Positions 1 to 64,000 of a stretch of 64,000 nucleotides of DNA are shown here, in pieces; the first letter of the stretch is position 1; each line of letters opens with the position of its first letter. The stretch covers positions 3,433 to 67,432 of the forward strand of contig JAIDWS010000022.1 of the NCBI GenBank assembly GCA_029059055.1, written 5' to 3'. This DNA is from Alphaproteobacteria bacterium (GTDB lineage: Bacteria > Pseudomonadota > Alphaproteobacteria > Rs-D84). The translations under genes and the position numbers were made by a program. Below the pieces are notes generated by a model. That model was not told the DNA's origin. It searched no databases and was given only the letters and a program-made list of their open reading frames with translations.

Positions 1-1048
1 ACTGTTCCAATTGGTCCGCCGCAATCAGCGCATCAATCATTTCGTCCAGGCCCGCGCCCCCCGCCAAGATGTCATCCAATTTATACAGCGTCAGCTTGAT
101 ACGATGATCCGTTACACGCTGTTCCGGGAAATTATAGGTACGGATTTTTTCACTGCGGTCGCCGGAACCAACCATACTTTTTCTTGAAGCGTTACTTGCA
201 TTCATTTGTTCAAGACGCTGTTTTTCGTACAATTTGGACCGCAACACGGACATCGCCGCAATTTTATTTTGCAACTGGGACCGTTCATTTTGACACGTCA
301 CCACAATCCCGGACGGAAAGTGCGTGATACGTATCGCACTGTCGGTTTTATTAACGTGCTGGCCACCGGCACCCGACGCGCGAAAGATGTCGATACGAAT
401 ATCTTTGTCTTCGATAACGACGTCGATATCTTGGGCCTCTGGCATGACGGCGACAGATGCGGCACTGGTGTGGATACGACCGCCGGCCTCGGTTTCGGGG
501 ACACGCTGAACCCGGTGAATCCCGGATTCAAATTTCATACGCGCATAAACGCCGACACCCACGATTTTAAAGACAATTTCTTTGTACCCGCGCAGAGACG
601 TGGCATTTTCTTCGATAATTTCGATTTTCCACCCCTGGCGCAGCGCGTATGATTTATACTGATTAAACAAATCCCCGGCAAACAGCGCGGATTCTTCGCC
701 ACCGACACCGGCGCGAATTTCCATAATCGCACTGTTGTCATCGGCCGCGTCCCGCGGCAGCAATGCAATTTGAAGTTTTTTTTCAATATCCGGCAATACT
801 TTGTTGAGTTCAGCCAACTGTTCCAACGCCAACGCTTTTAATTCCGGGTCATGCTGCATTTCTGTGGCATCCGCAATTCCCTGCGTCGTTTGAAAGTATT
901 CCGCAATCACCGGCAACACTTCGTTCAGGCGCGAATATTCCTTGGACAGCTTGGTCAATTCTGCACCGGACACTGTGCCGGAATTCATTTGCGCTTCGAT
1001 TTCAGCGGCGCGATTTTGAATATCTTTTAATTTCTGTTCAATAATCAT
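1..1048 (-). CDS. prfA: peptide chain release factor 1 (3' end runs off the left window edge)
   Basis: Own minus-strand translation from ATG at 1048 (MIIEQKLKDIQNRAAEIEAQM...). It contains the GGQ motif (SGAGGQHVNKTDSAIRITH) and an RF1-type tail (EKIRTYNFPEQRVTDHRIKLTLYKLDDIL). It is absent from the ORF track because no stop codon lies inside the window. Confidence 0.9.
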   Translation of the reverse strand, partial: MIIEQKLKDIQNRAAEIEAQMNSGTVSGAELTKLSKEYSRLNEVLPVIAEYFQTTQGIADATEMQHDPELKALALEQLAELNKVLPDIEKKLQIALLPRDAADDNSAIMEIRAGVGGEESALFAGDLFNQYKSYALRQGWKIEIIEENATSLRGYKEIVFKIVGVGVYARMKFESGIHRVQRVPETEAGGRIHTSAASVAVMPEAQDIDVVIEDKDIRIDIFRASGAGGQHVNKTDSAIRITHFPSGIVVTCQNERSQLQNKIAAMSVLRSKLYEKQRLEQMNASNASRKSMVGSGDRSEKIRTYNFPEQRVTDHRIKLTLYKLDDILAGGAGLDEMIDALIAADQLEQ

Positions 1049-1051
1049 CTG

Positions 1052-2341
1052 TTACATTCCCATCAGTTCAATTGCCGCCGACAACGAAACCGTCTGTTGA
1101 TTTCCGGTCTGCATATTTTTCACGGAAACGGTTTGATTTTTTACTTCATCTGTACCAATTATCACACTGAATCCAGATTTTATTTTATCGGCGAATTCAA
1201 TTTGATTTTTAAATTTCTTATGCGCATCCAGATACGGCACCGCGACAATATTTGCCCCGCGCAATTCCGCCAAAACAGACATCGCATACGGCACACATTC
1301 ATCGCCCATTACCAACACCGCCGCATCAATGGGCCGCGCAAAAGACGATAAATCAATCTTGTTTTCATCCAACAGCGCCACCATCAGCCGGGAAAAACCG
1401 ACCGCCGCACCAACGCCGATAATTTTCGTTTTGGAAAATTTAGACGCCAAATCTTCGTAACGACCACCGCCGCCAACCGCCCCCAGTTCCGGGAACCGCG
1501 TCAGGAAAAATTCAAACACCACCCCGGTATAATACGCATGACCACGCATAATCCCCAGGTCAATTTCTGCGTTATTGACGCCCATGGATTTCAACAAATC
1601 CATAAAACGTTCCATATCGGCAATCGCCGAATCCAGGTTGTTATTTTTGTTCAAAAATGACTTATACCCGTCTGTAAACACTTTATTTATTTCATTTGCC
1701 ACATTTGCACCAACAACATCTGTTAATGCGCCGACAAAATCATCCAGTTTGTCTTTTTTATCAATCAAGACAAACGCATTGCGTGCCGTCGTCGCATCCA
1801 GCCCCAGATATTCAAACATGGCGTTCCAGAACCGGCGATTACCAATTTTAACCACCGTCGGCCCAATAAATTCCGCCACAGATTCATAGACGCGCGCCAA
1901 CGTTGCGACAATTTCCGCATCATAATTTTCCGACAGCGCCCCCACCCCCATGATGTCCATGTCCATCTGGTAAAATTCACGATACCGACCACGTTGCGGA
2001 CGTTCACCACGATAATTGCGTGCGAATTGATATGCCCGGAACGGAAACACCAAATCATTCATGTGTCCCGCAACATATCGCGCCAACCCAACCGTCCCGT
2101 CATAACGCAGGCCCATTTTGGTATCACCCTTTTGAAACAGGAACATTTGGGTTTCAATTTCGTCCCAGTTGTCTTTGTCCGTCAGAACTTCGGCCCGTTC
2201 AATGGCCGGCAAATCCAGGTGATTAAACCCCGCCGTACGCAACACCCGCTGCATCCGCGCGGCACATTCGTCCACACAGCGTTGCTGGACCGGCAACAAT
2301 TCAATAAATCCCGACATTGGCTTGGTTGGCTTTAAATCCAT
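1052..2341 (-). CDS. hisS: histidine--tRNA ligase
   Basis: 429 aa with class II aaRS motif 2 (GERPQRGRYREFYQMD) and a C-terminal anticodon-binding-like domain (AVLVMGDE...VIIGTDEVKNQTVSVKNM). The stop lies 3 nt before the prfA start. Confidence 0.88.
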   Translation of the reverse strand: MDLKPTKPMSGFIELLPVQQRCVDECAARMQRVLRTAGFNHLDLPAIERAEVLTDKDNWDEIETQMFLFQKGDTKMGLRYDGTVGLARYVAGHMNDLVFPFRAYQFARNYRGERPQRGRYREFYQMDMDIMGVGALSENYDAEIVATLARVYESVAEFIGPTVVKIGNRRFWNAMFEYLGLDATTARNAFVLIDKKDKLDDFVGALTDVVGANVANEINKVFTDGYKSFLNKNNNLDSAIADMERFMDLLKSMGVNNAEIDLGIMRGHAYYTGVVFEFFLTRFPELGAVGGGGRYEDLASKFSKTKIIGVGAAVGFSRLMVALLDENKIDLSSFARPIDAAVLVMGDECVPYAMSVLAELRGANIVAVPYLDAHKKFKNQIEFADKIKSGFSVIIGTDEVKNQTVSVKNMQTGNQQTVSLSAAIELMGM

Positions 2342-2548
2342 GGTAAAAATCCCTACTCTTTTTTAATCAGAAAAAACGATGACATATTTTATGTCAATTA
2401 TATCACAGAATATAAAAAATAGCTAATACGACGCCCGGCGGGCGTGATGATGAACGGCAAAAAACATGGTCTGTTTTAACATCCCATTAATTTTACCGTG
2501 ATTTTATCACTTTGCAACAAAAAATGGCGCCATTGTTTTTTTGTGCAA

Positions 2549-2923
2549 TTAACGCGAATAATAACAATCACCCGTATATGTCCCGGATCCCGACGTATCC
2601 GAAAATGACGTGCCGGACGACAGATAACAATCTGTAATAGACGTAGCACGACCACCAAAAGTCGTGCCACCATCCGGACAATCCACACAAACACCAGAAG
2701 ATGGATACTGCCCATCCAAGCATATTTCCTGTAAGGGCGGCCGGATTGTTCCGCCACCACCGCCCGAACACGTCGTACAACAGTTATTCAATCCCCACAC
2801 CAGGCAATTTTCAGGATGGCCATCACATTGCATGTCATAAGGACAGGTCAGCGTTGCCACACCATGCGCACCGCCGCACATTATCATTGCCACCCCCCAG
2901 ACCAACATCAGTGATTTTTTCAT
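2549..2923 (-). CDS. small secreted Cys-rich protein (family member 1)
   Basis: 124 aa with a signal peptide (MKKSLMLVWGVAMIMCGGAHG) and 16 Cys. The C-terminal module CVDCPDGGTTFGGRATSITDCY...TGDCYYSR is shared with the other family members. Confidence 0.7.
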   Translation of the reverse strand: MKKSLMLVWGVAMIMCGGAHGVATLTCPYDMQCDGHPENCLVWGLNNCCTTCSGGGGGTIRPPLQEICLDGQYPSSGVCVDCPDGGTTFGGRATSITDCYLSSGTSFSDTSGSGTYTGDCYYSR

Positions 2924-3168
2924 TCAAACTTCCCTTTTGTTTATTTCATTAATGAAAAACCACCAAAAAATTTTTCAGGTGGTTGGAGGTTCGAAACTAT
3001 AAACTAGAATAGTGCTGCTTATTCGATATATTCAGCCGCCCTCCAACCCGCAATAACGGATGGAGTTTTTATCGTCACACCGGACGCTAGTTTAATGGGT
3101 TTCGACACCCACCCCGGGAACACCCCTGGGGCAAATTAAATTATATATCAATTGGGATTTATGAACAA
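2924..3168 (-). promoter_or_regulatory. promoter plus structured leader RNA, copy A
   Basis: Minus-strand promoter TTGTTC (3168-3163), 17-nt spacer, TATAAT (3145-3140). The leader has a 5' hairpin with loop GUGUU and a long-range helix ggttggagg (3047-3039) : cctccaacc (2989-2981). That helix encloses a hairpin with loop AAUAUAUCGAAUAAG. Terminator: aaccacc-loop-ggtggtt-UUUUU (about 2984-2955). Confidence 0.55.
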
Positions 3169-3183
3169 GACAAAAGTGCGCCG

Positions 3184-3882
3184 TCACAGATATTGATGCA
3201 ATTGCGCGCCATTGGTTGCCAACCACCGCTTGGCCCGTTCCACGCCAAACCCGTACAATTCACGCACAAATGCCCAAAATTCCGGCGAATGGTCCATATG
3301 ACGCCGATGCGCCAATTCGTGCATCACCACATACCGCATCACGTCCGTTGGCGCAAATGCCAATCGCCATGAAAAAGATATCGTCCCGGTTGACGAACAA
3401 CTGCCCCAGCGCGACGTCGTATCACGCAACGCAATCCGCCGCGGCCACAGTTCCCGCGGCGCACCGCGCACCATATCACGCACGGCGGTCATAAATTCTT
3501 GCTTTATCACATCGCGCAGACGGCGTTCAAACATATCCGCCCCACCCCCGATATACAACGTCATGCCGTCGGCACTGTAACAATTGCCGCGACGGGTCGG
3601 ATCATGGCGTACAACCACACTGCGCCCCAGATAATTTAAAACCATGCCGTCATAAACCCGGACCTTTTGCGGGGCGCGGACAAAAATGCGTTCAACCCAC
3701 GCGCGCTTGCGTTCCAAAAATCGCAATGCCGCCGATTGGGGCGTTAACCACGGTTTCGATATGCAAATTTCACGCCGCGGCACCGTGCGGGGCCGCAAAG
3801 TTATATTGCGCAGCCCCCGGCGCGTTGTCACGACAACCGGGATACGTTCGCCCGACGATGTTTCGAATACCAAATCCGACAT
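3184..3882 (-). CDS. YgjP-like/M48-type metal-dependent hydrolase (DUF45)
   Basis: 232 aa with HELAH zinc motif (YVVMHELAHRRHMDHSPEFW) and WGSCSSTGTISFSWRL, typical of the YgjP family. The start lies 3 nt after the tkt stop. Confidence 0.75.
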   Translation of the reverse strand: MSDLVFETSSGERIPVVVTTRRGLRNITLRPRTVPRREICISKPWLTPQSAALRFLERKRAWVERIFVRAPQKVRVYDGMVLNYLGRSVVVRHDPTRRGNCYSADGMTLYIGGGADMFERRLRDVIKQEFMTAVRDMVRGAPRELWPRRIALRDTTSRWGSCSSTGTISFSWRLAFAPTDVMRYVVMHELAHRRHMDHSPEFWAFVRELYGFGVERAKRWLATNGAQLHQYL

Positions 3883-3884
3883 GA

Positions 3885-5675
3885 TTATTTTAAAAATTTT
3901 GAAATTTCCCGGACCAATGCGTCTGTATCAAATCCAAACGCACGATACACATCGTCCCCCGGTCCCGATGCGCCAAACGAATCAATACCAATCGCGGCGT
4001 CGGCAAATTCAAACCATGGGGCGGTGGCGGCCGCTTCGACAGATACGACATATCCCGCCAATATGCGCCGACGATATTCTGATGACTGCATCCGAAATGC
4101 GGCGACATTGGGCATACTGACCACTTGGACACCCGATAATTTCCGGGCCGCGGACACCGCCAATGGGACTTCGGCACCGGTCGCAACCAATGTCATCCGT
4201 ACCCGCCGGGTCTGCGCCGGATAAATCACATATCCGCCACGCATCATCTGGGCCGTATCGGGCGTATCAATTTGCTGAATCTTTTGACGCGACAAAATAA
4301 TACACGACGGGCGCGTCACATCCCCCAGTGCCGTACGCCAGGCATATACAACCTCAGCCATGTTACAGGGACGAAAGACATTCAAATTCGGCATTAAACG
4401 CAATGATGGCAACTGTTCAACGGGCTGGTGCGTGGGCCCATCTTCGCCAACAGCCACACTGTCGTGGGTCAAAACATATACCACCGGCAATCCCGACAGC
4501 GCCGCCAAACGAATACTGGGGCGCATATAATCACTGAACACCAAGAATGTTGACCCGTATGGCCGCAATCCGCATGTGACCAGACCGTTCATAATCGCGC
4601 CCATGGCATGTTCGCGCACACCATAATTGATAAAGTTCCCGGAAAAATCGTCCGCCGTAATATCACGATGCGATTTGGTTTTGGCATTCGTGCTGGTGGC
4701 CAAATCTGCACTGCCCCCAATCAGGCACGGTATCGCCGCCGCCAAACGTTCCAGATACATCCCCGACAATTCACGGGTGGAAATTTCCGCCGCATCCACC
4801 GTCGGCACATCCACAACCGGCACGGCACCGGCATCAATGCACGGTTTATCTTCGGCGCGACGCGGCCGCCGCCGGGCAACCGTCGCCCACAATTTTTCGC
4901 CGGCCCGCGATGCGTATTCAGCCATCAATTGCGCCATTTCCGCATCCCCCAGTGCCAATCCATGCGCCCGTGGCAATCCGGCCAAACTGGACCCGGCACC
5001 AATGACGGTTCGGCATTGGACAAAGACCGGCCCATTGCATTGTCCGGCGCGTTCCAGCGCCGCATTTAACGATTTAAAATTATTTCCATGCGCACTGATA
5101 ACCGTCCAGCCCGCCGCCGCCATGCGACGCGGGATATTCACGTCTGTCTGGGCGATGCCATCAATACTGATACCATTGTCATCCCACAACAAAACCAAAT
5201 TATCCAATTTGTAACGACCGGCAAATGCGATGGATTCGTTGGCCACCCCTTCCATCAAATCGCCATCGGAACACAGGCAATAAACACGGGCGCCCGTCCG
5301 GCGGATTTTGGCCCCCATGGCGATGCCGACGGCATTGCCGATTCCCTGGCCCAGGGGGCCCGTGGTTGCAGCCACGCCGTCAATTCCCAATTCCGGATGC
5401 CCCGGCAAACCGCCCAGCGCGCGAAACCGTTCCAAATCACCGATATCGTGCCCCGATAATTTCAACACGGAATACAGCAGCGCACTGCCATGTCCCGCCG
5501 ACAGCACGAATTTATCCACCCCCAGGCGCAGAAAATTTGCAAAAATTGTCGTTACAATATCGGCCGCCCCCAAGACGATACCGACATGCCCACTGCGCGA
5601 TGCGCGCAACGCCCCCAGCGCGCGCGAACGCAACGCCCCGGCCATTTCTTGTAATTGTTTGGATTCGTGTCTCAT
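3885..5675 (-). CDS. tkt: transketolase
   Basis: 596 aa with ThDP-binding signatures: SGHVGIVLGAADI, GHGSALLYSVLKLSGH, GPLGQGIGNAVGIAMG, CLCSDGDLMEGV. Confidence 0.9.
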   Translation of the reverse strand: MRHESKQLQEMAGALRSRALGALRASRSGHVGIVLGAADIVTTIFANFLRLGVDKFVLSAGHGSALLYSVLKLSGHDIGDLERFRALGGLPGHPELGIDGVAATTGPLGQGIGNAVGIAMGAKIRRTGARVYCLCSDGDLMEGVANESIAFAGRYKLDNLVLLWDDNGISIDGIAQTDVNIPRRMAAAGWTVISAHGNNFKSLNAALERAGQCNGPVFVQCRTVIGAGSSLAGLPRAHGLALGDAEMAQLMAEYASRAGEKLWATVARRRPRRAEDKPCIDAGAVPVVDVPTVDAAEISTRELSGMYLERLAAAIPCLIGGSADLATSTNAKTKSHRDITADDFSGNFINYGVREHAMGAIMNGLVTCGLRPYGSTFLVFSDYMRPSIRLAALSGLPVVYVLTHDSVAVGEDGPTHQPVEQLPSLRLMPNLNVFRPCNMAEVVYAWRTALGDVTRPSCIILSRQKIQQIDTPDTAQMMRGGYVIYPAQTRRVRMTLVATGAEVPLAVSAARKLSGVQVVSMPNVAAFRMQSSEYRRRILAGYVVSVEAAATAPWFEFADAAIGIDSFGASGPGDDVYRAFGFDTDALVREISKFLK

Positions 5676-5711
5676 TTTATGGTATTATACCACAAAACAG
5701 GTGTATTTAAA

Positions 5712-6143
5712 ATGCTAAAAATATGGACAGACGGCAGTTGTTTGGGAAATCCCGGCCCCGGTGGGTGGGCATTCCTGGCGACGGACGGAAAAAATATCGC
5801 GGAACGTTGTGGTGGCGAAGCAGACACCACCAACAACCGCATGGAATTGATGGCGGTGCTGCGTGCATTGACGGCGGCGCGCCGCCACAGCGAAGTGGAA
5901 ATCCACACCGACAGCCAATATGTAAAAAACGGCATGATGTCGTGGGTAAAAAATTGGAAGCGTAACAATTGGCGCACTGCGGACAAAAAACCGGTCAAGA
6001 ACCAGGATTTATGGATGGCCCTGGACGCGGCCGCCGCCCAGACAAAAATTCACTGGGTCTGGGTCAAGGGACACGCCGGCGAAGAATTTAACGAACGCGT
6101 CGACGAATTGGCCCGTGGCGCGGCCGCAGCATTAAAGAAATAA
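5712..6143 (+). CDS. rnhA: ribonuclease HI
   Basis: MLKIWTDGSCLGNPGPGGWAF...TTNNRMELMAVLRAL...HTDSQYV...WVKGHAGEEFNERVDELAR. Internal ATG at 5712 chosen, because the track's longer start at 5655 would overlap the tkt start. Confidence 0.9.
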   Translation: MLKIWTDGSCLGNPGPGGWAFLATDGKNIAERCGGEADTTNNRMELMAVLRALTAARRHSEVEIHTDSQYVKNGMMSWVKNWKRNNWRTADKKPVKNQDLWMALDAAAAQTKIHWVWVKGHAGEEFNERVDELARGAAAALKK

Positions 6144-6145
6144 AC

Positions 6146-6871
6146 ATGACCAAAAAAAACGTATTTTTGCAGGCCGCCCGCACATTATACCAACGGGCCC
6201 GACCGGCCATGTGGCGGACACTGTATCGCACCATGCACACCATACGTTACAGCCAGGATATGTCGACATTTTGGGCGGCATGGGAAATGGGCAAGATTGG
6301 CCTGCTGATGCATCAGCGGGGACGCAGTTCCGCCAAAGTGGCCCGTGAAATCCGCAAATATTTGTTTAACGCATTGATTGAAAACGCAGACCATATCACA
6401 CCGACAACATATCATTTGGCCACATTTGACCAGCGTTATCATATGGTTATACAATTAACACAACATCTGCATGCCCAAATGTCTGTGGCGCACCCGGATG
6501 TTGCACCATCATTGACCAGCGTCACATTTCGCCCAGACCAGGACGGCAATAAAAAGAAATGGTGGCAAACGGACGCGTTATACAGCCCGGCCAAGAAACA
6601 AATTGTGTATTACACACACATCCTGGACCATTCGTTCAACGACGTTATCAATACAATCATCCACGAATACACGCACGTATTACAGAACGCCCGCCACAGT
6701 GCCATGCCCAACTTTATCTTGGAATTCCAGGCAAAACACCCCAAGGCATATATCAAGACGCCATACATCATCCGGCCCGATGAAAACGAAGCATGGCGCA
6801 TGGGCAGCTGGATCAGCCGTAATTTCGACAAACACTTTTTCACGTATCTGGAAAAACACGCACGCGAATAA
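6146..6871 (+). CDS. hypothetical protein with HExxH motif
   Basis: 241 aa with no signal peptide. The only recognisable element is IIHEYTHVLQ. The start lies 3 nt after the rnhA stop, so it is probably co-transcribed. Confidence 0.5.
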   Translation: MTKKNVFLQAARTLYQRARPAMWRTLYRTMHTIRYSQDMSTFWAAWEMGKIGLLMHQRGRSSAKVAREIRKYLFNALIENADHITPTTYHLATFDQRYHMVIQLTQHLHAQMSVAHPDVAPSLTSVTFRPDQDGNKKKWWQTDALYSPAKKQIVYYTHILDHSFNDVINTIIHEYTHVLQNARHSAMPNFILEFQAKHPKAYIKTPYIIRPDENEAWRMGSWISRNFDKHFFTYLEKHARE

Positions 6872-6897
6872 AAACGGGGGCGTCGCCCCCGTTTTTA
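6870..6897. terminator. bidirectional intrinsic terminator
   Basis: aaaaacgggggcgtcgcccccgttttt: a GC-rich hairpin flanked by an A-tract and a T-tract, between convergent genes 6146..6871 and rlmE. Confidence 0.65.
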
Positions 6898-7575
6898 TTG
6901 TTGTTGTTCCGATGTCGCCCCCCGGAATCCCAAACCAACAATGAACATTTCCACCGAATCTTTGCGTGATGCCGGCGGTTTGATATGATGCACCTTGTCA
7001 AAATTTTCTTTGAATTGTTTCAGTAATTCGTTTGTTGTACCACCGGTAAACGATTTGGCCACAAACGTGCCGCCCGGCTTTAACGCGCGCAATGCAAAAT
7101 CAAACGCGTATTCCAACAACACCATCTGGCGGATATGGTCGGTTTTTTTATGCCCAACCGTGTTCGGCGCCATGTCGGACAAAACCACATCAACCGTCCC
7201 CCGCCCCATTTCGCCGGCCGGCAGATTCAGTTTTTCTTCCAACCAATGCAATGCGTCATCGGTGGTAAAATCCCCCTGGTAAAAATCCACCCCGACGATG
7301 GGCTTGATTTCCAGCAAATCCATCGCAAAGATTTTGGATTTTGGAAATTGGCGGGCGATATATTGGGTCCATGACCCGGGTGCCGCCCCCAAATCCACCA
7401 CCACCTGGCCATTGCGCAGGAAATGAAATTTATCGTTCATTTCAATCAGTTTGTACACCGCACGGGCGCGATAGCCTTCTTTTTGGGCACGCGCAACGTA
7501 CGGGTCGTGCGCCTGGCGTTGCAACCACGCGACAGACGATTTCTTGGCGGCAATTTTTTTGTTCAGTATCTTCAT
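6895..7575 (-). CDS. rlmE: 23S rRNA (uridine-2'-O)-methyltransferase RlmE/FtsJ
   Basis: 226 aa: WLQRQAHDPYVARAQKEGYRARAVYKLIEMNDKF, SAM motif VVDLGAAPGSWTQY, and DVVLSDMAPNTVG. Confidence 0.9.
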   Translation of the reverse strand: MKILNKKIAAKKSSVAWLQRQAHDPYVARAQKEGYRARAVYKLIEMNDKFHFLRNGQVVVDLGAAPGSWTQYIARQFPKSKIFAMDLLEIKPIVGVDFYQGDFTTDDALHWLEEKLNLPAGEMGRGTVDVVLSDMAPNTVGHKKTDHIRQMVLLEYAFDFALRALKPGGTFVAKSFTGGTTNELLKQFKENFDKVHHIKPPASRKDSVEMFIVGLGFRGATSEQQQ

Positions 7576-7844
7576 TTTTGCTTTTGGTGCTGTGCGGCCA
7601 TCTGTTTTTTGACGTGATTATAAAACCCGCGCGCACGGTATAACGCATATTCGGGTGTTGCCAACTTGAATTTTTCCCCGTCAACACTGAACATACATTT
7701 TTCCGTACCGTGATGAACGTATGTCACCGTCAATTCATAGCCCTTTAACATCTGGGCCTGGTCCCGGCCCGGCTGAAAAACCGGCACCGGTTCGGTAATA
7801 CTGGCAACGGACCAGTCAAACAATTTTGAAATTTTGATTTTCAT
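7572..7844 (-). CDS. hypothetical protein (90 aa)
   Basis: ATG-initiated ORF packed tightly between the SRP54-M-like gene and rlmE, with a 4-nt overlap with the rlmE start. No recognisable motif. Confidence 0.45.
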   Translation of the reverse strand: MKIKISKLFDWSVASITEPVPVFQPGRDQAQMLKGYELTVTYVHHGTEKCMFSVDGEKFKLATPEYALYRARGFYNHVKKQMAAQHQKQK

Positions 7845-7847
7845 GGC

Positions 7848-8348
7848 TTACTGATTTCCCCCTTGGGCGGCTTTCATTTTTTCCATCACAGCTTCCATCC
7901 CGCCCATTTTTTGTAACATGGCCATTTGCTGTTTCATTTTGGTATACTGTTTAATCATGTGTTCCACATCACGCACCGTGCAACCGGCGGTTTCGGCAAT
8001 GCGCGCCTTGGCATTGGCGAAAATTTTATCCGGTTGGGCACGTTCGGCCGGTGTCATGGCTTCCAGAATCTTAATCTGGGCATCGACACTGCCGTCTTTG
8101 ATTTTTTCTTTCATGGCGGCGACCGCACCGGACATCCCCGGCACCATTTTCAACAGACCGCTGAAATTGCTCATTTTTTTAATCTGTTTCAACTGGGCCA
8201 GCATGTCATTCATATCAAATTGGCCGGACATCATGCGCGCGGCGGTTTCTTTCATACCGGCGGGCATTTTTTCTTCGATTGCGGCCATATCTGCGGCATT
8301 GTCCATTTCCGGGGCGTTGCCCGCTTTCTTTTTTCCAAAACCAAACAT
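7848..8348 (-). CDS. stand-alone SRP54/Ffh M-domain-like protein
   Basis: 166 aa, Met-rich. FDMNDMLAQLKQIKKMSNFSGLLKMVPGM...ILEAMTPAERAQPDKIF...RIAETAGCTVRDVEHMIKQYTKMKQQM parallels the E. coli Ffh M domain (FDLNDFLEQLRQMKNMGG...MTMKERAKPEII...RIAAGSGMQVQDVNRLLKQF, from memory). No NG/GTPase domain lies upstream, because the uvrA stop is at 8376. Confidence 0.7.
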   Translation of the reverse strand: MFGFGKKKAGNAPEMDNAADMAAIEEKMPAGMKETAARMMSGQFDMNDMLAQLKQIKKMSNFSGLLKMVPGMSGAVAAMKEKIKDGSVDAQIKILEAMTPAERAQPDKIFANAKARIAETAGCTVRDVEHMIKQYTKMKQQMAMLQKMGGMEAVMEKMKAAQGGNQ

Positions 8349-8375
8349 ACGTCTTACTCCTTGGTGTTCACAAAC

Positions 8376-11231
8376 TTATTTCTTCTTTTTATCAGCAACC
8401 AGATACTTTTTCAAGTATTTCCCGGTCAGCGATTCCGGATTGGCCACGATTTCTTCGGGTGTGCCGGCCGCGATAACGCGTCCACCCCCACTGCCCCCCG
8501 TCGGCCCCAGGTCGACAATCCAGTCGGCGGTTTTAATCACTTCCAGATTATGTTCAATAACGATGACAGTGTTACCCTGTTCGACCAATTCATGCAGCAC
8601 CGACAACAGCATCTTGATATCTTCGAAATGCAGCCCCGTCGTCGGTTCGTCCAAGATATACAGTGTTTGCCCGGTACCGCGCGCGGCCAATTCCTTGGAC
8701 AATTTGATGCGCTGGGCTTCGCCACCGGATAAATCCAGGGAACTTTGCCCCAGTTTGATGTAATCCAGCCCCACACGCTTTAACAATTCCAGTTTACGCG
8801 CGATTTGCGGCACATTCACAAAGAACCGATATGCTTCGTCCACGGTCATGTCCAAAACATCCGCGATGGATTTGCCCTTGTACTTTACCGCCAACGTTTC
8901 GTCGTTATAACGCGCACCATGGCATTTGTCACATTCGACATAAACATCGGCCAAGAAATTCATTTCAATCTTTATCTGGCCGTCACCCTGGCATGCTTCA
9001 CACCGACCGCCCTTGACATTAAATGAAAAGCGTCCCGACGTGTATCCACGCGCCTTGGCTTCGGGTAATCCGGCAAAGAAATCACGAATATTGGTAAACA
9101 CGCCCGTATATGTGGCCGGGTTACTGCGCGGGGTGCGCCCAATGGGCGACTGGTCGATATCAACCACTTTGTCGATATTTTCCATCCCGCGAATAATATC
9201 GTGGGCGCCGGTTTCCATCTTGGAATTATACAGAACGCGCATCATCGCCGGATACAGCGTATCCAACAATAATGTCGATTTTCCCGACCCCGACACCCCC
9301 GTCAGTGCAATGAATTTCCCCAGCGGAAATTCCACATCGACATTTTTCAAATTGTTTTCACGGGCCCCATGAATTGAAATCTTTTGCCCGTTGCCGGCGC
9401 GGCGCTGTTTCGGGACATCGATTTTCTTTTTCCCGGACAGATATTGCCCGGTCAGTGAATTTTTGTTCTTAATCACCTGGTCGGGGGTGCCGGCGGCGAC
9501 AATATTTCCACCGTTCACACCCGCATTGCGACCAATATCCACCAAATAATCCGCGGCGCGCATGGCGTCTTCGTCATGTTCGACAACGATAACCGTGTTA
9601 TCTTTGTCACGCAGCATTTTCAGCGTATCCAACAATTTGTCATTATCACTTTGGTGCAGACCAATGGACGGTTCGTCCAACACGTACAATACACCCGACA
9701 GCCCACTGCCGATTTGCGACGCCAAACGAATGCGCTGGGCTTCGCCACCGGACAAAGTCCCCGACATACGCGACATCGTCAAATACCCCAACCCCACGTT
9801 CTGCAAGAATTGCAGACGGCTGGTAATTTCGCGCAGAACAATGCGGGCAATATCGTTTTCTTTTTGGGTCAAATGATTGGGCAAATCCATAAACCATGCC
9901 AGCGATTCGTCGACCGACATGTTACACGTGTCCATAATGTCCAACCCATTGATTTTAATGCACAGTGCCTGGATATTCAGGCGTTTCCCGTGACATACCG
10001 GACATGCTTTCTGGGATTGATATTTCGCCAGTTCCGCCCGCATGGATTCAGATTCCGATTCGCGCCAACGCCGTTCCAGATTCGGAATGACGCCTTCGTA
10101 CGGTTTTTCATATGTGAACCCGTTCCATGTAATTTTAATCGGTTCGTCACCGGTTCCGTACAAAATTAAATCTTTCTGTTCCTGGGTCAATGTGTGCCAT
10201 GGTTTGGCCAATGGAATCTTGAATTTTTTATGCAACGCATCCAACAGATGGTCATATTGGGACAACATCCCCCCGCGTGACCATGGCGCAATGGCCCCAT
10301 CCAGGATTGATTTGGACGGGTCCGGAATCACCAAATCCGGCGACATGTTCAATTGCATCCCCAACCCGTCGCACGCGGTACAGGCGCCGGCCGGCGCGTT
10401 AAAAGAAAACAAGCGCGGTTCAATTTTGGGAACGGTAAACCCACTGACGGGACAGGCATAGTTTTGGGAATACAAGATATCTTCGCCCGTGTCCAAACGC
10501 CGCACCAGAACCGACCCCGGCACCAGGCGCAAAGACCCTTCGAATGACGCATACAGACGGGAATAAAATTCTTCGCGGTCGGAATCCGATACATCGGCGG
10601 CCGGCATCGCCAACCGGTCGATTATCACGAAAATATTATGCTTTTTATTCTTGTCCAGCGGCGGCACAGACGACAAATCGTACAATTCACCGTCGATAAT
10701 CGCCCGGCTGTACCCCTGTTTAACCAAGAACGCCAATTCCTTGCGATATTCCCCTTTGCGGTCACGAATCAGGGGGGCCATAATATAAATCTTGGTTCCG
10801 GCGGGAATTTTCATCGTCCAATCAACCATTTCGCCAATGGTCTGGGACTTAATCGGCAACCCCGTCACAGGCGAATGCGGCACCCCGATGCGCGCCCACA
10901 GCAATCGCAGATAATCATATATTTCCGTCACGGTTCCGACCGTTGAACGCGGATTTTTGGACGTGGTTTTCTGTTCAATGGAAATTGCCGGGGCCAAACC
11001 TTCTATCATGTCAACATCGGGCTTTTTCTGCATATCCAGAAACTGGCGCGCGTATGATGACAAAGATTCGACATAACGACGCTGACCTTCGGCATAAATG
11101 GTATTGAACGCCAGGGATGATTTCCCCGACCCGGACACGCCGGTAAAGACCACCAATTTGTTTTTTGGTATGTCCAAGTCAATGTTTTTAAGATTATTTT
11201 CGCGGGCGCCCCGCACTTTTATCGTATTCAT
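8376..11231 (-). CDS. uvrA: excinuclease ABC subunit A
   Basis: 951 aa with two ABC ATPase modules ([31 protein letters not shown] twice) and zinc-finger Cys clusters. Confidence 0.95.
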
Positions 11232-11269
11232 GATTCTAAATATAGGTCAAAAAACGACAATTTCAATAC

Positions 11270-11296
11270 AAAAAAAGGGCGAAATTTCTTTCGCCC
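11270..11296 (-). terminator. intrinsic terminator after the rodZ-like gene
   Basis: Minus-strand sense gggcgaaagaaatttcgccc followed by a T-tract. Confidence 0.55.
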
Positions 11297-11317
11297 GGAA
11301 CGGAAAATTTACCGATT

Positions 11318-12151
11318 TTATTCCGCGGTGGTACCGGCGGTGGCCATCAAACTGGCCGGTGCCATGGACACCCCGGATTTACGCGTATGGTCCGCACCCA
11401 ATTTTGGGCCCAATTTACCGTCAACCCATACGTCAATCCCGCCGGCATTGCCAAACGTCCCCTTGTACTTGTCCCCGGCGGGCACATAATACACATCGCC
11501 CGGCACCAAAACCCGGCTGAACACGGTGTTGCCACGCCCATCTTCGATTTTGACCCAGGATTCCTGGGCGGCCTGTAAAATAACGTCGGCACTTTCACGG
11601 TTTTCCGTACCAAAACGTTCACGCACCGCCAATTTATATGCCGGTTCCGACACCGCCATCACCGGGGTATCCACCACAACGGGCGTATCCGTTTCCGCCG
11701 CCGGTCGCAGGGCCAATGTCAACCCCACCACCAAAATCACCAGTGCCACCAATCCGGCCGTCAACCACATCCAATATTTGCGCCCAAACTGTAACATGCG
11801 GGCCCAAAATCCGCCACGTTTGACCGCACCAGCGGGGGCGACGGTTTCTTCGTCATTTTTGTCCCCGGCCGCATGAACATCCGGCAACAATCCCATTTCA
11901 CGTTTAATCTTGGTCACGATTTCTTCGGGATTCAGCCCCAATTCCATCGCATAATTGCGGGCAAAGCCCAATACATAAACCAATTCCGGAATCTGATGAT
12001 AATTACCGCTTTCCAGTGCTTCTAAAAATTCTTCGCGAATACATAACTGTTTGGCAATGGTGGGAATTTCACGCTTGCGTCGGCCGGTTGTTCTGGCATT
12101 GCGCAGCATTTCCGCCGCCGTCATTTCAACATTGTTTTCATTCATTTTCAT
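11318..12151 (-). CDS. rodZ: RodZ-like HTH/DUF4115 cytoskeleton protein
   Basis: N-terminal HTH (TAAEMLRNARTTGRRKREIPTIAKQLCIREEFLEALESGNY), one TM segment, and a C-terminal DUF4115-like block (ESWVKIEDGRGNTVFSRVLVPGDVYYVP). Internal ATG at 12151 chosen, preceded by aaggatgg. Confidence 0.72.
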   Translation of the reverse strand: MKMNENNVEMTAAEMLRNARTTGRRKREIPTIAKQLCIREEFLEALESGNYHQIPELVYVLGFARNYAMELGLNPEEIVTKIKREMGLLPDVHAAGDKNDEETVAPAGAVKRGGFWARMLQFGRKYWMWLTAGLVALVILVVGLTLALRPAAETDTPVVVDTPVMAVSEPAYKLAVRERFGTENRESADVILQAAQESWVKIEDGRGNTVFSRVLVPGDVYYVPAGDKYKGTFGNAGGIDVWVDGKLGPKLGADHTRKSGVSMAPASLMATAGTTAE

Positions 12152-12198
12152 CCATCCTTGGCAATAATATAATAATCGTGATTTTATGATAGAATCTA

Positions 12199-13122
12199 TT
12201 ACCCCGCAACGCAACCCCAAAATTCAGCAATTGCCGCCCGCAGCACATTTTCATCTGTTATTTGGTTAACCCGGATACGAAATTCAGTCGCATTTTTCAA
12301 TCCGGCCGAATACCATGCCGCATGTTTGCGAAACAGTGGCACACCTGTGCGCGGTCCATAATAATCCAACACCATATCCAAATGGCGCAACACCACCGCC
12401 CCAACATTTTCCGGCGCCGCCGCCCCATTGGCCAATTGCCCCAACAACCACGGCCGCCCCAGCAATCCGCGACCAATCATGGCCCCGTCATACCCCAAAT
12501 CTTTTACACGTGCGACATCATCCGCATCGCGAATATCGCCGTTTGCAATAATGGGAATGGGCGTTTGGGGTTTGACCGGCAATTGCGCCGACCCGACATA
12601 CAATTGGGCCCGCGTCCGGCCATGCAATGTGGCAAATGCCGCGCCATTATCGGCCGCAACGCGAATTAAATCCATCCAGTCCTGATGTTCATCATCCCAT
12701 CCCAACCGCGTCTTTATCGACACCGGGATTTGCACAGCGCGCGCCACCGCCCCCACAATACGTCCCGCCAACGCATGGTCGCGCATTAAAAATGCACCGG
12801 CGCCGGCGCGCGTGGCCACCTTGGGCACGGGACACCCCATATTGATATCAATCCATTTGGCGCCGTTATCCTGTAAAATTTTGGCGGCGGACGCCATTAA
12901 TTCGACATCGGCCCCAAAAATCTGGGCACCGACGGGGCCTTCGTCCGCGTACGTATCAAAATTACGCAGACATCCCCGATGCGCACCCACCAACGAATGG
13001 CACGAAATCATTTCCGTCACCATGGGCGCATTGGGCGCAAATTCGCGCATCAGACGCCGAAACGGCTTGTCCGTGATTCCCGCCAGGGGTGCTGCAAAAA
13101 TTTGATTATTATTGTCAAACAT
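12199..13122 (-). CDS. dus: tRNA-dihydrouridine synthase
   Basis: MFDNNNQIFAAPLAGITDKPFRRLMREF...IDINMGCPVPKV...IKTRLGWDD. Internal ATG at 13122 chosen, because the longer track ORF runs through the divergent ftsB-like promoter. Confidence 0.85.
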   Translation of the reverse strand: MFDNNNQIFAAPLAGITDKPFRRLMREFAPNAPMVTEMISCHSLVGAHRGCLRNFDTYADEGPVGAQIFGADVELMASAAKILQDNGAKWIDINMGCPVPKVATRAGAGAFLMRDHALAGRIVGAVARAVQIPVSIKTRLGWDDEHQDWMDLIRVAADNGAAFATLHGRTRAQLYVGSAQLPVKPQTPIPIIANGDIRDADDVARVKDLGYDGAMIGRGLLGRPWLLGQLANGAAAPENVGAVVLRHLDMVLDYYGPRTGVPLFRKHAAWYSAGLKNATEFRIRVNQITDENVLRAAIAEFWGCVAG

Positions 13123-13141
13123 TTGTGCTATAATGCCACCG

Positions 13142-13468
13142 ATGATGGAAAAAATCAAAAATTTCTTTGGCTTTATCGGTCGCGCATGGCGTGGCGGCAT
13201 CCGGGGCAAGGCGGGCGTCCTGTGCGCGGTGTTCGCGGCATTCATGTTTGTGCGCATTTTCTGGGGCGATGTCAACGTCCAGAAATTTATCGTCAATATA
13301 TGGCGTCTGAACGCGGAACAGGAACAGCTGGCCGCGGAACAGGCGAAATTAAACACACTGAAAACCCACATTGAACTGTTACAGGGGTATTCGGCGGACT
13401 ATGTCGAAGAATTGGGATTAAAATACCTGAATATCGGCGACCCGCGTGCCAAAATTCTGAAAATTTAA
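13142..13468 (+). CDS. ftsB: FtsB/DivIC-family septum formation initiator
   Basis: A single TM segment, then a coiled coil and a conserved tail (RLNAEQEQLAAEQAKLNTLKTHIELLQGYSADYVEELGLKYLNIGDP). The extended -10 TGtgcTATAAT at 13125-13134 places the TSS close to ATG 13142/13145, so the start is uncertain and the mRNA may be leaderless. Confidence 0.6.
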   Translation: MMEKIKNFFGFIGRAWRGGIRGKAGVLCAVFAAFMFVRIFWGDVNVQKFIVNIWRLNAEQEQLAAEQAKLNTLKTHIELLQGYSADYVEELGLKYLNIGDPRAKILKI

Positions 13469-13935
13469 TTCAGGTAAACAATCACCGCATTCAGATACAG
13501 CGCAAACAGCGTCCAAATCACATATGGCCAAACCAGATAACCGGCCGTCCGGTCAATGCGGCGAAACACGCGCATCATCCAGATTGCAACCGCCAACAAC
13601 AGGGCGCAAATCACCAGACTGACATCCGCCAGATGCAATCCAAAGAACGCATATGTCCACCCGGCATTTAAAATCATATGGGCGCCAAACAGTGCATACG
13701 CCCGACCGCGCCGGCCCCCGCGCGGGGCGCGAATAACCCGATACAACGCGATGCCCAACAGAAAATACAGCACCATCCACACGATGACAAAGACGATTCC
13801 ATCCGGCGTCAATGCCGAATGGCGCAAGTTATCGTACCAGCATCCGTTTTCCCCCGTCACCGGAAACAGCGCCGACGTCGCCCCCGGCAGATAAGACAAA
13901 AACATCGCCCAAACAAATGTCAAAAATTTTTTCAT
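13465..13935 (-). CDS. tspO: TspO/MBR tryptophan-rich sensory protein
   Basis: Five TM segments, with WYDNLRHSALTPDGIVFVIVWMVLYFLLG, NAGWTYAFFGLH and WPYVIWTLFALYLN. Internal ATG at 13935 chosen. Confidence 0.8.
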   Translation of the reverse strand: MKKFLTFVWAMFLSYLPGATSALFPVTGENGCWYDNLRHSALTPDGIVFVIVWMVLYFLLGIALYRVIRAPRGGRRGRAYALFGAHMILNAGWTYAFFGLHLADVSLVICALLLAVAIWMMRVFRRIDRTAGYLVWPYVIWTLFALYLNAVIVYLN

Positions 13936-14031
13936 ATATTTTTCCTTTGCCCCATTATACCGCAGTTTCCCCCAAAACGTCATAGGAACGATTTTCCAAC
14001 AAAAAACGCCCGACAACGGGCGTGCGGGGCG

Positions 14032-14910
14032 TCACAATACACCGGCCATTTTGGCATACATGCGCCATATATCGACATATGGCCCCACCCCGCCCCAGGG
14101 CTTGTCATTACCGGCGTAATGCAAAATCGTATAATTATAATAATCTGTAATTAAATCCGCACGCCCCAGCCCCGCCTGTTGATACGCCGCGATATAATTC
14201 CCCGGCCCCATTTTCGCCATCCGATTAAAGCGTATCGATACATATTCAATCCGGCCACGACAAACGGAATTAATGACATCTTGGTCAAAATACCAAATGT
14301 TGCGCGTTTCACGGCGGACACGCTGCATACACTGTTCCGTCCACCCAAAGACCCGCATTTCACGCAAATTCATCACCAAAACGCCACTGTTGACATATTC
14401 GCATTTATCCACCATGGCCCGCAATCCGTATTCTGGATAATGCGCAAATTCATCGGGATATTGTTTTTCCACCGCGGCAATGTTCACATCGCGCACCGCC
14501 CCGATTAATCGACCGACCATCGGCGTACGCCACAATTCGCGCAAATCACCGGCAACAATGATATCGGAATCCAACCAAATGATTTTCCGCACCCGGGGCA
14601 ATAATTTCGGCAAAAACAACCGGGCCATGGCCGCGCGGGGAAATCGCGCCCGTCCATCGTCATAAAATTGATGTGACAGCGCGTTGCCGTTAAATTCTAC
14701 AAAATGAATCCGGGTCCGGCGCCCGGCCCGACGAACAATCTGGCGAACCAAATCCCGCATGGCGCCATGCACATTTTGGTCAACCAGACAATACACATGA
14801 TACCGCACGCCGCGCCGCGCATTATGGGCCAATGAAAAAATCGCCACCGCCGTTTGCAACCACAGATTTTCATCAAATGCAAACGCAACATTAATCCGTA
14901 CCATGACCAT
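14032..14910 (-). CDS. glycosyltransferase family 8 (LPS-type)
   Basis: INVAFAFDENLWLQTAVAIFS, WLDSDIIVAGDLRELW (DxD) and YVNSGVLVMNLREMR. ATG 14910/14904 overlaps the end of the upstream GT2 gene. Confidence 0.8.
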   Translation of the reverse strand: MVMVRINVAFAFDENLWLQTAVAIFSLAHNARRGVRYHVYCLVDQNVHGAMRDLVRQIVRRAGRRTRIHFVEFNGNALSHQFYDDGRARFPRAAMARLFLPKLLPRVRKIIWLDSDIIVAGDLRELWRTPMVGRLIGAVRDVNIAAVEKQYPDEFAHYPEYGLRAMVDKCEYVNSGVLVMNLREMRVFGWTEQCMQRVRRETRNIWYFDQDVINSVCRGRIEYVSIRFNRMAKMGPGNYIAAYQQAGLGRADLITDYYNYTILHYAGNDKPWGGVGPYVDIWRMYAKMAGVL

Positions 14911-15865
14911 ATACCAAATGTAATAAATATTGCTTGAACAAGAATAACCGTGCAAAGCGCCGCATATGCCGGGGCAACATTTTAATGTGTCGCGCATGGG
15001 CCAATAACCGACGGCGCAGTTGCGGTGCCATGATTGATTTATCCACATTGATTTCGTTCAATTCGAAATCCACAATGCAGCGCATCAAATTAAATATCAC
15101 AGAATTCAGAAAATACCGTGGCAAAGCCCTGTTTTCATCAATGCGTTCAATTACTGTCAACAATTGGTCGACCCGCCCCAGCGGCCCTGCCCCGCGGGTC
15201 ACAGAATCACGCCAAACGCGGTGATACAGAACGACCTGGTTAACCTGGACCATCAATGGGCGCATGGCCAACACATCCAGAAACCACAATAAATCTTCAT
15301 TGATTTCGATATTTTCCGGGAACCGAATATGTTTAACCATGTCCGCACGATACAAACGACGCCATGTCCATGCCACGTTATAACAATATTTGGGCAAATC
15401 TGTAAACAGATTTTCGTACAGCAACACATTCACCGCATGCGGATTGAACACCGCCGGCAATTTGGGCAACCGAAATTCGGCATGGACAGTGGTGGTGCCA
15501 CCTTCAACAATATCGGCGTTTCGCATTGACGCCCCGTGCAACATAATTTCAAATGCCGCCGGTAACAACATGTCATCGGCGTCCAAAAACGAAATCCACT
15601 GGCCGGCCGCCATATCCATTCCCACGTTACGCGCCGCCGATACACCGCGCCGCGATTGGTATACAGATTTGAACCGTTTGTCACGCCGACAATATTTTTC
15701 AATAATCGCCCGGGAATCGTCATCACTGCCGTCATCAATAATGATACATTCCCAATCGGTCACGGTCTGGTTTAACACAGATTTCAGACAGTCATCCAGA
15801 TACCGTCCATTATTGTAATTCGGAATAATCAGGGAAATATTCGGCATCAGCTTAGATATGGGCAT
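14891..15865 (-). CDS. glycosyltransferase family 2
   Basis: ISLIIPNYNNGRYLDDCLKSVLNQTVTDWECIIIDDGSDDDS...ISFLDADD. An alternative ATG at 15847 (MPNISLIIPNYNN) would give a TGATG overlap with the upstream Cys-rich gene. Confidence 0.85.
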   Translation of the reverse strand: MPISKLMPNISLIIPNYNNGRYLDDCLKSVLNQTVTDWECIIIDDGSDDDSRAIIEKYCRRDKRFKSVYQSRRGVSAARNVGMDMAAGQWISFLDADDMLLPAAFEIMLHGASMRNADIVEGGTTTVHAEFRLPKLPAVFNPHAVNVLLYENLFTDLPKYCYNVAWTWRRLYRADMVKHIRFPENIEINEDLLWFLDVLAMRPLMVQVNQVVLYHRVWRDSVTRGAGPLGRVDQLLTVIERIDENRALPRYFLNSVIFNLMRCIVDFELNEINVDKSIMAPQLRRRLLAHARHIKMLPRHMRRFARLFLFKQYLLHLVYGHGTD

Positions 15866-16479
15866 GTATGTGAATCAAAGCATCCGCTGTTATCGCACGA
15901 TGCCGCGACATAGACCCGGCAATCCGTAATACTGCCACCCACGGCATATGTGTTACGGTACCCGCGCAACCCACTGTAAAATGGACATTCATATTGGCAT
16001 ATCGACCCATAATTATAACTGTTATAACATTGCAGATTGTCCCCGCCATGCGAACTGACATAGCGGCAAGAACACGCATTTCTGCTGGCACTGCTGTCCA
16101 ACATATATACGCGGCGACATTTTACCAAACTGCCGTATTGCGAATCACAGACTTCGTTACCGCGGTCAAATGAAAAGCAATAAATTTTGCTGCCGTTATT
16201 ACAACTGATGGGGTTATTCAGCGCCCAATAACACGGATAATCGCCATAATATTCATCCCCAGACAGACATTCACATGTACACGACATCCCGGATGTATAC
16301 CCCGGACTGGCCACACAATTTGCATATAATCCGGCGCCGCATTGTTGACTGCATGCGGACAACTGGGTGTAATTACAGGTATCTGCGATTGCATCATTGA
16401 CCTTGATAAAATAATTACACACCGAAATCAAAGCAACCAAAATACTGTGCACCAGTGCCGATTTTCTTGTAAATGACAT
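15847..16479 (-). CDS. secreted Cys-rich protein (family member 2)
   Basis: 210 aa with an N-terminal hydrophobic signal/anchor (SALVHSILVALISVCNYF) and more than 25 Cys. C-terminal family module: YECPFYSGLRGYRNTYAVGGSITDCRV...SHTCPYLS. Confidence 0.65.
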   Translation of the reverse strand: MSFTRKSALVHSILVALISVCNYFIKVNDAIADTCNYTQLSACSQQCGAGLYANCVASPGYTSGMSCTCECLSGDEYYGDYPCYWALNNPISCNNGSKIYCFSFDRGNEVCDSQYGSLVKCRRVYMLDSSASRNACSCRYVSSHGGDNLQCYNSYNYGSICQYECPFYSGLRGYRNTYAVGGSITDCRVYVAASCDNSGCFDSHTCPYLS

Positions 16480-16621
16480 ATTTGCCCCCTGTATACGCCA
16501 ATTGCCGTATCCAAACCACCGTTTGGATTAGGCATAAAATCACAAGAAAAAATGCAGAGAAAAACGGATTTTTTTCAAAAATAAAACCGCCGATTTAAAC
16601 GGTGGTTTGCATTCAGCAGGG

Positions 16622-16650
16622 ATTATATCAAAAAAAGCCCGCAATGTCAA
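16622..16650 (-). promoter_or_regulatory. consensus sigma70-type promoter for the 15847..16479 operon
   Basis: Minus strand: TTGACA (16650-16645), exactly 17 nt, TATAAT (16627-16622). Confidence 0.7.
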
Positions 16651-16712
16651 TATATAGATAGATGTTTCAGATTGATTTTTATCCAAAAGGATATATAATA
16701 CCGACCGTGTAT

Positions 16713-16789
16713 GCGCCCATAGCTCAGCTGGATAGAGCATCGGATTTCTAATCCGCAGGTCGCAGGTTCGAATCCTGCTGGGCGTGCCA
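16713..16789 (+). tRNA. tRNA-Arg (anticodon TCT)
   Basis: gcgcccatagctcagctggatagagcatcggatttctaatccgcaggtcgcaggttcgaatcctgctgggcgtgcca. The cloverleaf can be folded by eye: a 7-bp acceptor stem with one G-U, anticodon loop tTTCTAa, T-loop GGTTCGAATCC, and an encoded CCA. Confidence 0.9.
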
Positions 16790-16832
16790 TAAATTTAAAC
16801 CGGCCATTGGTCGGTTTTAATTTTTGCTGTAC
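16771..16832. repeat. direct repeat copy 1 (tRNA-Arg 3' end plus its terminator)
   Basis: aatcctgctgggcgtgccataaatttaaaccggccattggtcggttttaatttttgctgtacg. It is repeated at 16938-16999 with 2 substitutions and a 1-nt indel. Confidence 0.85.
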
Positions 16833-16937
16833 GCCCCAGGATTTGAACCGTCACAGGTTCGACAACAAGTTGGCGTTTGCAAGCCCGCGCCGCGAACGCC
16901 GTCACGGTTGCCCCGCTGGCATCACAGATGCCAAGGG

Positions 16938-16999
16938 AATCTGCTGGGCGTGCCATAAATTTAAACCGGCCATCGGCCGGTTTTAATTTTTGCTGTACG
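16938..16999. repeat. direct repeat copy 2 (tRNA-Arg 3' end fragment plus terminator)
   Basis: aatctgctgggcgtgccataaatttaaaccggccatcggccggttttaatttttgctgtacg. There is no tRNA body in front of it. Confidence 0.85.
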
Positions 17000-17039
17000 A
17001 TCCACAAACAAAAACCGCCGCGATTTGCGGCGGTTCTGG

Positions 17040-17645
17040 TTATTCCGACAACATATTCTTCATCCGGCGTAATTCCAAATACATGTAAATGTCCGCCAAC
17101 GCGTACAGCAACAATGTAATGGCCAAATAATATATCATTGTGACCGCGCCGACTGCTGGAAATACCAAAATCATCACCGCAATCGCGACCAGAATAACCG
17201 ACACAATCAAACTGAAAATATAATGACCGAACCGGGCGCGCGCCATGTTGATGGAAAATACCAATGACTGGACAGCCTTGGCCAGGAATAAAATCGCGAA
17301 CATATAAACCACACTGAATGGGAAAAGGCAAAACAGTATCCCAATCAACACATTCAACAATCCAAATGTGATGTCCAACCCACGGCTGGTCCCCGGGCGA
17401 CCATCCCCCGCCAGCCCCACAATCGTGCGATATGCACCGAACGCCACCAAAACAATCCCGGCAACCAGCATGATTGTCGACAACGCCCACAACGGCCGCA
17501 CAAACATAAACACCCCGATGGCGGCGAACAAAACCGCTTCACAAATCAACAGTGTCGAACTGCGGCTGTACAGGCGACGCACATACTGGGCGACGGTGTT
17601 ATTTGATGCGCGGTATGCCCGCTGATTTTTCGATGCGGATGCCAT
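17040..17645 (-). CDS. HdeD/DUF308-like integral membrane protein
   Basis: About 200 aa with six predicted TM helices and repeated small-residue patterns (LLICEAVLFAAIGVFMFVRPLWAL..LVAGIVLVAFGAY). ATG at 17645 is preceded by aaggaaag. Confidence 0.55.
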   Translation of the reverse strand: MASASKNQRAYRASNNTVAQYVRRLYSRSSTLLICEAVLFAAIGVFMFVRPLWALSTIMLVAGIVLVAFGAYRTIVGLAGDGRPGTSRGLDITFGLLNVLIGILFCLFPFSVVYMFAILFLAKAVQSLVFSINMARARFGHYIFSLIVSVILVAIAVMILVFPAVGAVTMIYYLAITLLLYALADIYMYLELRRMKNMLSE

Positions 17646-17722
17646 GATTTTCTTTCCTTTGGTTAATATAATTTTATTGTACCATGAACCATACACAGAC
17701 GCAACCATGGGCGCGTGGGTAT

Positions 17723-18658
17723 TTATTCCGCCGCGCGACGCTGTAAATAATCATGCAACCCCAATTGCAGATAAATAATGCGACGCGTCCAACGGGGCCA
17801 CCGGTAAAAGTGGGCCAGCGCACCGGCAATATTTTTCTTGGTGGAACGGTCACTGCGCGGGCAAAAACGGCCGTCGAAATACCAGCGTTTTTCCCACATG
17901 AATTCAATTGCGCGTAAATCTGCGATACGGTGCCGGTCCGGCCGACGACCGGACAACCGTTCATATTCCCGCAGAAATTCGCGATACAGCGGCCGATTGC
18001 GCGACAATGACATCAACACCAAATCACGCCAGCGTTCAAATATACCGCAATTACAAAAATCAAACACCCCGCACAAATTGCCGTGCGCATCCACAACGGA
18101 ATTGATGCCTTTTAACCCCAAATGGACCAACGCCATATCCCCATCCGGGATATTGGCCACAATGCGGTTATAATGACGTTCAAAACAGTGCATTTGGCGA
18201 CGGGACATAAATCTGGCGAAAAAATCCGCCACCCGTTCAAACGGGATATATGGTGACCCAGTACGCAATTCCGGCACGGCATGACACAATTTCGCGACGT
18301 CCACCCCGTGCAATTGGACCAAGAACCGTGCGCAACTGCGCGCCAAATTCCGCTGGCGACGGGGATGGAACATAAACGTGTGCCATGACCACGCATTACC
18401 CATAATCATCGGATGAATTGCACAATACGAATGACCGGCCGTAAATGTTTCAATCCGGGGGATATCGACCGATATGAATGGCCGAATATAATTACACACG
18501 GCCGATTCGCGCGTATACAGCGTCGGATTACGCCGTGTACACCGCACAATATTGTCGCCGACGCGCCACGCAACAGAATCGCTGCCACTGCCCACGATTC
18601 GGGGCGTATACCCGGGAAATTTGCGTTCAAAAAACGCTGCTAAATCTTCATTTTTCAT
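17723..18658 (-). CDS. aminoglycoside-phosphotransferase-like (kinase-fold) protein, catalytic motif degenerate
   Basis: The C-terminal half aligns by eye to the APH pattern HxDxxxxN...IDF (LVHLGLKGINSVVDAHGNLCGVFDFCNCG). The catalytic Asp position is Gly. ATG at 18658 overlaps the tolC stop by 11 nt. Confidence 0.45.
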   Translation of the reverse strand: MKNEDLAAFFERKFPGYTPRIVGSGSDSVAWRVGDNIVRCTRRNPTLYTRESAVCNYIRPFISVDIPRIETFTAGHSYCAIHPMIMGNAWSWHTFMFHPRRQRNLARSCARFLVQLHGVDVAKLCHAVPELRTGSPYIPFERVADFFARFMSRRQMHCFERHYNRIVANIPDGDMALVHLGLKGINSVVDAHGNLCGVFDFCNCGIFERWRDLVLMSLSRNRPLYREFLREYERLSGRRPDRHRIADLRAIEFMWEKRWYFDGRFCPRSDRSTKKNIAGALAHFYRWPRWTRRIIYLQLGLHDYLQRRAAE

Positions 18659-19937
18659 TTTCCCTGTTCCCAACCATAATACCCAGGTTATCTGGATTTA
18701 ATTTACCGACCGCGGACAAGACCGCAAAGAATGCCGCAATCTGATTGTGCTGGGCCCGGGCCAAAGACACCCGGGAATTCAGCAATTCTTGTTGTGCATT
18801 TAACACGTCCAAGACGGTACGCCGGCCACGCTGTTGTTCTTCGCGGATACCGTCCAACGCCATTTGATTTGCATCAATACTGGCGCGGGCGGCGGATATG
18901 GCAACGCCCTGGGCATCATATGTGTTCCAGGCCTGGTACAGGTTTTCAACCACCACGCGGCGCGCATTGATAATCTGGTCTTGGATACCGGCGACGGTAT
19001 GGCGAACCTTGTCGGCACTGGCGAACGCGGTCCCGCGGTCATACAGGGGCAATTTCAGATAAACGCCAACCCGACTGTCACGCACGCGGTCCACAATCGG
19101 CAAATCTTCGAATTGCAAGACAGATGCCCGCACATCAACCGATGGCAAAATGGATTTATACGCCGATGTAACGTTTTCCTTGGCCGCGGTTTCCTGGGCG
19201 TTCAGGGCAACGATACTGGGGTGATTTTTTATGGCATATTCTTCGGCACTGGCGGCGGATTCCGGGAACAAGTGTCGCATTTTATCCAAATCGATATCAT
19301 CATACGAATCCATCAATGTTCCGTATATCCGGCGGAATGTTTCCAGACTGTTATCATATTGGGCGGTTGCTTCGGCCAATTGGTATTTGGCCCCGGCCAA
19401 ACGGGCAGACGCCTGGGCGACATCGGTCTTGGTCAATGTCCCGACACTTTCGCGCGCCACGCACAGGTCGTAATATTCCTGTAATACGCGTTGATTGTTT
19501 TTATTTAATTTCAATACTTCGGCCGCGTTCAGCACATTGATATACGCATTAATCGCAGATAAAAACACATCCTGTTGGGTGGCGTACAGAACCGCTTCTT
19601 GGGCGGCCAACATGCTTTTTGCGGCCTTTATCTGTGCCATGATGGAAAATCCCTGGAATATATTTTGTTGGGCTTCGATTCCGATTTGCGTCGGTTCATA
19701 ATCAAACGTTTCCGACCCGATTTTGGTACGTGAAAAACCCGTGCCGGCCGACGCCCCGACATAGGGCCGCGATTGGGTCCGGGCCAGGCTTAAATCCGAA
19801 CGCGCCGCATCCACCGCCGCACGTTGCCGGGATATAACGGGGCTGGTGTCATAAACAGTCTGTAACGCAGAATACATGTCTGCATGTGCCGCAGAACACA
19901 TCAACATCATCCCCAGAAAAATCAAATTGCGTTTCAT
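18648..19937 (-). CDS. tolC: TolC-family outer membrane efflux protein
   Basis: 429 aa with signal peptide MKRNLIFLGMMLMCSAAHA and two tandem TolC-type repeats (LQTVYDTSPVISRQRAAVDAA...; ...NHPSIVALNAQETAAKENV). It is the last gene of the efflux operon. Confidence 0.85.
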   Translation of the reverse strand: MKRNLIFLGMMLMCSAAHADMYSALQTVYDTSPVISRQRAAVDAARSDLSLARTQSRPYVGASAGTGFSRTKIGSETFDYEPTQIGIEAQQNIFQGFSIMAQIKAAKSMLAAQEAVLYATQQDVFLSAINAYINVLNAAEVLKLNKNNQRVLQEYYDLCVARESVGTLTKTDVAQASARLAGAKYQLAEATAQYDNSLETFRRIYGTLMDSYDDIDLDKMRHLFPESAASAEEYAIKNHPSIVALNAQETAAKENVTSAYKSILPSVDVRASVLQFEDLPIVDRVRDSRVGVYLKLPLYDRGTAFASADKVRHTVAGIQDQIINARRVVVENLYQAWNTYDAQGVAISAARASIDANQMALDGIREEQQRGRRTVLDVLNAQQELLNSRVSLARAQHNQIAAFFAVLSAVGKLNPDNLGIMVGNRENEK

Positions 19938-19957
19938 GGATAAATCCCCCCTTGCTT

Positions 19958-21055
19958 TTATAACGTTGTTTTAAACCGGCGCACCGCAAAGACCCATATC
20001 ACCGCCCCCGCCGCCAACTGCGCCGCCGCATGACGGGCGAAATATGCCCAATCGGGTCCTTTTAAAATAATATTGCGCACCAAATACGAATAATGACTTA
20101 ACGGGTTGACATGACTGATGACCTGTAACGCGCGCGGCATATTTTCGGTCGGAATAATCGCCCCCGACAGCATCAGGGCCAAAAACGCCACAATGACAAT
20201 GCCCAACATCGCCTGTTGCTGGGTCTTGGTGAATGTAGACAGCCATACCGCAATGGCGCATCCCGGCACACAAAACACCAAAAATGCCAATCCCAACATC
20301 AACCCAGAACCCACAAACGGCACATGAAACATCCACACCCCAATCAGCATCAATGCAATCATGATAACCAGCGACAATACAACATATGGGATGACTTTGC
20401 CCAAAATGATGTCATATTTTGAAATGGGGGCCGATATCAAAGTTTCCATTGTTCCCATTTCTTTTTCTTTGGTGATGGCGATGGTTATCATCATCATCAA
20501 TGATATAAAGATTAAAATCGCGACCAATGACGGCACCATAAAGAATTTCGTATTTAATTCCGGATTAAACAAAACACGCACGTCAAACCGGATGGGGGTG
20601 GTCGGCGCGGCATGTGTCATATCGCCCAGGGTGCGCATCATAATCCCCTGTAAATATGCTTCGATATTCTGGGCCTTTAAGATATTGATGGAATCAATCA
20701 ACACCTGGACTTCGCCGGAACCGCGACCCAATGCACGGGTCAATCCCCCGTCCGGCGCAACCAGCGCGACATCCGCCCGCCCCGATTGAACCGCATCCAT
20801 GGGCGTCATATGATCGGGAACGACGGCCGGCACAAACCAGCCCGACCCCAACGCCCGGTCATAAATCCGTTCCATAACCGTGTCACCGGGCGCATTTGAC
20901 ACCACCAATCGCAGATTATTCGCCTGCATCGTGATGGCGGCCGCCAATATAATCATTTCAACCAACGGCATTATCATAATCGCGACAAACAACACCGGGT
21001 CACGCACCAGGCCGAAAACTTCTTTTTTAAAAAATCCGCGCAGTGTCTGCATCAT
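19958..21055 (-). CDS. ABC-2 type transporter permease (YbhR-like)
   Basis: Six TM segments and a large periplasmic loop after TM1, the ABC-2 pattern. An ATGA overlap links it to the upstream permease gene. Confidence 0.85.
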   Translation of the reverse strand: MMQTLRGFFKKEVFGLVRDPVLFVAIMIMPLVEMIILAAAITMQANNLRLVVSNAPGDTVMERIYDRALGSGWFVPAVVPDHMTPMDAVQSGRADVALVAPDGGLTRALGRGSGEVQVLIDSINILKAQNIEAYLQGIMMRTLGDMTHAAPTTPIRFDVRVLFNPELNTKFFMVPSLVAILIFISLMMMITIAITKEKEMGTMETLISAPISKYDIILGKVIPYVVLSLVIMIALMLIGVWMFHVPFVGSGLMLGLAFLVFCVPGCAIAVWLSTFTKTQQQAMLGIVIVAFLALMLSGAIIPTENMPRALQVISHVNPLSHYSYLVRNIILKGPDWAYFARHAAAQLAAGAVIWVFAVRRFKTTL

Positions 21056-22176
21056 TCCAACGTCCTTTTGAATCGCAACAGGCACGCCGTCAACAACACC
21101 GCCGCAATGCCCGCCAATGCGGCAAACGACGACCACAGATATGCAATGGAACTGCCCTTTAAAAACTGGTCACGGGTGATATCAATGTAAAACCGCGCCG
21201 GAAACACCGCAGAAATATACTGATACGCGCGGCCCATGTATTCGACCGGAAATACAAATCCCGATAAAATGACTGTCGGCAGCAATCCAATGACACATGC
21301 GTATTGAATGGCGACCTGTTGATTATGTGTGGAAATGGAAATATACAATCCCATTGCCAAATATCCCAAAATAAACAACAGCGTCCCCAGTACCAGTGTC
21401 AAATAATTGCCCACGAATGGTACGCCAAACACCACGCGCGCCACGATAAAGACCAATACAAAGCCCAAAAAGCTTAAAATCGCGTACGGCAACGTTTTCC
21501 CCAGGATGATTTCCAGCGATGTCGCCGGGGTCGACAATAACATTTCCATGGAACCCTGTTCCCATTCACGGCAAATGGTTAATGTCGTCAACATAATGGC
21601 GACCAATGCAATAATCACCGCCGATAATCCCGGCACAGAAAACCACCGGGAATTCAATTCCGGATTAAACAGATACCGCACACGCATCGCCGGATTTTGC
21701 CGCGACATCGATTGGGGGATGTCATGAATTTTGAAATACGCGCTGCGATTAATAATGGTCAAATAATTCATAATGGCCATAATCGCCGAATTGTCCGCCC
21801 CATCGACCAAGACCTGGACCGGGGCGACACCGCCACCCAAAACATTTTTTTCGAAATCCGGCGGCACCACAATGGCCGCACGGGCCCGGTCTGTGACAAT
21901 ATCGCCATGAATATCACCGGGGTTGTCCAACGGATACGTCTTGAAATAATCAGAACTGCCGAACGTGTCAATCAAGCGCCGCGAACTTTCCGTGCGGTCA
22001 TTATCGACCCAGGCCAAATGAATGGATTTAATATTAAATTCAATCGAATTGCCCAGAATCAAGACAATCGTCAACGGCAACAACAACGCCATAATTAACG
22101 TGAATGGGTCACGCATAATATGCTTAAATTCTTTGGAAAAAATGGCCAACGCCCGGCGCCAAGAAAATCGCTTCAT
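21052..22176 (-). CDS. ABC-2 type transporter permease (YbhS-like)
   Basis: 374 aa, paralogous to the following permease (FKHIMRDPFTLIMALLLP..., ...EQGSMEMLLSTPATSLEIILGK). Confidence 0.85.
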   Translation of the reverse strand: MKRFSWRRALAIFSKEFKHIMRDPFTLIMALLLPLTIVLILGNSIEFNIKSIHLAWVDNDRTESSRRLIDTFGSSDYFKTYPLDNPGDIHGDIVTDRARAAIVVPPDFEKNVLGGGVAPVQVLVDGADNSAIMAIMNYLTIINRSAYFKIHDIPQSMSRQNPAMRVRYLFNPELNSRWFSVPGLSAVIIALVAIMLTTLTICREWEQGSMEMLLSTPATSLEIILGKTLPYAILSFLGFVLVFIVARVVFGVPFVGNYLTLVLGTLLFILGYLAMGLYISISTHNQQVAIQYACVIGLLPTVILSGFVFPVEYMGRAYQYISAVFPARFYIDITRDQFLKGSSIAYLWSSFAALAGIAAVLLTACLLRFKRTLE

Positions 22177-23090
22177 CTGTTATCCCCTTCGACCAGGCGA
22201 ATAAACACATCTTCCAGGGACGGCGGAATGGATTTAATATCAAAATCCCGCGCATATCGGCGGATTTGCGCGGCCGCATCCACCCCGTCACGAAACCGGA
22301 TATGATAATGGCGTCCATATGGTTCAAACATATCCAGCGTATCCGGGTCCGGCATACGCGGATTTTTGATACGCGGCGTAAAGTTATATAACGTATCGCC
22401 AAACGTTTGACGCTTTAAATTTTCGGGCGTATCAATGGCGATTAATTCGCCCGACCGCATCAGTGCAATACGGTTACAGTTTTCCGCTTCGTCCATGTAA
22501 TGTGTGGTGACAAACACCGTTTTTCCGGCGGCGGCCAATTCGCGGATTAACCGCCAGAATTGCTGGCGCGCGACGGGCGCGACCCCTGCGGTCGGTTCGT
22601 CCAGAAAAATAATCTTTGGATCATGCAGCAATGACACGCACAGCGCGACTTCTTGCTTAATTCCGCCCGGCAGATTTTTAACCACCGTCCCCAAATCATG
22701 CTTGAACCCGATAAAGTCCAACAAACGCGCACGCCGTGCCGCATAATCGGCCGCCGACAATCCCCGCAATGCCGCCGCAAAATCAAAGTTTTCCCGCACC
22801 GACAATCCGTCATACAACGTGAATCGCTGGGACATATATCCGACCTTTTGCTTAATCAGATTTTCTTTGCCCGGCGTAAATTCCGCCCCATCGATAATAA
22901 CGCGACCGGCACTGGCCGGCAACAGACCGCACAAAACGCGAATCGTTGTTGTTTTGCCCGCGCCATTTGCCCCCAAAAATCCAAATATTTCCCCCGGCGT
23001 CACACGAAAAGACACGTCACGCACGGCAAAGAATTTTCCAAACTGGACCGACAAATGCTGAACATCAACAATGGGGGCCGTTTTACGCAT
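22173..23090 (-). CDS. ABC transporter ATP-binding protein
   Basis: Walker A GANGAGKTTT, signature LPGGIKQ, Walker B IIFLDEPTAG. ATG at 23090 overlaps the upstream stop. Confidence 0.9.
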   Translation of the reverse strand: MRKTAPIVDVQHLSVQFGKFFAVRDVSFRVTPGEIFGFLGANGAGKTTTIRVLCGLLPASAGRVIIDGAEFTPGKENLIKQKVGYMSQRFTLYDGLSVRENFDFAAALRGLSAADYAARRARLLDFIGFKHDLGTVVKNLPGGIKQEVALCVSLLHDPKIIFLDEPTAGVAPVARQQFWRLIRELAAAGKTVFVTTHYMDEAENCNRIALMRSGELIAIDTPENLKRQTFGDTLYNFTPRIKNPRMPDPDTLDMFEPYGRHYHIRFRDGVDAAAQIRRYARDFDIKSIPPSLEDVFIRLVEGDNR

Positions 23091-23817
23091 GCTGAACACC
23101 CCCACGCTTTAAAAAGAATTCATCAAAATTGGCACACCGATTTTTCTTTAACAAATCACGCGGTTCCCCCACCCCCAAAACATTGCCGTTTTCCATCAAA
23201 ACCACCTGGCTGCATCGTTCGGCTTCGTCCATGTATGCGGTCGACATGATAACCAAAATTCCCTGTTGCAATGCCGCATGCAATAAATTCCAGAATTCAC
23301 GACGACTGATGGGGTCCACACCGTTGGTCGGTTCATCCAACAACATAACCTTGGGCGAACGCAATAACGCGCACATTAAACCCAATTTTTTATACATCCC
23401 GCCGGACAAATTTCCCGCCGGCATATCCAGAAATTTATCCAATCGCGCCAAATTGACCAATTCCGCCTTTTTCCGGCGATATTCATCCGGGGCAATGCTG
23501 TATAATTTTTGAAAGAAATCCAAATGTTCTTCCACCGACAAATCGGCATATAAACTCTGGCTTTGTGGCATATAGGCAATATGTTGGCGAAAATCGTCAA
23601 AATCAACCGCACGGCCATCATTAAAATACGTCACATCGCCGCCGTCGGTCCCCAGCAATCGCAACATCAACCGAAACAGCGTCGTCTTACCCGCCCCGGC
23701 CGGTCCAATCACCCCGTACAGATTGCCGCTGTGGAAATTCATCGACACGCCGTTCAAAGCCGGCGTGTTCTTGAACCCCTTGGACACATTGGAAATACGA
23801 ATTTCTATATCATTCAT
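23083..23817 (-). CDS. ABC transporter ATP-binding protein
   Basis: Walker A GPAGAGKTTLF, signature LSGGMYKK, Walker B VMLLDEPTNG. Confidence 0.9.
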   Translation of the reverse strand: MNDIEIRISNVSKGFKNTPALNGVSMNFHSGNLYGVIGPAGAGKTTLFRLMLRLLGTDGGDVTYFNDGRAVDFDDFRQHIAYMPQSQSLYADLSVEEHLDFFQKLYSIAPDEYRRKKAELVNLARLDKFLDMPAGNLSGGMYKKLGLMCALLRSPKVMLLDEPTNGVDPISRREFWNLLHAALQQGILVIMSTAYMDEAERCSQVVLMENGNVLGVGEPRDLLKKNRCANFDEFFLKRGGVQHA

Positions 23818-24568
23818 CGATTAAATTACTTTCGATTGTCATCCCGGATTTCAGGGTTAAATTGGGGTTATCAAACTTTACCTTAATCCCATATACCAGA
23901 CGGGTTCTTTCTTCGCGGGTTTGGACGTTTTTGGGGGTAAATTCGGCCTCTTCGCTGATTTTAATAATGCGACCGGGAAATGTTTGATCGGGCGCTTCGG
24001 GTAACAGGCCTGTGACAGATTGCCCCACGCGCAATTTATGCAACATGTCATACGGGACATAAAAATAAGCCCAAATATCATACGGATTGGCCAGCGATAT
24101 CAACGCCGTACCGGGCGCGACGACTTCGCCAACTTCGCGGAACTTGGTCATAACCATGCCGTCAATGGGCGATTTAATCTGGCACCAATCCAGTTTCAAA
24201 TCATTATCTTGCTTATTACGTGTCATGACATCAAATTCTGCCTGGGACAGATGACCTTTGGCCTGTAATGCGGCGGCGCGTTCATAATCACCGTCAATTT
24301 GATGGGCCAATACCTTGTATGTATCACAGCTTAATTCCATTAAAACCTGGCCGGATTGTACGGTATCACCTTCGATAACATATTGGTTGGAAATATCAGA
24401 TGCCACACGGGCCGACAAAATCACCTTGGTCGTTTCCAGCGTCCCGGCAAACACAAACGGACGTGCCGCAATCATACGATGAATAACAAATCCCCCGACA
24501 ACAACCAGCGCAGCCGCCACCGCGACGATGATAATAACCTTTTTCTTTTTCGGCGTTATGGGCTTCAT
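23810..24568 (-). CDS. HlyD-family membrane fusion protein (YbhG-like, short)
   Basis: An N-terminal TM anchor, a lipoyl-like motif (VIEGDTVQSGQVLMEL ... IKSPIDGMVM) and a beta-barrel domain. It is the first gene of the operon. Confidence 0.85.
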   Translation of the reverse strand: MKPITPKKKKVIIIVAVAAALVVVGGFVIHRMIAARPFVFAGTLETTKVILSARVASDISNQYVIEGDTVQSGQVLMELSCDTYKVLAHQIDGDYERAAALQAKGHLSQAEFDVMTRNKQDNDLKLDWCQIKSPIDGMVMTKFREVGEVVAPGTALISLANPYDIWAYFYVPYDMLHKLRVGQSVTGLLPEAPDQTFPGRIIKISEEAEFTPKNVQTREERTRLVYGIKVKFDNPNLTLKSGMTIESNLIDE

Positions 24569-24584
24569 ATTTTTCTCTCCTGTT

Positions 24585-24602
24585 TTATCCCGAACGGGAT
24601 AA
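24585..24602. promoter_or_regulatory. perfect 18-bp palindrome in the efflux operon 5' region
   Basis: ttatcccgaacgggataa (8-bp arms, 2-nt centre), starting 17 nt upstream of the HlyD start codon. Confidence 0.4.
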
Positions 24603-24620
24603 CATTCACATACATAATGA

Positions 24621-24896
24621 TTATGGATTATAATTATTACATAATTTTTCCCTAACCCAAATAAAAAAAGCAGCCTCAGGAATATTTTTTACTTGCCCCT
24701 CAAAAATAAAATCGACCCGGATTGAAGTATAAACGCGCGCCAGCCCGTCAAATATTGCAGACAGCATGCGGTCTGTTTCTTTGTCGATGGCATTACGATA
24801 AAACACATCGGCGGATTTATTGCGTATAATCGACGGCATCACGCGATACCCGCCCGCGGCACGTGCACGGGCGTTTTGACGCTGGGTTTCGGTCAT
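24621..24896 (-). CDS. hypothetical protein (91 aa), in frame with the upstream ORF
   Basis: ATG at 24896. It is separated from the 24900..25757 ORF only by TAA plus one codon in the same reading frame. No recognisable motif. Confidence 0.4.
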   Translation of the reverse strand: MTETQRQNARARAAGGYRVMPSIIRNKSADVFYRNAIDKETDRMLSAIFDGLARVYTSIRVDFIFEGQVKNIPEAAFFIWVREKLCNNYNP

Positions 24897-24899
24897 GAA

Positions 24900-25757
24900 T
24901 TATTCCCCACCAAAGAAAAGATTGACAACCAGGTCGGATTCTGTTATGCTGTTATCAACTCCCTTAGCCAGTCCGGATTTGTTTAGCCGGTCGCTGTTCG
25001 CTAAGGGTTTTATAATTACATGGTCATAATACAGACGACCGTTTGAATCAGACCGCACTGTCAGTCTTACATTTTCTGGCTTATCATCAATTTGAACAGG
25101 GCACTTGATTGTATAAAAAGCGTTAACATTTTGCCTATCGCGTTTATCGTCTTGCTTTTCGATGATGGTTCCGCGTTTTATAATATCCGGCAAATATGGA
25201 AACAGTTTCAGCTTGCGCGCGTCGGCACTGAATGAAATCGGCTTCTTATATCCACCCATCGAAAACTGGACATCGCCCAGTTCCGGATGTCTTACCGTGG
25301 TGCCGGCCAGATTCTTTTTATAGTAATCCACCGCAGCGCTGCGCAATTCACCGGGCGTCATATTAAATCCACCCAGTTCGTTGCCGCGCACGGCGATGGC
25401 GCCGGTGTCCTTGGCGCCAAATTTACCGTCCGGTGCACGTGGGTGGTCGGATTCTTTCCAATCGGCGTTGGACATTCCGAATACATCGGGCAGTCCGCCC
25501 CCATTCGGGTCGTCGTCCGGATAATCATCCAGGCCCGACGCCATATCATCCAGCGTGATTTGGTCCAAATGGAAATCTTTGAACGATTTTAACCATTCAA
25601 AGACATCCGCCTGTTTCGCCCCCAATTCAATCAATGAACGCGCCACGTCGGCATACGACCGAATGTTTTCCGCGCGTTCTTTTTCGCTGGATTCTTCCAG
25701 CGGATTAAACACGTAATCGGGGAATTTGACATATCGGCCCGTAATGGTCCCCGCCAC
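24900..25757 (-). CDS. mobile-element-type 'polyvalent protein'-like ORF (HPRxxxGKF linker plus C-terminal nuclease-like module)
   Basis: 285 aa with a GTG start at 25757, 7 nt from the terminal CRISPR repeat. It has an acidic linker, then the WKESDHPRAPDGKFGAKD motif typical of phage/conjugative-element polyvalent proteins. The tail (VQFSMGGYKKPISF...NVNAFYTIKCPVQIDDKPENVRLTVRSDSNGRLYYDHVI) resembles BECR-fold toxin modules from memory only. Confidence 0.45.
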   Translation of the reverse strand: MAGTITGRYVKFPDYVFNPLEESSEKERAENIRSYADVARSLIELGAKQADVFEWLKSFKDFHLDQITLDDMASGLDDYPDDDPNGGGLPDVFGMSNADWKESDHPRAPDGKFGAKDTGAIAVRGNELGGFNMTPGELRSAAVDYYKKNLAGTTVRHPELGDVQFSMGGYKKPISFSADARKLKLFPYLPDIIKRGTIIEKQDDKRDRQNVNAFYTIKCPVQIDDKPENVRLTVRSDSNGRLYYDHVIIKPLANSDRLNKSGLAKGVDNSITESDLVVNLFFGGE

Positions 25758-25764
25758 GATGCCA

Positions 25765-26658
25765 GTTGCAGATTGCTTTCCTAATCAATTTTGATACAAT
25801 TCGGAGGAACCGAATGCGGCAACAATTGGAGTTGTAGATTGCTTTCCTAATCAGTTTTGATACAATGCAATATTGAATATAAGGGCACACTGTGGCGTTG
25901 TAGATTGCTTTCCTAATCAGTTTTGATACAATAAGTGAATGAAAAATTTACCTGTGGATTTAGTTGTAGATTGCTTTCCTAATCAGTTTTGATACAATAT
26001 AAAATTCAAACAGCACTTGCTGAATGGGGTTGTAGATTGCTTTCCTAATCAGTTTTGATACAATGCAACCTAGCAGAATACTGGGGTGTAACCAGTTGTA
26101 GATTGCTTTCCTAATCAGTTTTGATACAATTCGTCTTTGCATTTCTCTTGTGCTTCCAAGGTTGTAGATTGCTTTCCTAATCAGTTTTGATACAATGAAA
26201 AAACGTTTCTCTCTTCTCTTTTTTGTGTTGTAGATTGCTTTCCTAATCAGTTTTGATACAATTTATCCGCTGTTTCATCCCCCATCTGCGCAGTTGTAGA
26301 TTGCTTTCCTAATCAGTTTTGATACAATTCAATGAACTTTTGCTGAAAAGCGTACGCAGTTGTAGATTGCTTTCCTAATCAGTTTTGATACAATTTTTGA
26401 AAATAAATTTTATCAGGTATGGGTGTTGTAGATTGCTTTCCTAATCAGTTTTGATACAATTATGAGCATCATCAAATTGATTCGCGAGCAGTTGTAGATT
26501 GCTTTCCTAATCAGTTTTGATACAATTCAAAAACTGAATTTTTTTCAGTAATTGGAGTTGTAGATTGCTTTCCTAATCAGTTTTGATACAATTTGGTACA
26601 AACATATCAAACAACCAAAAATGTTGTAGATTGCTTTCCTAATCAGTTTTGATACAAT
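25765..26658 (+). CRISPR. CRISPR array, 14 repeats x 36 nt and 13 spacers x 30 nt (type II-C)
   Basis: The repeat GTTGTAGATTGCTTTCCTAATCAGTTTTGATACAAT starts at 25765 and every 66 nt up to 26623; I checked every unit. The first unit (25765) is degenerate (GTTGCAG...TCAATTTT). Orientation is set by complementarity to the tracrRNA anti-repeat. Confidence 0.97.
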
Positions 26659-26664
26659 ACCCAT

Positions 26665-26696
26665 AAAATAACCCGCTGAATACAGCGGGTTATTTT
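26665..26696. terminator. bidirectional terminator between the array and cas2
   Basis: aaaataacccgctgaatacagcgggttatttt. Confidence 0.7.
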
Positions 26697-26715
26697 GCAA
26701 TCTCTTAAAGAAAAA

Positions 26716-27045
26716 CTAGAACATAACAAGTTGTTTTGCCCCTATCTTTTCTTGTTTTTTCGATTCGCCAACCAGTATTTCCATATCGGCAAATTGTTTT
26801 TCTGTAACTGTCATCAGTCTAACACTGCCGCGGGGCGGAATCAAGCATTTTAGGCGGCCAGCATGCTTTTCAACCTGTGCCATTCCCTTGCAAATCCGCG
26901 AATAAACAGACAGTTGCATCATATAGTATCCGTCCTTTAACAAAGCATTCCGAAATTTAGATGCCTGTTTTCTATCTTGTTTTGTTAGTGTTGGTAAATC
27001 AAAAAATACTATCATTCTCATAAATCGTTCCCCATATTGCGCCAT
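26716..27045 (-). CDS. cas2: CRISPR-associated endoribonuclease Cas2
   Basis: 109 aa: MRMIVFFDLPTLTKQDRKQASKFRNALLKDGYYMMQLSVYSRI. Its ATG overlaps the cas1 stop (TAATG). Confidence 0.9.
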   Translation of the reverse strand: MAQYGERFMRMIVFFDLPTLTKQDRKQASKFRNALLKDGYYMMQLSVYSRICKGMAQVEKHAGRLKCLIPPRGSVRLMTVTEKQFADMEILVGESKKQEKIGAKQLVMF

Positions 27046-27950
27046 TACTCATAATCCCCCATAACCAACATAGAAGATTCAAAAACCGGTAAATTTAATA
27101 AACGACAATCCTTTTGCCTGAATGCCTTGGCCAATGATGCGGACATCATTTCTGCACATTTAAGCAGGGATATTGCTTCGCCATCCATATTTGCATTACA
27201 CAACAATACTGATATTAGTTTATTTTTTAATTCTGGTGTTAAATCCGAATAATCAGACAAATCCAACTTTGCCACACTATAATCCACAAATGGCCGCAAT
27301 GGTTCCATCATGTCATCAACCAAATTAAACTGATTTAATTGATTATCATGATGAATGCCAAAACATGGCAACAATCCAGATGCAACAATATTGCGCGCAA
27401 CACAACCACGCACAATGGCATATCCATAATTCAGCGCTTTGTTTATCACATTTGCATCATCACGGCGCGAAAAATCACCGAACAACAACCGCCAATAGAG
27501 TTGAGCCGCATAAGCTTCGCGATTATCGCTATCACCGCTTTGTACACGTTTTGCAATTTCGCCCAGCGCATTTTGCCTTCCCAGCGCATATAACACAGCA
27601 GATTGATTTAAAATTTTCTGTTGCACAACTGATTGCCATACGCGCTTTTTTAATGGTTCAGTGGCCGCGATTTGAATATGGGCCATTTCTGAATAGCGCG
27701 AGTTATCATGAAACGGAAAAAAAGTTCCCGACGGCAAATGCGACGCATCACAGGTCAACAAGACGACATCATTTGCCGCGAATTCTGACAAAACGTGCCC
27801 TGTTAATTGTACAAAGCCCGTTTCCAAAACAACGACCGACAAGTCCTCTATCGGAATCGTTGTTTTGGTGTCATCTGATTCATAAAATAATTGTTTTTGC
27901 TTGACTGATAATTTACACGGTTTCGTTAGTTGAAGGATTCGCCACCCCAT
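27045..27950 (-). CDS. cas1: CRISPR-associated endonuclease Cas1 (type II)
   Basis: 301 aa: NKALNYGYAIVRGCVARNIVASGLLPCFGIHHDNQLNQFNLVDDMMEPLRPFVD. Confidence 0.95.
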   Translation of the reverse strand: MGWRILQLTKPCKLSVKQKQLFYESDDTKTTIPIEDLSVVVLETGFVQLTGHVLSEFAANDVVLLTCDASHLPSGTFFPFHDNSRYSEMAHIQIAATEPLKKRVWQSVVQQKILNQSAVLYALGRQNALGEIAKRVQSGDSDNREAYAAQLYWRLLFGDFSRRDDANVINKALNYGYAIVRGCVARNIVASGLLPCFGIHHDNQLNQFNLVDDMMEPLRPFVDYSVAKLDLSDYSDLTPELKNKLISVLLCNANMDGEAISLLKCAEMMSASLAKAFRQKDCRLLNLPVFESSMLVMGDYE

Positions 27951-30900
27951 TTTTATTCCTTTTAGGTTGCTTCCTTCCTTTTCTTTTTTCTGATTGCGGC
28001 TTTATGGCACAGACCGGCGTCCGATGTTCACATTTTACTTCATTCACATCGCCCAACACGCCAATATGAAATTTTTGTAAGTTTTTGAATGTATTTATGT
28101 CTATTTTTTTCTGACTATCGCATTTTTCCAATTCCACCAATGTTTTTATTTTCTTTTTTTCTTCCACTCCGCCACGTTTTTGTTTTTTCTGTGCTTCTAT
28201 TTCAAAAATAATACCATTTTCACTGATTGCAATTAATTTTCCGTTTTTAATCTCAGAAACCTTATACAAAGTATTTTCAACTTTAATAATATCATCAGGC
28301 TCAAACGTATCTGTTCGAACAGAAAATCTTGCAGAATTATCTAAACTTCTAATTACTAATTGAGATTGGTTAGAGGCCGCCGTACACTTTACGACATACC
28401 CCTCATATTCTATCTCCGATTTTGTCGTAATCTTGATATAATCATCCTTGTGCAATGTCATAACGAATTCATAAGTATCGTCAATGGCAACGGGCTTTTC
28501 CGCCTTGGCTGGTTGGGGATAGAATATATCTTGGCGATTTTTATCAACTGTATCCGCAACAAATATTGGAACAACCACATACTTGCCGTCTTTTTTAAAG
28601 ATATCCATGCGGAACATATTGTCTTTATCCGCACGTCCACGTGGCAAAACCATACTACCTTTACCAGATTTTGGCGAATTTATAGTATCTTTATGCACCG
28701 AACCCGTTGCCTTGCCACGTACCGTACGCGAAACAAATACATCATCAACGGACTGCAAGACATCCGCCCGAAAACCATCCCATGGCTCTCTAACATTCTG
28801 CTTCAAGTTGTCCCACCAGGGCCGCCCTTTCTCATTACGTTTATTTTCAAACAAACCGGATACTGTTGATAAATATTGCACCATTCCTGGCGTTGCACAG
28901 GCGATAACAATGGCGTCCTGGGCATGATGCCGGTCTGATTCTGTACGCGATTTTGTCAGCCCCCACTGACCGCGTAAATAATGTGTCAATGCCCCGGCAC
29001 GCACATCAACCCGCAAATCTGGGAACGCGGTATTTAAGACTTGTTTGACATATCGTGCCGCATATGCATTGTCATGCTCATTGCGTTCACGAAAATCCTC
29101 TTCTGACGCATCAAAGTCTTTATTCAACAGATTATGCACTTTGCGGGTTCCCAACCCCACTTTGAGTGCAGATACACGCCCAGCAAAATCATCCCAACGT
29201 GCGGTATTGCCAAAATATTCATACGGTGTTTTATTGCCTTTGGCCTGATTTTCTGTATATTTGACCAAAACCTTGTTCATATATGAATTATCCAACGATC
29301 GTGAATACGGTAAAATATGGTCAATTTCGTAACTATCCAGATGGGCCAAATCAATCGCTTCGCCAGAATACATGCACTTTCCATCTTGATCACGATACAG
29401 TTTATATTTTACTACATCTTTGGCTGTGGCCTTGCGTCCCGTCAACGCTTCATACTCTGTCCGGGCACTATCATTTTTATCGCGATTTTCATTTTGTTGG
29501 CGTTCGATTTTTTTACGATCGTCAAAGTTATTCTTTAATTCGCGCCCTACTTCTAAATTCACACGGTCCGGGGTGCCGTATTTACGAACCAGCGCATTAT
29601 ACACCTTGCGAAACTGGGCAACTGTACGATTAACAACCGGGACACGCGTCCATTCTGCAATCTCTGCGACACATCCATTGTCTGCCTTTACTTCGCCAGA
29701 TATTTTGCTTTTAAAATCATATCCGGCCGCCGCACACGCCTTGTCATACGTCAGTCCACGCATCATTTCCGGCACAATTTTATACAAGGCCTGTAAAGAC
29801 AGATTTATAAACTTTGACGTAGATAGCGTCTTTAATTCGGCAATATGCTTTTCAGGCACCTTTTTTCGACGCAATTCTTTTTCGATTGCCGCATCATCTT
29901 TCTGGGTTGCAATGACCTTCATAATCCGGTCCAGCATTTGAACATCCGACATATCGGCACTATCCAAGATTTTCTTTAATTTATGCCATCCGGCCATGGA
30001 ATAAAAGGTTTGCGTTTCTTCCTTTACACCGCGAAAAGCGACATCGTGCCCTTTCCATATTTTATTACGCAGTGTCTTGTACTTAACAGTTTGGGTCTTG
30101 CGCAATAAATCCAGAATTGCAGCACGTTCTTCATCATTCACAGAACGCACGGCGCCATCGATAACCATTTTCATGTTATTTATACGGGTCAACGCCACAA
30201 ACAATTCTGCCGTCGGGGATTCTTTTGGCGCACGCAGACAATTGGGTTCCAATGTACATCCGCCGACCATTTTGCCAACCGACTGTATTGGACGTACACG
30301 AAATGCAATTTTCTTATATTGTTCGCGCAATTCTGGGGTAAGCAGTCCGTATTTCTGCTGGGCATCAAAAATCAAATCAAGTTCCCGTTCTATTTCTTCC
30401 CGCGGAATTGAGTTATCGTATACGCCATCACCATTGCGATATTTTTTCGCGCCATCGCAATTGTTTTTGTAAATCATCTGGGCCATCGTCTTATATTCAC
30501 CCATCCGTTCACGATTCCGCGCAATGGAAACCAGTACCTTTCCGGTTTCTTTATCATTTTCTTCTGCCGATTTTCGCATAGATTTATATCCGCGATGCTT
30601 TGCCATATGAATTAACACACGCGACAGTTCGCGTGATGACAATTTACGATAAAACACATCTTCTGCGCGCAACGCCCAAACATCAACGTCATCGGCCCCA
30701 ACAACAATATTTTGATTACCAAGTCCACTATTTTCCAATAATGTTCGAATTTCTTTCATACGTAACGCTTTTCTGCGCAGCGCACGACGAATTGACCGCT
30801 TCTCGCGACGCGGCGCCGCCAATGAAGAACCATCCTTAGGATTTTCCGCGACACTAAAAATACGTACACCTGACTGTTGAATTTTTCCCACAGTGGCACG

Positions 30901-30990
30901 TCCCATCTCTGGATTATTATTTTCTTTCTCTATATCAACAACCGCCCAACCGATACTGGCAATTCCCAAGTCAAAACCGAATACACGCAT
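27913..30990 (-). CDS. cas9: Cas9, compact type II-C (1025 aa)
   Basis: RuvC-I MRVFGFDLGIASIGWAVV, Arg-rich bridge helix RREKRSIRRALRRKALRMKEIR, HNH YEIDHILPYSRSLDNSYMNKVLVKYTENQAKGNKTPYEY, and RuvC-III HHAQDAIVIA. There is no csn2 or cas4 in the locus. Confidence 0.97.
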   Translation of the reverse strand: MRVFGFDLGIASIGWAVVDIEKENNNPEMGRATVGKIQQSGVRIFSVAENPKDGSSLAAPRREKRSIRRALRRKALRMKEIRTLLENSGLGNQNIVVGADDVDVWALRAEDVFYRKLSSRELSRVLIHMAKHRGYKSMRKSAEENDKETGKVLVSIARNRERMGEYKTMAQMIYKNNCDGAKKYRNGDGVYDNSIPREEIERELDLIFDAQQKYGLLTPELREQYKKIAFRVRPIQSVGKMVGGCTLEPNCLRAPKESPTAELFVALTRINNMKMVIDGAVRSVNDEERAAILDLLRKTQTVKYKTLRNKIWKGHDVAFRGVKEETQTFYSMAGWHKLKKILDSADMSDVQMLDRIMKVIATQKDDAAIEKELRRKKVPEKHIAELKTLSTSKFINLSLQALYKIVPEMMRGLTYDKACAAAGYDFKSKISGEVKADNGCVAEIAEWTRVPVVNRTVAQFRKVYNALVRKYGTPDRVNLEVGRELKNNFDDRKKIERQQNENRDKNDSARTEYEALTGRKATAKDVVKYKLYRDQDGKCMYSGEAIDLAHLDSYEIDHILPYSRSLDNSYMNKVLVKYTENQAKGNKTPYEYFGNTARWDDFAGRVSALKVGLGTRKVHNLLNKDFDASEEDFRERNEHDNAYAARYVKQVLNTAFPDLRVDVRAGALTHYLRGQWGLTKSRTESDRHHAQDAIVIACATPGMVQYLSTVSGLFENKRNEKGRPWWDNLKQNVREPWDGFRADVLQSVDDVFVSRTVRGKATGSVHKDTINSPKSGKGSMVLPRGRADKDNMFRMDIFKKDGKYVVVPIFVADTVDKNRQDIFYPQPAKAEKPVAIDDTYEFVMTLHKDDYIKITTKSEIEYEGYVVKCTAASNQSQLVIRSLDNSARFSVRTDTFEPDDIIKVENTLYKVSEIKNGKLIAISENGIIFEIEAQKKQKRGGVEEKKKIKTLVELEKCDSQKKIDINTFKNLQKFHIGVLGDVNEVKCEHRTPVCAIKPQSEKRKGRKQPKRNKNGVANPSTNETV

Positions 30991-31006
30991 ATTGTAAGCC
31001 TTTTTC

Positions 31007-31034
31007 TTGACATTTTAATTCCTATCACTACAAT
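31007..31034 (+). promoter_or_regulatory. candidate tracrRNA promoter
   Basis: TTGACA (31007-31012), 16 nt, TACAAT (31029-31034), divergent from cas9. Confidence 0.6.
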
Positions 31035-31040
31035 TGCAAT

Positions 31041-31152
31041 GTATTTCTAGATATTATGGACTGAATTAGGAAAGCAATCTACAATAAAGAAATACTCTGT
31101 GGGGCTCTGTTGGAAACAACATCCTCTACCGCCCGCTTGTCGGGCTTTTTTT
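31041..31152 (+). ncRNA. tracrRNA (predicted)
   Basis: The anti-repeat ACTGAATTAGGAAAGCAATCTACAA (about 31060-31084) is complementary to repeat positions 2-25, with a single-nt bulge. It is followed by TAAAG, an internal hairpin (ctctgtggggctctgttggaaacaacatcctc region) and the terminator gcccgcttgtcgggcTTTTTTT (31131-31152). The 5' end is inferred from the promoter only. Confidence 0.8.
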
Positions 31153-31181
31153 ATATAAAGAAACCGCGACTTGGAATTCTG

Positions 31182-31195
31182 ATGGTCGGGGCGAC
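31182..31195. repeat. 14-nt duplicate of the tRNA-Pro 3' end
   Basis: atggtcggggcgac is identical to 31386-31399, which covers the 3' acceptor end of the minus-strand tRNA-Pro. Confidence 0.6.
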
Positions 31196-31386
31196 CATAA
31201 GTAGTTGAGAACAAGCGCATTAGCGCGCAATTCGAAACGTTACGAATGCCGCGTAGTCCGGCGCACCCAGCGCGACGAAACAAGCGACCTGTTCGAACAC
31301 AAACCATTGGTTTGTTGTTCGGGTTCAGGATTGTCACAACCAAATTTAATAAAATGGACACCATGCGGTGTCCATCTTATTAAACA

Positions 31387-31463
31387 TGGTCGGGGCGACA
31401 TGATTCGAACATGCGACATCTTGCTCCCAAAGCAAGCACTCTACCAGACTGAGCTACGCCCCG
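31387..31463 (-). tRNA. tRNA-Pro (anticodon TGG)
   Basis: Minus-strand sense cggggcgtagctcagtctggtagagtgcttgctttgggagcaagatgtcgcatgttcgaatcatgtcgccccgacca. It has acceptor cggggcg/cgccccg, anticodon loop tTTGGGa and an encoded CCA. Confidence 0.9.
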
Positions 31464-31639
31464 AAATCCCCGGAATTATATCAATAAAAATATCAATTGC
31501 AAATTTTTATCTGACATGCGCCACAAACCGCCGGTTTTCCCGATTTTTAAATTGGGACAACCCCCATATTGACATTTGCAGTATTCCAGCCCATAATAAG
31601 AAAAAATTCATTCAAATTTCTGCTTAAACAGGCGTGAAT

Positions 31640-32800
31640 ATGGCAAAAATTAAGGTTGTTTTTTGTATTCCAAATATGGTTATTGGCGGCGTTGAAAACG
31701 TCTTGGTCAATACTGTAAATGAATTGATGCGCGATGACAATCTGGATATTGCCATTGCATTGCATGCGCCCGTACGCGAACCGGTCCATCGCCAATGGTT
31801 GGCCGCACATCCCCAGATTCCGGTTTATACGTATTATCCCCTGTGCAACTGGTTCGAAGATATGCAGAAATACTGTCGCGTATTTCCATTGAAACCGCTG
31901 CGCAAAATCGCGTTCAGTCTGTATAAAAAATACCGCCGCATGGTGGCGCGATGCACCCGGCCCTTTGCCGATGCAGATATTTTTATTGATTATAAAAATC
32001 TTAGCTTTTTCAAAGAATTACGCAACGCGCACGCCCCACGCATTACATGGGTTCATGGCCCGGCGGGATATTTGTGCGACAACGGATTGGCCCCGCACGT
32101 TAACATATACGACCATATTGTCGGATTAACCGATGATTTCGTTGCCGAATTTTCGCATGTCATTCCCGGATATCGCGGGCGTGTCACGCGCATATACAAT
32201 CCGATTGACGGGGACAAAATCCGTCGTATGGCGGCATGCGGCACAACACATCCCGGTCATTATTTTTGCCAGGTATCACGTCTGGACCCGGTCCAAAAAG
32301 ATTTAAAAACATTGTTGGGCGCATTTGATTTGTTCTGGGGCGAAAATGGTGCACCGGATGTTCAATTGGTCATTGTCGGCGATGGCGCCCAGGCGGACGA
32401 ATTACAACAAATGGCGACACAATTGCCCAGTGGCCGCAACATCATTTTCACCGGCGCAACATCGAATCCATTCGGATTTATGGCGGGTGCAATGGCGACC
32501 ATTTTGGCCACCCGATACGAAGGGTTGCCAACGGTTCTGATTGAATCCGCGGTTTTGGGTGTGCCGTGCATTTCGTCCGATTGTCCCAACGGACCGCGCG
32601 AAATATTAATGAACGGGCACGCAGGATTATTGTTTAACGTTGGTGACGTGCGCCAATTGGCCGACCACATGACGGCAATTTGGACCAGCACCGCAAATAC
32701 ATTGGAATTGGCCGCCACCGCGACAGAAAACCTGGTCCGGTTTAATCCGGCGACAACGGCATCACAAATCACCCATTTGATAAAGGAATATGTAAAATGA
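31640..32800 (+). CDS. glycosyltransferase family 4 (GT-B, group 1)
   Basis: KVVFCIPNMVIGGVENV at the N-terminus and the C-terminal E(x7)E-type region YEGLPTVLIESAVLGVPCISSDCPNGPREIL. ATG at 31640 preferred over GTG at 31634. Confidence 0.85.
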   Translation: MAKIKVVFCIPNMVIGGVENVLVNTVNELMRDDNLDIAIALHAPVREPVHRQWLAAHPQIPVYTYYPLCNWFEDMQKYCRVFPLKPLRKIAFSLYKKYRRMVARCTRPFADADIFIDYKNLSFFKELRNAHAPRITWVHGPAGYLCDNGLAPHVNIYDHIVGLTDDFVAEFSHVIPGYRGRVTRIYNPIDGDKIRRMAACGTTHPGHYFCQVSRLDPVQKDLKTLLGAFDLFWGENGAPDVQLVIVGDGAQADELQQMATQLPSGRNIIFTGATSNPFGFMAGAMATILATRYEGLPTVLIESAVLGVPCISSDCPNGPREILMNGHAGLLFNVGDVRQLADHMTAIWTSTANTLELAATATENLVRFNPATTASQITHLIKEYVK

Positions 32801-33753
32801 CATCCAATAACGCCCCATCTACAAAGCGTCTGTTTATTTTTGCTGCGTATGACAAAGCCGATCTGATTGACGACACATTGCTGTATTATCTGACCGCGCT
32901 GTCCCATTTGGGTCATATTGTGTTTACCATGGATAACAATACGCCCGAATCCGAAATGGCCAAACTGAAATCCATTCCCAATATTATTCACGCCAATGCC
33001 ACCCGTCATGGCGAATATGATTTCGGTTCGTATAAGCGCGGATATAAATGGGCCAAAGACAACAATATCTTGGGCCAATATGACTGGATTTATATGGTCA
33101 ATGATTCGGTTTTGGGGCCATTATATGATTTGGGCCCGATTTTAACAGAACTGGAATCCCGCGGCACAGATTACGTCGGCATGGTCAGCAACGACCCACA
33201 GTTATTGCCGACACATATTCAGTCTTGGTTTGTGGGGATGCGCCAAGCGGTGGCAACATCAAAATTCTTTGACGATTTTATTACCCAGGTCGCCCACCAA
33301 ACAGACAAACAATTCATCGTATATAAATACGAAATTCGTATGTCGCAATTAATGGTCGACAATGGTTATACATACAGTGTTCTGTATGAAAATCATGGGG
33401 CTTTGCTGTATACCAATCCGCACCAGGCAATGAAAATCGGCATTCCATTTGTAAAAAAAATGGCACTGGGGCATTTATACGAACCCCAATCTTTATACAC
33501 ATTCGCCCCGGCAAAACTGGTATCTGCAATCATGATGTACGCGGCGCGCCACAACATCAGCATGGTCCAAGAAGCCCAATTGGCCCCATATGTCAAACGA
33601 TTTCGCATGACAATTTTGGGCATTCCATTCTTTACCATTTATACCCAAACCGATATGGCCCGAACGGCATACAAAATGTATTTGTTTGATAAAGTTCCAA
33701 TTTTAAAAATCTGGTTCCAATCCAACCCGTTAACATCCAGCCCCCAGGAATAA
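32797..33753 (+). CDS. RgpF-like (rhamnan synthesis protein F family) polysaccharide biosynthesis protein
   Basis: RLFIFAAYDKADLIDDTLLYYL, HGEYDFGSYKRGY, WIYMVNDSVLGPLYDL and HIQSWFVGM match my recollection of the RgpF family pattern. ATGA overlap with the GT4 stop. Confidence 0.65.
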   Translation: MTSNNAPSTKRLFIFAAYDKADLIDDTLLYYLTALSHLGHIVFTMDNNTPESEMAKLKSIPNIIHANATRHGEYDFGSYKRGYKWAKDNNILGQYDWIYMVNDSVLGPLYDLGPILTELESRGTDYVGMVSNDPQLLPTHIQSWFVGMRQAVATSKFFDDFITQVAHQTDKQFIVYKYEIRMSQLMVDNGYTYSVLYENHGALLYTNPHQAMKIGIPFVKKMALGHLYEPQSLYTFAPAKLVSAIMMYAARHNISMVQEAQLAPYVKRFRMTILGIPFFTIYTQTDMARTAYKMYLFDKVPILKIWFQSNPLTSSPQE

Positions 33754-33757
33754 AGTA

Positions 33758-34549
33758 ATGCCAAAGCCAAAAGCTGGTGTCGTATACACCTGTATCACCA
33801 ATGGATATGACAATCTGATTCAACATACATATACCAATCAGGATTGGGATTACGTATGCTTTACCGATAATACCAAGTTGTTACAGCGCAACCGGGTCGG
33901 CATATGGCAAATACGTCCGTTGGCGTTCAGTGCGTCTGATCACACGAAAAACGCCCGCTGGCACAAGACGCATCCGCATGTGCTGTTTCCCGAATACCAG
34001 GCCAGTTTGTGGATTGACAGCAATGGCGACATTTTAACGCCGCATATTTTCGACCTGGCAACGCATAAAAATCAGTCATTGATGATACCGTATCATTTTA
34101 GCCGGGATTGTATATTTGACGAAGCGAACGCAGTCGTCAAATACCACAAAGACAGCCCAGAAAACGTGAATAACGTTGTATATTATCTGGAATCAAACCA
34201 AATGCCCCGAAATTATGGCTTAAACGAAACAAATATTATTTTCCGTCGCCATCATGACCCCAAAATCATCCATTTGATGGATTCATGGTGGCACCATATT
34301 GAAAATTATTCCAAACGCGACCAGTTATCATTGTCATATGTCTTGTGGCGGGCGGGAATTGCGGTGGCGGATATTTCGTTCCCCAACGCGCGCACAGACA
34401 TCCAGAATTTCGCATTTATTACCCATACATCTGATGTCCGGCGGCAACGGTGGAAATTATTTGTAAAAATTCGGGATTCAAATGGACGGCGTCGTATTTA
34501 TTGCTGTGGTATTCGTATTTTTACATACCACCGCAAATGCGCATTCTAA
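33758..34549 (+). CDS. DUF616-type glycosyltransferase-domain protein
   Basis: VVYTCITNGYDNL...DWDYVCFTDN...ARWHKTHPHVLFPEYQASLWIDSN...NETNIIFRRH...SKRDQLSLSYVLW. Confidence 0.65.
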   Translation: MPKPKAGVVYTCITNGYDNLIQHTYTNQDWDYVCFTDNTKLLQRNRVGIWQIRPLAFSASDHTKNARWHKTHPHVLFPEYQASLWIDSNGDILTPHIFDLATHKNQSLMIPYHFSRDCIFDEANAVVKYHKDSPENVNNVVYYLESNQMPRNYGLNETNIIFRRHHDPKIIHLMDSWWHHIENYSKRDQLSLSYVLWRAGIAVADISFPNARTDIQNFAFITHTSDVRRQRWKLFVKIRDSNGRRRIYCCGIRIFTYHRKCAF

Positions 34550-34567
34550 ACAGTCGGGGAATAATTC

Positions 34568-35266
34568 ATGAGCTTTGTGAAAAAATATTGTCAAAAACGG
34601 CGCCAGAAACGTATGCTGCGCAAATTTTATAGAAATGGCAATCATGTGTACCTGGTCACCGAACAGGGAACCCGCATAACCAATCCGTCCCGGGTTCCGG
34701 GCCTGTATGTCAATGCAACCGGCACCAACAACACCATTACAATTGAATTGCCAATCAAGATTGACAAGAAGCTGACAATTGCCCTGACGGACAATGCAAC
34801 AATCAGCATTGGTCATCATGCACATTTTTCCGGCCCCAGCCGTATCAGCAAAAGCCGCGGCAGCGCCGAAAACCACGTCCATATCGGCAATTACTGTGGT
34901 TTTGGCGAATGCATCATTGATATTACAGACCATGGCAATATTGATATTGGCAACAACGGGATGTTTTCATGGGGCATATATATCAAGACCGACGACACGC
35001 ATCCTGTGTTTGATGCGGCGACCGGCGCCGTATTGAACCGGTCCACCGGAATATCCATTGGCAACCATGTTTGGATTGGGATGTACGCCACCATTTTAAA
35101 GAATTCGATTATTGCCGACAATTCCATCGTCGGCGCACACAGCGTTGTGGCCGGAAAATTTACGGAACCAAACACGGCCCTGGCGGGCAATCCCGCCAGG
35201 GTGGTAAAAACCGGCATCAATTGGTCCGGAAAATCAATCGAAGATTATTGCGCACAGAACCCGTAA
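34568..35266 (+). CDS. hexapeptide-repeat (LbH) acyl/acetyltransferase
   Basis: IGNHVWIGMYATILKNSIIADNSIVGAHSVVAGKFTEPNTALAGNPARVV. Confidence 0.8.
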   Translation: MSFVKKYCQKRRQKRMLRKFYRNGNHVYLVTEQGTRITNPSRVPGLYVNATGTNNTITIELPIKIDKKLTIALTDNATISIGHHAHFSGPSRISKSRGSAENHVHIGNYCGFGECIIDITDHGNIDIGNNGMFSWGIYIKTDDTHPVFDAATGAVLNRSTGISIGNHVWIGMYATILKNSIIADNSIVGAHSVVAGKFTEPNTALAGNPARVVKTGINWSGKSIEDYCAQNP

Positions 35267-35757
35267 ACCGTCCACACCTTTAAACTGGTGTTTGCATTTG
35301 CAGACAGGTTGCTGCTGTTCAATACATTACATTGTGCCAAAAAGCCGGTTGTCGTCACATCACGAAATCCGCATACATAAACATTGTTATTTGCAGATAC
35401 GCATGTGCCAGTCATCAAGATATGATAGGTGCTGTTCATCATTTCCACCGGTAATGTAATGGCGGTTTGCTTGGTCTGGCCGCCCTGTTCGACCCACCCG
35501 CTTTTGTATTTGCGAAACCAAATATAACCATTTTCCGCTGTGGGGGCCTGGCTGTCCACGACAAAATCGTAATTATCCGGGACGCTGAAACCGTCGGGAA
35601 CGTCGTCCGCACGCGCCAATGCCACGCCGCCCGGCGTTTGCCCGTCATGCACGCGCAAGGTTTGGTTGGTTGTGTCCATGGTGACTTCGCCTGCGGCCCC
35701 GACAAAGGATTCGTGTTCGGTCGCACTGCCGCGACGTAATTGTATTTGTCTGCTCAA
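35245..35757 (-). CDS. orphan phage tail-fibre-like protein (Mtd-N-like N-terminus, gp53-like C-terminal tip)
   Basis: TTG start at 35757, 7 nt after AGGAGA. It reads MSRQIQLRRGSATEHESFVGAAGEVTMDTTNQTLRVHDGQTPGG, then GYIWFRKYKSGWVEQGGQ...VTTTGF. The track's 291-aa version adds an unsupported N-terminal extension. Confidence 0.6.
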   Translation of the reverse strand: MSRQIQLRRGSATEHESFVGAAGEVTMDTTNQTLRVHDGQTPGGVALARADDVPDGFSVPDNYDFVVDSQAPTAENGYIWFRKYKSGWVEQGGQTKQTAITLPVEMMNSTYHILMTGTCVSANNNVYVCGFRDVTTTGFLAQCNVLNSSNLSANANTSLKVWTVYGFCAQ

Positions 35758-35998
35758 AATAATATCTCCTGTTTGCTGGGTGGAAATGGCATTGATAAAA
35801 AAATCATCCGCGAAACGGATGATGTCCCCAATATGGGCGTGCAATTCCCACAATAAAAAAACCGACGAATGTTCCCATTCATCAGATGAATTTAGTATAC
35901 CATAAAATCGCAAAAAACACAAGTCCAAAGTCTTTGGCCACCCTGCTTTGCGCATTTTATGCTTGTCTAAATTTATCAAAATTTCTATCATATGATTG

Positions 35999-37099
35999 AT
36001 GTCAAAGATTTTGGTATTTTTTATCGCGACGATAACGGCACTGGCCGGGGGGGCGCATGCCGTTACGGCACGGACCGCAACCACGTCCGCCGCACGCAGT
36101 GCCATGAACAGTGCCGCCACCCCGACATCGGCATATAATTACAATTACATGTACCCGTATCTAAGCAACCAGATGCGTACGGATTTAAACCCCGGCGTCA
36201 CCCCGGATTTGTCGGCCAATCCCATCAGTGTGATTACCCGCACCGAACAAATGAATCCCGGTCGTCGGGTTGTCCCGCGCGCCGCCACCACATCACGCAG
36301 TGCCACCGCAACCAATTCGTCCGGGACGGCGACAACATCTGCGGCGGTACGGGCGGCCACCACGGCGGCAAATTCAGCACGTGCGGCAACGGCGTCTGCG
36401 ACAACGACGCGTGGGGCAACATCGGGCGCAAACACGTCCACCAATGCCCGCGCCGCGGTCCCCACCGCAACGTCCGGCGACACACGTCGTGTTGTTGCCC
36501 GTGGCAATACCCGCACCACATCCACCGCACGCAGTGCGCGTGGCGACGCATCATATTTGGCCAGCGCATCCGACGCCACGGCCATCAATAATTCCACCAC
36601 GGTGTCTTTGCCGGCGTCACGCTGTCTGGCGGATTATACAGAATGTATGAATGATTATTGCCAGCGTGAAAAAACAGAATATAACCGCTGCTATTGCAGT
36701 GCAAAATTGGCCCAAATCGACGCACAGTACCAGCCTGCTATCGACAAACTGATTACACAGCTGGCGCGATTACAGGGAATCAATCAATGGACTGATGCGG
36801 AAATGAATCAGTACTGGATGGATACCGTGGGCAAATACACGGGCGATAATTCCTGGGTGAACCTGGACAACGCCCTGGACATCAACTGGGCGGATACCGA
36901 AAGCCGCGTGCGCGGCCAACAGGCATTTGCCACCGGTCATGATTATTGTGTACAACATTTGCGCGGCTGTTATTATATGGCATCCAACATGCGCGATGCG
37001 TACCGTTCAGAAATTGCACGTGATTGCGCGACATACGAATCGTCTTTGCAGCGTCTGCAACGCGCAATCGAAAGTTTAGTGGAGACTTACAATGAATAA
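35999..37099 (+). CDS. secreted protein: T/A/R-rich disordered region plus 'CMNDYC' Cys module (paralog of 54785..57829)
   Basis: Signal peptide MSKILVFFIATITALAGGAHA, about 170 aa of RxATT-like low complexity, then CLADYTECMNDYCQREKTEYNRCYCSAKLAQID. Confidence 0.6.
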   Translation: MSKILVFFIATITALAGGAHAVTARTATTSAARSAMNSAATPTSAYNYNYMYPYLSNQMRTDLNPGVTPDLSANPISVITRTEQMNPGRRVVPRAATTSRSATATNSSGTATTSAAVRAATTAANSARAATASATTTRGATSGANTSTNARAAVPTATSGDTRRVVARGNTRTTSTARSARGDASYLASASDATAINNSTTVSLPASRCLADYTECMNDYCQREKTEYNRCYCSAKLAQIDAQYQPAIDKLITQLARLQGINQWTDAEMNQYWMDTVGKYTGDNSWVNLDNALDINWADTESRVRGQQAFATGHDYCVQHLRGCYYMASNMRDAYRSEIARDCATYESSLQRLQRAIESLVETYNE

Positions 37100-37928
37100 A
37101 TTTTTGGGTATTGAATACGGCCGCGCCGCGACGGCCAAAATTGTCATGGATGGTCCGGCATTGGGTCCGCGCGCGGTGCGCGATATGTTCCCGAACGCCG
37201 AATGGACATTTGTCACCGCGGACGCGGTTGATGCCCAGACATGTATGGCGGACCGATTTGGCGATGCGTTCGCCGTTCACCAGAAAACATATGCCGCGGT
37301 ACCCCGCGACCGTCATATTATGATTGGCGGTGACCATTCGGTGAATTTCGGGCATTTTGCGGCCATCGCCGATCAATTCGCAGACACAGACGTCTGTTTG
37401 GTCTATATCGATGCGCATTTGGACATACACACCCCCGAATCCAGCATCGCCCAGGCATCCGGCGCCCCGCACGGCACCAATGTGCGCGCATTGCTGGGGG
37501 ATGGGGATGCCCGCTGGTTGGGGATGCAGAAAAAATGCCCGGCGTTAAAACCTGAAAACCTGTTTTATTTGGCCACCCGTTCGTATGAACCGGCGGAAAT
37601 TGAATGCGTACGAAACAATAACATTTGGATGCGGACAACCGACGAATTAAAAAACCCGGACCAATGGGCGGCCGCGGTCCAAGAAATCCGCGCCCGCATC
37701 GGCAATCGCCCGTTTGTCGTATCATTTGATTTTGATGCGATTGACCCGGCACATTTTACAGATGTATTGGTCCCGGAACCAAACGGCATCAGTGTTGACG
37801 CAGCCGAATTTTTGACCCGCGCGTTCAAAGACGCCCACAGCTTTGAATTTGTGGAATACGCGCCGCGTGGCGATAAAAACACGGCTGATTTGGCAAAAAA
37901 ATTGATTGGTATCGTTGCCAACCAGTAA
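37092..37928 (+). CDS. arginase/agmatinase/formimidoylglutamase-family hydrolase
   Basis: Mn-binding signature blocks GGDHSV, IDAHLDIHTPE and SFDFDAIDP. ATG overlaps the upstream stop by 8 nt. Confidence 0.78.
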   Translation: MNKFLGIEYGRAATAKIVMDGPALGPRAVRDMFPNAEWTFVTADAVDAQTCMADRFGDAFAVHQKTYAAVPRDRHIMIGGDHSVNFGHFAAIADQFADTDVCLVYIDAHLDIHTPESSIAQASGAPHGTNVRALLGDGDARWLGMQKKCPALKPENLFYLATRSYEPAEIECVRNNNIWMRTTDELKNPDQWAAAVQEIRARIGNRPFVVSFDFDAIDPAHFTDVLVPEPNGISVDAAEFLTRAFKDAHSFEFVEYAPRGDKNTADLAKKLIGIVANQ

Positions 37929-37969
37929 TGGGCCCGCGGATTGCCCATAAACGCAAAACCGGTGCAAAA

Positions 37970-38947
37970 TTATCTGCACCGGTTTAAATTATCACGTAAC
38001 AACGCATTCATTTCCGGGGGTAAAAATTCGTGGTATTGATAATAAAACATACGCACCCCATCAGCCACATCATATTGCTGGGCATATGGATGCGGTTGTT
38101 CCACGACCAATCGCACGGCATCGAACCCACCCCGGCGCCACGCCCGGTCAATACAGCGATAAATCTTGCGCGCCCGATATGATATCCCGGCGTACGCCGT
38201 CGGAAATGTATCCCCAAAATCAATCCGCCGCCCGCAACGGTAATTGCGTTCACAGACCTCACTCAGACGGGTGGTGAATATTTCATATCGGTTGCGCCGT
38301 ATCCATCCGTCGTTATCATCCCCGCCCCATGCCGACAATATATACGGATCATGGAACAGTGACGCCATATACACCGGATTATTGTGGCGCGGTTCGGCGG
38401 CATATGCCGCAAACGCCGTCGGAATTTCATACAGCGGCCCATGGCGACCATATGCGCTGGCACCATTTGAAAAATAAACTTTTAATGCGTAATCACATTT
38501 GATTTCCGGGAACGACATCTTGCACACGTATCCGAACGCGCCACGCCAAACATCACTGCCGCTGCGGCCTGGTGCGCCGCGATACGAAATTCGGCACGAC
38601 GTTCCAAACATTGCCCCAATGGCGGGCAAATCGTATTCACCATCTTTCTGGGCCGTGCGCAAAGCGTACCCATTATCGACCAGAAATTCTTCCAATGCGT
38701 TGCGGAACCACGTCGTCACCACCGCGACATCCGCCGGTTTTAACCGCGCCACCAATTCCGGCGGTAACGCCCCAATCCGCGGGTCCACATCACATGTTGC
38801 CAGAATGTTTCGCAATTCCATCGGCGTGCGCAAATAATGATGCCGCAACCAATGCGTCAACGACACATGCCGGGTTTTTGGCGCGGGGCGCCGTTCACAC
38901 GAAGATAAACGTACAGTATTCACGCCCAAATAATAGTACAAAAACAA
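37970..38947 (-). CDS. hypothetical protein with faint protein-kinase-like motifs
   Basis: GAFGYVCKM (Gly-loop-like), YALKVYF (VAIK-like) and RIDFGDT (DFG-like), but no HRD/catalytic loop is seen. TTG start at 38947; an alternative ATG at 38821 exists. Confidence 0.4.
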   Translation of the reverse strand: MFLYYYLGVNTVRLSSCERRPAPKTRHVSLTHWLRHHYLRTPMELRNILATCDVDPRIGALPPELVARLKPADVAVVTTWFRNALEEFLVDNGYALRTAQKDGEYDLPAIGAMFGTSCRISYRGAPGRSGSDVWRGAFGYVCKMSFPEIKCDYALKVYFSNGASAYGRHGPLYEIPTAFAAYAAEPRHNNPVYMASLFHDPYILSAWGGDDNDGWIRRNRYEIFTTRLSEVCERNYRCGRRIDFGDTFPTAYAGISYRARKIYRCIDRAWRRGGFDAVRLVVEQPHPYAQQYDVADGVRMFYYQYHEFLPPEMNALLRDNLNRCR

Positions 38948-38953
38948 TAAATG

Positions 38954-39151
38954 TCAACCACCTAATTCCGCACACATGCGATTATGGCGATAAATATTGC
39001 GCGCCAAATCATCACTGATGACATCCCAGTCTGTGGCGCGGCCGAAAATGGGCTGGCACACGGTCACCGCGCACGTATTATTCGGCAATGGTGTATTTCG
39101 CGCGCAAGATGCGACGAATATCAGCAACCCCGGTATGCAAAGCTTCCACAT
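38954..39151 (-). CDS. o-spanin-like lipoprotein (Rz1-like), start embedded in the preceding gene
   Basis: ATG at 39151, 6 nt after AGGGGGA. Lipobox LLIFVASC, then CQPIFGRATDWDVISDDLARNIYRHNRMC, which fits the C-x-PI...D...I..HN...C pattern I recall from alphaproteobacterial prophage o-spanins. Confidence 0.5.
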   Translation of the reverse strand: MWKLCIPGLLIFVASCARNTPLPNNTCAVTVCQPIFGRATDWDVISDDLARNIYRHNRMCAELGG

Positions 39152-39305
39152 TAATTTCCCCCTGTTTTTGAATAATTTGTGTATGCAGAATTTGATTTTC
39201 TGCGGCAACATGTTCCCGGCAATTTGCACGTCCCAGCCGATTTCCGGCAACATAGGCCGCATAAACCACCGCGCAAACGGCCCCCACGGCATAGATATGT
39301 TTCAT
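39078..39305 (-). CDS. i-spanin-like membrane-anchored protein (Rz-like)
   Basis: 75 aa with an N-terminal TM segment (IYAVGAVCAVVYAAYVAG) and a helical charged remainder. It overlaps the lipoprotein ORF out of frame over 39078-39151. Confidence 0.45.
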   Translation of the reverse strand: MKHIYAVGAVCAVVYAAYVAGNRLGRANCREHVAAENQILHTQIIQKQGEINVEALHTGVADIRRILRAKYTIAE

Positions 39306-39439
39306 GTTAAAATCCTGTTGTGTTTATTTCCCCATTATTTTATACTTTTTATTGAACCCACAGGGATGTGGGTTCGGGACTTAGAAAATCCCAATCATCG
39401 CGGTGGCATGCCATCGTAATCCGACCAAAATGCTGCGAT

Positions 39440-39622
39440 TTTGCGGCATATGTTACGTCCCCGACGGGTATATATCCGGCCGGGAAGCTGTTGGTTATAC
39501 AACAAGATGCCCCGGGCATCCAAAGGCCAACAGGGTCTTTCGATGATTGATTTTTCTAACTTCCCGACCACCAAGAACACTGGTGGTTTTTGTTTCATAC
39601 AAAACAAAAGGGATGAAAAATC
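39440..39622 (+). promoter_or_regulatory. structured leader RNA, diverged copy E
   Basis: Outer helix cgggaag (39481-39487) : cttcccg (39560-39566). Terminator accacca-agaacac-tggtggt-TTTT (39567-39591). The SD context aacaaaaggga is shared with copy A. The inner hairpin differs (tgttg-GUUAUA-caaca). Confidence 0.4.
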
Positions 39623-40210
39623 ATGAAAAAAACCGTCTTTATCATCGCCATGTTCATAATGGCAATCGGCTGCGCCGGGGCCAGCCATGCAGCGAATGAA
39701 ATCATCGGCACCACCTGTACAGAATCAGCATGGCAAAGTTGTCTGACCAATTATGGCGTGACATATGATTCCAGCTGTTCAAATTCCGCATGCAGCCTGT
39801 GTAACAATCGGTCATCGTCGGCGGGGCTGACGAATTCATTCGGCATTGTTACCAGCACAACATACAGATACGAAACCAATTGCCCATCATCATATGGCGG
39901 CACCGCCACGTGCAGCTGTAAACAAACCAGTTCGTCATACAAATGTGCATCGGGTTATTACGGCACAGCGACATCCAGCACCAGTGGTTGCACCGCATGC
40001 CCATCAAACGCGACATGTGCCGGCGGTAATAATTCCACATTTTCCTGTAACAAGGGATATTACAAAGACGGGTCATCGTGTTCCGCATGCCCCGGCATTG
40101 GTACATCCGCCGCCGGCGCGACATCGATATCATCATGTTACATCCCGGCCGGCACGACGTATTCCGACAGCACGGGTGGTGGGGAATACACCGCCAATTG
40201 TCCATATTAA
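39623..40210 (+). CDS. secreted Cys-rich protein (family member 3)
   Basis: Signal peptide MKKTVFIIAMFIMAIGCAGASHA. Repeats: CASGYYGTATSSTSGCTACPSNATCAGGNNSTFSCNKGYYKDGSSCSACPGIGTSAAGATSISSCY...TANCPY. Confidence 0.72.
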   Translation: MKKTVFIIAMFIMAIGCAGASHAANEIIGTTCTESAWQSCLTNYGVTYDSSCSNSACSLCNNRSSSAGLTNSFGIVTSTTYRYETNCPSSYGGTATCSCKQTSSSYKCASGYYGTATSSTSGCTACPSNATCAGGNNSTFSCNKGYYKDGSSCSACPGIGTSAAGATSISSCYIPAGTTYSDSTGGGEYTANCPY

Positions 40211-40237
40211 AAAATCCCCCGGATGGGGGATTTTTTT
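40209..40237. terminator. bidirectional terminator
   Basis: aaaaaatcccccggatgggggattttttt between convergent genes 39623..40210 and rho. Confidence 0.7.
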
Positions 40238-41504
40238 ACTGATTCATTGAACCAAAGAAATCCGCATTGGTCTTGGTCAGGCGCAGTTTATCCAACAAGA
40301 ATTCCATGGCTTCCAACGTTCCCATGGGATTGATGATACGGCGCAAGACATACATCTTGGACAGGATATCTTTGCCCACCAACAGGTCTTCTTTGCGTGT
40401 GCCGGATTTGGTGATATCAATGGCGGGATACACGCGTTTATCCGACAATTTACGGTCCAGAATAATTTCGCTGTTCCCGGTCCCTTTGAATTCTTCAAAG
40501 ATGACTTCGTCCATTTTGGACCCGGTATCGACCAGGGCTGTTGCGATAATGGTCAACGAACCGCCACCTTCGATATTACGTGCGGCCCCGAAAAAGCGTT
40601 TTGGACGCTGTAACGCGTACGCATCGACGCCACCGGTCAAAACCTTGCCGCTGGACGGGACGCATGTGTTATACGCACGTCCCAAACGCGTGATGGAATC
40701 CAGCAAGATAACGACATCCTGGCCGGCTTCGACCAAGCGTTTGGCCTTTTCAATAACCATTTCGGCGACCTGGATATGGCGCGCGGCCGGTTCATCGAAT
40801 GTGGACGAAATGACTTCGCCTTTGACGCTGCGCTGCATGTCGGTCACTTCTTCGGGGCGTTCGTCAATCAACAGAACAATCAGCTTTACATCCGGATAAT
40901 TGGTCGCAATCGAATGCGCAATGTTTTGCAGCATAACCGTTTTACCCGTACGCGGCGGCGCCACAATCAGACTGCGCTGGCCTTTGCCGGTTGGCGATAT
41001 CAGGTCAATGACCCGCGCCGACAAACTGCGTCCACGGTCTTTGTCATCGACCACTTCCATTTTCAATTGTTCATCCGGATACAGCGGCGTCATATCGTCA
41101 AACGACACGCGATGGCGCAGTTTTTCCGGTGTATCCCCGTTGACGCGTTCAATGGTTTCCAACGCGAAATAGCGTTCGGATTCGTTTTGGGGTGCCTGAA
41201 TCTGTCCTTCGACATAATCGCCGGTTTTCAATCCGTATTTTTTAATCAGTGCCGGTGACACGTACAAATCATCCGGTCCCGCCAGATAATTGCTTTCGGG
41301 GGCGCGCAGAAATCCAAATCCATCCTGCATCCGTTCCAAGACGCCGTCACCAATCAGTGTGACCTTTTTATCCGCGGCGTGCGCGCGCAGAACGGCAAAG
41401 CGTAATTGTTGCACATTCAACTGCGACGGATTTTCAATTCCCATGTCTTCTGCAATTTTCAACAGCTGCTTGGGCGATTTTGCCTTTAATTCATTTACAT
41501 GCAT
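40236..41504 (-). CDS. rho: transcription termination factor Rho
   Basis: 422 aa: [25 protein letters not shown], Walker [12 protein letters not shown], and [12 protein letters not shown]. Confidence 0.95.
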
Positions 41505-41691
41505 TTAATATGGTCCTTTTGTGGAAGTTTTCGGGGCGAAACAGTCCAAACTGTCCCCGCAGAGATATTTTTATTATAAACCATTTTGACAAAAAAGTCA
41601 AGGCAAAGCCCCGGCGGCGTGTTTTTTCCTTGCATTTTGGCGTCAATCCTGCTCAAATCAATCATAGATTAAACAAAAAAGGAAAGCGATT

Positions 41692-42147
41692 ATGGCAGGC
41701 AGCATTAATAAAGTCATTCTGGTCGGCAACATCGGCCAAGAACCCCAGGTTCGCACAATGAACAGCGGACAAAAAGTGGTCAGTTTTTCACTGGCGACAT
41801 CGGACCGCTGGCGCGACAGACAAACCGGTGAACAAAAGGAACAAACCGAATGGCACCGCGTTGTTGTGTTTAACCCGAACCTGGTCGATGTGGCCGAACG
41901 CATGTTACAAAAAGGCACCAAATTGTATATCGAAGGCGCCCTGAAAACGCGCAAATGGCAAAATCAACAGGGTGTCGACGTTTACACCACAGAAGTTGTC
42001 CTGAACCCGTTTTCCGGCCAGATGGTCATTCTGGGCGGTGCCAAGGCGATGGATGGCGGCATGTCGGGCGATTATGGCGCCGCGCCTGCCCCGGCCCCAC
42101 GCGAAGAAATTTCGGTTGCCGAAATCGGCGATGACATTCCGTTTTAA
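41692..42147 (+). CDS. ssb: single-stranded DNA-binding protein
   Basis: [37 protein letters not shown]...TEWHRVVVF, with the acidic tail DDIPF. Confidence 0.95.
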
Positions 42148-42164
42148 TGGGATGAAACCATACA

Positions 42165-42194
42165 CGCGCCCGCGATTGCGGGCGCTGTTTTTTT
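42165..42194 (+). terminator. ssb terminator
   Basis: gcgcccgcgattgcgggcgc followed by tgttttttt. Confidence 0.7.
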
Positions 42195-42200
42195 ATTACA

Positions 42201-42476
42201 TTGCAATCATACAATTTTCACGATATAATACGCATGTCGCCGGGTGTTCCGGCGATGGGGTGTGATGACCCGTGTGATAGCGTCGGAATACTGTCATATG
42301 GCGCGCAAAATGGCGCCTGTTTTAATATTTCGATGAAAAGAAAACTCCTGAAACCCATTGGGTCAGGAGGGTTGCGAATATATTGAATAAGCACACAATT
42401 CTATCAATTGTCATCAACCTCCTGACCACCACGAAAATGGTGGTTTTTTGTTTAACAAAGCATCAGGAGATTGAAC
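42201..42476 (+). promoter_or_regulatory. promoter plus structured leader RNA, copy B
   Basis: TTGCAA (42201-06), 17 nt, TATAAT (42224-29). 5' hairpin cgccgg-GUGUU-ccggcg (42238-54). Hairpin ctcctga...tcaggag (42345-69). Outer helix 42361-70 : 42418-27. Inner hairpin loop GAAUAUAUUGAAUAA. Terminator 42425-49. SD caTCAGGAGa (42461-70). Confidence 0.6.
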
Positions 42477-42551
42477 ATGAAACAAAAATTAACGGCGATA
42501 TTGACATTGCCGATATTATTGGCATTGCCAACCGACCGCGGATACGCCGCC
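42415..42551. repeat. inverted repeat, left arm (leader 3' part plus signal-peptide codons)
   Basis: 137 bp, the reverse complement of 44058-44194, with 4 mismatches that I can see. Confidence 0.85.
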
Positions 42552-43274
42552 GGTGACGTTGGCACAACAATAAAATGCAGCAACGATGCCAGATGTACAA
42601 ACTATGTCGCGTCCACATACAGTTATGGGGGGACAAAAGAACCCACAACCACACTATGCGATACCAATACATATGGATATTGTTGGCTCTGGGGCGACCT
42701 GTGCGTATCAAACGGTTTCGGTAATGATACACCGGGTTACTGCACCCAACGCTGTGCAGAACGGGGTTACGATATCTTGGTCTATGACATGAATAACAAT
42801 TACGAATGGGGATGCGCCTGTGTTCGGGATACATCATTCCAAGAATGGCAAAAATACAGCACCAGACGTATGCAAAAATATACCCCCACATACCGCAACG
42901 ACATGACCGCTGGGAAATGCACCGTCACCGCCACCCCGACCGGCGAATATCGATGCGCGGCCGGATATTATGGCACCGCAACATCAGAATCCGCCTGTCT
43001 CGCATGTCCCACCAACGCCACATGCAGCGGGGGAACCACATTTATGTGTAATGTCGGCTATTACAGAAATGCCGCCAAAACCGGATGCACCAAATGTCCA
43101 GACAGCAAAACCGCCGGCTTGGGATGGGACGCCAATGGAAATGGGGTTGCGGCCGTGGGCGGCGGTGATGATATCAGCTGGTGCGCCATTGCATCTGGGA
43201 CCGTGTTACACGATAACACCGGAACGTTCATTGTGGACCCCGACAATGAACTGACGGATGGGTGCGAATATTAA
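42477..43274 (+). CDS. secreted Cys-rich protein (family member 4)
   Basis: ATG at 42477, 6 nt after the SD; the track's TTG at 42471 is less likely. Signal peptide MKQKLTAILTLPILLALPTDRGYAA. Repeats: YRCAAGYYGTATSESACLACPTNATCSGGTTFMCNVGYYRNAAKTGCTKCP...LTDGCEY. Confidence 0.75.
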   Translation: MKQKLTAILTLPILLALPTDRGYAAGDVGTTIKCSNDARCTNYVASTYSYGGTKEPTTTLCDTNTYGYCWLWGDLCVSNGFGNDTPGYCTQRCAERGYDILVYDMNNNYEWGCACVRDTSFQEWQKYSTRRMQKYTPTYRNDMTAGKCTVTATPTGEYRCAAGYYGTATSESACLACPTNATCSGGTTFMCNVGYYRNAAKTGCTKCPDSKTAGLGWDANGNGVAAVGGGDDISWCAIASGTVLHDNTGTFIVDPDNELTDGCEY

Positions 43275-43277
43275 CAC

Positions 43278-43301
43278 AAATCCACCCAAATGGGTGGATT
43301 T
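43278..43301. terminator. bidirectional terminator between the convergent paralogs
   Basis: aaatccacccaaatgggtggattt. Confidence 0.65.
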
Positions 43302-43313
43302 ATGATTGGTCAT

Positions 43314-44132
43314 TTAATAAGTTTGATATTCGCATCCGTCATTCGCGTCATCGGTAATGACAAATGTGCCGGTGGCGTCATGCAGCACCGTTCCCGCGGG
43401 AATACTGCACCATGACAATTCGTCCACACCACCCACGGCGGCCACGCCATTTCCATTGGCATCCCATCCCAGACCGCCCGTTTTGCTGTCTGGACATTTG
43501 GTGCATCCGGTTTTGGTGCTGTTGATATAAAATCCGTCCTTGCATGAAAATGTGGAATTATTTCCACCACGACACGTCGCGTTTAACGGGCATACGGTGC
43601 ATCCGGTGCGGTCCGATGTGGCGGTGCCATAATATCCGGCCGCACATCGATAATTATCGGTGGTGGTGGCGGTGACGGTGCATCCTGCGCCGGATGAACC
43701 GCTGGAATATGTTGGTTTATATTGCCGCATGTACCCACTGTTGCCGGCAACGGCGCGCCATTCTTGGAATGACGCGGATTGAAAACAGGCACACCCCCAT
43801 TCGTAATTGTTATTCATATCATAGACCATAACATCATAACCCGCATTTGCGCAGTTTTGGCTGCACACGTTATATGCGTCGTGGCCGGAACCATTTCCCA
43901 GACACACCCCATCCCACAACCAACAATATCCACTGCCACCAGCGGTACATGGCGCCGTTGTGGTACTCTTGTCACCAAATTTGTGATAAGATGCGCCGAC
44001 GTATTTTGTACAACTGTCCGCATACGCACATTTTTCCACGATATTCACTTCCAAACTGGCGGCGTATCCGCGGCCGGTCGGCAATGCCAATAATATTGGC
44101 AATGTCAGTATCGCCGTTAATTTTTGTTTCAT
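43314..44132 (-). CDS. secreted Cys-rich protein (family member 5)
   Basis: ATG at 44132. Its signal peptide differs from member 4 at a single residue (PTG vs PTD). Repeats: YRCAAGYYGTATSDRTGCTVCPLNATCRGGNNSTFSCKDGFYINSTKTGCTKCP...ANDGCEYQTY. Confidence 0.75.
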   Translation of the reverse strand: MKQKLTAILTLPILLALPTGRGYAASLEVNIVEKCAYADSCTKYVGASYHKFGDKSTTTAPCTAGGSGYCWLWDGVCLGNGSGHDAYNVCSQNCANAGYDVMVYDMNNNYEWGCACFQSASFQEWRAVAGNSGYMRQYKPTYSSGSSGAGCTVTATTTDNYRCAAGYYGTATSDRTGCTVCPLNATCRGGNNSTFSCKDGFYINSTKTGCTKCPDSKTGGLGWDANGNGVAAVGGVDELSWCSIPAGTVLHDATGTFVITDDANDGCEYQTY

Positions 44133-44194
44133 GTTCAATCTCCTGATGCTTTGTTAAACAAAAAACCACCATTTTCGTGGTGGTCAGGAGGTTG
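44058..44194. repeat. inverted repeat, right arm
   Basis: Reverse complement of 42415-42551. Confidence 0.85.
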
Positions 44195-44408
44195 AGAACA
44201 ATTAATGGAATTGCACTGCTTATTGAATATTCAGCAGTCCTCCTGACCCAAAAACGGGTATGTTCAGGAGTCTTCGCCGGCACATATCAAAAACGGCGCC
44301 AATCGCGCGCCATCATGGTATTCCGACGCCATTAAAGAGGTTCTCACGCCCCATCACCGGAACCCCCGGTGACATAATAATTATATGCCGACGGTGCAGT
44401 TAATGCAA
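44133..44408 (-). promoter_or_regulatory. promoter plus structured leader RNA, copy C
   Basis: Minus strand: TTGCAT (44408-03), 17 nt, TATAAT (44385-80). 5' hairpin tcaccgg-GGGUU-ccggtga. Inner hairpin actgc-UGAAUAUUCAAUAA-gcagt. Its 3' third is near-identical to copy B. Confidence 0.6.
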
Positions 44409-44411
44409 TAC

Positions 44412-44441
44412 AAAAAACGGGGGCCGCGCCCCCGTTTTTTT
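44412..44441 (-). terminator. autotransporter gene terminator
   Basis: aaaaaacgggggccgcgcccccgttttttt, directly downstream of the stop at 44450. Confidence 0.7.
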
Positions 44442-44449
44442 CATCCGTA

Positions 44450-47400
44450 TCAGAATCTGTACGAACCGGATATCTTAATCTGATGCAACTGCATTTCCGT
44501 ATTATATTGATACCGGTAATCCAGACCAACCTGGACCCCGCTGGCCGACAGGATTTCCACCCCGCCCCCTGCGTTGGCCCACAACGGGTCCAAATCAATG
44601 TCATATGTGGTATACCCGCTGGCCGGTGCGAATTTGTATTTCGCGTGGTTCGGCGCACCCAGCAAATCGTATTCCACACCCACCGACAGATACGGGCGAA
44701 TCTGGAACCACGGCCCCGGATAGATACGCTTTTGCGCAATCAACGAATACCCCGGTGTCAACATCATGTATGCATCGGATTCCAATTTCATGTAATCGCT
44801 GCCGGCGGCCTTTTCGGTGACAGAAAATCCCGAATTGACGCCCACACGTGCATACAGATTGCCCACCAGATACTGGTTCAACCAATCATGCAGCAATCCC
44901 CATTCCGACGTCAATGCGAACGCGGTACCACTGCCATCGATGGACGCGACATAATTCTGTTCGCGCGACACATCCAACAGGTGCAAATCCAGATATGCGT
45001 TTCCATACAGACGCATCTTGGTCCCCAATGTCTTCATCAAATATCCGCCCAGGCCGATGTCTGTATCCGCCACGTCAACCTTGACATGTCCGGCGATATG
45101 CTGGCCGGGTTTATAGCCCAATTCCATGCTGTCGGAATTGTCGGACGACATGTGGGACACGCGGCCGGTCACACCCAAAATCAGTGTCGGATTTTCCTGC
45201 CAATCAAAACCACCCGATACGCTGAACCGGTCGCCACTGACACGTTTGCCATCGGATACGCGCTGATTAAACATGCCGAAATCCGCATCCAACCATGCCT
45301 TTTTCAAATTACGGTGACGATTCCAGATGAATTCGTCGAACATACGATCTTCGAAATTGCGGAAATTGGTATGTTCGTTCATCACGATATGACCCGCAAT
45401 TTGTTCGATTTCACGCGGCTGGAACAAACGGCTGAACCGGGCCAATCCACGACCATCGCGCGATGTGTTGTAATATTCCATGCGCTGATACAGTTCCTGG
45501 GCCATTTCCGCCATGTTTGTGTTTTTAAAGATTAACGGAATCGCTTCAATCGGTGTCCGGTTAAAGAATCCGGTCTGGGCCAATTTACCCGCAATCAATT
45601 TGTCCAATGCCCCCGCAGAAACATGTTCACCGGTGGTGTGGTCGCCTTCGCGGTCAACGATGGGCTGAATCTTAAAGACTTCGACCGGGCCACCGAAACG
45701 CGGGTCAAACACGATGTAAATGCTGTCCGGCACGCCGTCGCCATCGGTATCACGGACCGACAGAAACGCCGGCAAATCCAACCCGTCAACGCTGCCGTTA
45801 TTACCGGGCTTAATCGCGTCCAGATAATCAAAGCACATTGAACCGTCCGCATTACAGAACTTTACGAACAAATTGCGCATCTTTAACGCCAATTCTTCCA
45901 GGCCGCCGTCCGCATGCACCAACCAAATGGCATCGCCCTGGTCAACCATGTCAAAGATATCAATGCCAATTTGCGGATTGGTCAATGCCCCACCGTTAAT
46001 CGACGTACCCAAATCTGTAACATTGGAAATGAATTTCCCATTGACAGAAATCAAGGGTTCCGCCCCAACCGGATTGGTAATCTGGCCCAATGTGTTGTCA
46101 TTGTTCAGACTGACCGATGCCCAATAATTGCGGGTGGTCGCCGCCGGCGGCATGATGGCCGCGTGCAACAAACTGTCGGTGTCAAACGTATATGCACCAC
46201 CAACGGTCATTTCTTTTAATCCCACAAATCCAACGCCACCGGATACATCACCATCCACGTTAACCGTCAACCAATTGTTGTTGATTGTGCTGTCTTTGCC
46301 CTGGGCATAGACACGCAGATGTGATGCCAAAATACTGCCGTGGACATCCAAATCACTGGTGTTCAGGGTCATGCTGCCGGATTTTTGCTGAATCCCGTTT
46401 GTGATAACGTTTGATGCCGTAATGGTGTACGCATCCCCAATAACATTCGCATCACCCGCAGACGCCGATGTCATATTCTGTAACAAACGTCCCGCCAATG
46501 TAAACGCCCCGGTCGAATTCATACCCTGGCCCAGCAAAGTTGCCGAACCACCGGTCAATGTAAAGCTGGTGACGTTGGCCAAATCCGCCCCCGAATCCAG
46601 CGTCATTGTGCCCGCCATCCCGTTCACAACATCCAATGTCATGCCGTTTTGTGCGGTCAATGTCAATGTACCCGCATTCGTGACGTTGGCGGCGGTAATC
46701 GTTTTGGCCGAAATATCGGCGTCTGCGACGCTGACAACAATGATGTCGCCGGCAATCGTCGCCGCATCTGCGATGCGGTAATCCGCCGATAAGCCATTCG
46801 CCCGGAATGCCCCGTCAACGACCAAATTCTGGGCCGTGACGACCGAATTGTTACGCGTAATATTCAATACGCCACCGGTACCGCCAATCCCACTTTGGAC
46901 CAAATCGCCCGCCACGGTAATATTATTGGTCGCGGTAATCGTATTAACGTTCAAATTGGCATAACCACCGGTTACAGACAAATTATTCAGATTCCACGAC
47001 GTCCCCGTCACATCCAACGCGCCCGCCGTGGTCGACACCGCCGCAGACTGCATCGTGCCACCAGACATGGTAAATGCCCCGCTGTTGGTGATGCTGCCGG
47101 TATTGATGGGCCCGGAATTCTTGGCCGTGATGGCAACACTGCTGGTGTTTGTAATATCTTGGGTTGTGATGCTGGCCCCGTCAATGGTCAATGTCCCGGA
47201 ATTATCAATATCATTGGCCGATGTCACCGCACCGTTGGCATTGATATCCAATGTTCCCTGGGCATTTTTAACCAGCCCCGCCAACGTCACCGCATCACGC
47301 GAATTCAACGTCAATTTGTGTCCCGACGATATCGACATACCGCCGGCAATATTCATAGAACCACCGTTTCCGGTTGTGGCCAATGTGACATTGGTCGGCC

Positions 47401-49675
47401 CCGTGATAACCATACCCGACGTCGGGTTTGTTCCGTCAAACCAGATACCGCCCGCGATATCAATGGCGTTTGTATTTGCATCCGACGCATCAATCGTGGC
47501 ATTTACCGACGCGGATGACCCGTGCAAGATAAATTTGCCATTGCCGCCCAGACTGCCGACATCAATGTCCGCCACCGCCAGGTCGATTACCCCGCCGTCG
47601 CGCGCCGTCAACGCACCGGTTACATTCAAATTGGTGGCCAGATTACCGCCAAAAATCAATGCACCACGATTCGCCGCGGTGACATTGCCACCCACGTCCA
47701 GCGTTTGCGCATCAAAGCTGATGGTGCGCGCCATATCGTTTTCAATTGCGGAAATATTGCCGCCAATGTTAATTGCGTCGGTGGCCGTCATGACAAAGGT
47801 CTGGGGGCCGCCCGCCGCAATATTCACATTACCCGCGTCCAGAACCGGTGTCGCCGCCGCCGTAACATCACCCGCGATGTTTGCCGTGCCGGTAATGGCG
47901 ATTTCATGCGTGGCGTCGCCGATGTTCAAATCACCGCCGGTTACATTCAAATTATTGGTCACAGATACCGACCCGGTCAACGCAGTCAAATCCACCACGC
48001 CGCCCGATACATTCAAACCGCCCAGCGTTACCGCCCCGCCGGTCTGGTCAGACCCACGGATGGTCATGGTACCGTCGGCATTTGTAACCACGCCGTCAAT
48101 TTTAATCTGGCGCGATTCAATTTTCATTGTGCCACTGTTGGTGACGGTGCCGGTAATTGAAATATCCCCCGGCGTATTGGTATACGCATCAATCGCCATG
48201 TTCCCGACGTTCGACACCGTATTCAAGGCAATTTTTTGCCCGTTGATGTTCATGGTGGCCGTCGTGCTTTCATTCGCGACCGCACCGCCGACCGTTATGG
48301 TCCCATCGGCAATTAAATTCGTGGTTCCATCCCCACGGGCGGTCACACCCTGGGCCACATTAATGGTACCGGCACCGGCGTTGGCGGCGGTAATATTTAA
48401 ACTGGTACCGGAATTGGTAATGGAATTGGCTGTAATCGCCTGGGCGGCCAACATCATATCCGCATTGGCGTTTGTATCCCCGTTGATAATATCCGTCGTC
48501 AGGTTTAATTCCCCATTGCGCACGCGCACAATAAACGAATTCAAATTATTTGTAAACAATGCCAACCAGTTGTCATCCGACAAATTGGTCCCGAATCGCA
48601 ATGTACCGGTATCCAATTCAAACGTATTGGTATTCGGCATTGTGGTCAAATCGAACCCATTTTCCAGATATGTTTCACCGGTAACGTTAATGGCCAAAAT
48701 CCCCTTGTTCACCAAGGATGCGTCATTATGCGCCGAATCGGTCCCGGCCACGTTCAGGGACGTACCACTGATTTTCATTGTGCCGCCATCCGAATCGTTT
48801 TTCATGGTCCCGGACACCGTAATGGCACCGGCACTGGTGATTGTCATGGACGCGTTACCATTGGCATCAATCCCAGAATTTTCCACACTACCCGTCACAT
48901 CAATTCCACCGGTGGTTGTGGTGATATTCATACGTCCCGCCTGGTTTTGAATACTGCCCTGGGCGATGATATTGCCGGCGGTGATATCGGTATTTCCGGT
49001 ATGCGCGACAACAAAGTTCCCAGACGCGTCTGTATCCGCCAGATAGCTGCCATTTGTATATTGGCCCATAATCATTTGACCGGCGGCATTGATGGTAACG
49101 TCGCCCTGGTCATTGGCCAAAGTTCCCATTTTAATCGTATTGGCGTTAATGGCCAACGTACCGGCATTGGTCACACTGCCGGTGCCGGCGGTCAAGACGT
49201 CCCCGGTCCATGTTCCGACCGTTAACGCATCAATATTATTTAATGTCAATGACCCCTGGTTATCAATACTGCCCAGGGCGGCATTAATCGCGGCCACAGA
49301 CGTATTGTTGGGCAATTCCAGGGTCAACGCGCGACCATTTAAAACGCGCAATACGCCGCCAACCGACAGCGCGCCTTCGCTTTGCAGTGTAAATGACAGA
49401 TTGGTATTCGTCGCAATCAGCAATTGCCCGGTATCGGCACCAATATAATCTTGGCCGGCAATCATATCACCGGTAACAGAAATACCGCCGGTCCCCACAA
49501 CCACACCCGCGGGGGTTTGGTTATAACTGTTCCCCTGGATAATCACACTGTCGGTGTAATTAATGCCCGCCTGGTCCGGAATTAATCCGTCCGCCCCGGG
49601 TTCCAAATAAACAGGCGCCGCAACTGCACCAACCGGCAACAGGCAGCAAACAAAAGAAATTAGCTTTTTTATCAT
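44450..49675 (-). CDS. very large autotransporter (type Va) adhesin-like protein
   Basis: 1741 aa from ATG 49675. Signal peptide MIKKLISFVCCLLPVGAVAAP. A Cys-free passenger of about 1400 aa carries degenerate beta-helix-type repeats (G-T-L/I-x-I/V-N...). The C-terminal beta-barrel domain ends in ...KISGSYRF. Confidence 0.85.
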   Translation of the reverse strand: MIKKLISFVCCLLPVGAVAAPVYLEPGADGLIPDQAGINYTDSVIIQGNSYNQTPAGVVVGTGGISVTGDMIAGQDYIGADTGQLLIATNTNLSFTLQSEGALSVGGVLRVLNGRALTLELPNNTSVAAINAALGSIDNQGSLTLNNIDALTVGTWTGDVLTAGTGSVTNAGTLAINANTIKMGTLANDQGDVTINAAGQMIMGQYTNGSYLADTDASGNFVVAHTGNTDITAGNIIAQGSIQNQAGRMNITTTTGGIDVTGSVENSGIDANGNASMTITSAGAITVSGTMKNDSDGGTMKISGTSLNVAGTDSAHNDASLVNKGILAINVTGETYLENGFDLTTMPNTNTFELDTGTLRFGTNLSDDNWLALFTNNLNSFIVRVRNGELNLTTDIINGDTNANADMMLAAQAITANSITNSGTSLNITAANAGAGTINVAQGVTARGDGTTNLIADGTITVGGAVANESTTATMNINGQKIALNTVSNVGNMAIDAYTNTPGDISITGTVTNSGTMKIESRQIKIDGVVTNADGTMTIRGSDQTGGAVTLGGLNVSGGVVDLTALTGSVSVTNNLNVTGGDLNIGDATHEIAITGTANIAGDVTAAATPVLDAGNVNIAAGGPQTFVMTATDAINIGGNISAIENDMARTISFDAQTLDVGGNVTAANRGALIFGGNLATNLNVTGALTARDGGVIDLAVADIDVGSLGGNGKFILHGSSASVNATIDASDANTNAIDIAGGIWFDGTNPTSGMVITGPTNVTLATTGNGGSMNIAGGMSISSGHKLTLNSRDAVTLAGLVKNAQGTLDINANGAVTSANDIDNSGTLTIDGASITTQDITNTSSVAITAKNSGPINTGSITNSGAFTMSGGTMQSAAVSTTAGALDVTGTSWNLNNLSVTGGYANLNVNTITATNNITVAGDLVQSGIGGTGGVLNITRNNSVVTAQNLVVDGAFRANGLSADYRIADAATIAGDIIVVSVADADISAKTITAANVTNAGTLTLTAQNGMTLDVVNGMAGTMTLDSGADLANVTSFTLTGGSATLLGQGMNSTGAFTLAGRLLQNMTSASAGDANVIGDAYTITASNVITNGIQQKSGSMTLNTSDLDVHGSILASHLRVYAQGKDSTINNNWLTVNVDGDVSGGVGFVGLKEMTVGGAYTFDTDSLLHAAIMPPAATTRNYWASVSLNNDNTLGQITNPVGAEPLISVNGKFISNVTDLGTSINGGALTNPQIGIDIFDMVDQGDAIWLVHADGGLEELALKMRNLFVKFCNADGSMCFDYLDAIKPGNNGSVDGLDLPAFLSVRDTDGDGVPDSIYIVFDPRFGGPVEVFKIQPIVDREGDHTTGEHVSAGALDKLIAGKLAQTGFFNRTPIEAIPLIFKNTNMAEMAQELYQRMEYYNTSRDGRGLARFSRLFQPREIEQIAGHIVMNEHTNFRNFEDRMFDEFIWNRHRNLKKAWLDADFGMFNQRVSDGKRVSGDRFSVSGGFDWQENPTLILGVTGRVSHMSSDNSDSMELGYKPGQHIAGHVKVDVADTDIGLGGYLMKTLGTKMRLYGNAYLDLHLLDVSREQNYVASIDGSGTAFALTSEWGLLHDWLNQYLVGNLYARVGVNSGFSVTEKAAGSDYMKLESDAYMMLTPGYSLIAQKRIYPGPWFQIRPYLSVGVEYDLLGAPNHAKYKFAPASGYTTYDIDLDPLWANAGGGVEILSASGVQVGLDYRYQYNTEMQLHQIKISGSYRF

Positions 49676-49773
49676 ATTTTTTTGTTTAATTCCGATTACA
49701 ATTGTGCTTACATTATGGCACATAATTTGTTTGTTAGCCAAGCAAAAAGTAATCGCAAGGTGTAAAAATATAG

Positions 49774-51054
<1,281 letters not shown>

Positions 51055-51147
51055 TCACACACGGGGCGAATGCACCCATTCGCCCCGAAAAAAAACGGCC
51101 CACACATGATTTACAACATCAATATTTTATTACTAATAAAATATACG

Positions 51148-51312
51148 ATGGCGACAGCCATCGTACTGGGGATTATGTTGGCGCCGGCATACCTGGCCCG
51201 CGTTGCAGGCCGGGGAAAATACGACATGTTGTTGGTCCGAATTTACAGCTGGCTGTTCGGGTGGACCGGTATCGGTTGGTTGATCGCCCTGTTTTGGGGC
51301 ATCAAAAAATAA
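51148..51312 (+). CDS. small membrane protein, superinfection-immunity (Imm)-like
   Basis: 54 aa from the internal ATG. It has two TM segments and GWTGIGWLIALFWGI, the GW..GW...ALxWA pattern as I recall it. Confidence 0.45.
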   Translation: MATAIVLGIMLAPAYLARVAGRGKYDMLLVRIYSWLFGWTGIGWLIALFWGIKK

Positions 51313-51338
51313 TCCCGCCACGGCGGGATTATTTTTTT
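51309..51338. terminator. bidirectional terminator
   Basis: aataatcccgccacggcgggattattttttt. Confidence 0.65.
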
Positions 51339-52236
51339 ATTTATCTGTGTCCCACAGACCAAATCGCGTAATATAATTGAACGATATACCGATGATTATA
51401 TTACTGCCATAAACGTCGGCACCACGCGATTTTGCCAAACGATACTGGACATACGGCCCCATTGTGAAATTGCCCCACAAATTTGTATCCATGCGTAAAA
51501 CCGCACTTAAATCGCGTTCCAAATCCGTGCTGACATACCGGGAATAATCCAAATATTCACGATAATATCCATTGGTTGATAATTTGACGCCGTCGCGAAT
51601 TTTGTATTCAACGCGCCATCCCAATTCCACCCCCAGTTTACTGGTCTGGGCATGGGGAAATGTGAAATCATATTCATGCACGCCGGCCAAATACAAGCTT
51701 TTCAACACATGGTGGTCAAACAAAGAAATCCCGGCATTCGAACGAACAATATTTTGGCGCGGGTCACCAACAAATTCTGTTTCATATTGCACACCGACGG
51801 TCGGTCCAAACTTAAACCCGCCAAATTCCCAACATGCGTATGACAAATCCGTGGACAGCAAAATTTTGTCTGCGTTTTCGTCCGATGTTTCCGGCCCGTC
51901 ATACGGTTTCAGGGTTGTCTGGCCGTATTCCATAAACAGGCTGTTATCCCATTTGAATTTGTTCTTGCGATATTCCAGCGCCATATCGCCAATTCCCTTG
52001 ATAAAATCTTGGCTGGTGGCTTTTAATGCCTGGATGGGCGAATCCGTATATTCTGCGGTATTTCGTACCTGGGTTTTGGACAATTCCAACCCAATACGAC
52101 GGATATTCAGGAATAAAACCGTTTCACGTGCCTTTTTCGCGGCCGCATCTGCATCAGCCGCCGCAGTTTCATCCGCCATGGCCATGCACGGCATCATCAA
52201 CGCCATAAAAAATAAAGCTATTTTTTTCACTTCCAT
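51337..52236 (-). CDS. secreted protein, probable outer-membrane beta-barrel
   Basis: Signal peptide MEVKKIALFFMALMMPCMAMA and alternating aromatic/hydrophilic beta-strand patterns (GVQYETEF, GVELGWRVEYKI, GPYVQYRL). No family assignment. Confidence 0.5.
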   Translation of the reverse strand: MEVKKIALFFMALMMPCMAMADETAAADADAAAKKARETVLFLNIRRIGLELSKTQVRNTAEYTDSPIQALKATSQDFIKGIGDMALEYRKNKFKWDNSLFMEYGQTTLKPYDGPETSDENADKILLSTDLSYACWEFGGFKFGPTVGVQYETEFVGDPRQNIVRSNAGISLFDHHVLKSLYLAGVHEYDFTFPHAQTSKLGVELGWRVEYKIRDGVKLSTNGYYREYLDYSRYVSTDLERDLSAVLRMDTNLWGNFTMGPYVQYRLAKSRGADVYGSNIIIGISFNYITRFGLWDTDK

Positions 52237-52322
52237 TTCCCAATCCTGTTAACCGCGCCAACCATAGAAGCGATTATATATAATGTCAAGATTTTTGTCC
52301 GCGCACCGCGGACAATGCGCCA

Positions 52323-52946
52323 CTATTGCTGGCGCCACAGACGCAACGTCCCATCCATGTCCGCATACCGCCATCCGCCCGCCGCCACAGACGCCGTGAA
52401 TGCCGAACGGTTGGACGCTGGAATTTCCACAACCACCTGGGGGCCGGAAATACGACGCGTATACATTTCAATACCGTCATTGCGCGCAATGGATTGTAAA
52501 TTCACCCAATCACCCAATCCATTGGCCAGATTCACAAACACCAATGTCCGGTCCGCAGATGCAGAATCACCCAGCCAATTGGGAATCCCGTTGTCATTTA
52601 ACCAATTCTGTGCGGCAACGCGTTCCAGTGTCATCGTAATATTTGCGGAATACGTCGTTGCAGATTGCTGTTCATTATCAATACTGGACGATGTGATTAA
52701 ATACGTTAAATCGTTATCGGGTGCGTCTTTTAACAACAAATCCAATTGCGACGTATCCGAATATTGCCCCAATACGTCACGCACGATTTGACGGCGTGCT
52801 TCGGCCATGGCCATGTTTTTTGCCGTCGCGGCGGTATCACTGGTCACATTTACGGATGCACGGCCCGTCATGTTTGGTGCCGCAACGGCCCCGCCCGCAA
52901 CCAGACAAACACATGCTGTTACAAAGTTTCGCAATATTGATTTCAT
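52323..52946 (-). CDS. secreted hypothetical protein
   Basis: Internal ATG at 52946 gives signal peptide MKSILRNFVTACVCLVAGGAVAAP. It lies downstream of the 53035..54531 OMP gene. Confidence 0.5.
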   Translation of the reverse strand: MKSILRNFVTACVCLVAGGAVAAPNMTGRASVNVTSDTAATAKNMAMAEARRQIVRDVLGQYSDTSQLDLLLKDAPDNDLTYLITSSSIDNEQQSATTYSANITMTLERVAAQNWLNDNGIPNWLGDSASADRTLVFVNLANGLGDWVNLQSIARNDGIEMYTRRISGPQVVVEIPASNRSAFTASVAAGGWRYADMDGTLRLWRQQ

Positions 52947-53034
52947 GTTTTCTTTCCTGTTCCGCCCCACCCCCAGACGCCGCCGCCCACACGTGCCAAT
53001 GGCGCGTGTGGGCAACGTTTTTCAATCGGCATCA

Positions 53035-54531
53035 TCAGAACCGGGCGTTGATTCCGACGCGAATCCCCATAGATTTATAGAACGATTCGATTTCACCATT
53101 GGATTTGCACACCCATCCCGGACATTCGGATTGCAAATTCTTGATATTAATCGCAACCGGGTCACCCGTTTCTGGGTTCAACATGTCGTCTTCCCGATTG
53201 TCCCATTTGGTCGTCAACAAAGTATTATAGATATTCATATAATACGATTCGTTCAGATATGTTTTTGCATCGGCGTCACTGACACTGTAATAATCATATG
53301 TCAGTCCCACTGTCAACATAATGCGGTCGGTTAATGCCGTTTTCCAGTTTGCGCCCAAACCAAAGTGAATGGCACTGCCGATACCGGCTTCGTCTTGGAC
53401 ACTTTTCGGGTGTTGCCAGTCAAAGCGGTACGGTTGGTCACCTTCGGCGCTGTAACCGGGGAAACCCAATTCAACGTGCGCATTGACCGCGTTATTCTGG
53501 TTGATATCATAATCAACATCCATCGCCAAATACGGCCCAGACCACACGACATCATACGAATGGCTGGTTCCGGGCTGCTGATAATAATATGTCCCGGCGG
53601 TACCGATATGTGTTGCCCCCGCATGAACCGGTAACTGGTCGCTGACAGTGTCGCGCCAAACAACAGACTGTTTCCCATTCGCGTCATAGAAAATAATAAT
53701 CGGGTCGCACTGAACTTCGTCACTGCCTTCGACCTTGAAACAGGCCGCCGTGTCAACCGACAGACCGTAATTCTTTTTGGTTTCCAGATGATATTTCAAA
53801 TATCTGAATCCGATTGACGGTGTGATTCTGGCATTCCCCCATTTAAAGAAATCCGTCAACCCAAACCCGATATTAAATCCCAGCATATCGCCGCCATCAC
53901 TGGTCCCGATGGACAACGCATGGCCCAGCTGTTCGCCGATAATGTTGTTATTCTGGTCAATCCATTGGGTGATAAAATACCCACCGTTGGAAATATCGTC
54001 GTCAACCATGGTGGTTTCGCCGGCCTGCATACCGTACTTCAATCCGGCGGTCACCTGCATCGCGGTATTGCCCGCGCTGAAATTATACCCCCCGGACAAA
54101 TCAAACACGTTCCAAGAAATATTGTCATAGTGCAAAATACTCTTGGATTCGTTCATTTCAAACTGCCACTGGGCGGATTCACGTGAAATCCCGGCGTCGA
54201 CAAAGAAGCCCTGTTTATCCTTGGCCCCGGCGGACGCAGTACGCGACGTGGACGCATTGCCGGTCGATTGGGTCCGCGATGTTGTCGCCGCAGCCGTGGT
54301 CGGACGCGTCGACGCATAGCTGGAATATCCGGCCTGGGTCGCGGACGGATTGGTCCGTGCATACCCGGTGGTCTGGGCATATCCGCGTTGCATCTGGCTG
54401 TACCCGGTTTGTGTATATCTGGCCTGGGGCGACTGATACGCGCCGGTATAATATGTTCCCGCGGCGTTCGCTGCGCACGGCACCAGCACCGCCAAAGAAC
54501 ACTTGAATAACATTTGTGGTAGTTTTTTCAT
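53035..54531 (-). CDS. outer-membrane beta-barrel protein with Y/Q/T/S-rich N-terminal region
   Basis: Signal peptide MKKLPQMLFKCSLAVLVPCAANA. About 90 aa of low complexity (GAYQSPQARYTQTGYSQMQRGYAQTTGYARTNPSATQAGYSSYASTRPTTAAATTSRTQS), then amphipathic strands ending ...GIRVGINARF. Confidence 0.65.
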   Translation of the reverse strand: MKKLPQMLFKCSLAVLVPCAANAAGTYYTGAYQSPQARYTQTGYSQMQRGYAQTTGYARTNPSATQAGYSSYASTRPTTAAATTSRTQSTGNASTSRTASAGAKDKQGFFVDAGISRESAQWQFEMNESKSILHYDNISWNVFDLSGGYNFSAGNTAMQVTAGLKYGMQAGETTMVDDDISNGGYFITQWIDQNNNIIGEQLGHALSIGTSDGGDMLGFNIGFGLTDFFKWGNARITPSIGFRYLKYHLETKKNYGLSVDTAACFKVEGSDEVQCDPIIIFYDANGKQSVVWRDTVSDQLPVHAGATHIGTAGTYYYQQPGTSHSYDVVWSGPYLAMDVDYDINQNNAVNAHVELGFPGYSAEGDQPYRFDWQHPKSVQDEAGIGSAIHFGLGANWKTALTDRIMLTVGLTYDYYSVSDADAKTYLNESYYMNIYNTLLTTKWDNREDDMLNPETGDPVAINIKNLQSECPGWVCKSNGEIESFYKSMGIRVGINARF

Positions 54532-54632
54532 GTAACAATCCTGCCTTTCTATCAGATGTATTTTATCACAAAAAGGTTGAAGAAAAAAACGGTTTCTTGT
54601 AATATTGCCCCAGAAAATTTATTTTCCCACGT

Positions 54633-54718
54633 GCGGGTATGGCGGAACTGGTAGACGCGCCACTTTGAGGTGGTGGTGGGCTTTGCCCTTAGGAGTTCGA
54701 ATCTCCTTACTCGCACCA
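54633..54718 (+). tRNA. tRNA-Leu (anticodon GAG)
   Basis: gcgggtatggcggaactggtagacgcgccactttgaggtggtggtgggctttgcccttaggagttcgaatctccttactcgcacca. It has a long variable arm, anticodon loop tTGAGgt and an encoded CCA. Confidence 0.9.
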
Positions 54719-54784
54719 GATATTTTTACATTTTTTTCTGCTTGCCCCGATTTTCATAAATTTGCTAACATCCATATACAAAGG

Positions 54785-57700
54785 ATGAGAAAGATTCTGA
54801 ATTTTTTCGCCATCTGCCTTGTCCCGCTTGCATTCCAGGCGGCGCGGGCCGATGATGCCACCGATGCTGCACGCGCGGCAACGCGGCGCAATGCCGCAAC
54901 CACGGTTGTCGCCAACACATCCACCCGCCAGAAATCAACCACCGCAACAACGCCCGCCACGCCGGCTGTATCGCGTACGGCCACCACGGCAAAAACCGCC
55001 GGCACGGTTCGCGAACGTACCACCACCACATCGGCCAGCCCGCGCAGCACCACCAACGTCGTGAACGTCGAATCCCGGTCTGCCATTACGGGTACAACCG
55101 CCCCCCGGACCGGAACCACGGTCCAATCGCGGACATCTGTAACGCCGACCCGCACAGTTATCCCGGCGCAAACACGCACCGCAACGCCGGTGCGCGGCGC
55201 GACATCGACCACGACCAATATCAACCGGTCTGCCATCACGCGCAGTGCGACGCCGACGCGCACCACCACAACCACCACCACCGGGGCCCGCCGCACAACC
55301 ACCGCGGCCACCACCGCCCGCAGTGCGACCGCCACGGCGGACGCAGACGCCCGCGCGGCGATTATGAACAAAGATTACAAGACATGCCGCGAAGTTTATT
55401 ACAACTGTATGGACGAATTCTGCGCGAACAAGGACGCCCAGCTGAAACGTTGTGCGTGTTCATCCCGCATCCATGAATTTGACAGTGTGAAAAAGCGTCT
55501 GGACAATGTCGAAGAAAAAATGCTGGATTTCAGCCAACGCCTGTTGACGGTCAACATGGACAAAGAAGATGCCGAAGCGTTATTCAAAGCCACCGAAGGT
55601 GAATTGGCATTCCAACAGACCGACACATCCGCGTCCAAGAAAATTCTGGATGAAATCGCGAAAAAATTGCAAACCGGAACCGCCGATTCCCGCACAGAAC
55701 AAAATTTAAGCGCACTGTCATGGTCATTGAACACAGACGCGGCGTTTGACAACATTGATTCCATGCTGGGGGCATCCACCACCGTCAAAGAAGGAACCGC
55801 CCTGTACAGTGCCGCATTACCGGTATGCCGCGAAATGGCGATGGAAGTTTGCGACGAAGACGCATTATCTTTGGCGCAAAGCGGGTATTTAATGATGATT
55901 GAACAGGATTGCACCACCGTTGCCAAGGCATACGAAACCCAAACAGACCAGGCCCGCGAAAAAGTCCGTGAAAGCAGCGCTTTGTTGGACATGTCGCGTC
56001 TGGACATTTATCAGAAACGCAATTCTGACGACATTTTGACATGCAAGAAAAAGATGCTGGACATGTTAACCAATTCGACGGTTTGCGGCACCGATTTGGG
56101 CAAATGTCTGGATACCACGGGCCGTTACATCGACCCGTCAACGGGCGAAGCATTCCTGACCGAAAATTTGGTTGATTTGGCGAACCTGATAACCCGCCCC
56201 AGCGGGGATGAAAAATGGACCACGGCCCCGGGCAACGACCGGTTTGTCACATATCTGAATTCCAAAAAGAAATATTTGGAACCGGCCATGGAAAATTGCC
56301 AGGACATTGCCGACAGCGTCTGGGATGCGTTTATCGAAGACGCCCTGGCCCAGATTAAATTGGCCCAGGAAAGCAAATTGGAAGACATGCGCCAAAGTTG
56401 TACGGCATTGACCACACAATGTTTGTCGGATACGGCACAATCGCTGGCGGATTTTGATGCACGTGCGCTGTCTATCTTTGGGGTCCAGGCCGACAAAACC
56501 GTCAAAGAAATGTGTAAAGAGGTTAAAAATGCCTGTACGGCGTTATTGGACCAAACGGGCGACACCAATTGGACCGGCGGCATGACAGATATTGCGACCG
56601 ACACGACATACGACACCCTGTTGCGGACATGCCGCGAAGTTGGCCGAAACTGCATCATCCAGACATGCAAATCCATTTCCGGGAACTTTGGTTTGTGTGA
56701 AAACATCCAGACATCCATTAACCGTAAATCCATTATTAACCGCACGGCCTGCTGGCAAGAAGTCAATGATTGTGTTGCGGCGGCGGGCGACGACGCCATC
56801 AAGAACATCATGGAACGCCAAACCGGTTTATCTGCTGCCCGGGATACCAATATTAATGCGTTTTATAACGAATTATATGGTATGAATTGGGTCATCAGTA
56901 ACAATTTGAATAAATGCGAAGACAACCAAACCTGTATTTATGATATTTGTCAACAGTCCAATGCGTGCAACAGCCTGGTCGATACAACAACGGAATGTTT
57001 GGTATGCCGCCTGTCGGAAAAGATTTGGGGTAATTGCGAACTGGATCCGTTGACCAATCTGAAATCCCAGGAAAACCATAATAAAATCTTGGACACCAAT
57101 GGGGAAACCCTGTTGTCTTGGTTTGCCATCAACACCGGCACCACCAATGCCCAGGACAGCTGTCGCGATACATCGTGCGGCATTGGATATATCGCATCAT
57201 ATGATGGCAGTGGGAACGTTATCTGTGTGGACAAGGCCAATTATACCGACGGCGAAGAACAATTTTGCCCCTCGTCCCCCAGAATCCAGGTTTCACAGGG
57301 CCTGCAAAATTGCTGTAACAGCAATATGACTGATTTCCACGGCAATTGTTGTACCCAGAAACAGACATCGACCCTGTCTTTTAATCCCGCCAAAACATAC
57401 TTTGGCTCGGCCACAGCATCATCGCCTCGTACGCTGTGCCTGCCCAGTGCAAAATTTGTTTTAACGGTGGATAATGCCGGTTCGGCGGCATATAACATCA
57501 ATACGCATTTAACCCTGGTTTGCACGGGAAAATTGGTGGCCGATGACACCGATGCCGACAAGCGGCCCGCAGATTATCCCAACGGGAAAACAGTTCTCTG
57601 CCAAGACGGCCAGTACGTCTGGGTGAATGCCCGACAGGTTGGCAGTTATGGATATTATTTCGCACCGAATTATGGAAAAACCACCGACAATGGCCCATTA

Positions 57701-57829
57701 AACTTTTATAACAGTGGCCCCAACACCGACGATGTTTGCACATGGTCCCCAACAGACCAAAAATGGTCCGGCGCATGCATGGAATCCGGTACCCCCCTCA
57801 AATGGCAGGTTGGCACCACTGGGAATTAA
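54785..57829 (+). CDS. large secreted protein: T/R/A-rich disordered region, 'CMDEFC' module, long helical middle, Cys-rich C-terminus
   Basis: ATG at 54785 (aaaggATG); the track's start at 54605 would run through tRNA-Leu. Signal peptide MRKILNFFAICLVPLAFQAARA, about 190 aa of T/R/A-rich sequence, then CREVYYNCMDEFCANKDAQLKRCACSSRIHEFD. Confidence 0.7.
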   Translation: MRKILNFFAICLVPLAFQAARADDATDAARAATRRNAATTVVANTSTRQKSTTATTPATPAVSRTATTAKTAGTVRERTTTTSASPRSTTNVVNVESRSAITGTTAPRTGTTVQSRTSVTPTRTVIPAQTRTATPVRGATSTTTNINRSAITRSATPTRTTTTTTTGARRTTTAATTARSATATADADARAAIMNKDYKTCREVYYNCMDEFCANKDAQLKRCACSSRIHEFDSVKKRLDNVEEKMLDFSQRLLTVNMDKEDAEALFKATEGELAFQQTDTSASKKILDEIAKKLQTGTADSRTEQNLSALSWSLNTDAAFDNIDSMLGASTTVKEGTALYSAALPVCREMAMEVCDEDALSLAQSGYLMMIEQDCTTVAKAYETQTDQAREKVRESSALLDMSRLDIYQKRNSDDILTCKKKMLDMLTNSTVCGTDLGKCLDTTGRYIDPSTGEAFLTENLVDLANLITRPSGDEKWTTAPGNDRFVTYLNSKKKYLEPAMENCQDIADSVWDAFIEDALAQIKLAQESKLEDMRQSCTALTTQCLSDTAQSLADFDARALSIFGVQADKTVKEMCKEVKNACTALLDQTGDTNWTGGMTDIATDTTYDTLLRTCREVGRNCIIQTCKSISGNFGLCENIQTSINRKSIINRTACWQEVNDCVAAAGDDAIKNIMERQTGLSAARDTNINAFYNELYGMNWVISNNLNKCEDNQTCIYDICQQSNACNSLVDTTTECLVCRLSEKIWGNCELDPLTNLKSQENHNKILDTNGETLLSWFAINTGTTNAQDSCRDTSCGIGYIASYDGSGNVICVDKANYTDGEEQFCPSSPRIQVSQGLQNCCNSNMTDFHGNCCTQKQTSTLSFNPAKTYFGSATASSPRTLCLPSAKFVLTVDNAGSAAYNINTHLTLVCTGKLVADDTDADKRPADYPNGKTVLCQDGQYVWVNARQVGSYGYYFAPNYGKTTDNGPLNFYNSGPNTDDVCTWSPTDQKWSGACMESGTPLKWQVGTTGN

Positions 57830-57908
57830 ATCATATTGACAAAATCGATTTTTTTGTGATACATTAAAAAATGAAACAAAAAACAATCCATTAAAAAAGG
57901 AGGATAAC

Positions 57909-58355
57909 ATGCGTTTCACAAAAAAATTCCCAATTAACCTGTCCCCAAAATATTTGGCCATGCTGATGCTGGGCGGCGCATCATTGTTTGCATCATGCGA
58001 CAAAGAAAACGAACCCCCGCACGATGTGGAATTGGTATTTCTGGAAAATAATCTTGAAAGTAAATTGGACCCGCGCTTGGAATGGGAAGAATTTATTAAA
58101 CTGGTGGCAGACCCGTCGGTAAATAATATTTATCTGTGTGCTCATGAACGTGGTAATTATGAAGCCAGTATCCCGAAAAATATTGCCAATATGCGCAACT
58201 ATTTTCACGACAGAATCTATTTAGCCCCCCATCGCATTTTTGGTCGTGGCAATTTGAAGTTTAAGCCGGGTGTAATTCCCGAAGCAGACAGTCTGTGGTT
58301 CGTTCAACAGGGCTGGACTGTAAATCAACATTTGTTACAACAAAAACAAAAGTAA
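57909..58355 (+). CDS. lipoprotein, hypothetical
   Basis: Strong SD (aaaaggaggataacATG) and lipobox LFASC followed by DKENE. The gene is AT-rich. Confidence 0.6.
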   Translation: MRFTKKFPINLSPKYLAMLMLGGASLFASCDKENEPPHDVELVFLENNLESKLDPRLEWEEFIKLVADPSVNNIYLCAHERGNYEASIPKNIANMRNYFHDRIYLAPHRIFGRGNLKFKPGVIPEADSLWFVQQGWTVNQHLLQQKQK

Positions 58356-58381
58356 AAATCCGGCATTCCGCCGGATTTTTT
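58355..58381 (+). terminator. intrinsic terminator
   Basis: aaaaatccggcattccgccggatttttt. Confidence 0.65.
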
Positions 58382-58422
58382 GTTTGCTTTTACTGTGCCT
58401 TTTATTCTAATATTTGCATGAG

Positions 58423-59547
58423 ATGAGAAAAATTTTATTAATTCTTTTATCCGCTTATTTTATCCCCATCATGACACCATCCGCGCATGGTGCAACATCG
58501 GCACAAACGTGTGGTGATGCAACCAAGCAATCCGAATGTCCCGCCGGTTGTAGATGGCATACAACATCCGGATGCCTGCAGTGTACTGGGAACACATACA
58601 GTGCCAAGGGCGCCACAAATTGTACATCATGTCCAGACACCCACCCATTGGCACCAGACGGCGCGACCAGTCAGTCCGAATGTTATAAAAAATGCGCGGG
58701 CGAAACCATTGACAACGGAAAATTCAACGATGATGTAATTGCCACCTATGATAATGAATGTAAGCCATCATGCGATAGCAGTGGAAACTGCAACTTTACA
58801 TGCAGTACCACCCAAAACGATGTCTGCACATCCTTTACCCCACAGAATGCCCAATGTGTATCTGCCATTACAGCATGCACCCCCGTACATGGTAAGGAAA
58901 ACACCGGGATAATCCTAACAGTACTCGCTAACCTTCCGACAACTCAGGCATTTTGCTACGCTACATCACAAGCCTCTTGTAAAGAAGATTTCACTTTTAT
59001 AGAATTGACGAAGCAGCCATTCCCATGTTCCACCCACACACTGGGGGTATGTTATTCAAACACGGTAAATTGCAGTGATAAGTTGGGGGCACCCGACAGC
59101 AATGGAAGAATTGATGGTACCGCAGAAATAAACAACGGCAAGTATGATTATTCCAACTGCACATGGACTGTCACCAATGTGGAAATCACCAACGGTACAG
59201 GAAAAAAAACATGTAAATACAAGGGGCCGGTCCCAGATATTAGTACCACCACAAAACGGCCCACTAACGAAGCAGACTGGGGTACCTGTACCACTGAGGC
59301 AACCACTTGCAACACCGGCTTTTGCAAAGATAACACCCAATGCATCACCCCCAGAAAAGGGTACTATGGCGATCGGTATGATTGCCAGAAATGCCCCGCG
59401 GGAACGACAACTGCTGCCACCGGCGCAACCACACAATCCGACTGTATCATGACACGCGGTGCAAACGGGACAAAATTTTGCGATGGCGCCGGAAACTGTT
59501 TTACACTGGGGGGGACCGGAACAATTCCATACAATCCCACAAACTGA
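58423..59547 (+). CDS. secreted Cys-rich protein (family member 6, largest)
   Basis: Signal peptide MRKILLILLSAYFIPIMTPSAHG. Repeats: CLQCTGNTYSAKGATNCTSCPDTHPLAPDGATSQSECYKKC ... YYGDRYDCQKCPAGTTTAATGATTQSDCI. Confidence 0.72.
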   Translation: MRKILLILLSAYFIPIMTPSAHGATSAQTCGDATKQSECPAGCRWHTTSGCLQCTGNTYSAKGATNCTSCPDTHPLAPDGATSQSECYKKCAGETIDNGKFNDDVIATYDNECKPSCDSSGNCNFTCSTTQNDVCTSFTPQNAQCVSAITACTPVHGKENTGIILTVLANLPTTQAFCYATSQASCKEDFTFIELTKQPFPCSTHTLGVCYSNTVNCSDKLGAPDSNGRIDGTAEINNGKYDYSNCTWTVTNVEITNGTGKKTCKYKGPVPDISTTTKRPTNEADWGTCTTEATTCNTGFCKDNTQCITPRKGYYGDRYDCQKCPAGTTTAATGATTQSDCIMTRGANGTKFCDGAGNCFTLGGTGTIPYNPTN

Positions 59548-59557
59548 TTCCGCGTTA

Positions 59558-60085
59558 TTATCCCCCGAATAAATCCAGGTTTTCTATTGCCGCATTGATT
59601 GCGGCAATTTGTGTATCGTCAAATCGGCCCAACACCCAATCTGCCGGCGACATCGGCAAACCCAATGTACGGGGATGGTCAATGCCAATGCGAATCCGAT
59701 GATAATTTGGTCCAACGGCGGCATCAATGGATTTTATACCGTTGTGACCCGCACTGCCCCCACCCATCTTGCGACGGATGGCGCCAACCGACAAATCCAA
59801 ATCATCATGAATGACAATCAAATTATCCAATGGAATTTTATAAAACGCCATTAACGGCCCGACCGCCATACCACTGTTGTTCATATATGTTTGGGGTTTG
59901 ACCAAAATAACCCTGTGCCCGGCCAATGTCAGCGATGTGGTCAACGCATTTTTTTCTTTTTTCCAAACCGCGTCCGCGCCGGCCAAATGGTCCACCGCCA
60001 TAAATCCGACATTGTGCCGCGTGCGCGCATATTGCGTCCCGGGATTGCCCAATCCCACCACCAAAACAGGTTTATTTTCTTGCAT
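59558..60085 (-). CDS. pth: peptidyl-tRNA hydrolase
   Basis: MQENKPVLVVGLGNPGTQYARTRHNVGFMAVDHLA...GGSAGHNGIKSI. Internal ATG at 60085. Confidence 0.9.
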   Translation of the reverse strand: MQENKPVLVVGLGNPGTQYARTRHNVGFMAVDHLAGADAVWKKEKNALTTSLTLAGHRVILVKPQTYMNNSGMAVGPLMAFYKIPLDNLIVIHDDLDLSVGAIRRKMGGGSAGHNGIKSIDAAVGPNYHRIRIGIDHPRTLGLPMSPADWVLGRFDDTQIAAINAAIENLDLFGG

Positions 60086-60132
60086 ATATGTGACTCTTTT
60101 TTCTATTATAATATCACAGAAAGGAGAAAAAT

Positions 60133-60669
60133 ATGAAATTAAAATCTGTGGCGACAATGACTGTCATTTCCGCCCTGGTGGCGGGCCCGGCCAGCGCAAA
60201 TATTTTGTTTGATATATATGCGGGTGGAACCGTGGGTATGGGTGGCGCAACAGTATTTGCCGATGGCCACACCGAATCCGACGGCGCGCAAAGCTATGGC
60301 GCGGTTGTGGGGGTGGATATCCCGGCATTTCGCTTTGAATTGGAATACGATTACCTGAATGATAACGACGCAACGATGCATGTTGGCATGCTGAACGCGT
60401 ATTTCAAGGTTCCGTCCCTGGTGGTAAAGCCATATTTGGGCGTTGGCGTCGGAACGATTTTCGCGGGTGATTACGGCCATATTGATATCGACACATCCGC
60501 CGCATATCAGGGGATGTTGGGGCTGACGTTCGACATCCCGGTGGCACCGATTAAAATCGACGCCGAAGCACGCGCCCTGTACGCGCCGAACATCTTTGAA
60601 ACGGTTGACGATATCAAGCCCGACATTTTACATTATGACCTGCGCTTGAAATTGCGTTACGTATTTTAA
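60133..60669 (+). CDS. small outer-membrane beta-barrel (OmpW/Opa-like porin-family) protein
   Basis: Strong SD and signal peptide MKLKSVATMTVISALVAGPASA. Eight amphipathic strands, ending ...LKLRYVF. Confidence 0.72.
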   Translation: MKLKSVATMTVISALVAGPASANILFDIYAGGTVGMGGATVFADGHTESDGAQSYGAVVGVDIPAFRFELEYDYLNDNDATMHVGMLNAYFKVPSLVVKPYLGVGVGTIFAGDYGHIDIDTSAAYQGMLGLTFDIPVAPIKIDAEARALYAPNIFETVDDIKPDILHYDLRLKLRYVF

Positions 60670-60707
60670 TAACCAAACATCGGGGGCGCGGTGCGCCCCC
60701 ATTTCGG

Positions 60708-63497
60708 ATGACGACCATGCTGACACTGATTGATGGAAATTCACTGCTTTTTCGTGCGTATTACGGCGTACACAGCCGCCTGACGCGGGGCGACGGAACA
60801 CCGACCGGGGCCGTATTCGGGTTCTTTAACATGGTGCTGCCGATTTTGGCGGCGGCGCGCCCCGATGATGCGTTTGTCTGTGTTTTTGACGCATCCCGCA
60901 CCACGTTTCGCCAGGATATCTATCCCCTGTACAAGGCCAACCGGTCCGAAACACCCGCCGATTTAATTACCCAGGGAACATTAATCCGCGCCGGCATGGC
61001 GGCGTGCGGGATGCCGGTTCTGTGCATCCCCGGGGTCGAAGCCGATGATGTTATCGCAACCCTGGCGGCGGCGAACTGTGACAATCCGGGCGGCACGCGC
61101 ATCATCACCAGTGACAAAGACCTGATGCAATTGGTGTCGGATTGCGTCTTTTTATACGACGGGATGAAGCAACGCGAAATCCGCGCCGATGGGGTTCTGG
61201 AAAAATTCGGTGTCCGCCCCGACCAGGTTGTTGATGTGCAAAGCCTGATGGGCGATTCGTCTGATAATGTTCCGGGCGTCCCCGGCATCGGCCCGAAAAA
61301 GGCCGCAGAATTAATCAATCAATTCGGCAATCTGGACAATCTGTACGCGAATTTGGCCGATGTCAAAAATGACCGCATCCGTCAATTACTGACCGACCAT
61401 CGTGAAATGGCGTATATATCGCGCCGGTTGGTGACGCTGAAAACCGACGTGGATTTGGACGGATTGGTTATCCAACCGTTCCAGTTCAACACACCCGCCG
61501 CACTGGAATTCGTCAAGACCAAGGTCGAAAGCAATTCTTTGGCGGCAAAAATTGAGAAAGCATTCCCCAGTTCCGATTACAACGCCGCCACCCAACCGCC
61601 CGCCACAGAATATCCCGGGTCGGCATGCCCCATGGAAATGATTTTACCGACCGCGGACGACACGCGCACGGCCCTGGCCCCGCAAACATATGAAACAATT
61701 ACAACCACGGCACAACTGGATGCGTTTTTGGCCACAGTGACCGATATCTTGGCACTGGACACGGAAACAACCGGCCTGAACCAAATGACGGATAAAATTG
61801 TCGGCATATCGCTGGCGGCAAACGACCATCATGGGGTATATATTCCCATCCGCCATCGGGGCGCATCGGATGATTTATTTGGCGACGGGGTATCCGCCCC
61901 CACCCAGTTGGATATCAACACCGTGCGTGATAAATTGTCGCCGGTTCTGACCAACCCCGATATTGTAAAGGTCGGCCACCATCTGAAATACGATTTCCAC
62001 ATCTTGGCCAACGACGGGTGGGACACAACCGCCATCCGCCCGTTTGATGACACGTTGCTGTTATCATATGCACTGCACGGGACATTGCATGCGCACGGGT
62101 TGGACGAATTGGCGCGGCGATATCTGAGCCATGAAAACATCGCGTTTGAATCCCTGTTTCCGCCCAAAACGCGGGACGCCGACCGCCGATTCGACACGCT
62201 GGACGTGGCGGCCGCCACACCATATGCCGCCGAAGATGCCACAGTTTGTCTGGCCCTGTACAAATTAATGCGCCCGCAATTGAATGCCGACGAAAAATTA
62301 CGCCGGTTATATGAAACATGCGACCTGCCCTTGATGCCGGTATTGCTGCAAATGGAACGCGATGGCGTCTTGGTGAATCAGCCAGGCCTGCACCAGTTGT
62401 CGGGGGTATTTCACACCCAACTGGCCAAACTGGAACAGGAAATCTGGACGGATGCCGGCCATGAATTTAATATCGCCAGCCCCAAGCAATTGGGCATTGT
62501 GCTGTTTGATGAATTAAACCTGCCGGCGAACAAGAAACGGTCCACCGACGCCGATACTTTAAACGATTTGGTGGACGCGCACCCCATTATTGAAAAGATT
62601 CTGCAATGGCGTTCTATTGCAAAGCTGGCGGGGACATACGCGGACGCGTTGCCGCGCCAAATTGCATCCGACGGCCGCATTCATACCACATATTTGCAAA
62701 CCAGCACCAACACAGGCCGTCTGTCGTCGCGGGACCCGAATTTGCAAAACATCCCGATTAAAACAGAACTGGGCGAAGAAATTCGTAAATGCTTTGTCGC
62801 GCCAGCGGGCCGCGTATTAATATCGGCGGATTATTCACAGATTCAGTTGCGTCTGTTGGCGGATGTGGCGGGCGTCAAAACATTTACCGACACGTTTAAC
62901 AGCGGCGCCGACATCCACGAACAAACCGCCCGCCAAATCTTTGACATCGCGCCCGACATGCCTGTTCCGCGGGATTTGCGCCGCGCGGCCAAAACGGTGA
63001 ATTTTTCCATTATTTACGGCATATCATCGTTCGGTCTGGCGTCCCAGCTGGGCGTAACGCGCAGCGAAGCCCAATCCATCATCAATTCATACATGGCGGG
63101 ATTGCCGGAAATCCGGGAATACATCGAAAAAATCAAAGACTTTGCATTGGAAAACGGATGCGTGTACACCCCGTGGGGCCGACGCATTGAATTGCCGGAT
63201 ATCAAGAATCCGCGCATGCGCGCGTACGCCATGCGTGCGGCGGTCAACGCCCCGATTCAGGGATTCGAAGCCGACCTGATGCGGCGGGCCATGATTAACA
63301 TCCACCGCAATGTTACAGACGCGGCACCGGACAAAATCAAAATGATTATGCAGGTGCATGATGAAATGGTCTTTGAATGCGACGCGGACATGGCGGACAC
63401 ATTTGCGCATCAAATCCGCGCCGAAATGGAATCGGTCGCCAAATTATCGGTACCATTATTGGCCGAATACGTCATCGCCCCGGTGTGGGGGAAATAA
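60708..63497 (+). CDS. polA: DNA polymerase I
   Basis: 929 aa: 5' nuclease (LIDGNSLLFRAYYG), 3'-5' exonuclease (LALDTETTGL) and polymerase motifs (DYSQIQLRLLA, RRAAKTVNFSIIYG, QVHDEMVFE). Confidence 0.95.
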   Translation: MTTMLTLIDGNSLLFRAYYGVHSRLTRGDGTPTGAVFGFFNMVLPILAAARPDDAFVCVFDASRTTFRQDIYPLYKANRSETPADLITQGTLIRAGMAACGMPVLCIPGVEADDVIATLAAANCDNPGGTRIITSDKDLMQLVSDCVFLYDGMKQREIRADGVLEKFGVRPDQVVDVQSLMGDSSDNVPGVPGIGPKKAAELINQFGNLDNLYANLADVKNDRIRQLLTDHREMAYISRRLVTLKTDVDLDGLVIQPFQFNTPAALEFVKTKVESNSLAAKIEKAFPSSDYNAATQPPATEYPGSACPMEMILPTADDTRTALAPQTYETITTTAQLDAFLATVTDILALDTETTGLNQMTDKIVGISLAANDHHGVYIPIRHRGASDDLFGDGVSAPTQLDINTVRDKLSPVLTNPDIVKVGHHLKYDFHILANDGWDTTAIRPFDDTLLLSYALHGTLHAHGLDELARRYLSHENIAFESLFPPKTRDADRRFDTLDVAAATPYAAEDATVCLALYKLMRPQLNADEKLRRLYETCDLPLMPVLLQMERDGVLVNQPGLHQLSGVFHTQLAKLEQEIWTDAGHEFNIASPKQLGIVLFDELNLPANKKRSTDADTLNDLVDAHPIIEKILQWRSIAKLAGTYADALPRQIASDGRIHTTYLQTSTNTGRLSSRDPNLQNIPIKTELGEEIRKCFVAPAGRVLISADYSQIQLRLLADVAGVKTFTDTFNSGADIHEQTARQIFDIAPDMPVPRDLRRAAKTVNFSIIYGISSFGLASQLGVTRSEAQSIINSYMAGLPEIREYIEKIKDFALENGCVYTPWGRRIELPDIKNPRMRAYAMRAAVNAPIQGFEADLMRRAMINIHRNVTDAAPDKIKMIMQVHDEMVFECDADMADTFAHQIRAEMESVAKLSVPLLAEYVIAPVWGK

Positions 63498-63872
63498 TTA
63501 CGCCCCCGCGTCCGCATAAGCGGCCGGCACGCGCACCAAATCATCGGTCAGCCGGGCGATTATTTTTACCTGGTCCGGCGTCATCTTGTACAGATTCTGC
63601 ATAATGTGCATCAGTTTCGGGTCCTGGGTATATTCAGAATCGGCTTCTTGTAAAAATTGTCCCATGGGAATTCCGAGACATTTACACATATCATACAGAC
63701 GTGATACTGCCATGCGGTTGCCCGCGCATTCATATTTTTGCACCTGTTGAAACGAACATCCCATCGCCGATGCCAAATCTTTCTGCGACAGACCGTGCCG
63801 CGCACGATGCAATGCGATTAATCGTCCCAAACGCTTATCAAAATCGGTTAAAACCGTGCTTTTTCCTGACAT
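63498..63872 (-). CDS. XRE-family helix-turn-helix transcriptional regulator
   Basis: Internal ATG at 63872 gives MSGKSTVLTDFDKRLGRLIALHRARHGLSQKDLASAMGCSFQQVQKYECAGNRMAVSRLYDMC. The track's longer start would translate the leader RNA. Its stop abuts the polA stop. Confidence 0.8.
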   Translation of the reverse strand: MSGKSTVLTDFDKRLGRLIALHRARHGLSQKDLASAMGCSFQQVQKYECAGNRMAVSRLYDMCKCLGIPMGQFLQEADSEYTQDPKLMHIMQNLYKMTPDQVKIIARLTDDLVRVPAAYADAGA

Positions 63873-64000
63873 GCCGCCCCCATATTTATACATATAAAAA
63901 TCCGCCATATACATATAAGGCGGGTTGGAGTTGAGAACAACTATAAAACAAATTGCCTGGCTTATTGGATATTCACCAGACTCCAACCCAACACAGGTCA
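63873..64000 (-). promoter_or_regulatory. structured leader RNA, copy D (5' part beyond the window)
   Basis: Minus-strand sense ...gggttggagt-ctgg-UGAAUAUCCAAUAAG-ccag-...-actccaaccc, then terminator ccgcc-ttatatgtatat-ggcgg-AUUUUU. It is collinear with copy A. Confidence 0.5.

What the first reader, a model, noticed from the sequence alone, without database searches (positions are those of the whole stretch)
2924..3168. Leader copy A: same RNA, different helix sequences, upstream of the smallest Cys-rich gene
Copy A has its own promoter (TTGTTC-17-TATAAT on the minus strand). It keeps the 5' GUGUU-loop hairpin, the GAAUAU..AAUAAG-loop hairpin and the terminator. Its outer helix is ggttggagg:cctccaacc rather than ggtcaggagg:cctcctgacc. 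It also lacks the extra ggcgcgc....gcgcc hairpin found in copies B and C.

The copies are therefore not recent duplicates of one another. The structure persists across substantial sequence divergence. The SD context (aacaaaaggga) is shared with diverged copy E at 39600-39612.
Basis: seen in the sequence. Interest (0 to 1): 0.7.

Follow-up and report, generated by a model that had tools for sequence, protein, structure and literature searches.

The report
Switch-like leader RNA before secreted-protein genes
Copy A is a genuine, diverged member of a large family of folded 5' leader RNAs that sit in front of secreted cysteine-rich protein genes in small-genome gut bacteria, are distantly related to the little-understood RNA 'sRNA-Xcc1', and are built like an on/off switch whose trigger is unknown.

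Summary
Window 3168..2924 (- strand) holds a promoter, three 5' hairpins, a three-way junction (P1 GGUUGGAGG/CCUCCAACC, P2, P3), a terminator hairpin with a U run, and the ribosome-binding site of a 124-aa secreted Cys-rich ORF.

A covariance model built only from B-type copies of other genomes finds copy A at 66 bits (E 8e-15). It also finds D (48 bits) and E (23-46 bits).

About 150 distinct copies were recovered from MAGs of gut Alphaproteobacteria (Candidatus Enterousia and relatives). Compensatory changes occur in 21 of 25 core base pairs.

An upstream segment (seg1) is complementary to the P1 5' arm in each of the three subtypes. The terminator base shares 3-6 nt with the P1 3' arm. The P1 3' arm plus junction is complementary to the Shine-Dalgarno region. 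This is an anti-antiterminator / antiterminator / terminator layout with SD sequestration. The effector is unknown.

Of 139 downstream proteins, 113 look secreted (median 7.8% Cys); some A-type copies precede Cro/C1-type HTH proteins.

The best Rfam match is sRNA-Xcc1, but below threshold (36-38 vs 53 bits), with a weak reciprocal hit. I classify it as a new variant of a known kind. No expression or binding data exist.

The parts
3163..3168 (-). -35 box TTGTTC
   Evidence: Read. It aligns with the TTG.. -35 boxes of about 40 homologous leaders. It matches the consensus at only 3 of 6 positions and was not called by the scanner.
3140..3145 (-). -10 box TATAAT, 17 nt after the -35 box; the inferred transcription start is near 3133
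   Evidence: The TSS is inferred, not measured.
3112..3131 (-). H1 hairpin CCCCAGGG / CCCGGGG with loop GUGUU
   Evidence: In 27 B-type leaders RNAalifold predicts the equivalent 8-bp stem, and 7 of its 8 pairs show compensatory changes.
3097..3110 (-). H2 hairpin GGGU-GUCGAA-ACCC
   Evidence: The equivalent stems GGGG/CCCC and GAGG/CCUC covary in homologues.
3073..3086 (-). H3 short hairpin CGUC-CGGUGU-GACG, the position where B, C and E-type copies carry an inserted GC hairpin followed by a U run
3057..3065 (-). seg1, CUCCAUCCG: 5' arm of the alternative hairpin P0, which pairs with CGGGUUGGAG (3050-3041); proposed anti-antiterminator
   Evidence: The full-length MFE structure uses this pairing. 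The duplex energy is -11.5 kcal/mol, and seg1 matches its own subtype's P1 arm across the B, A and E types.
3040..3048 (-). seg2, the P1 5' arm GGUUGGAGG (SD-like)
3014..3038 (-). P2 hairpin (GCUG/CAGC) with the conserved loop GAAUAU..AAUAAG
   Evidence: All 6 P2 pairs show double-sided changes across the family.
2996..3013 (-). P3 hairpin ACUAU / AUAGU (B-type copies have ACAAU / AUUGU)
2990..2995 (-). Junction J3/1, UUCGAA
   Evidence: Together with the P1 3' arm it is complementary to GGGAAGUUUGAA, the stretch that ends at the first base of the start codon.
2981..2989 (-). seg3, the P1 3' arm CCUCCAACC (anti-SD-like)
2955..2984 (-). T2 terminator hairpin AACCACC..GGUGGUU plus U run; its lowest 4 bp (AACC) are also the end of the P1 3' arm
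   Evidence: The overlap is 3-6 nt in 105 of 112 leaders across all three types.
2923..2936 (-). seg4, the Shine-Dalgarno AAGGGA plus spacer up to the first base of the ATG
2549..2923 (-). Regulated ORF: 124 aa, signal-peptide-like N terminus, 12 Cys, conserved C-terminal module ..ITDCYLSSGTSFSDTSGSGTYTGDCYY
44133..44408 (-). Copy B (B-type leader) upstream of a 272-aa Cys-rich ORF at 44132..43314
   Evidence: 97.1 bits.
42201..42476 (+). Copy C (B-type leader) upstream of a 265-aa Cys-rich ORF at 42477..43274
   Evidence: 87.5 bits.
63873..64000 (-). Copy D (A-like P1, GGGUUGGAG/CUCCAACCC), with its 5' part cut off by the window end, upstream of a Cro/C1-type HTH ORF at 63872..63498
   Evidence: 48.0 bits and 58.9 bits.
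39318..39622 (+). Copy E (E-type: P1 GGCCGGGAAG/CUUCCCGACC and a long P2 with an extra hairpin) upstream of a 195-aa Cys-rich ORF at 39623..40210
   Evidence: 22.9 bits, 36.4 bits and 45.5 bits.

Best explanation
Leader A is a cis-acting regulatory 5' leader that can fold in two mutually exclusive ways.

OFF fold.
- seg1 (CUCCAUCCG) pairs with the P1 5' arm to form hairpin P0.
- The P1 3' arm is then free.
- Its last 4 nt complete the base of terminator T2, next to the U run.
- In any read-through transcript, the junction plus P1 3' arm (UUCGAACCUCC) pairs with the Shine-Dalgarno region (GGGAAGUUUGAA).

ON fold.
- The two P1 arms pair and close a three-way junction (P1-P2-P3) that carries conserved loop nucleotides.
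- This removes the lowest 4 bp of T2, which would give antitermination, and takes the anti-SD strand away from the SD.

By analogy, something that stabilises the three-way junction would switch on the secreted Cys-rich gene. That effector is unknown and could be a small molecule, a protein or an RNA.

What is shown and what is inferred.
- Shown: the helices, their covariation, and the overlaps between them.
- Inferred: the direction of switching, termination at T2, and the existence of an effector.

The RNA is a divergent relative of sRNA-Xcc1.
For: Membership and structure.
- R1, built without A, scores copy A at 66 bits.
- On the 78-row model-fitted alignment (77 distinct sequences), 21 of 25 core pairs show double-sided changes and 95% of cells are paired. 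Slid controls give 24-57%.
- An alignment not fitted to the model gives the same fold for 15 A-type copies.
- The 5' hairpins covary.

Alternative pairing P0.
- seg1 with seg2 gives a mean of -15.7 kcal/mol, against -14.0 +/- 0.11 for permuted partners and -8.3 for shuffled upstream sequence.
- Each subtype's seg1 fits its own P1 arm (-12.8 to -16.0) better than another subtype's (-9.1 to -11.5).

Terminator overlap.
- The T2 stem shares 3-6 nt (mode 4) with the P1 3' arm in 105 of 112 leaders.

SD pairing.
- Cognate seg3:SD duplexes average -12.4 kcal/mol, against -11.3 +/- 0.14 when partners are permuted; 0 of 200 permutations reach the observed value.

Bistability.
- Up to T2, B-type leaders split about 50:50 between P0 and P1.
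- With the SD region included, P0 plus seg3:SD dominates.

Cis context.
- A promoter, then the leader, then 25-40 nt to a start codon, is seen in about 140 cases.
- The leader is more conserved than its ORF between two strains.

Strand specificity.
- Many G-U pairs occur on the sense strand, which argues for RNA-level structure.
Against: - There are no expression, 3'-end or binding data, and no candidate ligand.
- The regulated genes (secreted Cys-rich proteins, Cro-like HTH proteins) do not point to a metabolite.
- If P1 is forced, the SD is predicted to pair with the freed seg1 instead. Thermodynamics alone therefore gives no SD-open state.
- Covariation between the junction and the spacer at a fixed register is weak; only one position exceeds permutation.
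- P1 is invariant within the B type because the retrieval pattern fixed it. P1 covariation therefore rests on the 22 A- and E-type copies.
- Alignment A3 is fitted to the model.
- For A-type leaders the P1-forced fold is about 9 kcal/mol worse than the MFE.
- The permutation tests ignore relatedness among copies.
Confidence: 0.55

Rival explanations
1. The functional product is the short transcript that ends at T2. It would be a trans-acting small RNA, as sRNA-Xcc1 was originally described, and its position upstream of genes would be incidental or secondary. The dozens of copies carry SD-like and anti-SD-like segments, so they could titrate one another or a shared factor.
For: - T2 is a conserved hairpin with a U run: mean 7.8 bp and -9.8 kcal/mol.
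- sRNA-Xcc1 was detected as a roughly 100-nt RNA with mapped ends (PMC2996969).
- seg1 and seg3 of one copy are complementary to seg2 and the SD of other copies of the same subtype.
Against: - Spacing to a start codon is conserved, and pairing with the SD is specific to the cognate gene.
- Bona fide sRNA-Xcc1 relatives also lie 30-45 nt upstream of co-oriented genes in four unrelated replicons.
- The P0/P1/T2 overlap has no obvious purpose in a stand-alone sRNA.
Confidence: 0.15
2. The leader is a static structured element that does not switch. It would act as a 5' stabiliser, a constitutive attenuator that keeps costly secreted proteins at a low level, or a fixed protein-binding platform.
For: - The SD is predicted to be paired in both folds.
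- No ligand is implied by gene function.
Against: - seg1, seg2 and seg3 covary three ways across subtypes, and the P1/T2 overlap is conserved. Both are hard to explain unless both folds are used.
- P0 and P1 are nearly equal in energy at the termination point.
Confidence: 0.12
3. The element works at the DNA level. It would be a recombination or gene-conversion site that shuffles or swaps Cys-rich gene cassettes, by analogy with the integron context of sRNA-Xcc1. On this view its conservation reflects recombination, not RNA function.
For: - The downstream genes are a hypervariable multigene family.
- sRNA-Xcc1 occurs in integron cassettes (bioRxiv 10.1101/2025.06.18.660453).
- Homopolymer length in the T2 loop differs between strains.
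Against: - Pairing is strand-specific, with many G-U pairs that would be C-A mismatches on the other strand.
- The helices change by compensatory substitutions rather than being copied intact.
- Every copy has its own promoter and terminator.
- Copy A lies between housekeeping genes (ygjP-like, hisS) in the same arrangement in a sibling strain.
Confidence: 0.03
4. The leader is a classical attenuator driven by a leader peptide, in which translation of a short ORF selects between the hairpins.
For: - The 1:2 / 2:3 / 3:4 hairpin logic resembles trp-type attenuators.
- Some copies have an AUG at the H1/H2 boundary, and a gene caller placed a 108-aa ORF over one leader.
Against: - That AUG is not conserved: A has GGGU-GGGU, and other copies have GAAC-GGGG or GGGC-GAGG.
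- The frame is closed early in B and is of different length in C (sequence).
- No SD precedes it.
Confidence: 0.02

Closest known systems
sRNA-Xcc1 (Rfam RF02221), first found in a Xanthomonas campestris integron and also present in phages, plasmids and genomic islands
   Same: - Both are three-way junctions with a 9-10-bp G-rich P1 (GGUCGGG../..CCCGACC), two inner hairpins, a junction of the form UUNNA(A/G), and a CACC/GCC tail.
- sRNA-Xcc1 is the top Rfam hit, aligned over its full length (positions 1-87), for copy A (37.9 bits) and for two E-type copies (35.9 bits each).
- The family models find a bona fide member (73.4 bits in Rfam) at exactly the same coordinates: R1 gives 12.9 bits, E 0.015, and R2 gives 20.3 bits, E 5e-4.
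- Bona fide members also sit 30-45 nt upstream of co-oriented genes.
- They also have an upstream stretch complementary to the P1 5' arm.
- Both families occur in several copies per genome (PMC12189769).
   Different: - All copies tested score below the Rfam gathering score of 53 bits. Copies C and D give no hit at all.
- The P2 loop in the A and B types is GAAUAU..AAUAAG, not the AUACAA..GAA internal loop with an extra hairpin.
- The RNA here has a 120-170-nt 5' domain (H1-H3).
- P1 carries SD-like and anti-SD-like sequences.
- The context is chromosomal, among housekeeping genes, rather than on mobile elements.
- The downstream genes are mostly secreted Cys-rich proteins, rather than Rha, BRO, anti-repressor or SymE genes.
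- The one bona fide member checked for this (L128) has no U run after its 3' hairpin and no anti-SD match; the other canonical loci were not inspected for these two features.
Transcriptional ON riboswitches with a three-way-junction aptamer, such as the pbuE (ydhL) adenine riboswitch (from my own knowledge of the literature)
   Same: - P1 of a three-way junction shares its 3' strand with the 5' strand of an intrinsic terminator.
- A stabilised junction therefore acts as an antiterminator.
- The element sits in a 5' UTR with its own promoter.
   Different: - No ligand is known or implied.
- The junction strands are almost absent apart from J3/1.
- There is an additional anti-antiterminator (P0) and an SD-sequestering layer.
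- No Rfam riboswitch family matches.
Three-hairpin attenuators (trp leader, PyrR-controlled pyr leaders) (from my own knowledge of the literature)
   Same: - Both have an anti-antiterminator / antiterminator / terminator hierarchy built from overlapping segments 1:2, 2:3 and 3:4.
   Different: - There is no conserved leader peptide.
- No PyrR-type binding motif was identified; no search for one was run.
- The antiterminator here is a whole three-way junction rather than a simple hairpin.
Multi-copy c-di-GMP riboswitches upstream of surface and secreted protein genes in Clostridioides difficile (from my own knowledge of the literature)
   Same: - Many copies of one leader RNA per genome control genes for cell-surface or secreted proteins.
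   Different: - There is no sequence or structure match to the c-di-GMP-I or c-di-GMP-II families.
- Nothing was tested on whether these reduced genomes make cyclic dinucleotides.

Membership tests
sRNA-Xcc1 (Rfam RF02221) | Covariance-model score at or above the curated gathering score of 53 bits | tested here: not met
   Copy A scores 37.9 bits. E-type copies in L058 and L043 score 35.9 bits each. C and D give no hit at E <= 10. A positive control, the Providencia plasmid element, scores 73.4 bits.
sRNA-Xcc1 (Rfam RF02221) | Three-way junction: P1 of about 9 bp enclosing two hairpins, a 6-nt J3/1, and a CACC tail | tested here: met
   The full-length 1-87 alignments place P1, P2, P3 and J3/1 of A onto the model. 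The reverse alignment of the bona fide member onto R1 and R2 does the same.
sRNA-Xcc1 (Rfam RF02221) | P2 internal loop AUACAAuA .. GAA closed by a short extra hairpin | tested here: not met
   Copy A and the B-type copies have a plain loop, GAAUAU..AAUAAG. Only E-type copies have UUAUA(U/C)AACAG, then a hairpin, then AAAG.
sRNA-Xcc1 (Rfam RF02221) | Reciprocal detection: a model of the new family finds a bona fide member | tested here: inconclusive
   In a 2.5-kb search, R1 gives 12.9 bits (E 0.015) and R2 gives 20.3 bits (E 4.8e-4). Both are the top hit and fall at the exact coordinates. Only one member sequence was tested.
sRNA-Xcc1 (Rfam RF02221) | Context: integron cassettes, phages, plasmids or genomic islands | tested here: not met
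   Copy A lies between a ygjP-like gene and hisS, syntenic in a sibling strain. B and C lie next to ssb and rho.
Riboswitch (metabolite- or ion-sensing leader) | Conserved structured domain supported by covariation | tested here: met
Riboswitch (metabolite- or ion-sensing leader) | Expression platform with mutually exclusive structures that overlap the sensor helix | tested here: met
   P0 against P1. P1 against the base of T2. seg3 against the SD. All of this evidence is computational only.
Riboswitch (metabolite- or ion-sensing leader) | Downstream genes share a metabolic or transport theme that points to a ligand | tested here: not met
   113 of 139 downstream proteins are signal-peptide-like and Cys-rich with no Pfam domain. 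At least 6 are Cro/C1-type HTH proteins.
Riboswitch (metabolite- or ion-sensing leader) | Direct, selective ligand binding | not testable with these tools
   This needs in-line probing, ITC or SHAPE with candidate ligands.
Leader-peptide attenuator | Conserved short ORF with a start codon and SD inside the leader | tested here: not met
   The only recurrent AUG, at the H1/H2 boundary, is absent in A and in many homologues. The reading frames differ between B and C.
Intrinsic terminator (T2) | GC-rich hairpin directly followed by a U run | tested here: met
   This holds in the 112 leaders analysed: mean 7.8 bp and -9.8 kcal/mol. For copy A the scanner's loop limit of 8 nt was exceeded. Termination itself was not measured.

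The most novel reading that the evidence does not exclude
This would be a new class of ligand- or factor-sensing riboregulator. One three-way-junction sensor, present in dozens of copies per genome of under 1 Mb, would coordinately switch on a hypervariable secretome of Cys-rich proteins, together with small Cro-like regulators, in uncultured gut symbionts of the order Rs-D84. It would also imply that the long-known but unexplained 'sRNA-Xcc1' of phages, plasmids and integrons is really the sensor domain of a cis-acting switch, not primarily a trans-acting sRNA.
Probability: 0.3. Interest if true: 0.85.

Novelty: new variant of a known kind. Interest (0 to 1): 0.68.

Why it matters
- **Regulation in a reduced genome.** Candidatus Enterousia and its order Rs-D84 have genomes under 1 Mb and lack a TCA cycle, respiratory chains and standard transporters (PMC12306168). 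How such organisms regulate genes and interact with host or partner cells is unknown. Here one conserved leader RNA precedes a large, fast-evolving family of secreted Cys-rich proteins: five copies in this 64-kb window and about 150 distinct copies in the retrieved loci. That makes it a likely master control element for their surface or secreted repertoire.
- **A new view of sRNA-Xcc1.** The family gives a testable cis-regulatory reading of sRNA-Xcc1, an RNA annotated in many pathogens, phages and plasmids with no established mechanism.
- **Annotation.** Gene callers place spurious ORFs over these leaders. Rfam thresholds miss them entirely.

Tried and rejected
- **Rfam at gathering thresholds.** The whole window gave only three tRNAs. 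The whole-window E-value scan lost even the weak sRNA-Xcc1 hit because its filters are stricter on long input.
- **Candidate sixth copy, 14096..13997 (-).** It scored 21-22 bits. I rejected it because it overlaps the 3' end of the ORF 14032..15048 and that ORF's terminator, and it has no promoter or 5' domain.
- **Hit at 26663..26774 (-), 18.5 bits.** This is just a terminator.
- **Antisense hits at 42428..42336 and 44181..44267.** These arise because seg1, seg2 and seg3 are mutually complementary.
- **Fixed-register covariation between J3/1 and the post-SD spacer.** The result was largely negative, so I rely on duplex energies and say so.
- **Leader-peptide idea.** Rejected.
- **False positives of the DNA pattern.** Three Planotetraspora loci and one Nitrososphaerales locus were discarded.
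- **A homologous Cys-rich gene without the leader.** The L006 gene has no such leader, so the association is not universal.
- **Chen et al. 2011, the paper on sRNA-Xcc1 function.** It is not held in the library.
- **Homologues of protein A.** Only one relative was found, so no structure prediction was attempted.
- **Loop-loop pairing between the H1 loop and the P2 loop.** I inspected this by eye and found no consistent covariation.

Full report
**1. What is at 2924-3168**

All coordinates here are on the - strand.
- The region starts with TTGTTC (3168-3163), a 17-nt spacer and TATAAT (3145-3140).
- Three hairpins follow. H1 is CCCCAGGG/CCCGGGG with loop GUGUU (3131-3112). H2 is GGGU/ACCC (3110-3097). 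H3 is CGUC/GACG (3086-3073).
- Next come an A-rich linker and CUCCAUCCG (seg1, 3065-3057).
- Then comes a three-way junction. P1 is GGUUGGAGG (3048-3040) paired with CCUCCAACC (2989-2981). P2 is GCUG/CAGC with loop AAUAUAUCGAAUAA. P3 is ACUAU/AUAGU. The junction J3/1 is UUCGAA.
- Last come hairpin AACCACC..GGUGGUU plus UUUUU (T2, 2984-2955), the SD AAGGGA, and the ATG at 2923.

The ORF 2549..2923 encodes 124 aa with a signal-peptide-like N terminus and 12 Cys. It has no Pfam match. The core folds with z = -3.0 and the whole leader with z = -3.7. The shared string aacaaaaggga is at 39603-39613 in copy E.

**2. Other copies in the window**

nhmmer and blastn with copy A find four more copies.
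- B: 44408..44133 (-).
- C: 42201..42476 (+).
- D: 64000..63873 (-), cut by the window end.
- E: only the 3' part matches.

B, C and E precede Cys-rich secreted ORFs. D precedes a Cro/C1-type HTH protein.

**3. Relatives elsewhere**

- Protein B has only 13 relatives among 5.8 billion proteins. The identical one is from 'MAG: Alphaproteobacteria bacterium'.
- Their contigs carry the same leader upstream.
Almost all were MAGs of Candidatus Enterousia or unnamed gut Alphaproteobacteria and 'Rickettsiales'.
- Enterousia belongs to the order Rs-D84. It has genomes under 1 Mb and a strongly reduced metabolism (PMC12306168).

**4. Is A the same RNA?**

Model R1 was built from 36 B-type cores of other genomes, with no A-type and no window sequence. 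With filters off on the window it gives:
- B 97.1 bits
- C 87.5 bits
- A 66.0 bits (E 7.6e-15)
- D 48.0 bits (E 3.5e-10)
- E 22.9 bits

Across the fetched loci it finds about 150 distinct copies. They fall into three subtypes by P1 sequence.
- B: GGUCAGGAGG/CCUCCUGACC.
- A: GGUUGGAGG/CCUCCAACC, with variants GGUUGGGGG/CCCCAACC, GGUUGGAGA/UCUCCAACC and GGUUGGGAG/CUCCCAACC.
- E: GGUCGGGAAG/CUUCCCGACC and GGUCGGGGGG/CCCCCCGACC, with a longer P2.

Covariation is strong.
- On the 78-row model-fitted alignment (77 distinct sequences), 95.2% of cells are paired, against 24-57% when partners are slid. 21 of 25 pairs have double-sided changes, and no shuffle reaches any of the five measures.
- Because that alignment is fitted to the model, I repeated the test without fitting. 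RNAalifold on a MAFFT alignment of the 15 A-type cores predicts the same P1-P2-P3-T2 fold, with compensatory changes in 13 of 21 pairs.
- For the 5' domain of 27 B-type leaders, RNAalifold predicts H1 (7 of 8 pairs compensated), H2, the H3 stem with its inserted GC hairpin, and P0.

**5. Alternative pairings**

*P0.* In the full-length MFE of A, the P1 5' arm pairs with the upstream seg1 rather than with the P1 3' arm.
- Across 148 leaders, seg1:seg2 duplexes average -15.7 kcal/mol. Permuted partners give -14.0 +/- 0.11, and shuffled upstream sequence gives -8.3.
- Each subtype's seg1 fits its own P1 arm (-12.8 to -16.0) better than another subtype's (-9.1 to -11.5).
- seg1, seg2 and seg3 therefore covary as a triple. 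That is the signature of two competing helices.

*T2 overlap.* The T2 stem uses the last 3-6 nt (mode 4) of the P1 3' arm in 105 of 112 leaders of all subtypes. These are the pairs next to the U run. P1 should therefore act as an antiterminator and P0 as an anti-antiterminator.

*SD pairing.* J3/1 plus the P1 3' arm is complementary to the SD and spacer.
- A: UUCGAACCUCC with GGGAAGUUUGAA.
- B and C: UCAACCUCCUGA with UCAGGAGAUUGA.
- L009: UUCAAGCCUCC with GGAGGUUUGAA.
- Cognate duplexes average -12.4 kcal/mol, against -11.3 +/- 0.14 for permuted partners. Within the B type alone the figures are -12.7 against -11.85 +/- 0.12.
- Position-by-position covariation at a fixed register is weak.

*Predicted populations.*
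- Up to T2, B-type leaders are split about evenly between P0 and P1.
- With the SD included, P0 plus seg3:SD dominates.
- An unresolved point: if P1 is forced, the SD is predicted to pair with the freed seg1. Folding energies alone do not yield an SD-open state.

**6. Gene context**

- Of 139 downstream ORFs, 113 have a signal-peptide-like N terminus, and the median Cys content is 7.8%.
- About half of the complete proteins end in a conserved module..CY(I/L)PxGTxFSDxTGSGTYTxNCYY, under leaders of all three types.
- At least six A-type leaders, including D, precede small Cro/C1-type HTH proteins.
- Protein A has a single relative, 94% identical.
- Between those two strains the leader is identical except for homopolymer lengths in the T2 loop. 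The ORF has about 13 nt changes in 372, and the neighbouring ygjP-like gene has 13 in 699.

**7. Comparison with known RNAs**

No Rfam family reaches its threshold. In small-window E-value scans the top hit is sRNA-Xcc1 (RF02221), aligned over its full length.
- A scores 37.9 bits.
- Two E-type copies score 35.9 bits each.
- C and D give nothing.
- The gathering score is 53 bits.

I recovered a bona fide member from a Providencia IncC plasmid; it scores 73.4 bits.
- R1 finds it at the same coordinates with 12.9 bits (E 0.015).
- R2, built from all three subtypes, finds it with 20.3 bits (E 4.8e-4).

The relationship is therefore real but distant, and the formal membership test fails.

Bona fide relatives lie 30-45 nt upstream of co-oriented Rha, BRO or anti-repressor genes in a plasmid, an Stx2 phage, a Pseudomonas plasmid and an Arsenophonus plasmid.
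- Published notes place them upstream of symE and of an ORF6N gene.
- In three of the four canonical loci examined (L128, L129, L131) an upstream stretch is complementary to the P1 5' arm; in the fourth (L130) the best predicted pairing is different and weaker.
- sRNA-Xcc1 was described as a trans-acting sRNA with unknown targets.

**8. Interpretation**

The best-supported reading is a cis-acting, bistable leader.
- P0 is the anti-antiterminator.
- The P1 three-way junction is the antiterminator.
- T2 is the terminator.
- SD sequestration adds a further layer.
- The switch would be turned on by whatever stabilises the junction.

It works like an ON riboswitch of the pbuE type combined with a three-hairpin attenuator. 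It has no leader peptide and no identifiable ligand.

Rival readings are listed with their evidence: a trans-acting sRNA, a static structure, a DNA-level cassette site, and a leader-peptide attenuator. The strand-specific G-U pairs and the per-copy promoters argue against a DNA-level role.

**9. Limits**

- Everything about function is inferred from sequence.
- The B-type P1 was fixed by the retrieval pattern.
- Permutation tests ignore relatedness among copies.
- Model E-values are rough.
- Only one sRNA-Xcc1 member was used for the reciprocal test.

Noticed in passing
window 2549-2650 (-), 39623-40210 (+); loci L009, L014, L023, L059, L088, L114 and others: About half of the complete leader-controlled proteins end in a strongly conserved C-terminal module of about 30 aa..I(T/S)xCY(I/L)PxGTxFSDxTGSGTYTxNCYY(T/S)N. 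The rest of each protein is hypervariable. A second group ends in ..FSNLSD. Neither has a Pfam match. The module could be a sorting or anchoring domain.
   Followed up: partly
window 2965-2976 (-) compared with L132 and L133: Between two near-identical strains, the only differences in leader A are homopolymer lengths in the T2 loop (GAAAAAUUUUUU against GAAAAAAAUUUUU). This might tune the terminator or reflect slipped-strand variation.
   Followed up: no
L128 1100-1330; L129, L130 and L131 around 820-1040: Canonical sRNA-Xcc1 elements lie 30-45 nt upstream of Rha, BRO or anti-repressor genes. Three of the four loci (L128, L129, L131) share conserved upstream hairpins (GGUGCUGAACACACC, and a hairpin with a U run that contains ACCCGAU) that can pair with P3/J3/1 and with the P1 5' arm. 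This suggests they too are parts of larger leaders.
   Followed up: partly
window 44450-49741 (-): A 1763-aa ORF with no Pfam match lies directly upstream of copy B. Versions of 1741-1747 aa are conserved next to the same leader in L001, L002 and L005.
   Followed up: no
window 42280-42330 (+), 44300-44350 (-); B- and E-type leaders generally: The GC hairpin inserted in H3 (GGCGCGC..GCGCC) is followed by GUUUUUA. It therefore looks like a second, upstream intrinsic terminator or a pause site inside the leader. Copy A lacks it.
   Followed up: partly
L001 2100-2426 (+): A public gene call of 108 aa lies entirely over a leader RNA. It is probably spurious, because the frame is not conserved in B or C.
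   Followed up: partly
L055, L057, L078 (contigs labelled Bacteroides fragilis): Typical B-type leaders occur on contigs of a bin named Bacteroides fragilis. This most likely reflects mis-binned Enterousia-like contigs.
   Followed up: no
window 41692-42147 (+) ssb and 40236-41504 (-) rho, flanking copies C and E; L128 499-1047 ssb: An ssb gene lies immediately upstream of the leader both in this genome (copy C; also L001, L005, L006) and in the Providencia plasmid that carries the canonical sRNA-Xcc1. This may be coincidence or a shared ancestral arrangement.
   Followed up: no
window 51304-51413 (-): There is a weak Thr_leader-like Rfam hit (31.8 bits against a gathering score of 55). It is probably just a terminator upstream of ORF 51337..52236.
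   Followed up: no

Follow-up and report, generated by a model that had tools for sequence, protein, structure and literature searches.

Four Cys-rich paralogues in an Rs-D84 genome share a structured leader RNA and belong to a large family of apparently exported proteins from uncultured gut Alphaproteobacteria

Four genes in a 64,000-nucleotide stretch of DNA from an alphaproteobacterium of the Rs-D84 lineage (the window) encode members of a large, uncharacterised family of small Cys-rich proteins, and each is preceded by a copy of the same structured leader RNA, which has no match in Rfam 15. The original prediction had proposed six paralogues in this window (M1 to M6, Table 1). We find four solid members, M1, M3, M4 and M5, and the record is corrected from six to four. 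We believe that there is about an even chance that these proteins are exported and make up a disulfide-rich repertoire, either at the surface or secreted, in which a variable head sits on a conserved stalk and attenuation co-regulates the set.

Table 1. Features of the window. The leader HMM was built from the four window copies, so the nhmmer E-values of the M1, M3 and M5 leaders are those of training copies.
Feature	Coordinates	Strand	Description
M1	2549..2923	-	124 aa; predicted signal peptide, short head, one unit, tail; shortest paralogue
M1 leader	2948..3146	-	nhmmer E 3e-38; hairpin; alignments A2, A3, A5
GT8 gene	14032-15048		after GT2; M2-GT2-GT8 cluster
GT2 gene	14891-15865		overlapped by M2; M2-GT2-GT8 cluster
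M2	15847..16479	-	210 aa; Cys-rich, probably exported; no leader
M3 leader	39385..39599	+	variant with a different 5' half; nhmmer E 3e-42; hairpin; alignment A3
M3, focal gene	39623..40210	+	195 aa; ORF and translation, 107 homologues, alignment A1, AlphaFold
M3 region encoding the conserved C-terminal module	39908..40207	+	identity, AlphaFold, Foldseek
M4 leader	42222..42456	+	promoter-like TTGCAA-17-TATAAT at 42201-42229; terminator-like hairpin at 42424-42445
M4	42477..43274	+	265 aa; different, larger Cys-rich head; module with degenerate tail
M4-M5 spacer	43275..43313		13-bp terminator-like hairpin at 43275-43304
M5	43314..44132	-	272 aa; paralogue convergent to M4
M5 leader	44153..44387	-	nhmmer E 5e-59; promoter-like and terminator-like sites
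M6	58423..59547	+	374 aa; three C-x2-C(P)...GAT(S/T)-x3-C units; no leader

All six open reading frames were found where the original prediction had placed them, on the predicted strands, and their Cys content is indeed very high (7.0-10.5%). The N-terminus of M3 resembles a signal peptide; a variable Cys-rich head follows (residues ~24-100), and then the conserved C-terminal module (~101-195), made of two C-x2-GYY...C-x2-CP units and the tail GATSISSCYIPAGT...NCPY. A C-terminal module of ~95 aa with one or two such units and a tail is common to M1, M3, M4 and M5, and the ends that we observed are ...NCPY, ...DCYYSR, ...GCEY and ...CEYQTY. In a six-frame translation of the whole window, the pattern C-x2-G[YFQ][YF]-x3-10-C-x2-CP occurs seven times, always within these four proteins, and NATC is confined to M3, M4 and M5, which bears out the repeating module that had been described for most members. 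The paralogy of the four is robust in BLASTP (E-values of 9e-111 for M4-M5, at 60% identity and with a mosaic pattern of divergence, 2e-24 for M3-M5 and 4e-11 for M1-M3), in hhalign against an alignment of M3-type proteins, A1 (probability of 99.0% for M1 and 99.5% for M5), and with the A1-profile HMM (E-values of 2e-67 for M3, 5e-28 for M5, 6e-23 for M4 and 2e-17 for M1), whose matches include the module. The tail that was said to be common to all six proteins is not: its strict form, G[AG][TS][ST]-x3-C, is found in M3 and M6 only, M1 has RATSITDC, M2 has GGSITDC, and M4 and M5 are without it.

M6 appears to be only a distant relative of the four. Its resemblance to the core family is limited to a short C-x2-CP...GATS-x3-C unit, through which it aligns to A1 with an hhalign probability of 82.5% (E 1e-5); its HMM score was reached by 0 of 1000 shuffles, and its homologues form one cluster only. 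M2 failed every test: its hhalign probability against A1 is 0.14%, and 786-873 of 1000 shuffles scored as well or better. By eye the M2 tail is alike (GGSITDC...TCPY, and ...ITDCRVYIPAG in its homologue P0110), but we rejected M2 as an unproven member because neither profile comparison nor shuffling backed the resemblance. As far as sequence comparison goes, M2 is probably a separate protein that heads a conserved GT2-GT8 cluster; the order M2-GT2-GT8 is kept in a second genome (L034), so the earlier remark that one copy is grouped with two glycosyltransferases was correct. What is left of the six-member paralogy is the core of four, with M6 linked to it by the short unit and M2 outside.

A word-indexed search returned 107 homologues of M3, and a full HMM scan found 1159 clusters (50% identity) at E<=1e-3, 311 at <=1e-10 and 53 at <=1e-30. 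The named sources are all MAGs of uncultured gut Alphaproteobacteria, including Ca. Enterousia, apart from a single contig whose Muribaculaceae label looks wrong. Among GTDB species-representative genomes there are 27 family loci, all in uncultured gut MAGs (by title 25 Alphaproteobacteria or Ca. Enterousia, 1 Rickettsiales and 1 Pseudomonadota), and several of these genomes have 2-4 loci each. A1 contains 12 invariant and 2 near-invariant Cys. The module is always C-terminal, the last Cys being 2-4 residues from the end in 94/107 proteins, and its mean pairwise identity is 64% compared to 29% for the head. It has 10 conserved Cys, two C-x2-CP motifs and an invariant signature of its own in these bacteria, consisting of GYYGTATS, NATCAGGNGSTF and the tail CYIPSGT-FSD-TGSG-YT-NCYY. 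An NCBIfam scan gave no meaningful match for M1 to M6, and literature searches on PF07699, PF03302 or GCC2_GCC3 in bacteria turned up no account of the M3-type family.

With more than 1000 homologue clusters, conservation has already refuted the explanation that these are chance open reading frames or eukaryotic contamination, which has nothing in its favour beyond the unusual composition and to which we assign a practically negligible probability. It is also contradicted by the confinement of the motif unit to family open reading frames across six frames, by the promoter-like and terminator-like sites, by the Shine-Dalgarno-like motifs that can be read directly in the upstream sequences, and by the bacterial neighbours. 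We consider the family genes genuinely bacterial because those in the window are embedded among hisS, rho, ssb and pth, and because a 703-aa relative that matches the Giardia VSP model adjoins lepB-rnc-era. Searching the neighbourhoods for a conserved partner gene (a secretion system, Dsb or an immunity gene) found only housekeeping genes, which are uninformative on function. The same window also encodes a homologue of a Protochlamydia-type outer-membrane protein (Pom).

The proteins had been likened to ephrin-receptor-like/GCC2_GCC3 repeats, and at the superfamily level it is partly supported that the module is a remote relative of ephrin-receptor-like, VSP and TNFR-type cysteine-rich repeats. 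PF07699 (Ephrin_rec_like, formerly GCC2_GCC3), known from Eph receptors, SCUBE, SVEP1 and ELAPOR, is considered a domain of eukaryotic origin (PMC6993872). The family has the same C-x2-C-P...G-(A/T)-(T/S)...C spacing and, judging from the structural models, may have the same class of fold, a short beta-hairpin disulfide ladder. M6 scores 25.2 bits against the gathering cut-off of 23.1 and is the sole window member to pass; M4 is below threshold at 13.0 bits, PF07699 was not matched by M3, M1, M5 or M2, the first three match no other cysteine-repeat family of Pfam either, and M3 had no match in the Pfam scan. Nine of 28 close M3 homologues match at E<=0.01 and 19 of 123 further representatives at E<=0.001, which puts the share of the family that reaches the model, besides M6, at about 15-30%. 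The ephrin-receptor-like match is thus seen in M6 and these relatives but not in M3 itself, and the family differs from PF07699 proteins in being small, bacterial and equipped with one module, always C-terminal and with its own signature. Pfam 'MSC' (Man1-Src1p) matches recur as well, and we treat them as compositional because they sit on the CP-x-NATC-x-GG stretch and are mostly below the cut-off.

The resemblance to Giardia VSP and furin-like repeats that had also been suggested is seen as profile matches in relatives but not in the window proteins. Longer bacterial relatives match VSP (PF03302), for example P0215 at 68.8 bits against a cut-off of 31.4, a few short relatives also pass that model in precomputed annotations, and some relatives match TNFR_ELAPOR1 and Furin-like_2, while the Pfam scan found no VSP match in any of the six window proteins and members with any repeat-class match are a minority. 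Like the VSPs, the family proteins are Cys-rich with C-x2-C motifs and form a multi-copy variable repertoire in a gut dweller. They are much shorter, however, and in place of the VSP C-terminal transmembrane helix and CRGKA tail they have no hydrophobic C-terminal segment and end in CYY or CPY. VSPs are expressed one at a time; nothing suggests this in the family, and the common leader suggests co-regulation instead.

Structure prediction, which had been proposed as a check, points the same way without reaching significance. The AlphaFold model of full-length M3 has a pLDDT of 78.9, and residues 94-195, the module, reach 92.1 and are built of short beta-hairpins. With both models, nearly everything that Foldseek retrieved is an Eph-receptor cysteine-rich domain or a receptor of the TNFR family; the matches listed for the module are dominated by OX40, 4-1BB, DR6, TNFR1/2, the cysteine-rich domains of EphA2 and EphA4, ELAPOR1 and mastigoneme, at E-values of 0.24-4 and TM scores of 0.2-0.41 (0.35-0.41 for the top ones), none of them significant. 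TNF-receptor superfamily cysteine-rich domains (OX40, 4-1BB, DR6, TNFR1/2) are thus the top structural neighbours, at a level that is not significant (E>=0.24, TM<=0.41) and with no match in sequence. When the PDB was queried by sequence with the A1 and A4 profiles and with M6, it yielded nothing or only weak matches to the sushi domains of CD46, the sole entry being SCR2, aligned along P-x-NAT...F-x-C-N-x-GYY-x-G with E-values of 0.011 and 0.003. These matches, and one relative that matches Pfam Sushi at 1.7e-6, would fit a degenerate sushi (CCP) domain in the central part of the module in place of a TNFR/ephrin-receptor-like repeat. We consider this very unlikely: A1 shows no conserved sushi Trp, the family carries additional Cys, the Foldseek matches listed for the pLDDT-92 model include no CCP structure, and Ephrin_rec_like matches are about 20 times commoner than Sushi ones.

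As the original prediction stated, all six N-termini look like signal peptides by rule of thumb, with a basic residue pair, a hydrophobic run of 10-18 residues and a cleavage-like site of small residues, and the K/R pair and hydrophobic run are kept across the homologues in A1, so the family proteins are apparently exported. No anchor or secretion signal was found in them. M3 has Cys17 within 'AIGC' and was considered as a lipoprotein, but its homologues in A1 do not keep this Cys, and we rejected that reading.

If the proteins are exported, the chemistry of their cysteines allows more than one interpretation. Respiratory chains are reportedly missing from Rs-D84 lineages (PMC12306168), so the formation of disulfides in the periplasm would need an explanation. 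The C-x2-C pairs might instead hold Zn, Fe or Cu in metal-binding or thiol-buffering periplasmic proteins, with a leader that senses metal or redox state. Each module has two C-x2-CP motifs, and the C-x2-C motifs of Giardia VSPs bind metals in vitro. The habitat is anaerobic and, together with the missing respiratory chains (PMC12306168), this makes DsbB-type oxidation doubtful. The 10 conserved Cys of the module, however, are spaced like the disulfide ladders of TNFR or Eph cysteine-rich domains, AlphaFold is confident (pLDDT 92) without metal, the nearest folds are all disulfide-rich receptors, and the invariant columns of A1 show no His/Asp/Glu co-ligand pattern, and we find metal binding an improbable explanation. 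We put no more weight on an envelope stiffened by intermolecular disulfides, like that made by chlamydial OmcA and OmcB, although the high Cys content, the odd number of Cys in mature M3 (17 past the predicted cleavage site), the reduced lineage and the Pom homologue would suit it. For a structural component, such a highly variable head and a copy number that differs among genomes would be unusual, and the Pfam and NCBIfam scans revealed no similarity to OmcA or OmcB. In the reading that we prefer, the conserved Cys would form a disulfide ladder once the protein has been exported, resulting in a rigid rod that withstands proteases and displays the variable head.

The claim that four copies stand behind a novel leader RNA was confirmed, and these four are the core paralogues. 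The leader hairpin pattern has four matches in the window, with 0 expected, exactly at M1, M3, M4 and M5. Promoter-like and terminator-like sites flank each leader (~190-225 nt); that of M3 ends in the terminator-like hairpin GACCACC...GGTGGTT with a T-run, 31 nt upstream of the M3 start codon. In other MAGs, 16 loci contain 21 further copies, 15 of which end just upstream of a matched family gene on the same strand. The M4 leader folds with z = -5.2 as a single sequence. From 14 core-type leader sequences RNAalifold recovered 28 base pairs, while an earlier run on an 18-sequence MAFFT alignment that mixed two leader types gave only 10 pairs. Fifteen of the 28 pairs have compensatory changes, 94.9% of alignment cells are paired (78.5% in shuffles), and the covariation score of 0.534 (versus 0.206) was reached by 0/500 shuffles and compares to at most 0.18 in slid controls. 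Against Rfam 15, only three tRNAs in the whole window pass the gathering threshold, the leaders are unmatched, and the M4 leader has no credible match at E<=1. With over 20 examples, the leader is a well-supported structured RNA that Rfam 15 does not list. A 61-codon open reading frame with three Cys codons overlaps the M4 leader, and a leader-peptide attenuator was considered; we do not favour it because conservation tracks the base pairs, which vary in a compensatory manner, and indels do not come in multiples of three.

In its layout (a promoter, a structured RNA of ~190-225 nt with covarying long-range helices, and a terminator hairpin immediately upstream of the ribosome-binding site) the leader resembles known riboswitch and attenuator leaders with intrinsic terminators; it differs in having no Rfam 15 family, and the putative switch is read from sequence and covariation. 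Each core gene would be its own transcription unit, consisting of promoter, leader, an intrinsic terminator close ahead of the ribosome-binding site, and gene, with the switch being whether transcription reads through the terminator. Since every core gene has the leader and terminator, expression of the whole set is probably switched together.

In one locus (L004) a different Cys-rich open reading frame follows the same leader, indicating that at least one slot is cassette-like. This exchange, the polymorphic multi-copy repertoire with its mosaic M4/M5 divergence, the small Cys-stabilised proteins themselves and the colipase-like head of two relatives are features that might be expected of secreted toxins, effectors or antimicrobials directed against competing microbes, or against a eukaryotic host or protist cell. 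We regard that explanation as unlikely, though slightly less so than the metal-binding and envelope ones, given that the neighbourhoods examined hold no adjacent immunity gene, dedicated transporter or processing signal, and the Pfam and NCBIfam scans matched no toxin family.

Our preferred reading is instead that each protein combines a Sec-type signal peptide with a rapidly evolving Cys-rich head and a conserved C-terminal stalk of ~95 residues, in which one or two beta-hairpin units of the C-x2-GYY...C-x2-CP type would be followed by a tail ending in ...C-Y-Y or C-P-Y. Such proteins would act outside the cytoplasm, at the cell surface or after release, and may be a variable set of binding or coat proteins directed at a host or partner cell. 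Ca. Enterousia is placed in the order Rs-D84; genomes in this order are under about 1 Mb, and a dependence on partner cells has been proposed for its members (PMC12306168). A host-interaction role is plausible in view of this lineage. Giardia VSP coats resist protease and pH in the gut (PMC6341118). A more far-reaching version, which we consider possible but doubtful, is that the leader is a new riboswitch or attenuator class defining a regulon of hypervariable, eukaryote-like Cys-rich exoproteins in partner-dependent gut Alphaproteobacteria, and that these proteins make up an exchangeable surface coat or set of adhesins, VSP-like and resistant to proteases, for attachment to a host or protist cell.

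Enterousia and other Rs-D84 members are considered to live at the expense of partner cells (PMC12306168). The family, which is large, lineage-restricted and apparently exported, with variable heads on a receptor-like Cys stalk and a common structured leader, provides concrete candidates for the interface between bacterium and partner, and the fold class of its stalk is usually tied to eukaryotic surface proteins. The leader is valuable by itself, as its signal could reveal the environmental cue that turns the repertoire on.

M1 to M6 (numbered along the window, M3 being the focal gene) are all present as open reading frames on the strands and at the positions originally predicted. Their cysteine content is indeed very high, at 7.0-10.5%, and by a simple rule-based reading all six have signal-peptide-like N-termini, as claimed for them, with two basic residues, a hydrophobic run of 10-18 residues and a small-residue cleavage-like site. 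Shine-Dalgarno-like motifs can be read upstream of M1-M5.

Coordinates and setting of the genes, leaders and other features
Feature	Position in window (or loci)	Strand	Setting
M1	2549-2923	-	hisS on one side, YgjP-like peptidase gene on the other
M2	15847-16479	-	
M3	39623-40210	+	rho and ssb
M4	42477-43274	+	between ssb and the 1763-aa autotransporter-like gene
M5	43314-44132	-	between ssb and the 1763-aa autotransporter-like gene
M6	58423-59547	+	pth
Leader of M1	2948-3146	-	conserved element 5' of gene
Leader of M3	39385-39599	+	conserved element 5' of gene
Leader of M4	42222-42456	+	conserved element 5' of gene
Leader of M5	44153-44387	-	conserved element 5' of gene
Leaders in other MAGs	L004, L006, L008, L009, L011-L018, L021, L026, L030		5' of family genes
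285-aa LPD3 protein	24900-25757	-	adjoins CRISPR array
Type II CRISPR-Cas locus	25764-26658; 27045-27950 (-); 27913-30990 (-)		
1763-aa protein	44450-49741	-	
498-aa protein	53035-54531	-	

The proposal that the six form one paralogous family did not hold. In an all-against-all BLASTP of the six proteins, M4 and M5 are 60% identical (E 9e-111), M3 matches M5 (E 2e-24), M4 (E 3e-17) and M1 (E 4e-11), M6 reaches M3 at E 0.002 and no stronger, and the best E-value of M2 against the other five is 0.24. Profile comparison with M3 and 27 homologues gave 99.5% for M5, 99.0% for M1 and 82.5% (E 1e-5, across one repeat unit only) for M6, with no match to M2 (0.14%), and when all six frames of the window are read, the corresponding HMM picks out M3, M5, M4 and M1 and nothing else. 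With the tail HMM and with the module HMM alike, M6 beats 1000/1000 shuffles; M2 and the one distant homologue it has (P0110) are indistinguishable from shuffles. Judged by these sequence comparisons, the robust paralogues are four, M1, M3, M4 and M5. M6 is a distant relative having the basic repeat unit in common with them, and M2 a cysteine-rich protein that is unrelated to the family, or whose kinship is at least unprovable. Among 5.8 billion proteins, M6 has only one homologue cluster and M2 has two.

The whole six-frame translation of the window contains the pattern C-x2-G[YFQ][YF]-x3-10-C-x2-CP seven times, and because all seven occurrences sit within M1, M3, M4 and M5, the repeating unit noticed originally is real and far from chance. 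NATC is confined to M3, M4 and M5 in the same translation. The tail said to be common to all six was found, in its strict form G[AG][TS][ST]-x3-C, in M3 and M6 only.

M3-type proteins have a conserved cysteine framework, a C-terminal module and a variable N-terminal head. In the alignment of M3 and its homologues 12 cysteines are invariant and 2 nearly so, and the module is strongly conserved, its consensus starting C-x-SGYYGTATS-x3-GCT-x-CP-x-NATCAGGNGSTF-x-CN-x-GYYKNG-x2-C-x2-CP- and continuing to the end as x3-9-T(S/T)-x2-GATSIT-x-CYIPSGT-x-FSD-x-TGSG-x-YT-x-NC(Y/P)Y. It consists of an internally duplicated C-x2-GYY...C-x2-CP unit followed by the tail; M1 has one such unit, some relatives have at least three, and a 1386-aa protein has up to 14 matched stretches. 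The module is always C-terminal, with the last cysteine 2-4 residues from the end in 94/107 proteins, and its mean pairwise identity is 64%, versus 29% for the N-terminal half. Two near-invariant N-x-S/T sequons, NAT and N-N/G-S-T, lie in the module (residues 129-131 and 136-139 of M3, window 40007-40039). The head of M4 and M5 is distinct and about 130 residues long. Among further representatives (P0111-P0233), two relatives have a colipase-like head (eukaryote-type colipase N-terminal domain, Pfam E 4.9e-16) and one carries a Listeria-Bacteroides repeat, and the heads are therefore swapped modules.

In Pfam, M6 matches Ephrin_rec_like above the cut-off (25.2 versus 23.1 bits) and TNFR_ELAPOR1 weakly, M4 scores 13 bits against the same Ephrin_rec_like cut-off, and M3, M1 and M5 have no cysteine-repeat match. 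Ephrin_rec_like is matched by 9/28 close homologues at E<=0.01 and by 19/123 further representatives at E<=0.001; these 123 also include two matches to Giardia VSP and one each to TNFR_ELAPOR1, Furin-like_2 and Sushi. A 703-aa relative reaches 68.8 bits against the VSP model (cut-off 31.4), and it adjoins lepB-rnc-era and is therefore bacterial. NCBIfam gave no match for the family proteins, and searches of PDB sequences turned up no more than local similarity to the sushi SCR2 of CD46 (E 0.011 and 0.003). AlphaFold2 models of full-length M3 (pLDDT 78.9) and of the module alone (92.1) are both built of short beta-hairpins. Neither has a significant Foldseek match in the PDB (best E 0.24, TM up to 0.41), and in both non-significant lists one fold class prevails, with EphA2/A4/B2 cysteine-rich domains, OX40, 4-1BB, DR6, TNFR1/2, DcR3, HVEM, ELAPOR1, a Chlamydomonas mastigoneme protein and MSP1-EGF.

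Our conclusion is that the ephrin-receptor-like, VSP and TNFR-type cysteine-rich repeats are relatives of the module, remote and divergent ones, and that it fits no curated family cleanly. The ephrin-receptor-like/GCC2_GCC3 kinship suggested in the original prediction was thus right in kind, as Pfam and the fold class indicate, although three of the four paralogues are unmatched and the Foldseek hits non-significant. Ephrin_rec_like is regarded in the literature as a domain of eukaryotic origin that is rare in bacteria (PMC6993872). Our literature search found no description of this bacterial family. The repeat class is already known; this bacterial family, with a single module and its own invariant signature, is undescribed, and the obligatory C-terminal position of the module and the dedicated structured leader also set it apart.

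The database entry identical to M3 is hypothetical protein K2L95_03205 of a MAG named 'Alphaproteobacteria bacterium', encoded on an ENA contig of 75 kb. A word-indexed search found 107 M3 homologues, and the family HMM, in a full scan of 1.84 billion representatives, found 1159 clusters at E<=1e-3, of which 311 reach <=1e-10 and 53 reach <=1e-30. GTDB species-representative genomes hold at least 27 confirmed loci, a lower bound since that scan was seeded with two peptide patterns only, and several genomes have 2-4 each. All lie in uncultured gut MAGs (mouse, human, sheep, goat, roe deer, buffalo, chicken), titled Alphaproteobacteria or Candidatus Enterousia in 25 cases, Rickettsiales in one and Pseudomonadota in one. 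The M3-type family is large and lineage-restricted. Ca. Enterousia is placed in the order Rs-D84, whose members have genomes below about 1 Mb without many biosynthetic and respiratory pathways, and for which partner dependence has been proposed (PMC12306168). GCA_023665245.1, labelled Muribaculaceae, has family members and an M2-GT2-GT8 cluster (L031, L034) on a 473-kb contig (JAMPEH010000001.1), along with a gene for a Rickettsia-17-kDa-antigen-like protein; since the contig looks alphaproteobacterial, this MAG has probably been mislabelled.

In the window the family genes lie dispersed between housekeeping genes, and unrelated housekeeping genes surround the homologues in other genomes. M4 and M5 are convergent and 39 bp apart (43275-43313), with a 13-bp hairpin between the stop codons. 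Their identity is 100% along a stretch of about 100 nt (42418-42520 versus 44089-44191; terminator, ribosome-binding site and signal-peptide start) and a mosaic of 42-92% outside it, a pattern that either gene conversion or localised diversification could produce. The beginning of a GT2 gene overlaps M2, and a GT8 gene comes next; the one other genome that has a homologue of M2 keeps this order. The operon with two glycosyltransferases claimed for one copy exists, but M2 is outside the family.

The type II CRISPR-Cas locus encodes Cas1 and a Cas9 that is compact (1025 aa) and has HNH and RuvC domains; its array has about 14 copies (inferred from the 66-nt period) of a 36-nt repeat, GTTGTAGATTGCTTTCCTAATCAGTTTTGATACAAT. 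The protein beside it carries large polyvalent-protein-associated domain 3, which is typical of mobile elements. The 1763-aa protein has a signal-like N-terminus and long repeats rich in Gly, Thr and Asn, and its C-terminus, ...SGSYRF, is conserved in L004, a syntenic locus of a related mouse-gut MAG. It has no Pfam or NCBIfam match and resembles an outer-membrane beta-barrel or autotransporter protein. A match to Pfam Pom (Protochlamydia outer membrane protein; E 3e-12) makes the 498-aa protein unusual for an alphaproteobacterium.

Each of the four paralogues has a conserved leader element, about 190-225 nt long, ahead of it, as the original prediction had it: the hairpin CCACC-N3-14-GGTGGTTTTT occurs four times in the window versus 0 expected, once ahead of each. 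M2 and M6 have no leader. The 5' end of the leader is a promoter-like site (TTGCAA-17-TATAAT for M4) and the 3' end a terminator-like hairpin about 30 nt ahead of the ATG. A four-sequence HMM found 21 more copies in 16 loci of other MAGs, 15 of them ending directly 5' of the matched family gene on the same strand. RNAalifold on 14 core-type copies gives 28 pairs, including two long-range helices, with compensatory changes in 15 of the 28. Paired cells amount to 94.9% (shuffles 78.5%) and the covariation score is 0.534 (shuffles 0.206; slid registers <=0.18), values reached by 0/500 shuffles in each case; the M4 leader folded alone has z = -5.2. No Rfam 15 family matches. M1, M3, M4 and M5 are independent transcription units whose covarying leader ends in a terminator-like hairpin. 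With strong comparative support and no database match, the leader is the most novel element nearby and a candidate new riboswitch or attenuator class.

In L004 the ssb-autotransporter slot has the same leader (5876-6095, -) ahead of a different ORF (5483-5848, -), encoding a cysteine-rich, putatively exported 121-aa protein with no match to the family HMM. The slot is thus cassette-like in its behaviour, and since this leader precedes an ORF foreign to the HMM, the leader regulon may be wider than the HMM-defined family.

M3-type proteins would be exported by Sec, as their N-termini suggest. We consider it unlikely that they are secreted toxins or effectors. The ten module cysteines could form a TNFR-like disulfide ladder, making a rigid, protease-resistant stalk that bears the variable head. 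A disulfide-cross-linked envelope component like chlamydial OmcA/B seems to us quite improbable, and metal binding equally so. Giardia VSP coats withstand proteases and pH in the gut (PMC6341118). The likeness to them would be functional only, and the VSP-defining transmembrane helix and CRGKA tail are absent from M3-type proteins. Either at the surface or in the medium, M3-type proteins may make up a repertoire for binding or for coating the cell, the expression of which would be jointly controlled by termination or read-through in the leader.

Follow-up and report, generated by a model that had tools for sequence, protein, structure and literature searches.

RESULTS

A multicopy structured leader RNA in Rs-D84 genomes

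A structured leader RNA recurs in the small, gut metagenome-assembled genomes of Alphaproteobacteria assigned to Ca. Enterousia and the order Rs-D84. It is laid out as promoter, leader, terminator, and gene; two sets of helices within it covary, the two sets are mutually exclusive, and one is energetically favored over the other. On balance, we read this leader as a cis-acting bistable transcription attenuator with riboswitch-like logic that is common to a large Rs-D84 regulon. That the folds decide termination in vivo, which way the switch works, and that an effector exists are inferences drawn in the absence of transcript data.

The window analyzed here is a 64,000-nucleotide stretch of contig JAIDWS010000022.1. 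A preliminary description, made from the sequence alone, had proposed five copies of a recurrent structured leader in this window, and this claim held: a covariance model found exactly five copies (C, D, A, B, and E) and no others (Table 1). The model was trained on copies C, D, and A plus three orthologous leaders, so only E and B count as independent detections. The start of copy B was corrected from 39440 to ~39352, and the copy letters of the preliminary description follow a different order from its own coordinate list.

Searches recovered about 190 instances of this RNA, in 25 gut metagenome-assembled genomes (MAGs) and in many gut metagenome contigs. A scan of a genome collection yielded 44 loci in 25 gut alphaproteobacterial MAGs, and the covariance model matched 75 times in loci L002-L052 and 85 times in metagenome loci L053-L132. 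Homologous leaders, ~160 to 240 nt long across the family, precede orthologous genes in other metagenomes. A genome of ~0.9 Mb is likely to hold dozens of copies; the underlying density of ~1 per 6 to 13 kb is a rough estimate. Copy C is more stably folded than expected, with none of 200 shuffled sequences folding as well. The inner-loop motif AAUA-N2-6-AAUAMG occurs seven times in the window (1.6 expected), four of them inside leaders. The terminator motif ACCAC...GTGGTTTT also occurs seven times (0.04 expected): five occurrences fall on copies A to D, with two on C, and the other two form one unrelated palindromic site at 34869-34903. The leaders are noncoding, with stop codons in all three forward frames in 118 of 133 copies. 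A main-type pattern of helix P5 (described below) had no matches in viral contigs, giving no link to phage. The literature we searched made no mention of RNA elements from Rs-D84 or Enterousia, and no matching sequence was present in the searchable part of the supplements of Fremin & Bhatt 2021, most of whose 3161 alignments lay outside that search.

Leaders precede genes for secreted proteins and small regulators

A -35/-10 arrangement lies ahead of nearly all of 57 aligned copies, with the RNA starting 5 to 7 nt past the -10 box, and the promoter of each unit usually comes after the terminator of the upstream gene. More than 80% of copies are directly upstream of a co-oriented open reading frame (ORF), whose Shine-Dalgarno (SD) sequence and ATG follow the leader terminator by ~15 to 60 nt, with the ribosome-binding site ~20 to 30 nt from the terminator. 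By a strict ORF criterion, 14 of the 85 short-type copies with enough downstream sequence have no adjacent ORF, although at one of the 14, locus L113, a gene ~80 nt downstream was missed by that criterion. Four complete units stand in tandem at L076:155-1004, each with its own promoter and terminator and no ORF between them, and an orphan copy is present at L068:5689-5862. The SD is extended as CAGGAG in 29 of 44 main-type copies versus none of the 85 short-type copies with UUGGAG.

Across the family, the downstream genes encode signal-peptide proteins that are often Cys-rich, small helix-turn-helix (HTH) regulators, and Listeria-Bacteroides-repeat proteins. A Pfam search placed the Cys-rich proteins in no family, and the PDB offered nothing beyond weak similarity to the EphA2 Cys-rich region (E = 0.02). 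Copies C and D are almost identical over ~135 nt spanning the 3' half of the leader, the SD, and the signal-peptide coding region, despite only 60% identity between the mature proteins, which suggests local gene conversion. Two relatives of copy B (L024:2478-2714 and L014:1659-1910) share its architecture.

Architecture of the best-resolved copy

The elements of copy C are listed in Table 1 together with the other copies in the window. State I denotes the fold containing P2a, P2b, P3, P4, and the full terminator, and state II the fold containing P5 and P7.

Table 1. Coordinates of the elements of leader copy C, the other leader copies in the window, and their downstream genes
Feature	Position	Strand	Description	Support
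Sigma-70-type promoter	42201-42229	+	TTGCAA-17-TATAAT	Consensus scan, 10/12 consensus matches
Inferred transcription start, copy C	~42235-42236	+		
Copy C leader	42234-42453	+	Inferred start to end of U-tract	Covariance model, 221 bits; folding z = -4.7
P1	42236-42256	+	8-bp 5'-end hairpin, loop GUGUU (consensus GNRUU)	99% of cells paired; 7/8 pairs change on both sides
P2a 5' strand	42257-42269	+	GGGGU-G-UGAUGAC; state I partner 42410-42421	Covariation
P2b 5' strand	42275-42280	+	UGAUAG, hypervariable; partner 42401-42406	5/6 pairs change on both sides, 4-5 pair types each
P3	42281-42335	+	Long hairpin, CGUCGGAAUA : UAUUUCGAUG	Alignment and covariation
P4	42345-42369	+	Hairpin of seg1 (CUCCUGA, 42345-42351) with seg2 (UCAGGAG, 42363-42369)	94% paired
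seg2, P5 5' strand	42361-42370	+	GGUCAGGAGG; state II partner seg3, 42418-42427	98% paired
P6	42373-42393	+	Hairpin, short covarying stem, 12-15-nt loop, consensus R-AAUA-N3-5-AAUA-(A/C)	In both states
P7	42395-42411	+	Hairpin ACAAU(U) : (A)AUUGU, state II only	96.8% paired on 133 copies
Shared 3' segment	42410-42427	+	P2a 3' strand GUCAUCAACCUC, 42410-42421; seg3 CCUCCUGACC, 42418-42427	
Intrinsic terminator	42424 to 42449-42451	+	GACCACCA-cgaaaa loop-TGGTGGTT / UGGUGGUU and U-tract (U6)	Consensus scan
SD and start codon	42464-42479	+	CAGGAG, ATG at 42477; SD complementary to CUCCUG of seg1 and seg3	
Copy C gene	42477-43274	+	265-aa Cys-rich protein, N-terminal signal peptide	3' of copy C
Copy D	44156-44375	-		Covariance model, 204 bits
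Copy D gene	43314-44132	-	272-aa paralogue of copy C gene	3' of copy D
Copy A	2950-3134	-	Short subtype; P3 a 4-bp hairpin; seg2/seg3 GGUUGGAGG/CCUCCAACC	Covariance model, 134 bits
Copy A gene	2549-2923	-	124-aa Cys-rich protein	3' of copy A
Copy B	39352-39596	+	Divergent long subtype; seg2/seg3 GGCCGGGAAG/CUUCCCGACC; ACCACC terminator	Covariance model, 19.6 bits (E = 2.5e-4)
Copy B gene	39623-40210	+	195-aa Cys-rich protein	3' of copy B
Copy E	63892-64000	-	3' half only, cut by window end; seg2/seg3 GGGUUGGAGU/ACUCCAACCC; terminator CGCC...GGCG	Covariance model, 26 bits (E = 3e-6)
Copy E gene	63498-63872	-	XRE-type HTH protein	3' of copy E

Within P3, an internal loop is conserved and the tip is GC rich (GGCGC/GCGCC, 42300-42317); in short subtypes the hairpin is reduced to a mini-hairpin or missing. 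The tip is followed by UGUUUUA and was itself flagged as terminator-like by the consensus scan. The P6 hairpin is predicted in all 133 copies, with its loop motif in 130. The loop of P7 is the 3' strand of P2b, and the last 2 nt of P7 are the first 2 of the P2a 3' strand. The bases GACC at 42424-42427 belong both to seg3 and to the base of the terminator stem, which is 96.5% paired across copies, with some changes on both sides. In the minimum free energy (MFE) fold of 42236-42476, seg3 is paired with the SD.

A few other structural ideas were considered and set aside. A mini-ORF within the P6 loop, closed by UAA in some copies, lacks conservation, with AAUACG in the type-2 loops. The palindrome UGAAUAUUCA in the P6 loop of copy D, a possible DNA operator or kissing loop, is likewise unconserved; only the two AAUA repeats are. 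A pseudoknot between the P1 loop (GUGUU) and a conserved RCAC after P6 was rejected, with loop position 2 varying freely and without compensation. Combining P7 and P2b in an H-type pseudoknot is inferred to be sterically excluded, as 0 to 1 nt would have to cross a 6- to 7-bp helix. Covariation of SD mimicry with seg2 fails in the short subtype.

Covariation supports two mutually exclusive folds

The helices of state I were counted on 57 full-length copies. Of all cells, 95.4% are paired, and 25 pairs have changed on both sides, a number reached by none of 500 shuffles; cells changed on both sides number 331, whereas shuffling gives 85 and sliding the partners no more than 54. For P1 and P2a on 133 copies, 90.7% of cells are paired and 538 are changed on both sides. 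A single P2a pair, 56:314 of alignment A6, illustrates the diversity: GC in 49 copies, AU in 40, and CG in 36.

P4, P5, and P7 were counted on the MAFFT alignment A6 rather than on the covariance-model alignment A5, whose columns are misregistered for helices outside the model. P5 (seg2:seg3) is complementary in at least five sequence versions, among them GGUUGGAGG:CCUCCAACC, GGUUGGAGU:ACUCCAACC, GGUCGGGGGG:CUCCCCGACC, and GGUUGGGG:CCCCAACC, and in copy B, 9 of the 10 positions of GGCCGGGAAG:CUUCCCGACC are paired. Changes in seg1 accompany those in seg2 and seg3 in the short and B subtypes. For P7, pair 288:307 of A6 is AU in 76 copies and UA in 54. One natural variant separates the two folds: in L013:45, a C-to-A change disrupts a P2a pair and preserves a P5 pair. 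In addition, the 5' side of the P2 "internal loop" (CCCGU/CCUCU) mimics the 3' end of P2a, as expected from alternative local pairing. P7 and P2a share columns 308 and 310 of A6; because of these shared columns and the position of the P2b 3' strand in the P7 loop, states I and II are mutually exclusive.

These counts are not phylogeny-aware. Since seg1, seg2, and seg3 are conserved in sequence inside each subtype, most of the P4 and P5 covariation comes from a few subtype-level events rather than from many independent ones.

Energetically, 34 of the 57 copies have state I no more than 1 kcal/mol above the MFE. State I is favored by a median of 11.5 kcal/mol in the full-length RNA and is still favored, by a median of 5.8 kcal/mol, in RNA truncated before the terminator loop.

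The leader matches no Rfam family and has the features of an attenuator

When the whole window was searched with Rfam 15 (4227 covariance models) at the gathering threshold, only three tRNAs were found. In E-value mode on 42150-42520, the best match on the leader strand was SymR at 19.6 bits (threshold, 61), and the top match overall was SprD at 21.9 bits (threshold, 100) on the opposite strand. Rfam gave no match on locus L008 and none on the five copies of locus L076. For T-boxes, RF00230 did not match even in E-value mode, and Stem I, the specifier loop, and the T-box sequence are absent from our alignments. The GEMM-I and GEMM-II models did not match the leader, nor did Rfam report antitermination elements (lambda nut, HK022 put, EAR), though library coverage of these families is uncertain.

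We asked of the leader what is expected of an attenuator and of a free-standing small RNA (sRNA). An intrinsic terminator lies between promoter and start codon and is kept in all subtypes; an alternative helix with evolutionary support, P5, sequesters GACC of the terminator 5' strand, an overlap of only 4 nt; and P5/P7 face competition from P4 and P2a/P2b, which use the same bases, with both sets covarying. The leader thus meets the criteria for an attenuator. Of the features of a free-standing sRNA, it has its own promoter and terminator but not a position independent of the neighboring gene. A previously undescribed family of attenuator- or riboswitch-like leader RNAs is, in our judgment, the better-supported reading, with ligand and switching inferred in the absence of assay data.

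Most further claims of the preliminary description stood. Its promoter and terminator were recovered by the consensus scan, the ATG lies at 42477, and the helices it had drawn at 42236-42256, 42345-42351:42363-42369, 42361-42370:42418-42427, and 42373-42393 are all present there. Selection on RNA structure was borne out by covariation in 57 and 133 copies, and replacement of helix P5 with retained complementarity by its sequence versions. The claim that the RNA belongs to no known family survived the Rfam check, which gave no credible match, and so did the attenuator architecture of promoter, alternative helices, terminator, SD, and ATG. Its structural model was incomplete, lacking the pairings 42257-42269:42410-42421 and 42275-42280:42401-42406 and the hairpins at 42281-42335 and 42395-42411; because the best-supported helices, P2a and P2b, were overlooked, the two-state logic was missed. 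The overlap between P5 and the terminator is 4 nt (GACC) instead of 3, and the proposed extended SD mimicry holds only in the main subtype. Of the label "riboswitch/attenuator," only the attenuator part is supported. Gene context suggests no ligand and there are no binding data, so that riboswitch identity in the strict sense of small-molecule sensing remains no more than a possibility.

DISCUSSION

A model for two-state attenuation

In the model we propose, transcription would begin at the strong sigma-70-type promoter and the RNA would then take one of two folds. In state I, the 5' strand GGGGUGUGAnnAC and the variable block would pair with the 3' strand just before the terminator, forming P2a and P2b, while seg1 would hold seg2 in P4, which would thereby act as an anti-antiterminator. 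The terminator hairpin and U-tract would form, and the RNA would end ~25 nt short of the ribosome-binding site. In state II, seg2 would instead pair with seg3 as P5, a helix that would occupy GACC, the 4 nt at which the terminator stem begins. P7, a local hairpin, would displace P2b and part of P2a, and the GGGG of P2a may pair locally with CCC at 42269-42271. Polymerase would continue into the gene, and in the main subtype seg3 would also be kept off the SD.

With state I as the thermodynamic ground state, termination is probably the default, and we infer that an effector would favor state II or block P2 or P4. Small molecules, RNA-binding proteins, and other RNAs are all conceivable effectors, which might recognize the near-invariant P6 loop (AAUA..AAUA), the loop of P1, or the conserved strands of the junction. 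Two caveats apply. P5, as antiterminator, shares no more than 4 nt with the terminator stem, and with state I so strongly favored, switching would require a sizeable input. No metabolite is suggested by the downstream genes, which encode small HTH regulators and proteins that are secreted or at the surface.

Alternative explanations

The first alternative is that the units are multicopy sRNA genes, whose 160- to 240-nt product acts in trans through CU-rich, anti-SD-like segments or as a protein sponge, the adjacent genes being expressed by terminator leakage. Every unit comes with a promoter of its own and a strong terminator, stable sRNAs are typically built with a 5' hairpin and a 3' terminator, and seg1 and seg3 contain CUCCU, the complement of SD sequences. 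The tandem units of L076, the orphan of L068, and other copies without an adjacent ORF also fit. Against this view, more than 80% of copies directly precede a co-oriented ORF, and the short distance from terminator to SD leaves no space for a separate promoter. In either state the CU-rich segments are taken up in helices, and the extension of the main-type SD to match the leader indicates coupling in cis. We regard the sRNA explanation as unlikely. Orphan and tandem copies with their own promoters nevertheless mean that a trans-acting role of the terminated RNA is not excluded; such units could represent free-standing RNAs as well as stacked attenuators, and the cis-attenuator and sRNA roles may coexist.

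A second alternative, which we also consider improbable, is a structured 5' untranslated region that does not switch, serving as a stability or translation module or as a nut/put-type factor site, with state I the sole relevant fold and P5 and P7 incidental. In its favor, state I is at or near the MFE in most copies and far more stable, and P5 covariation stems from few events. P1 followed by the linear element GAUGGGGUGUGA recalls nut-type sites, as a loose analogy only. However, P7 covaries cleanly yet excludes P2b and P2a, seg3 tracks seg2 through all of its versions, one change breaks P2a and keeps P5, and the mimicry of the P2a 3' end fits alternative local pairing.

A third possibility lies at the DNA level: a promoter/5'-leader cassette copied with paralogous genes by duplication, gene conversion, or recombination, its RNA structure being functionless. 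The near-identity of C and D does suggest local gene conversion, but hundreds of compensatory double substitutions maintain the helices, the element precedes unrelated families (Cys-rich, Listeria-Bacteroides-repeat, and HTH), and it is kept in 25 species-level MAGs whose downstream proteins are 41 to 54% identical or unrecognizable. This explanation is therefore very unlikely. Finally, attenuation by a leader peptide, in which a short ORF controls the terminator, is all but ruled out: many copies do start with ATG, TTG, or GTG and one frame of copy C is open from 42201 to 42386, but 118 of 133 copies carry stops in every forward frame, others often open with ACG, CTG, or TCG, the lengths of the leaders lack a 3-nt period and indels of 1 to 2 nt are common, and the supposed start would lie at +1 without an SD.

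Comparison with known regulatory RNAs

Viewed as an attenuator, the Rs-D84 leader resembles the SAM-I (S-box) and lysine riboswitches: a ~200-nt leader between promoter and gene, sometimes in tandem, with conserved junction and loop nucleotides, covarying stems, and a multiway junction closed by a long-range helix whose 3' strand feeds the choice between antiterminator and terminator. Unlike them, it has no Rfam match and no ligand suggested by its genes, and its antiterminator derives from a junction arm (the P4 3' strand) rather than from the closing helix alone. Several of its helices are conserved in sequence, and it is probably present in dozens of copies per genome. T-boxes are likewise ~200 nt long and multicopy, with effector-stabilized competition between terminator and antiterminator and termination by default, but the Rs-D84 leader lacks their hallmark elements and does not precede aminoacyl-tRNA or amino-acid genes.

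In Clostridioides difficile, c-di-GMP riboswitches (GEMM-I/II) precede many surface-protein, pilus, and flagellar genes. The likeness is one of deployment, a single RNA class before many unlinked secreted or surface genes as a regulon-wide tag for one signal; the GEMM models do not match, and the architecture is unrelated. Listeria LhrC1-5 and the alphaproteobacterial alpha-r14/"cuckoo" RNAs are multicopy or tandem sRNAs with CU-rich anti-SD motifs, and LhrC targets include surface proteins. The Rs-D84 units share with these the paralogous and sometimes tandem copies, the individual promoters and terminators, and CUCC motifs complementary to SDs; they differ in that the CU-rich segments lie inside helices, most copies are in cis with a gene, and the RNA is much larger with two covarying folds. 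Mycoplasma vsp/vlp 5' cassettes also place a near-identical upstream region before diverging secreted or surface proteins, as in C and D, where the signal-peptide region is included. In the Rs-D84 family, by contrast, conservation is explained by base-pairing and extends across genera and unrelated gene families, and neither recombination sites nor invertible segments were observed.

Implications for Rs-D84 biology

Rs-D84 and Ca. Enterousia are uncultured, genome-reduced bacteria of the human and animal gut whose biology is essentially unknown (PMC12306168). A bolder reading, which we hold to be rather less probable than its converse, is that a new class of RNA switch, whether a riboswitch or one responsive to a protein or an RNA, gates most of the secretome and the small HTH regulators of these symbionts in response to one signal, through dozens of copies in ~0.9 Mb, with the terminated form also serving as an abundant sRNA. 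Both conformations are visible in the covariation, which makes the leader well suited to the study of cotranscriptional switching, and natural variants (with or without P3, and with at least three seg1/seg2/seg3 versions) would be useful in a search for the ligand or factor. In practice, Rs-D84 genomes could be annotated, and their regulated secretome flagged, with the covariance model. If the attenuator model is true, one RNA element, present about once per 6 to 13 kb, marks out a regulon that comprises small regulators as well as secreted and surface proteins, and this regulon would probably constitute the interface of these bacteria with host or partner cells.

Five copies of the leader in one contig

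We built a covariance model of the leader (R1) from copies C, D, and A together with three leaders found 5' of orthologous genes in other metagenomes (loci L002, L006, and L008). Searching the window with R1 returned exactly five copies, as the preliminary description had claimed; its start for copy B was wrong, the real one lying ~90 nt farther upstream. Because copies C, D, and A trained the model, E and B alone count as independent detections. Simple motif counts agree with the R1 calls, and all five are real copies. The window contains 7 matches to the P6-loop motif (1.6 expected), four of them inside leaders, and 7 to the ACCAC...GTGGTTTT terminator (0.04 expected). Five of the terminator matches fall on copies A to D (C is matched twice), and the other two are one palindromic site at 34869-34903. 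This symmetric hairpin (ACCACGTCC...GGACGTGGTTTT) is readable on both strands and resembles a bidirectional terminator; apart from ACCAC/GTGGT stem ends like those of the leader terminators, it is unrelated to them.

The window covers 64 kb of a 75-kb metagenome contig (ENA ERZ14208469, NODE_31) whose MAG is labeled "Alphaproteobacteria bacterium." The copy C leader folds at -84.9 kcal/mol (z = -4.7), which 0 of 200 shuffles equaled, and every helix named in the preliminary description was found in copy C where it had been placed.

On opposite strands, copies C and D face each other across their two genes. Over ~135 nt comprising the leader 3' half, the Shine-Dalgarno sequence (SD), and the signal-peptide coding region (42418-42550 + and 44050-44190 -), they are near-identical, with 4 mismatches; the 5' halves of the two leaders are different, and overall protein identity is only 60%. 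This pattern suggests local gene conversion or an added constraint on this stretch.

Positions of leader copies and copy C elements in the window, with the P4/P5 strand sequences (seg1 to seg3) of each subtype
Feature	Coordinates	Strand	Details
Copy C	42234-42453	+	R1 221 bits
Copy D	44156-44375	-	R1 204 bits
Copy A	2950-3134	-	R1 134 bits
Copy E	63892-64000	-	R1 26 bits, E = 3e-6; truncated at window end
Copy B	39352-39596	+	R1 19.6 bits, E = 2.5e-4
Promoter, copy C	42201-42229	+	Near-consensus TTGCAA-17-TATAAT; consensus scan
P2a	42257-42269 with 42410-42421	+	GGGGU-G-UGAnnAC, right after 5' hairpin, with GUnnUCAACCUC just 5' of terminator
P2b	42275-42280 with 42401-42406	+	Hypervariable 6-nt block before GCGUCGG, with block after CACAAUU
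P3	42281-42335	+	Sequence conserved in main subtype; mini-hairpin or absent in short subtypes
P5	42361-42370 with 42418-42427	+	seg2 GGUCAGGAGG with seg3 CCUCCUGACC; 98% paired
P6	42373-42393	+	Covarying 3-6-bp stem, 12-15-nt loop R-AAUA-N3-5-AAUA-(A/C)
P7	42395-42411	+	ACAAU(U) with (A)AUUGU; second local hairpin; 96.8% paired (133 sequences)
Terminator, copy C	42424-42449	+	Canonical intrinsic; consensus scan
Start codon ATG	42477	+	265-aa signal-peptide protein, 3' of copy C terminator
Main subtype			seg1 CUCCUGA; seg2 GGUCAGGAGG; seg3 CCUCCUGACC
Short subtype			seg1 CUCCAAC; seg2 GGUUGGAGG; seg3 CCUCCAACC
Copy E and L013:45			seg2 GGUUGGAGU; seg3 ACUCCAACC
B-type relative L024:2478			seg1 CUCCCG; seg2 GGUCGGGGGG; seg3 CUCCCCGACC
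L023:1711			seg2 GGUUGGGG; seg3 CCCCAACC

Covariation supports a fold that contains the terminator

RNAalifold applied to six sequences revealed a long-range helix (P2a/P2b) that the preliminary description had not seen, leaving its structural model incomplete. The resulting fold, state I, consists of P1, P2a, P2b, P3, the P3 tip, P4, and the terminator. On a 57-sequence MAFFT alignment (A4), 95.4% of state I cells hold standard pairs, versus 34-54% with slid partners. Changes on both sides affect 25 of the 56 pairs and 331 cells, versus 85 ± 8 cells when shuffled and at most 54 when slid; none of 500 shuffles of A4 matched the observed values. All but one of the six P2b positions show 4-5 pair types, and in the 133-sequence alignment (A6) the central P2a pairs are GC 49 / AU 40 / CG 36 and AU 46 / GC 32 / UA 31 / CG 18. 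These compensatory changes in A4 and A6 uphold the earlier claim of selection on RNA structure. The P6 hairpin is predicted in 133/133 copies, with the loop motif in 130.

The P3 tip, GGCGCGC-loop-GCGCC followed by conserved UGUUUUA (42300-42323 and 44292-44314 on the minus strand), was called terminator-like by the consensus scan; it is kept in main-type copies and missing from short types, and might be an early terminator within the leader.

A second fold competes for the same nucleotides

Besides pairing with seg3 in P5, seg2 can pair with seg1 to form hairpin P4 (42345-42369), and the three segments vary in concert among subtypes. The proposal that P5 stays complementary despite replacement of its sequence thus held across subtypes. 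At L013:45, a C-to-A change loses a P2a pair and keeps the P5 pair; therefore, P5 is not a by-product of P2a. One P7 pair is AU in 76 and UA in 54 of the 133 sequences, with a single exception, and divergent copies carry GCAU/AUGC, GAUA/UAUC, ACUGU/ACAGY (ACAGU or ACAGC), or ACUAC/GUAGU versions of the helix.

P5 and P7 define state II, and states I and II are mutually exclusive because they share nucleotides. The P7 loop is the 3' strand of P2b, and P7 ends on the two nucleotides that begin the P2a 3' strand (A6 columns 308 and 310). In seg3, CCUC is common to P2a and GACC to the terminator stem; seg1 and seg3 compete for seg2 and cannot both pair with it. We considered a pseudoknot combining P7 and P2b and judged it sterically impossible, since only 0-1 nt would be available to span a 6-7-bp helix. 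Once P2a is open, GGGG becomes free for local pairing with CCCGU/CCUCU on the 5' side of the P2 "internal loop," which we propose would explain the conservation of that side.

State I is the predicted ground state

In ViennaRNA calculations, state I lies within 1 kcal/mol of the minimum free energy (MFE) in 34 of 57 copies. Its median advantage over state II is 11.5 kcal/mol in full-length RNA and still 5.8 kcal/mol in RNA cut before the terminator loop; the model therefore predicts a ground state that contains the complete terminator. When the SD region is included, the copy C MFE fold has seg3 paired with the SD. Of 44 main-subtype copies, 29 have an SD lengthened to CAGGAG, with C before nearly every AGGAG, and no matching extension was found in short-subtype SDs. 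The suggested SD mimicry of the tcaggag segment thus held for the main subtype only.

The terminator-SD stretch at 42446-42476, and its equivalent after most copies in L002-L052, is conserved as UUUUUCAUU-N-GAAAAA(C), with a U-tract able to pair with the downstream A-run. This stretch also gives rise to conserved but spurious "MVFHFEK..." ORFs, which begin at a GTG within the terminator stem.

Leaders precede genes for small secreted-type, HTH, and other proteins

The usual layout comprises the terminator of the upstream gene, the leader's own -35/-10 boxes, an inferred transcript start 5-7 nt past the -10 box, and, 15-60 nt after the leader terminator, the SD and start codon of a co-oriented gene. 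Proteins downstream of main-type leaders are small (120-270 aa), carry a signal peptide, are mostly Cys-rich, and lack a Pfam family. Short-type leaders precede a wider set: signal-peptide proteins (one with Listeria-Bacteroides repeats), XRE-type HTH proteins of ~75-125 aa, and other small proteins. At L076:155-1004, four complete promoter-leader-terminator units, ~30-85 nt apart, form a tandem array 5' of a single 84-aa gene, and at L068:5689-5862 no gene occurs within ~450 nt.

Several further arrangements were observed. Leaders also accompany homologues of the 84-aa gene ("KYPDYKTG" motif) at L022, and L093 has two units in tandem. At L004:2915-3000 (and L005), a Cys-rich orthologue is preceded only by a TTGCGC-17-TATAAT promoter and, ~30 nt on, a terminator hairpin (ACCACC...GGUGGUUUUU), with no other part of the leader present; this is a minimal or decayed version. 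Inserted between leader terminator and downstream gene at L113:8190-8245 (-) is a perfect, GC-rich palindrome (GTAGGGGCG...CGCCCCTAC) that resembles a small mobile palindromic element. Adjoining copy D is a 1763-aa ORF without a Pfam match (44450-49741, -); L002 and L003 have a 1747-aa counterpart at the equivalent place, and this gene is therefore conserved and syntenic in related contigs. A low-GC island (26000-30000; 0.38-0.42 versus ~0.50 elsewhere), with a 1025-aa ORF at 27913-30990 (-), may have been acquired horizontally.

The family is large and, as far as seen, confined to one lineage

Scanning GTDB species representatives with an exact pattern of two conserved 5'-half blocks returned 44 loci in 25 MAGs, all from animal or human gut and all but one labeled Alphaproteobacteria, Proteobacteria, or Candidatus Enterousia. 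Two leader-bearing contigs (L030, CAZJGX010000087.1; L040, CAZJGX010000028.1) were deposited under one Muribaculaceae-labeled MAG; since all other matches are alphaproteobacterial, these are probably binning errors. Enterousia belongs to Rs-D84, an uncultured order with genomes of ~0.75-1 Mb (PMC12306168). With a cutoff of E <= 0.01, R1 gave 75 matches on L002-L052, of which a few among the weakest are reverse-strand or chance matches, and several 8-kb pieces carry two or three copies. A short-subtype-specific pattern found at least 120 stretches in metagenome contigs, and R1 confirmed all 80 examined, long human-gut contigs among them. The window carries 5 copies per 64 kb, and leader density is higher in the other loci, which were chosen for carrying a copy; by extrapolation, a genome likely holds dozens.

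No known family matches the leader

At the gathering threshold, Rfam 15 matched only three tRNAs in the whole window. In E-value mode, the best leader-strand match of copy C was SymR (19.6 bits versus a threshold of 61), and the overall top match, SprD (21.9 bits versus 100), lay on the opposite strand. L008 had no match, and none fell on the five copies in L076. The novelty proposed in the preliminary description therefore held in these scans. We found no RNA element in Enterousia or Rs-D84 described in the full-text literature searched. The human-microbiome catalogue of Fremin and Bhatt (2021; PMC8040213) contains 3161 unnamed candidates; our signature strings were absent from the ~190 alignments examined, and because only these were examined, an earlier unnamed listing remains possible.

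A bistable attenuator is the best-supported reading

We interpret the leader as a cis-acting, bistable transcription attenuator, which is likely, although it is inferred from sequence and switching in vivo is not shown. In state I (P2 and P4), the terminator would be free to form; in state II (P5 and P7), the base of its stem would be withheld and, in the main subtype, seg3 would also be kept away from the SD. Given that the ground state is state I, we infer an effector that favors state II or blocks P2/P4; sequence alone does not tell whether this effector would be a metabolite, a protein, or an RNA.

A free-standing sRNA family would fit the tandem and orphan copies and could coexist with a cis role, but it is unlikely given that most copies sit in a tight cis arrangement with a gene. 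A non-switching structured UTR or factor-binding site is likewise improbable in view of the covariation of P7 and P5. A DNA-level cassette is contradicted by the compensatory changes and is very unlikely. Leader-peptide attenuation is all but excluded, since every frame contains a stop in 118 of 133 copies.

As a bistable attenuator, the leader would work like terminator-controlling riboswitches and T-box leaders and, like the Clostridioides difficile c-di-GMP regulon, would be one RNA class tagging many surface-protein genes. The leader lacks the membership features for which these known families were tested, and we therefore do not assign it to any of them. Instead, we regard it as a new family of attenuator-type leader RNA, for which ligand binding and in vivo switching are at most inferred. 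The family is unusual in having direct covariation evidence for both conformers, in its very high copy number, by extrapolation, in a minimal genome, and in a regulon of secretome type.
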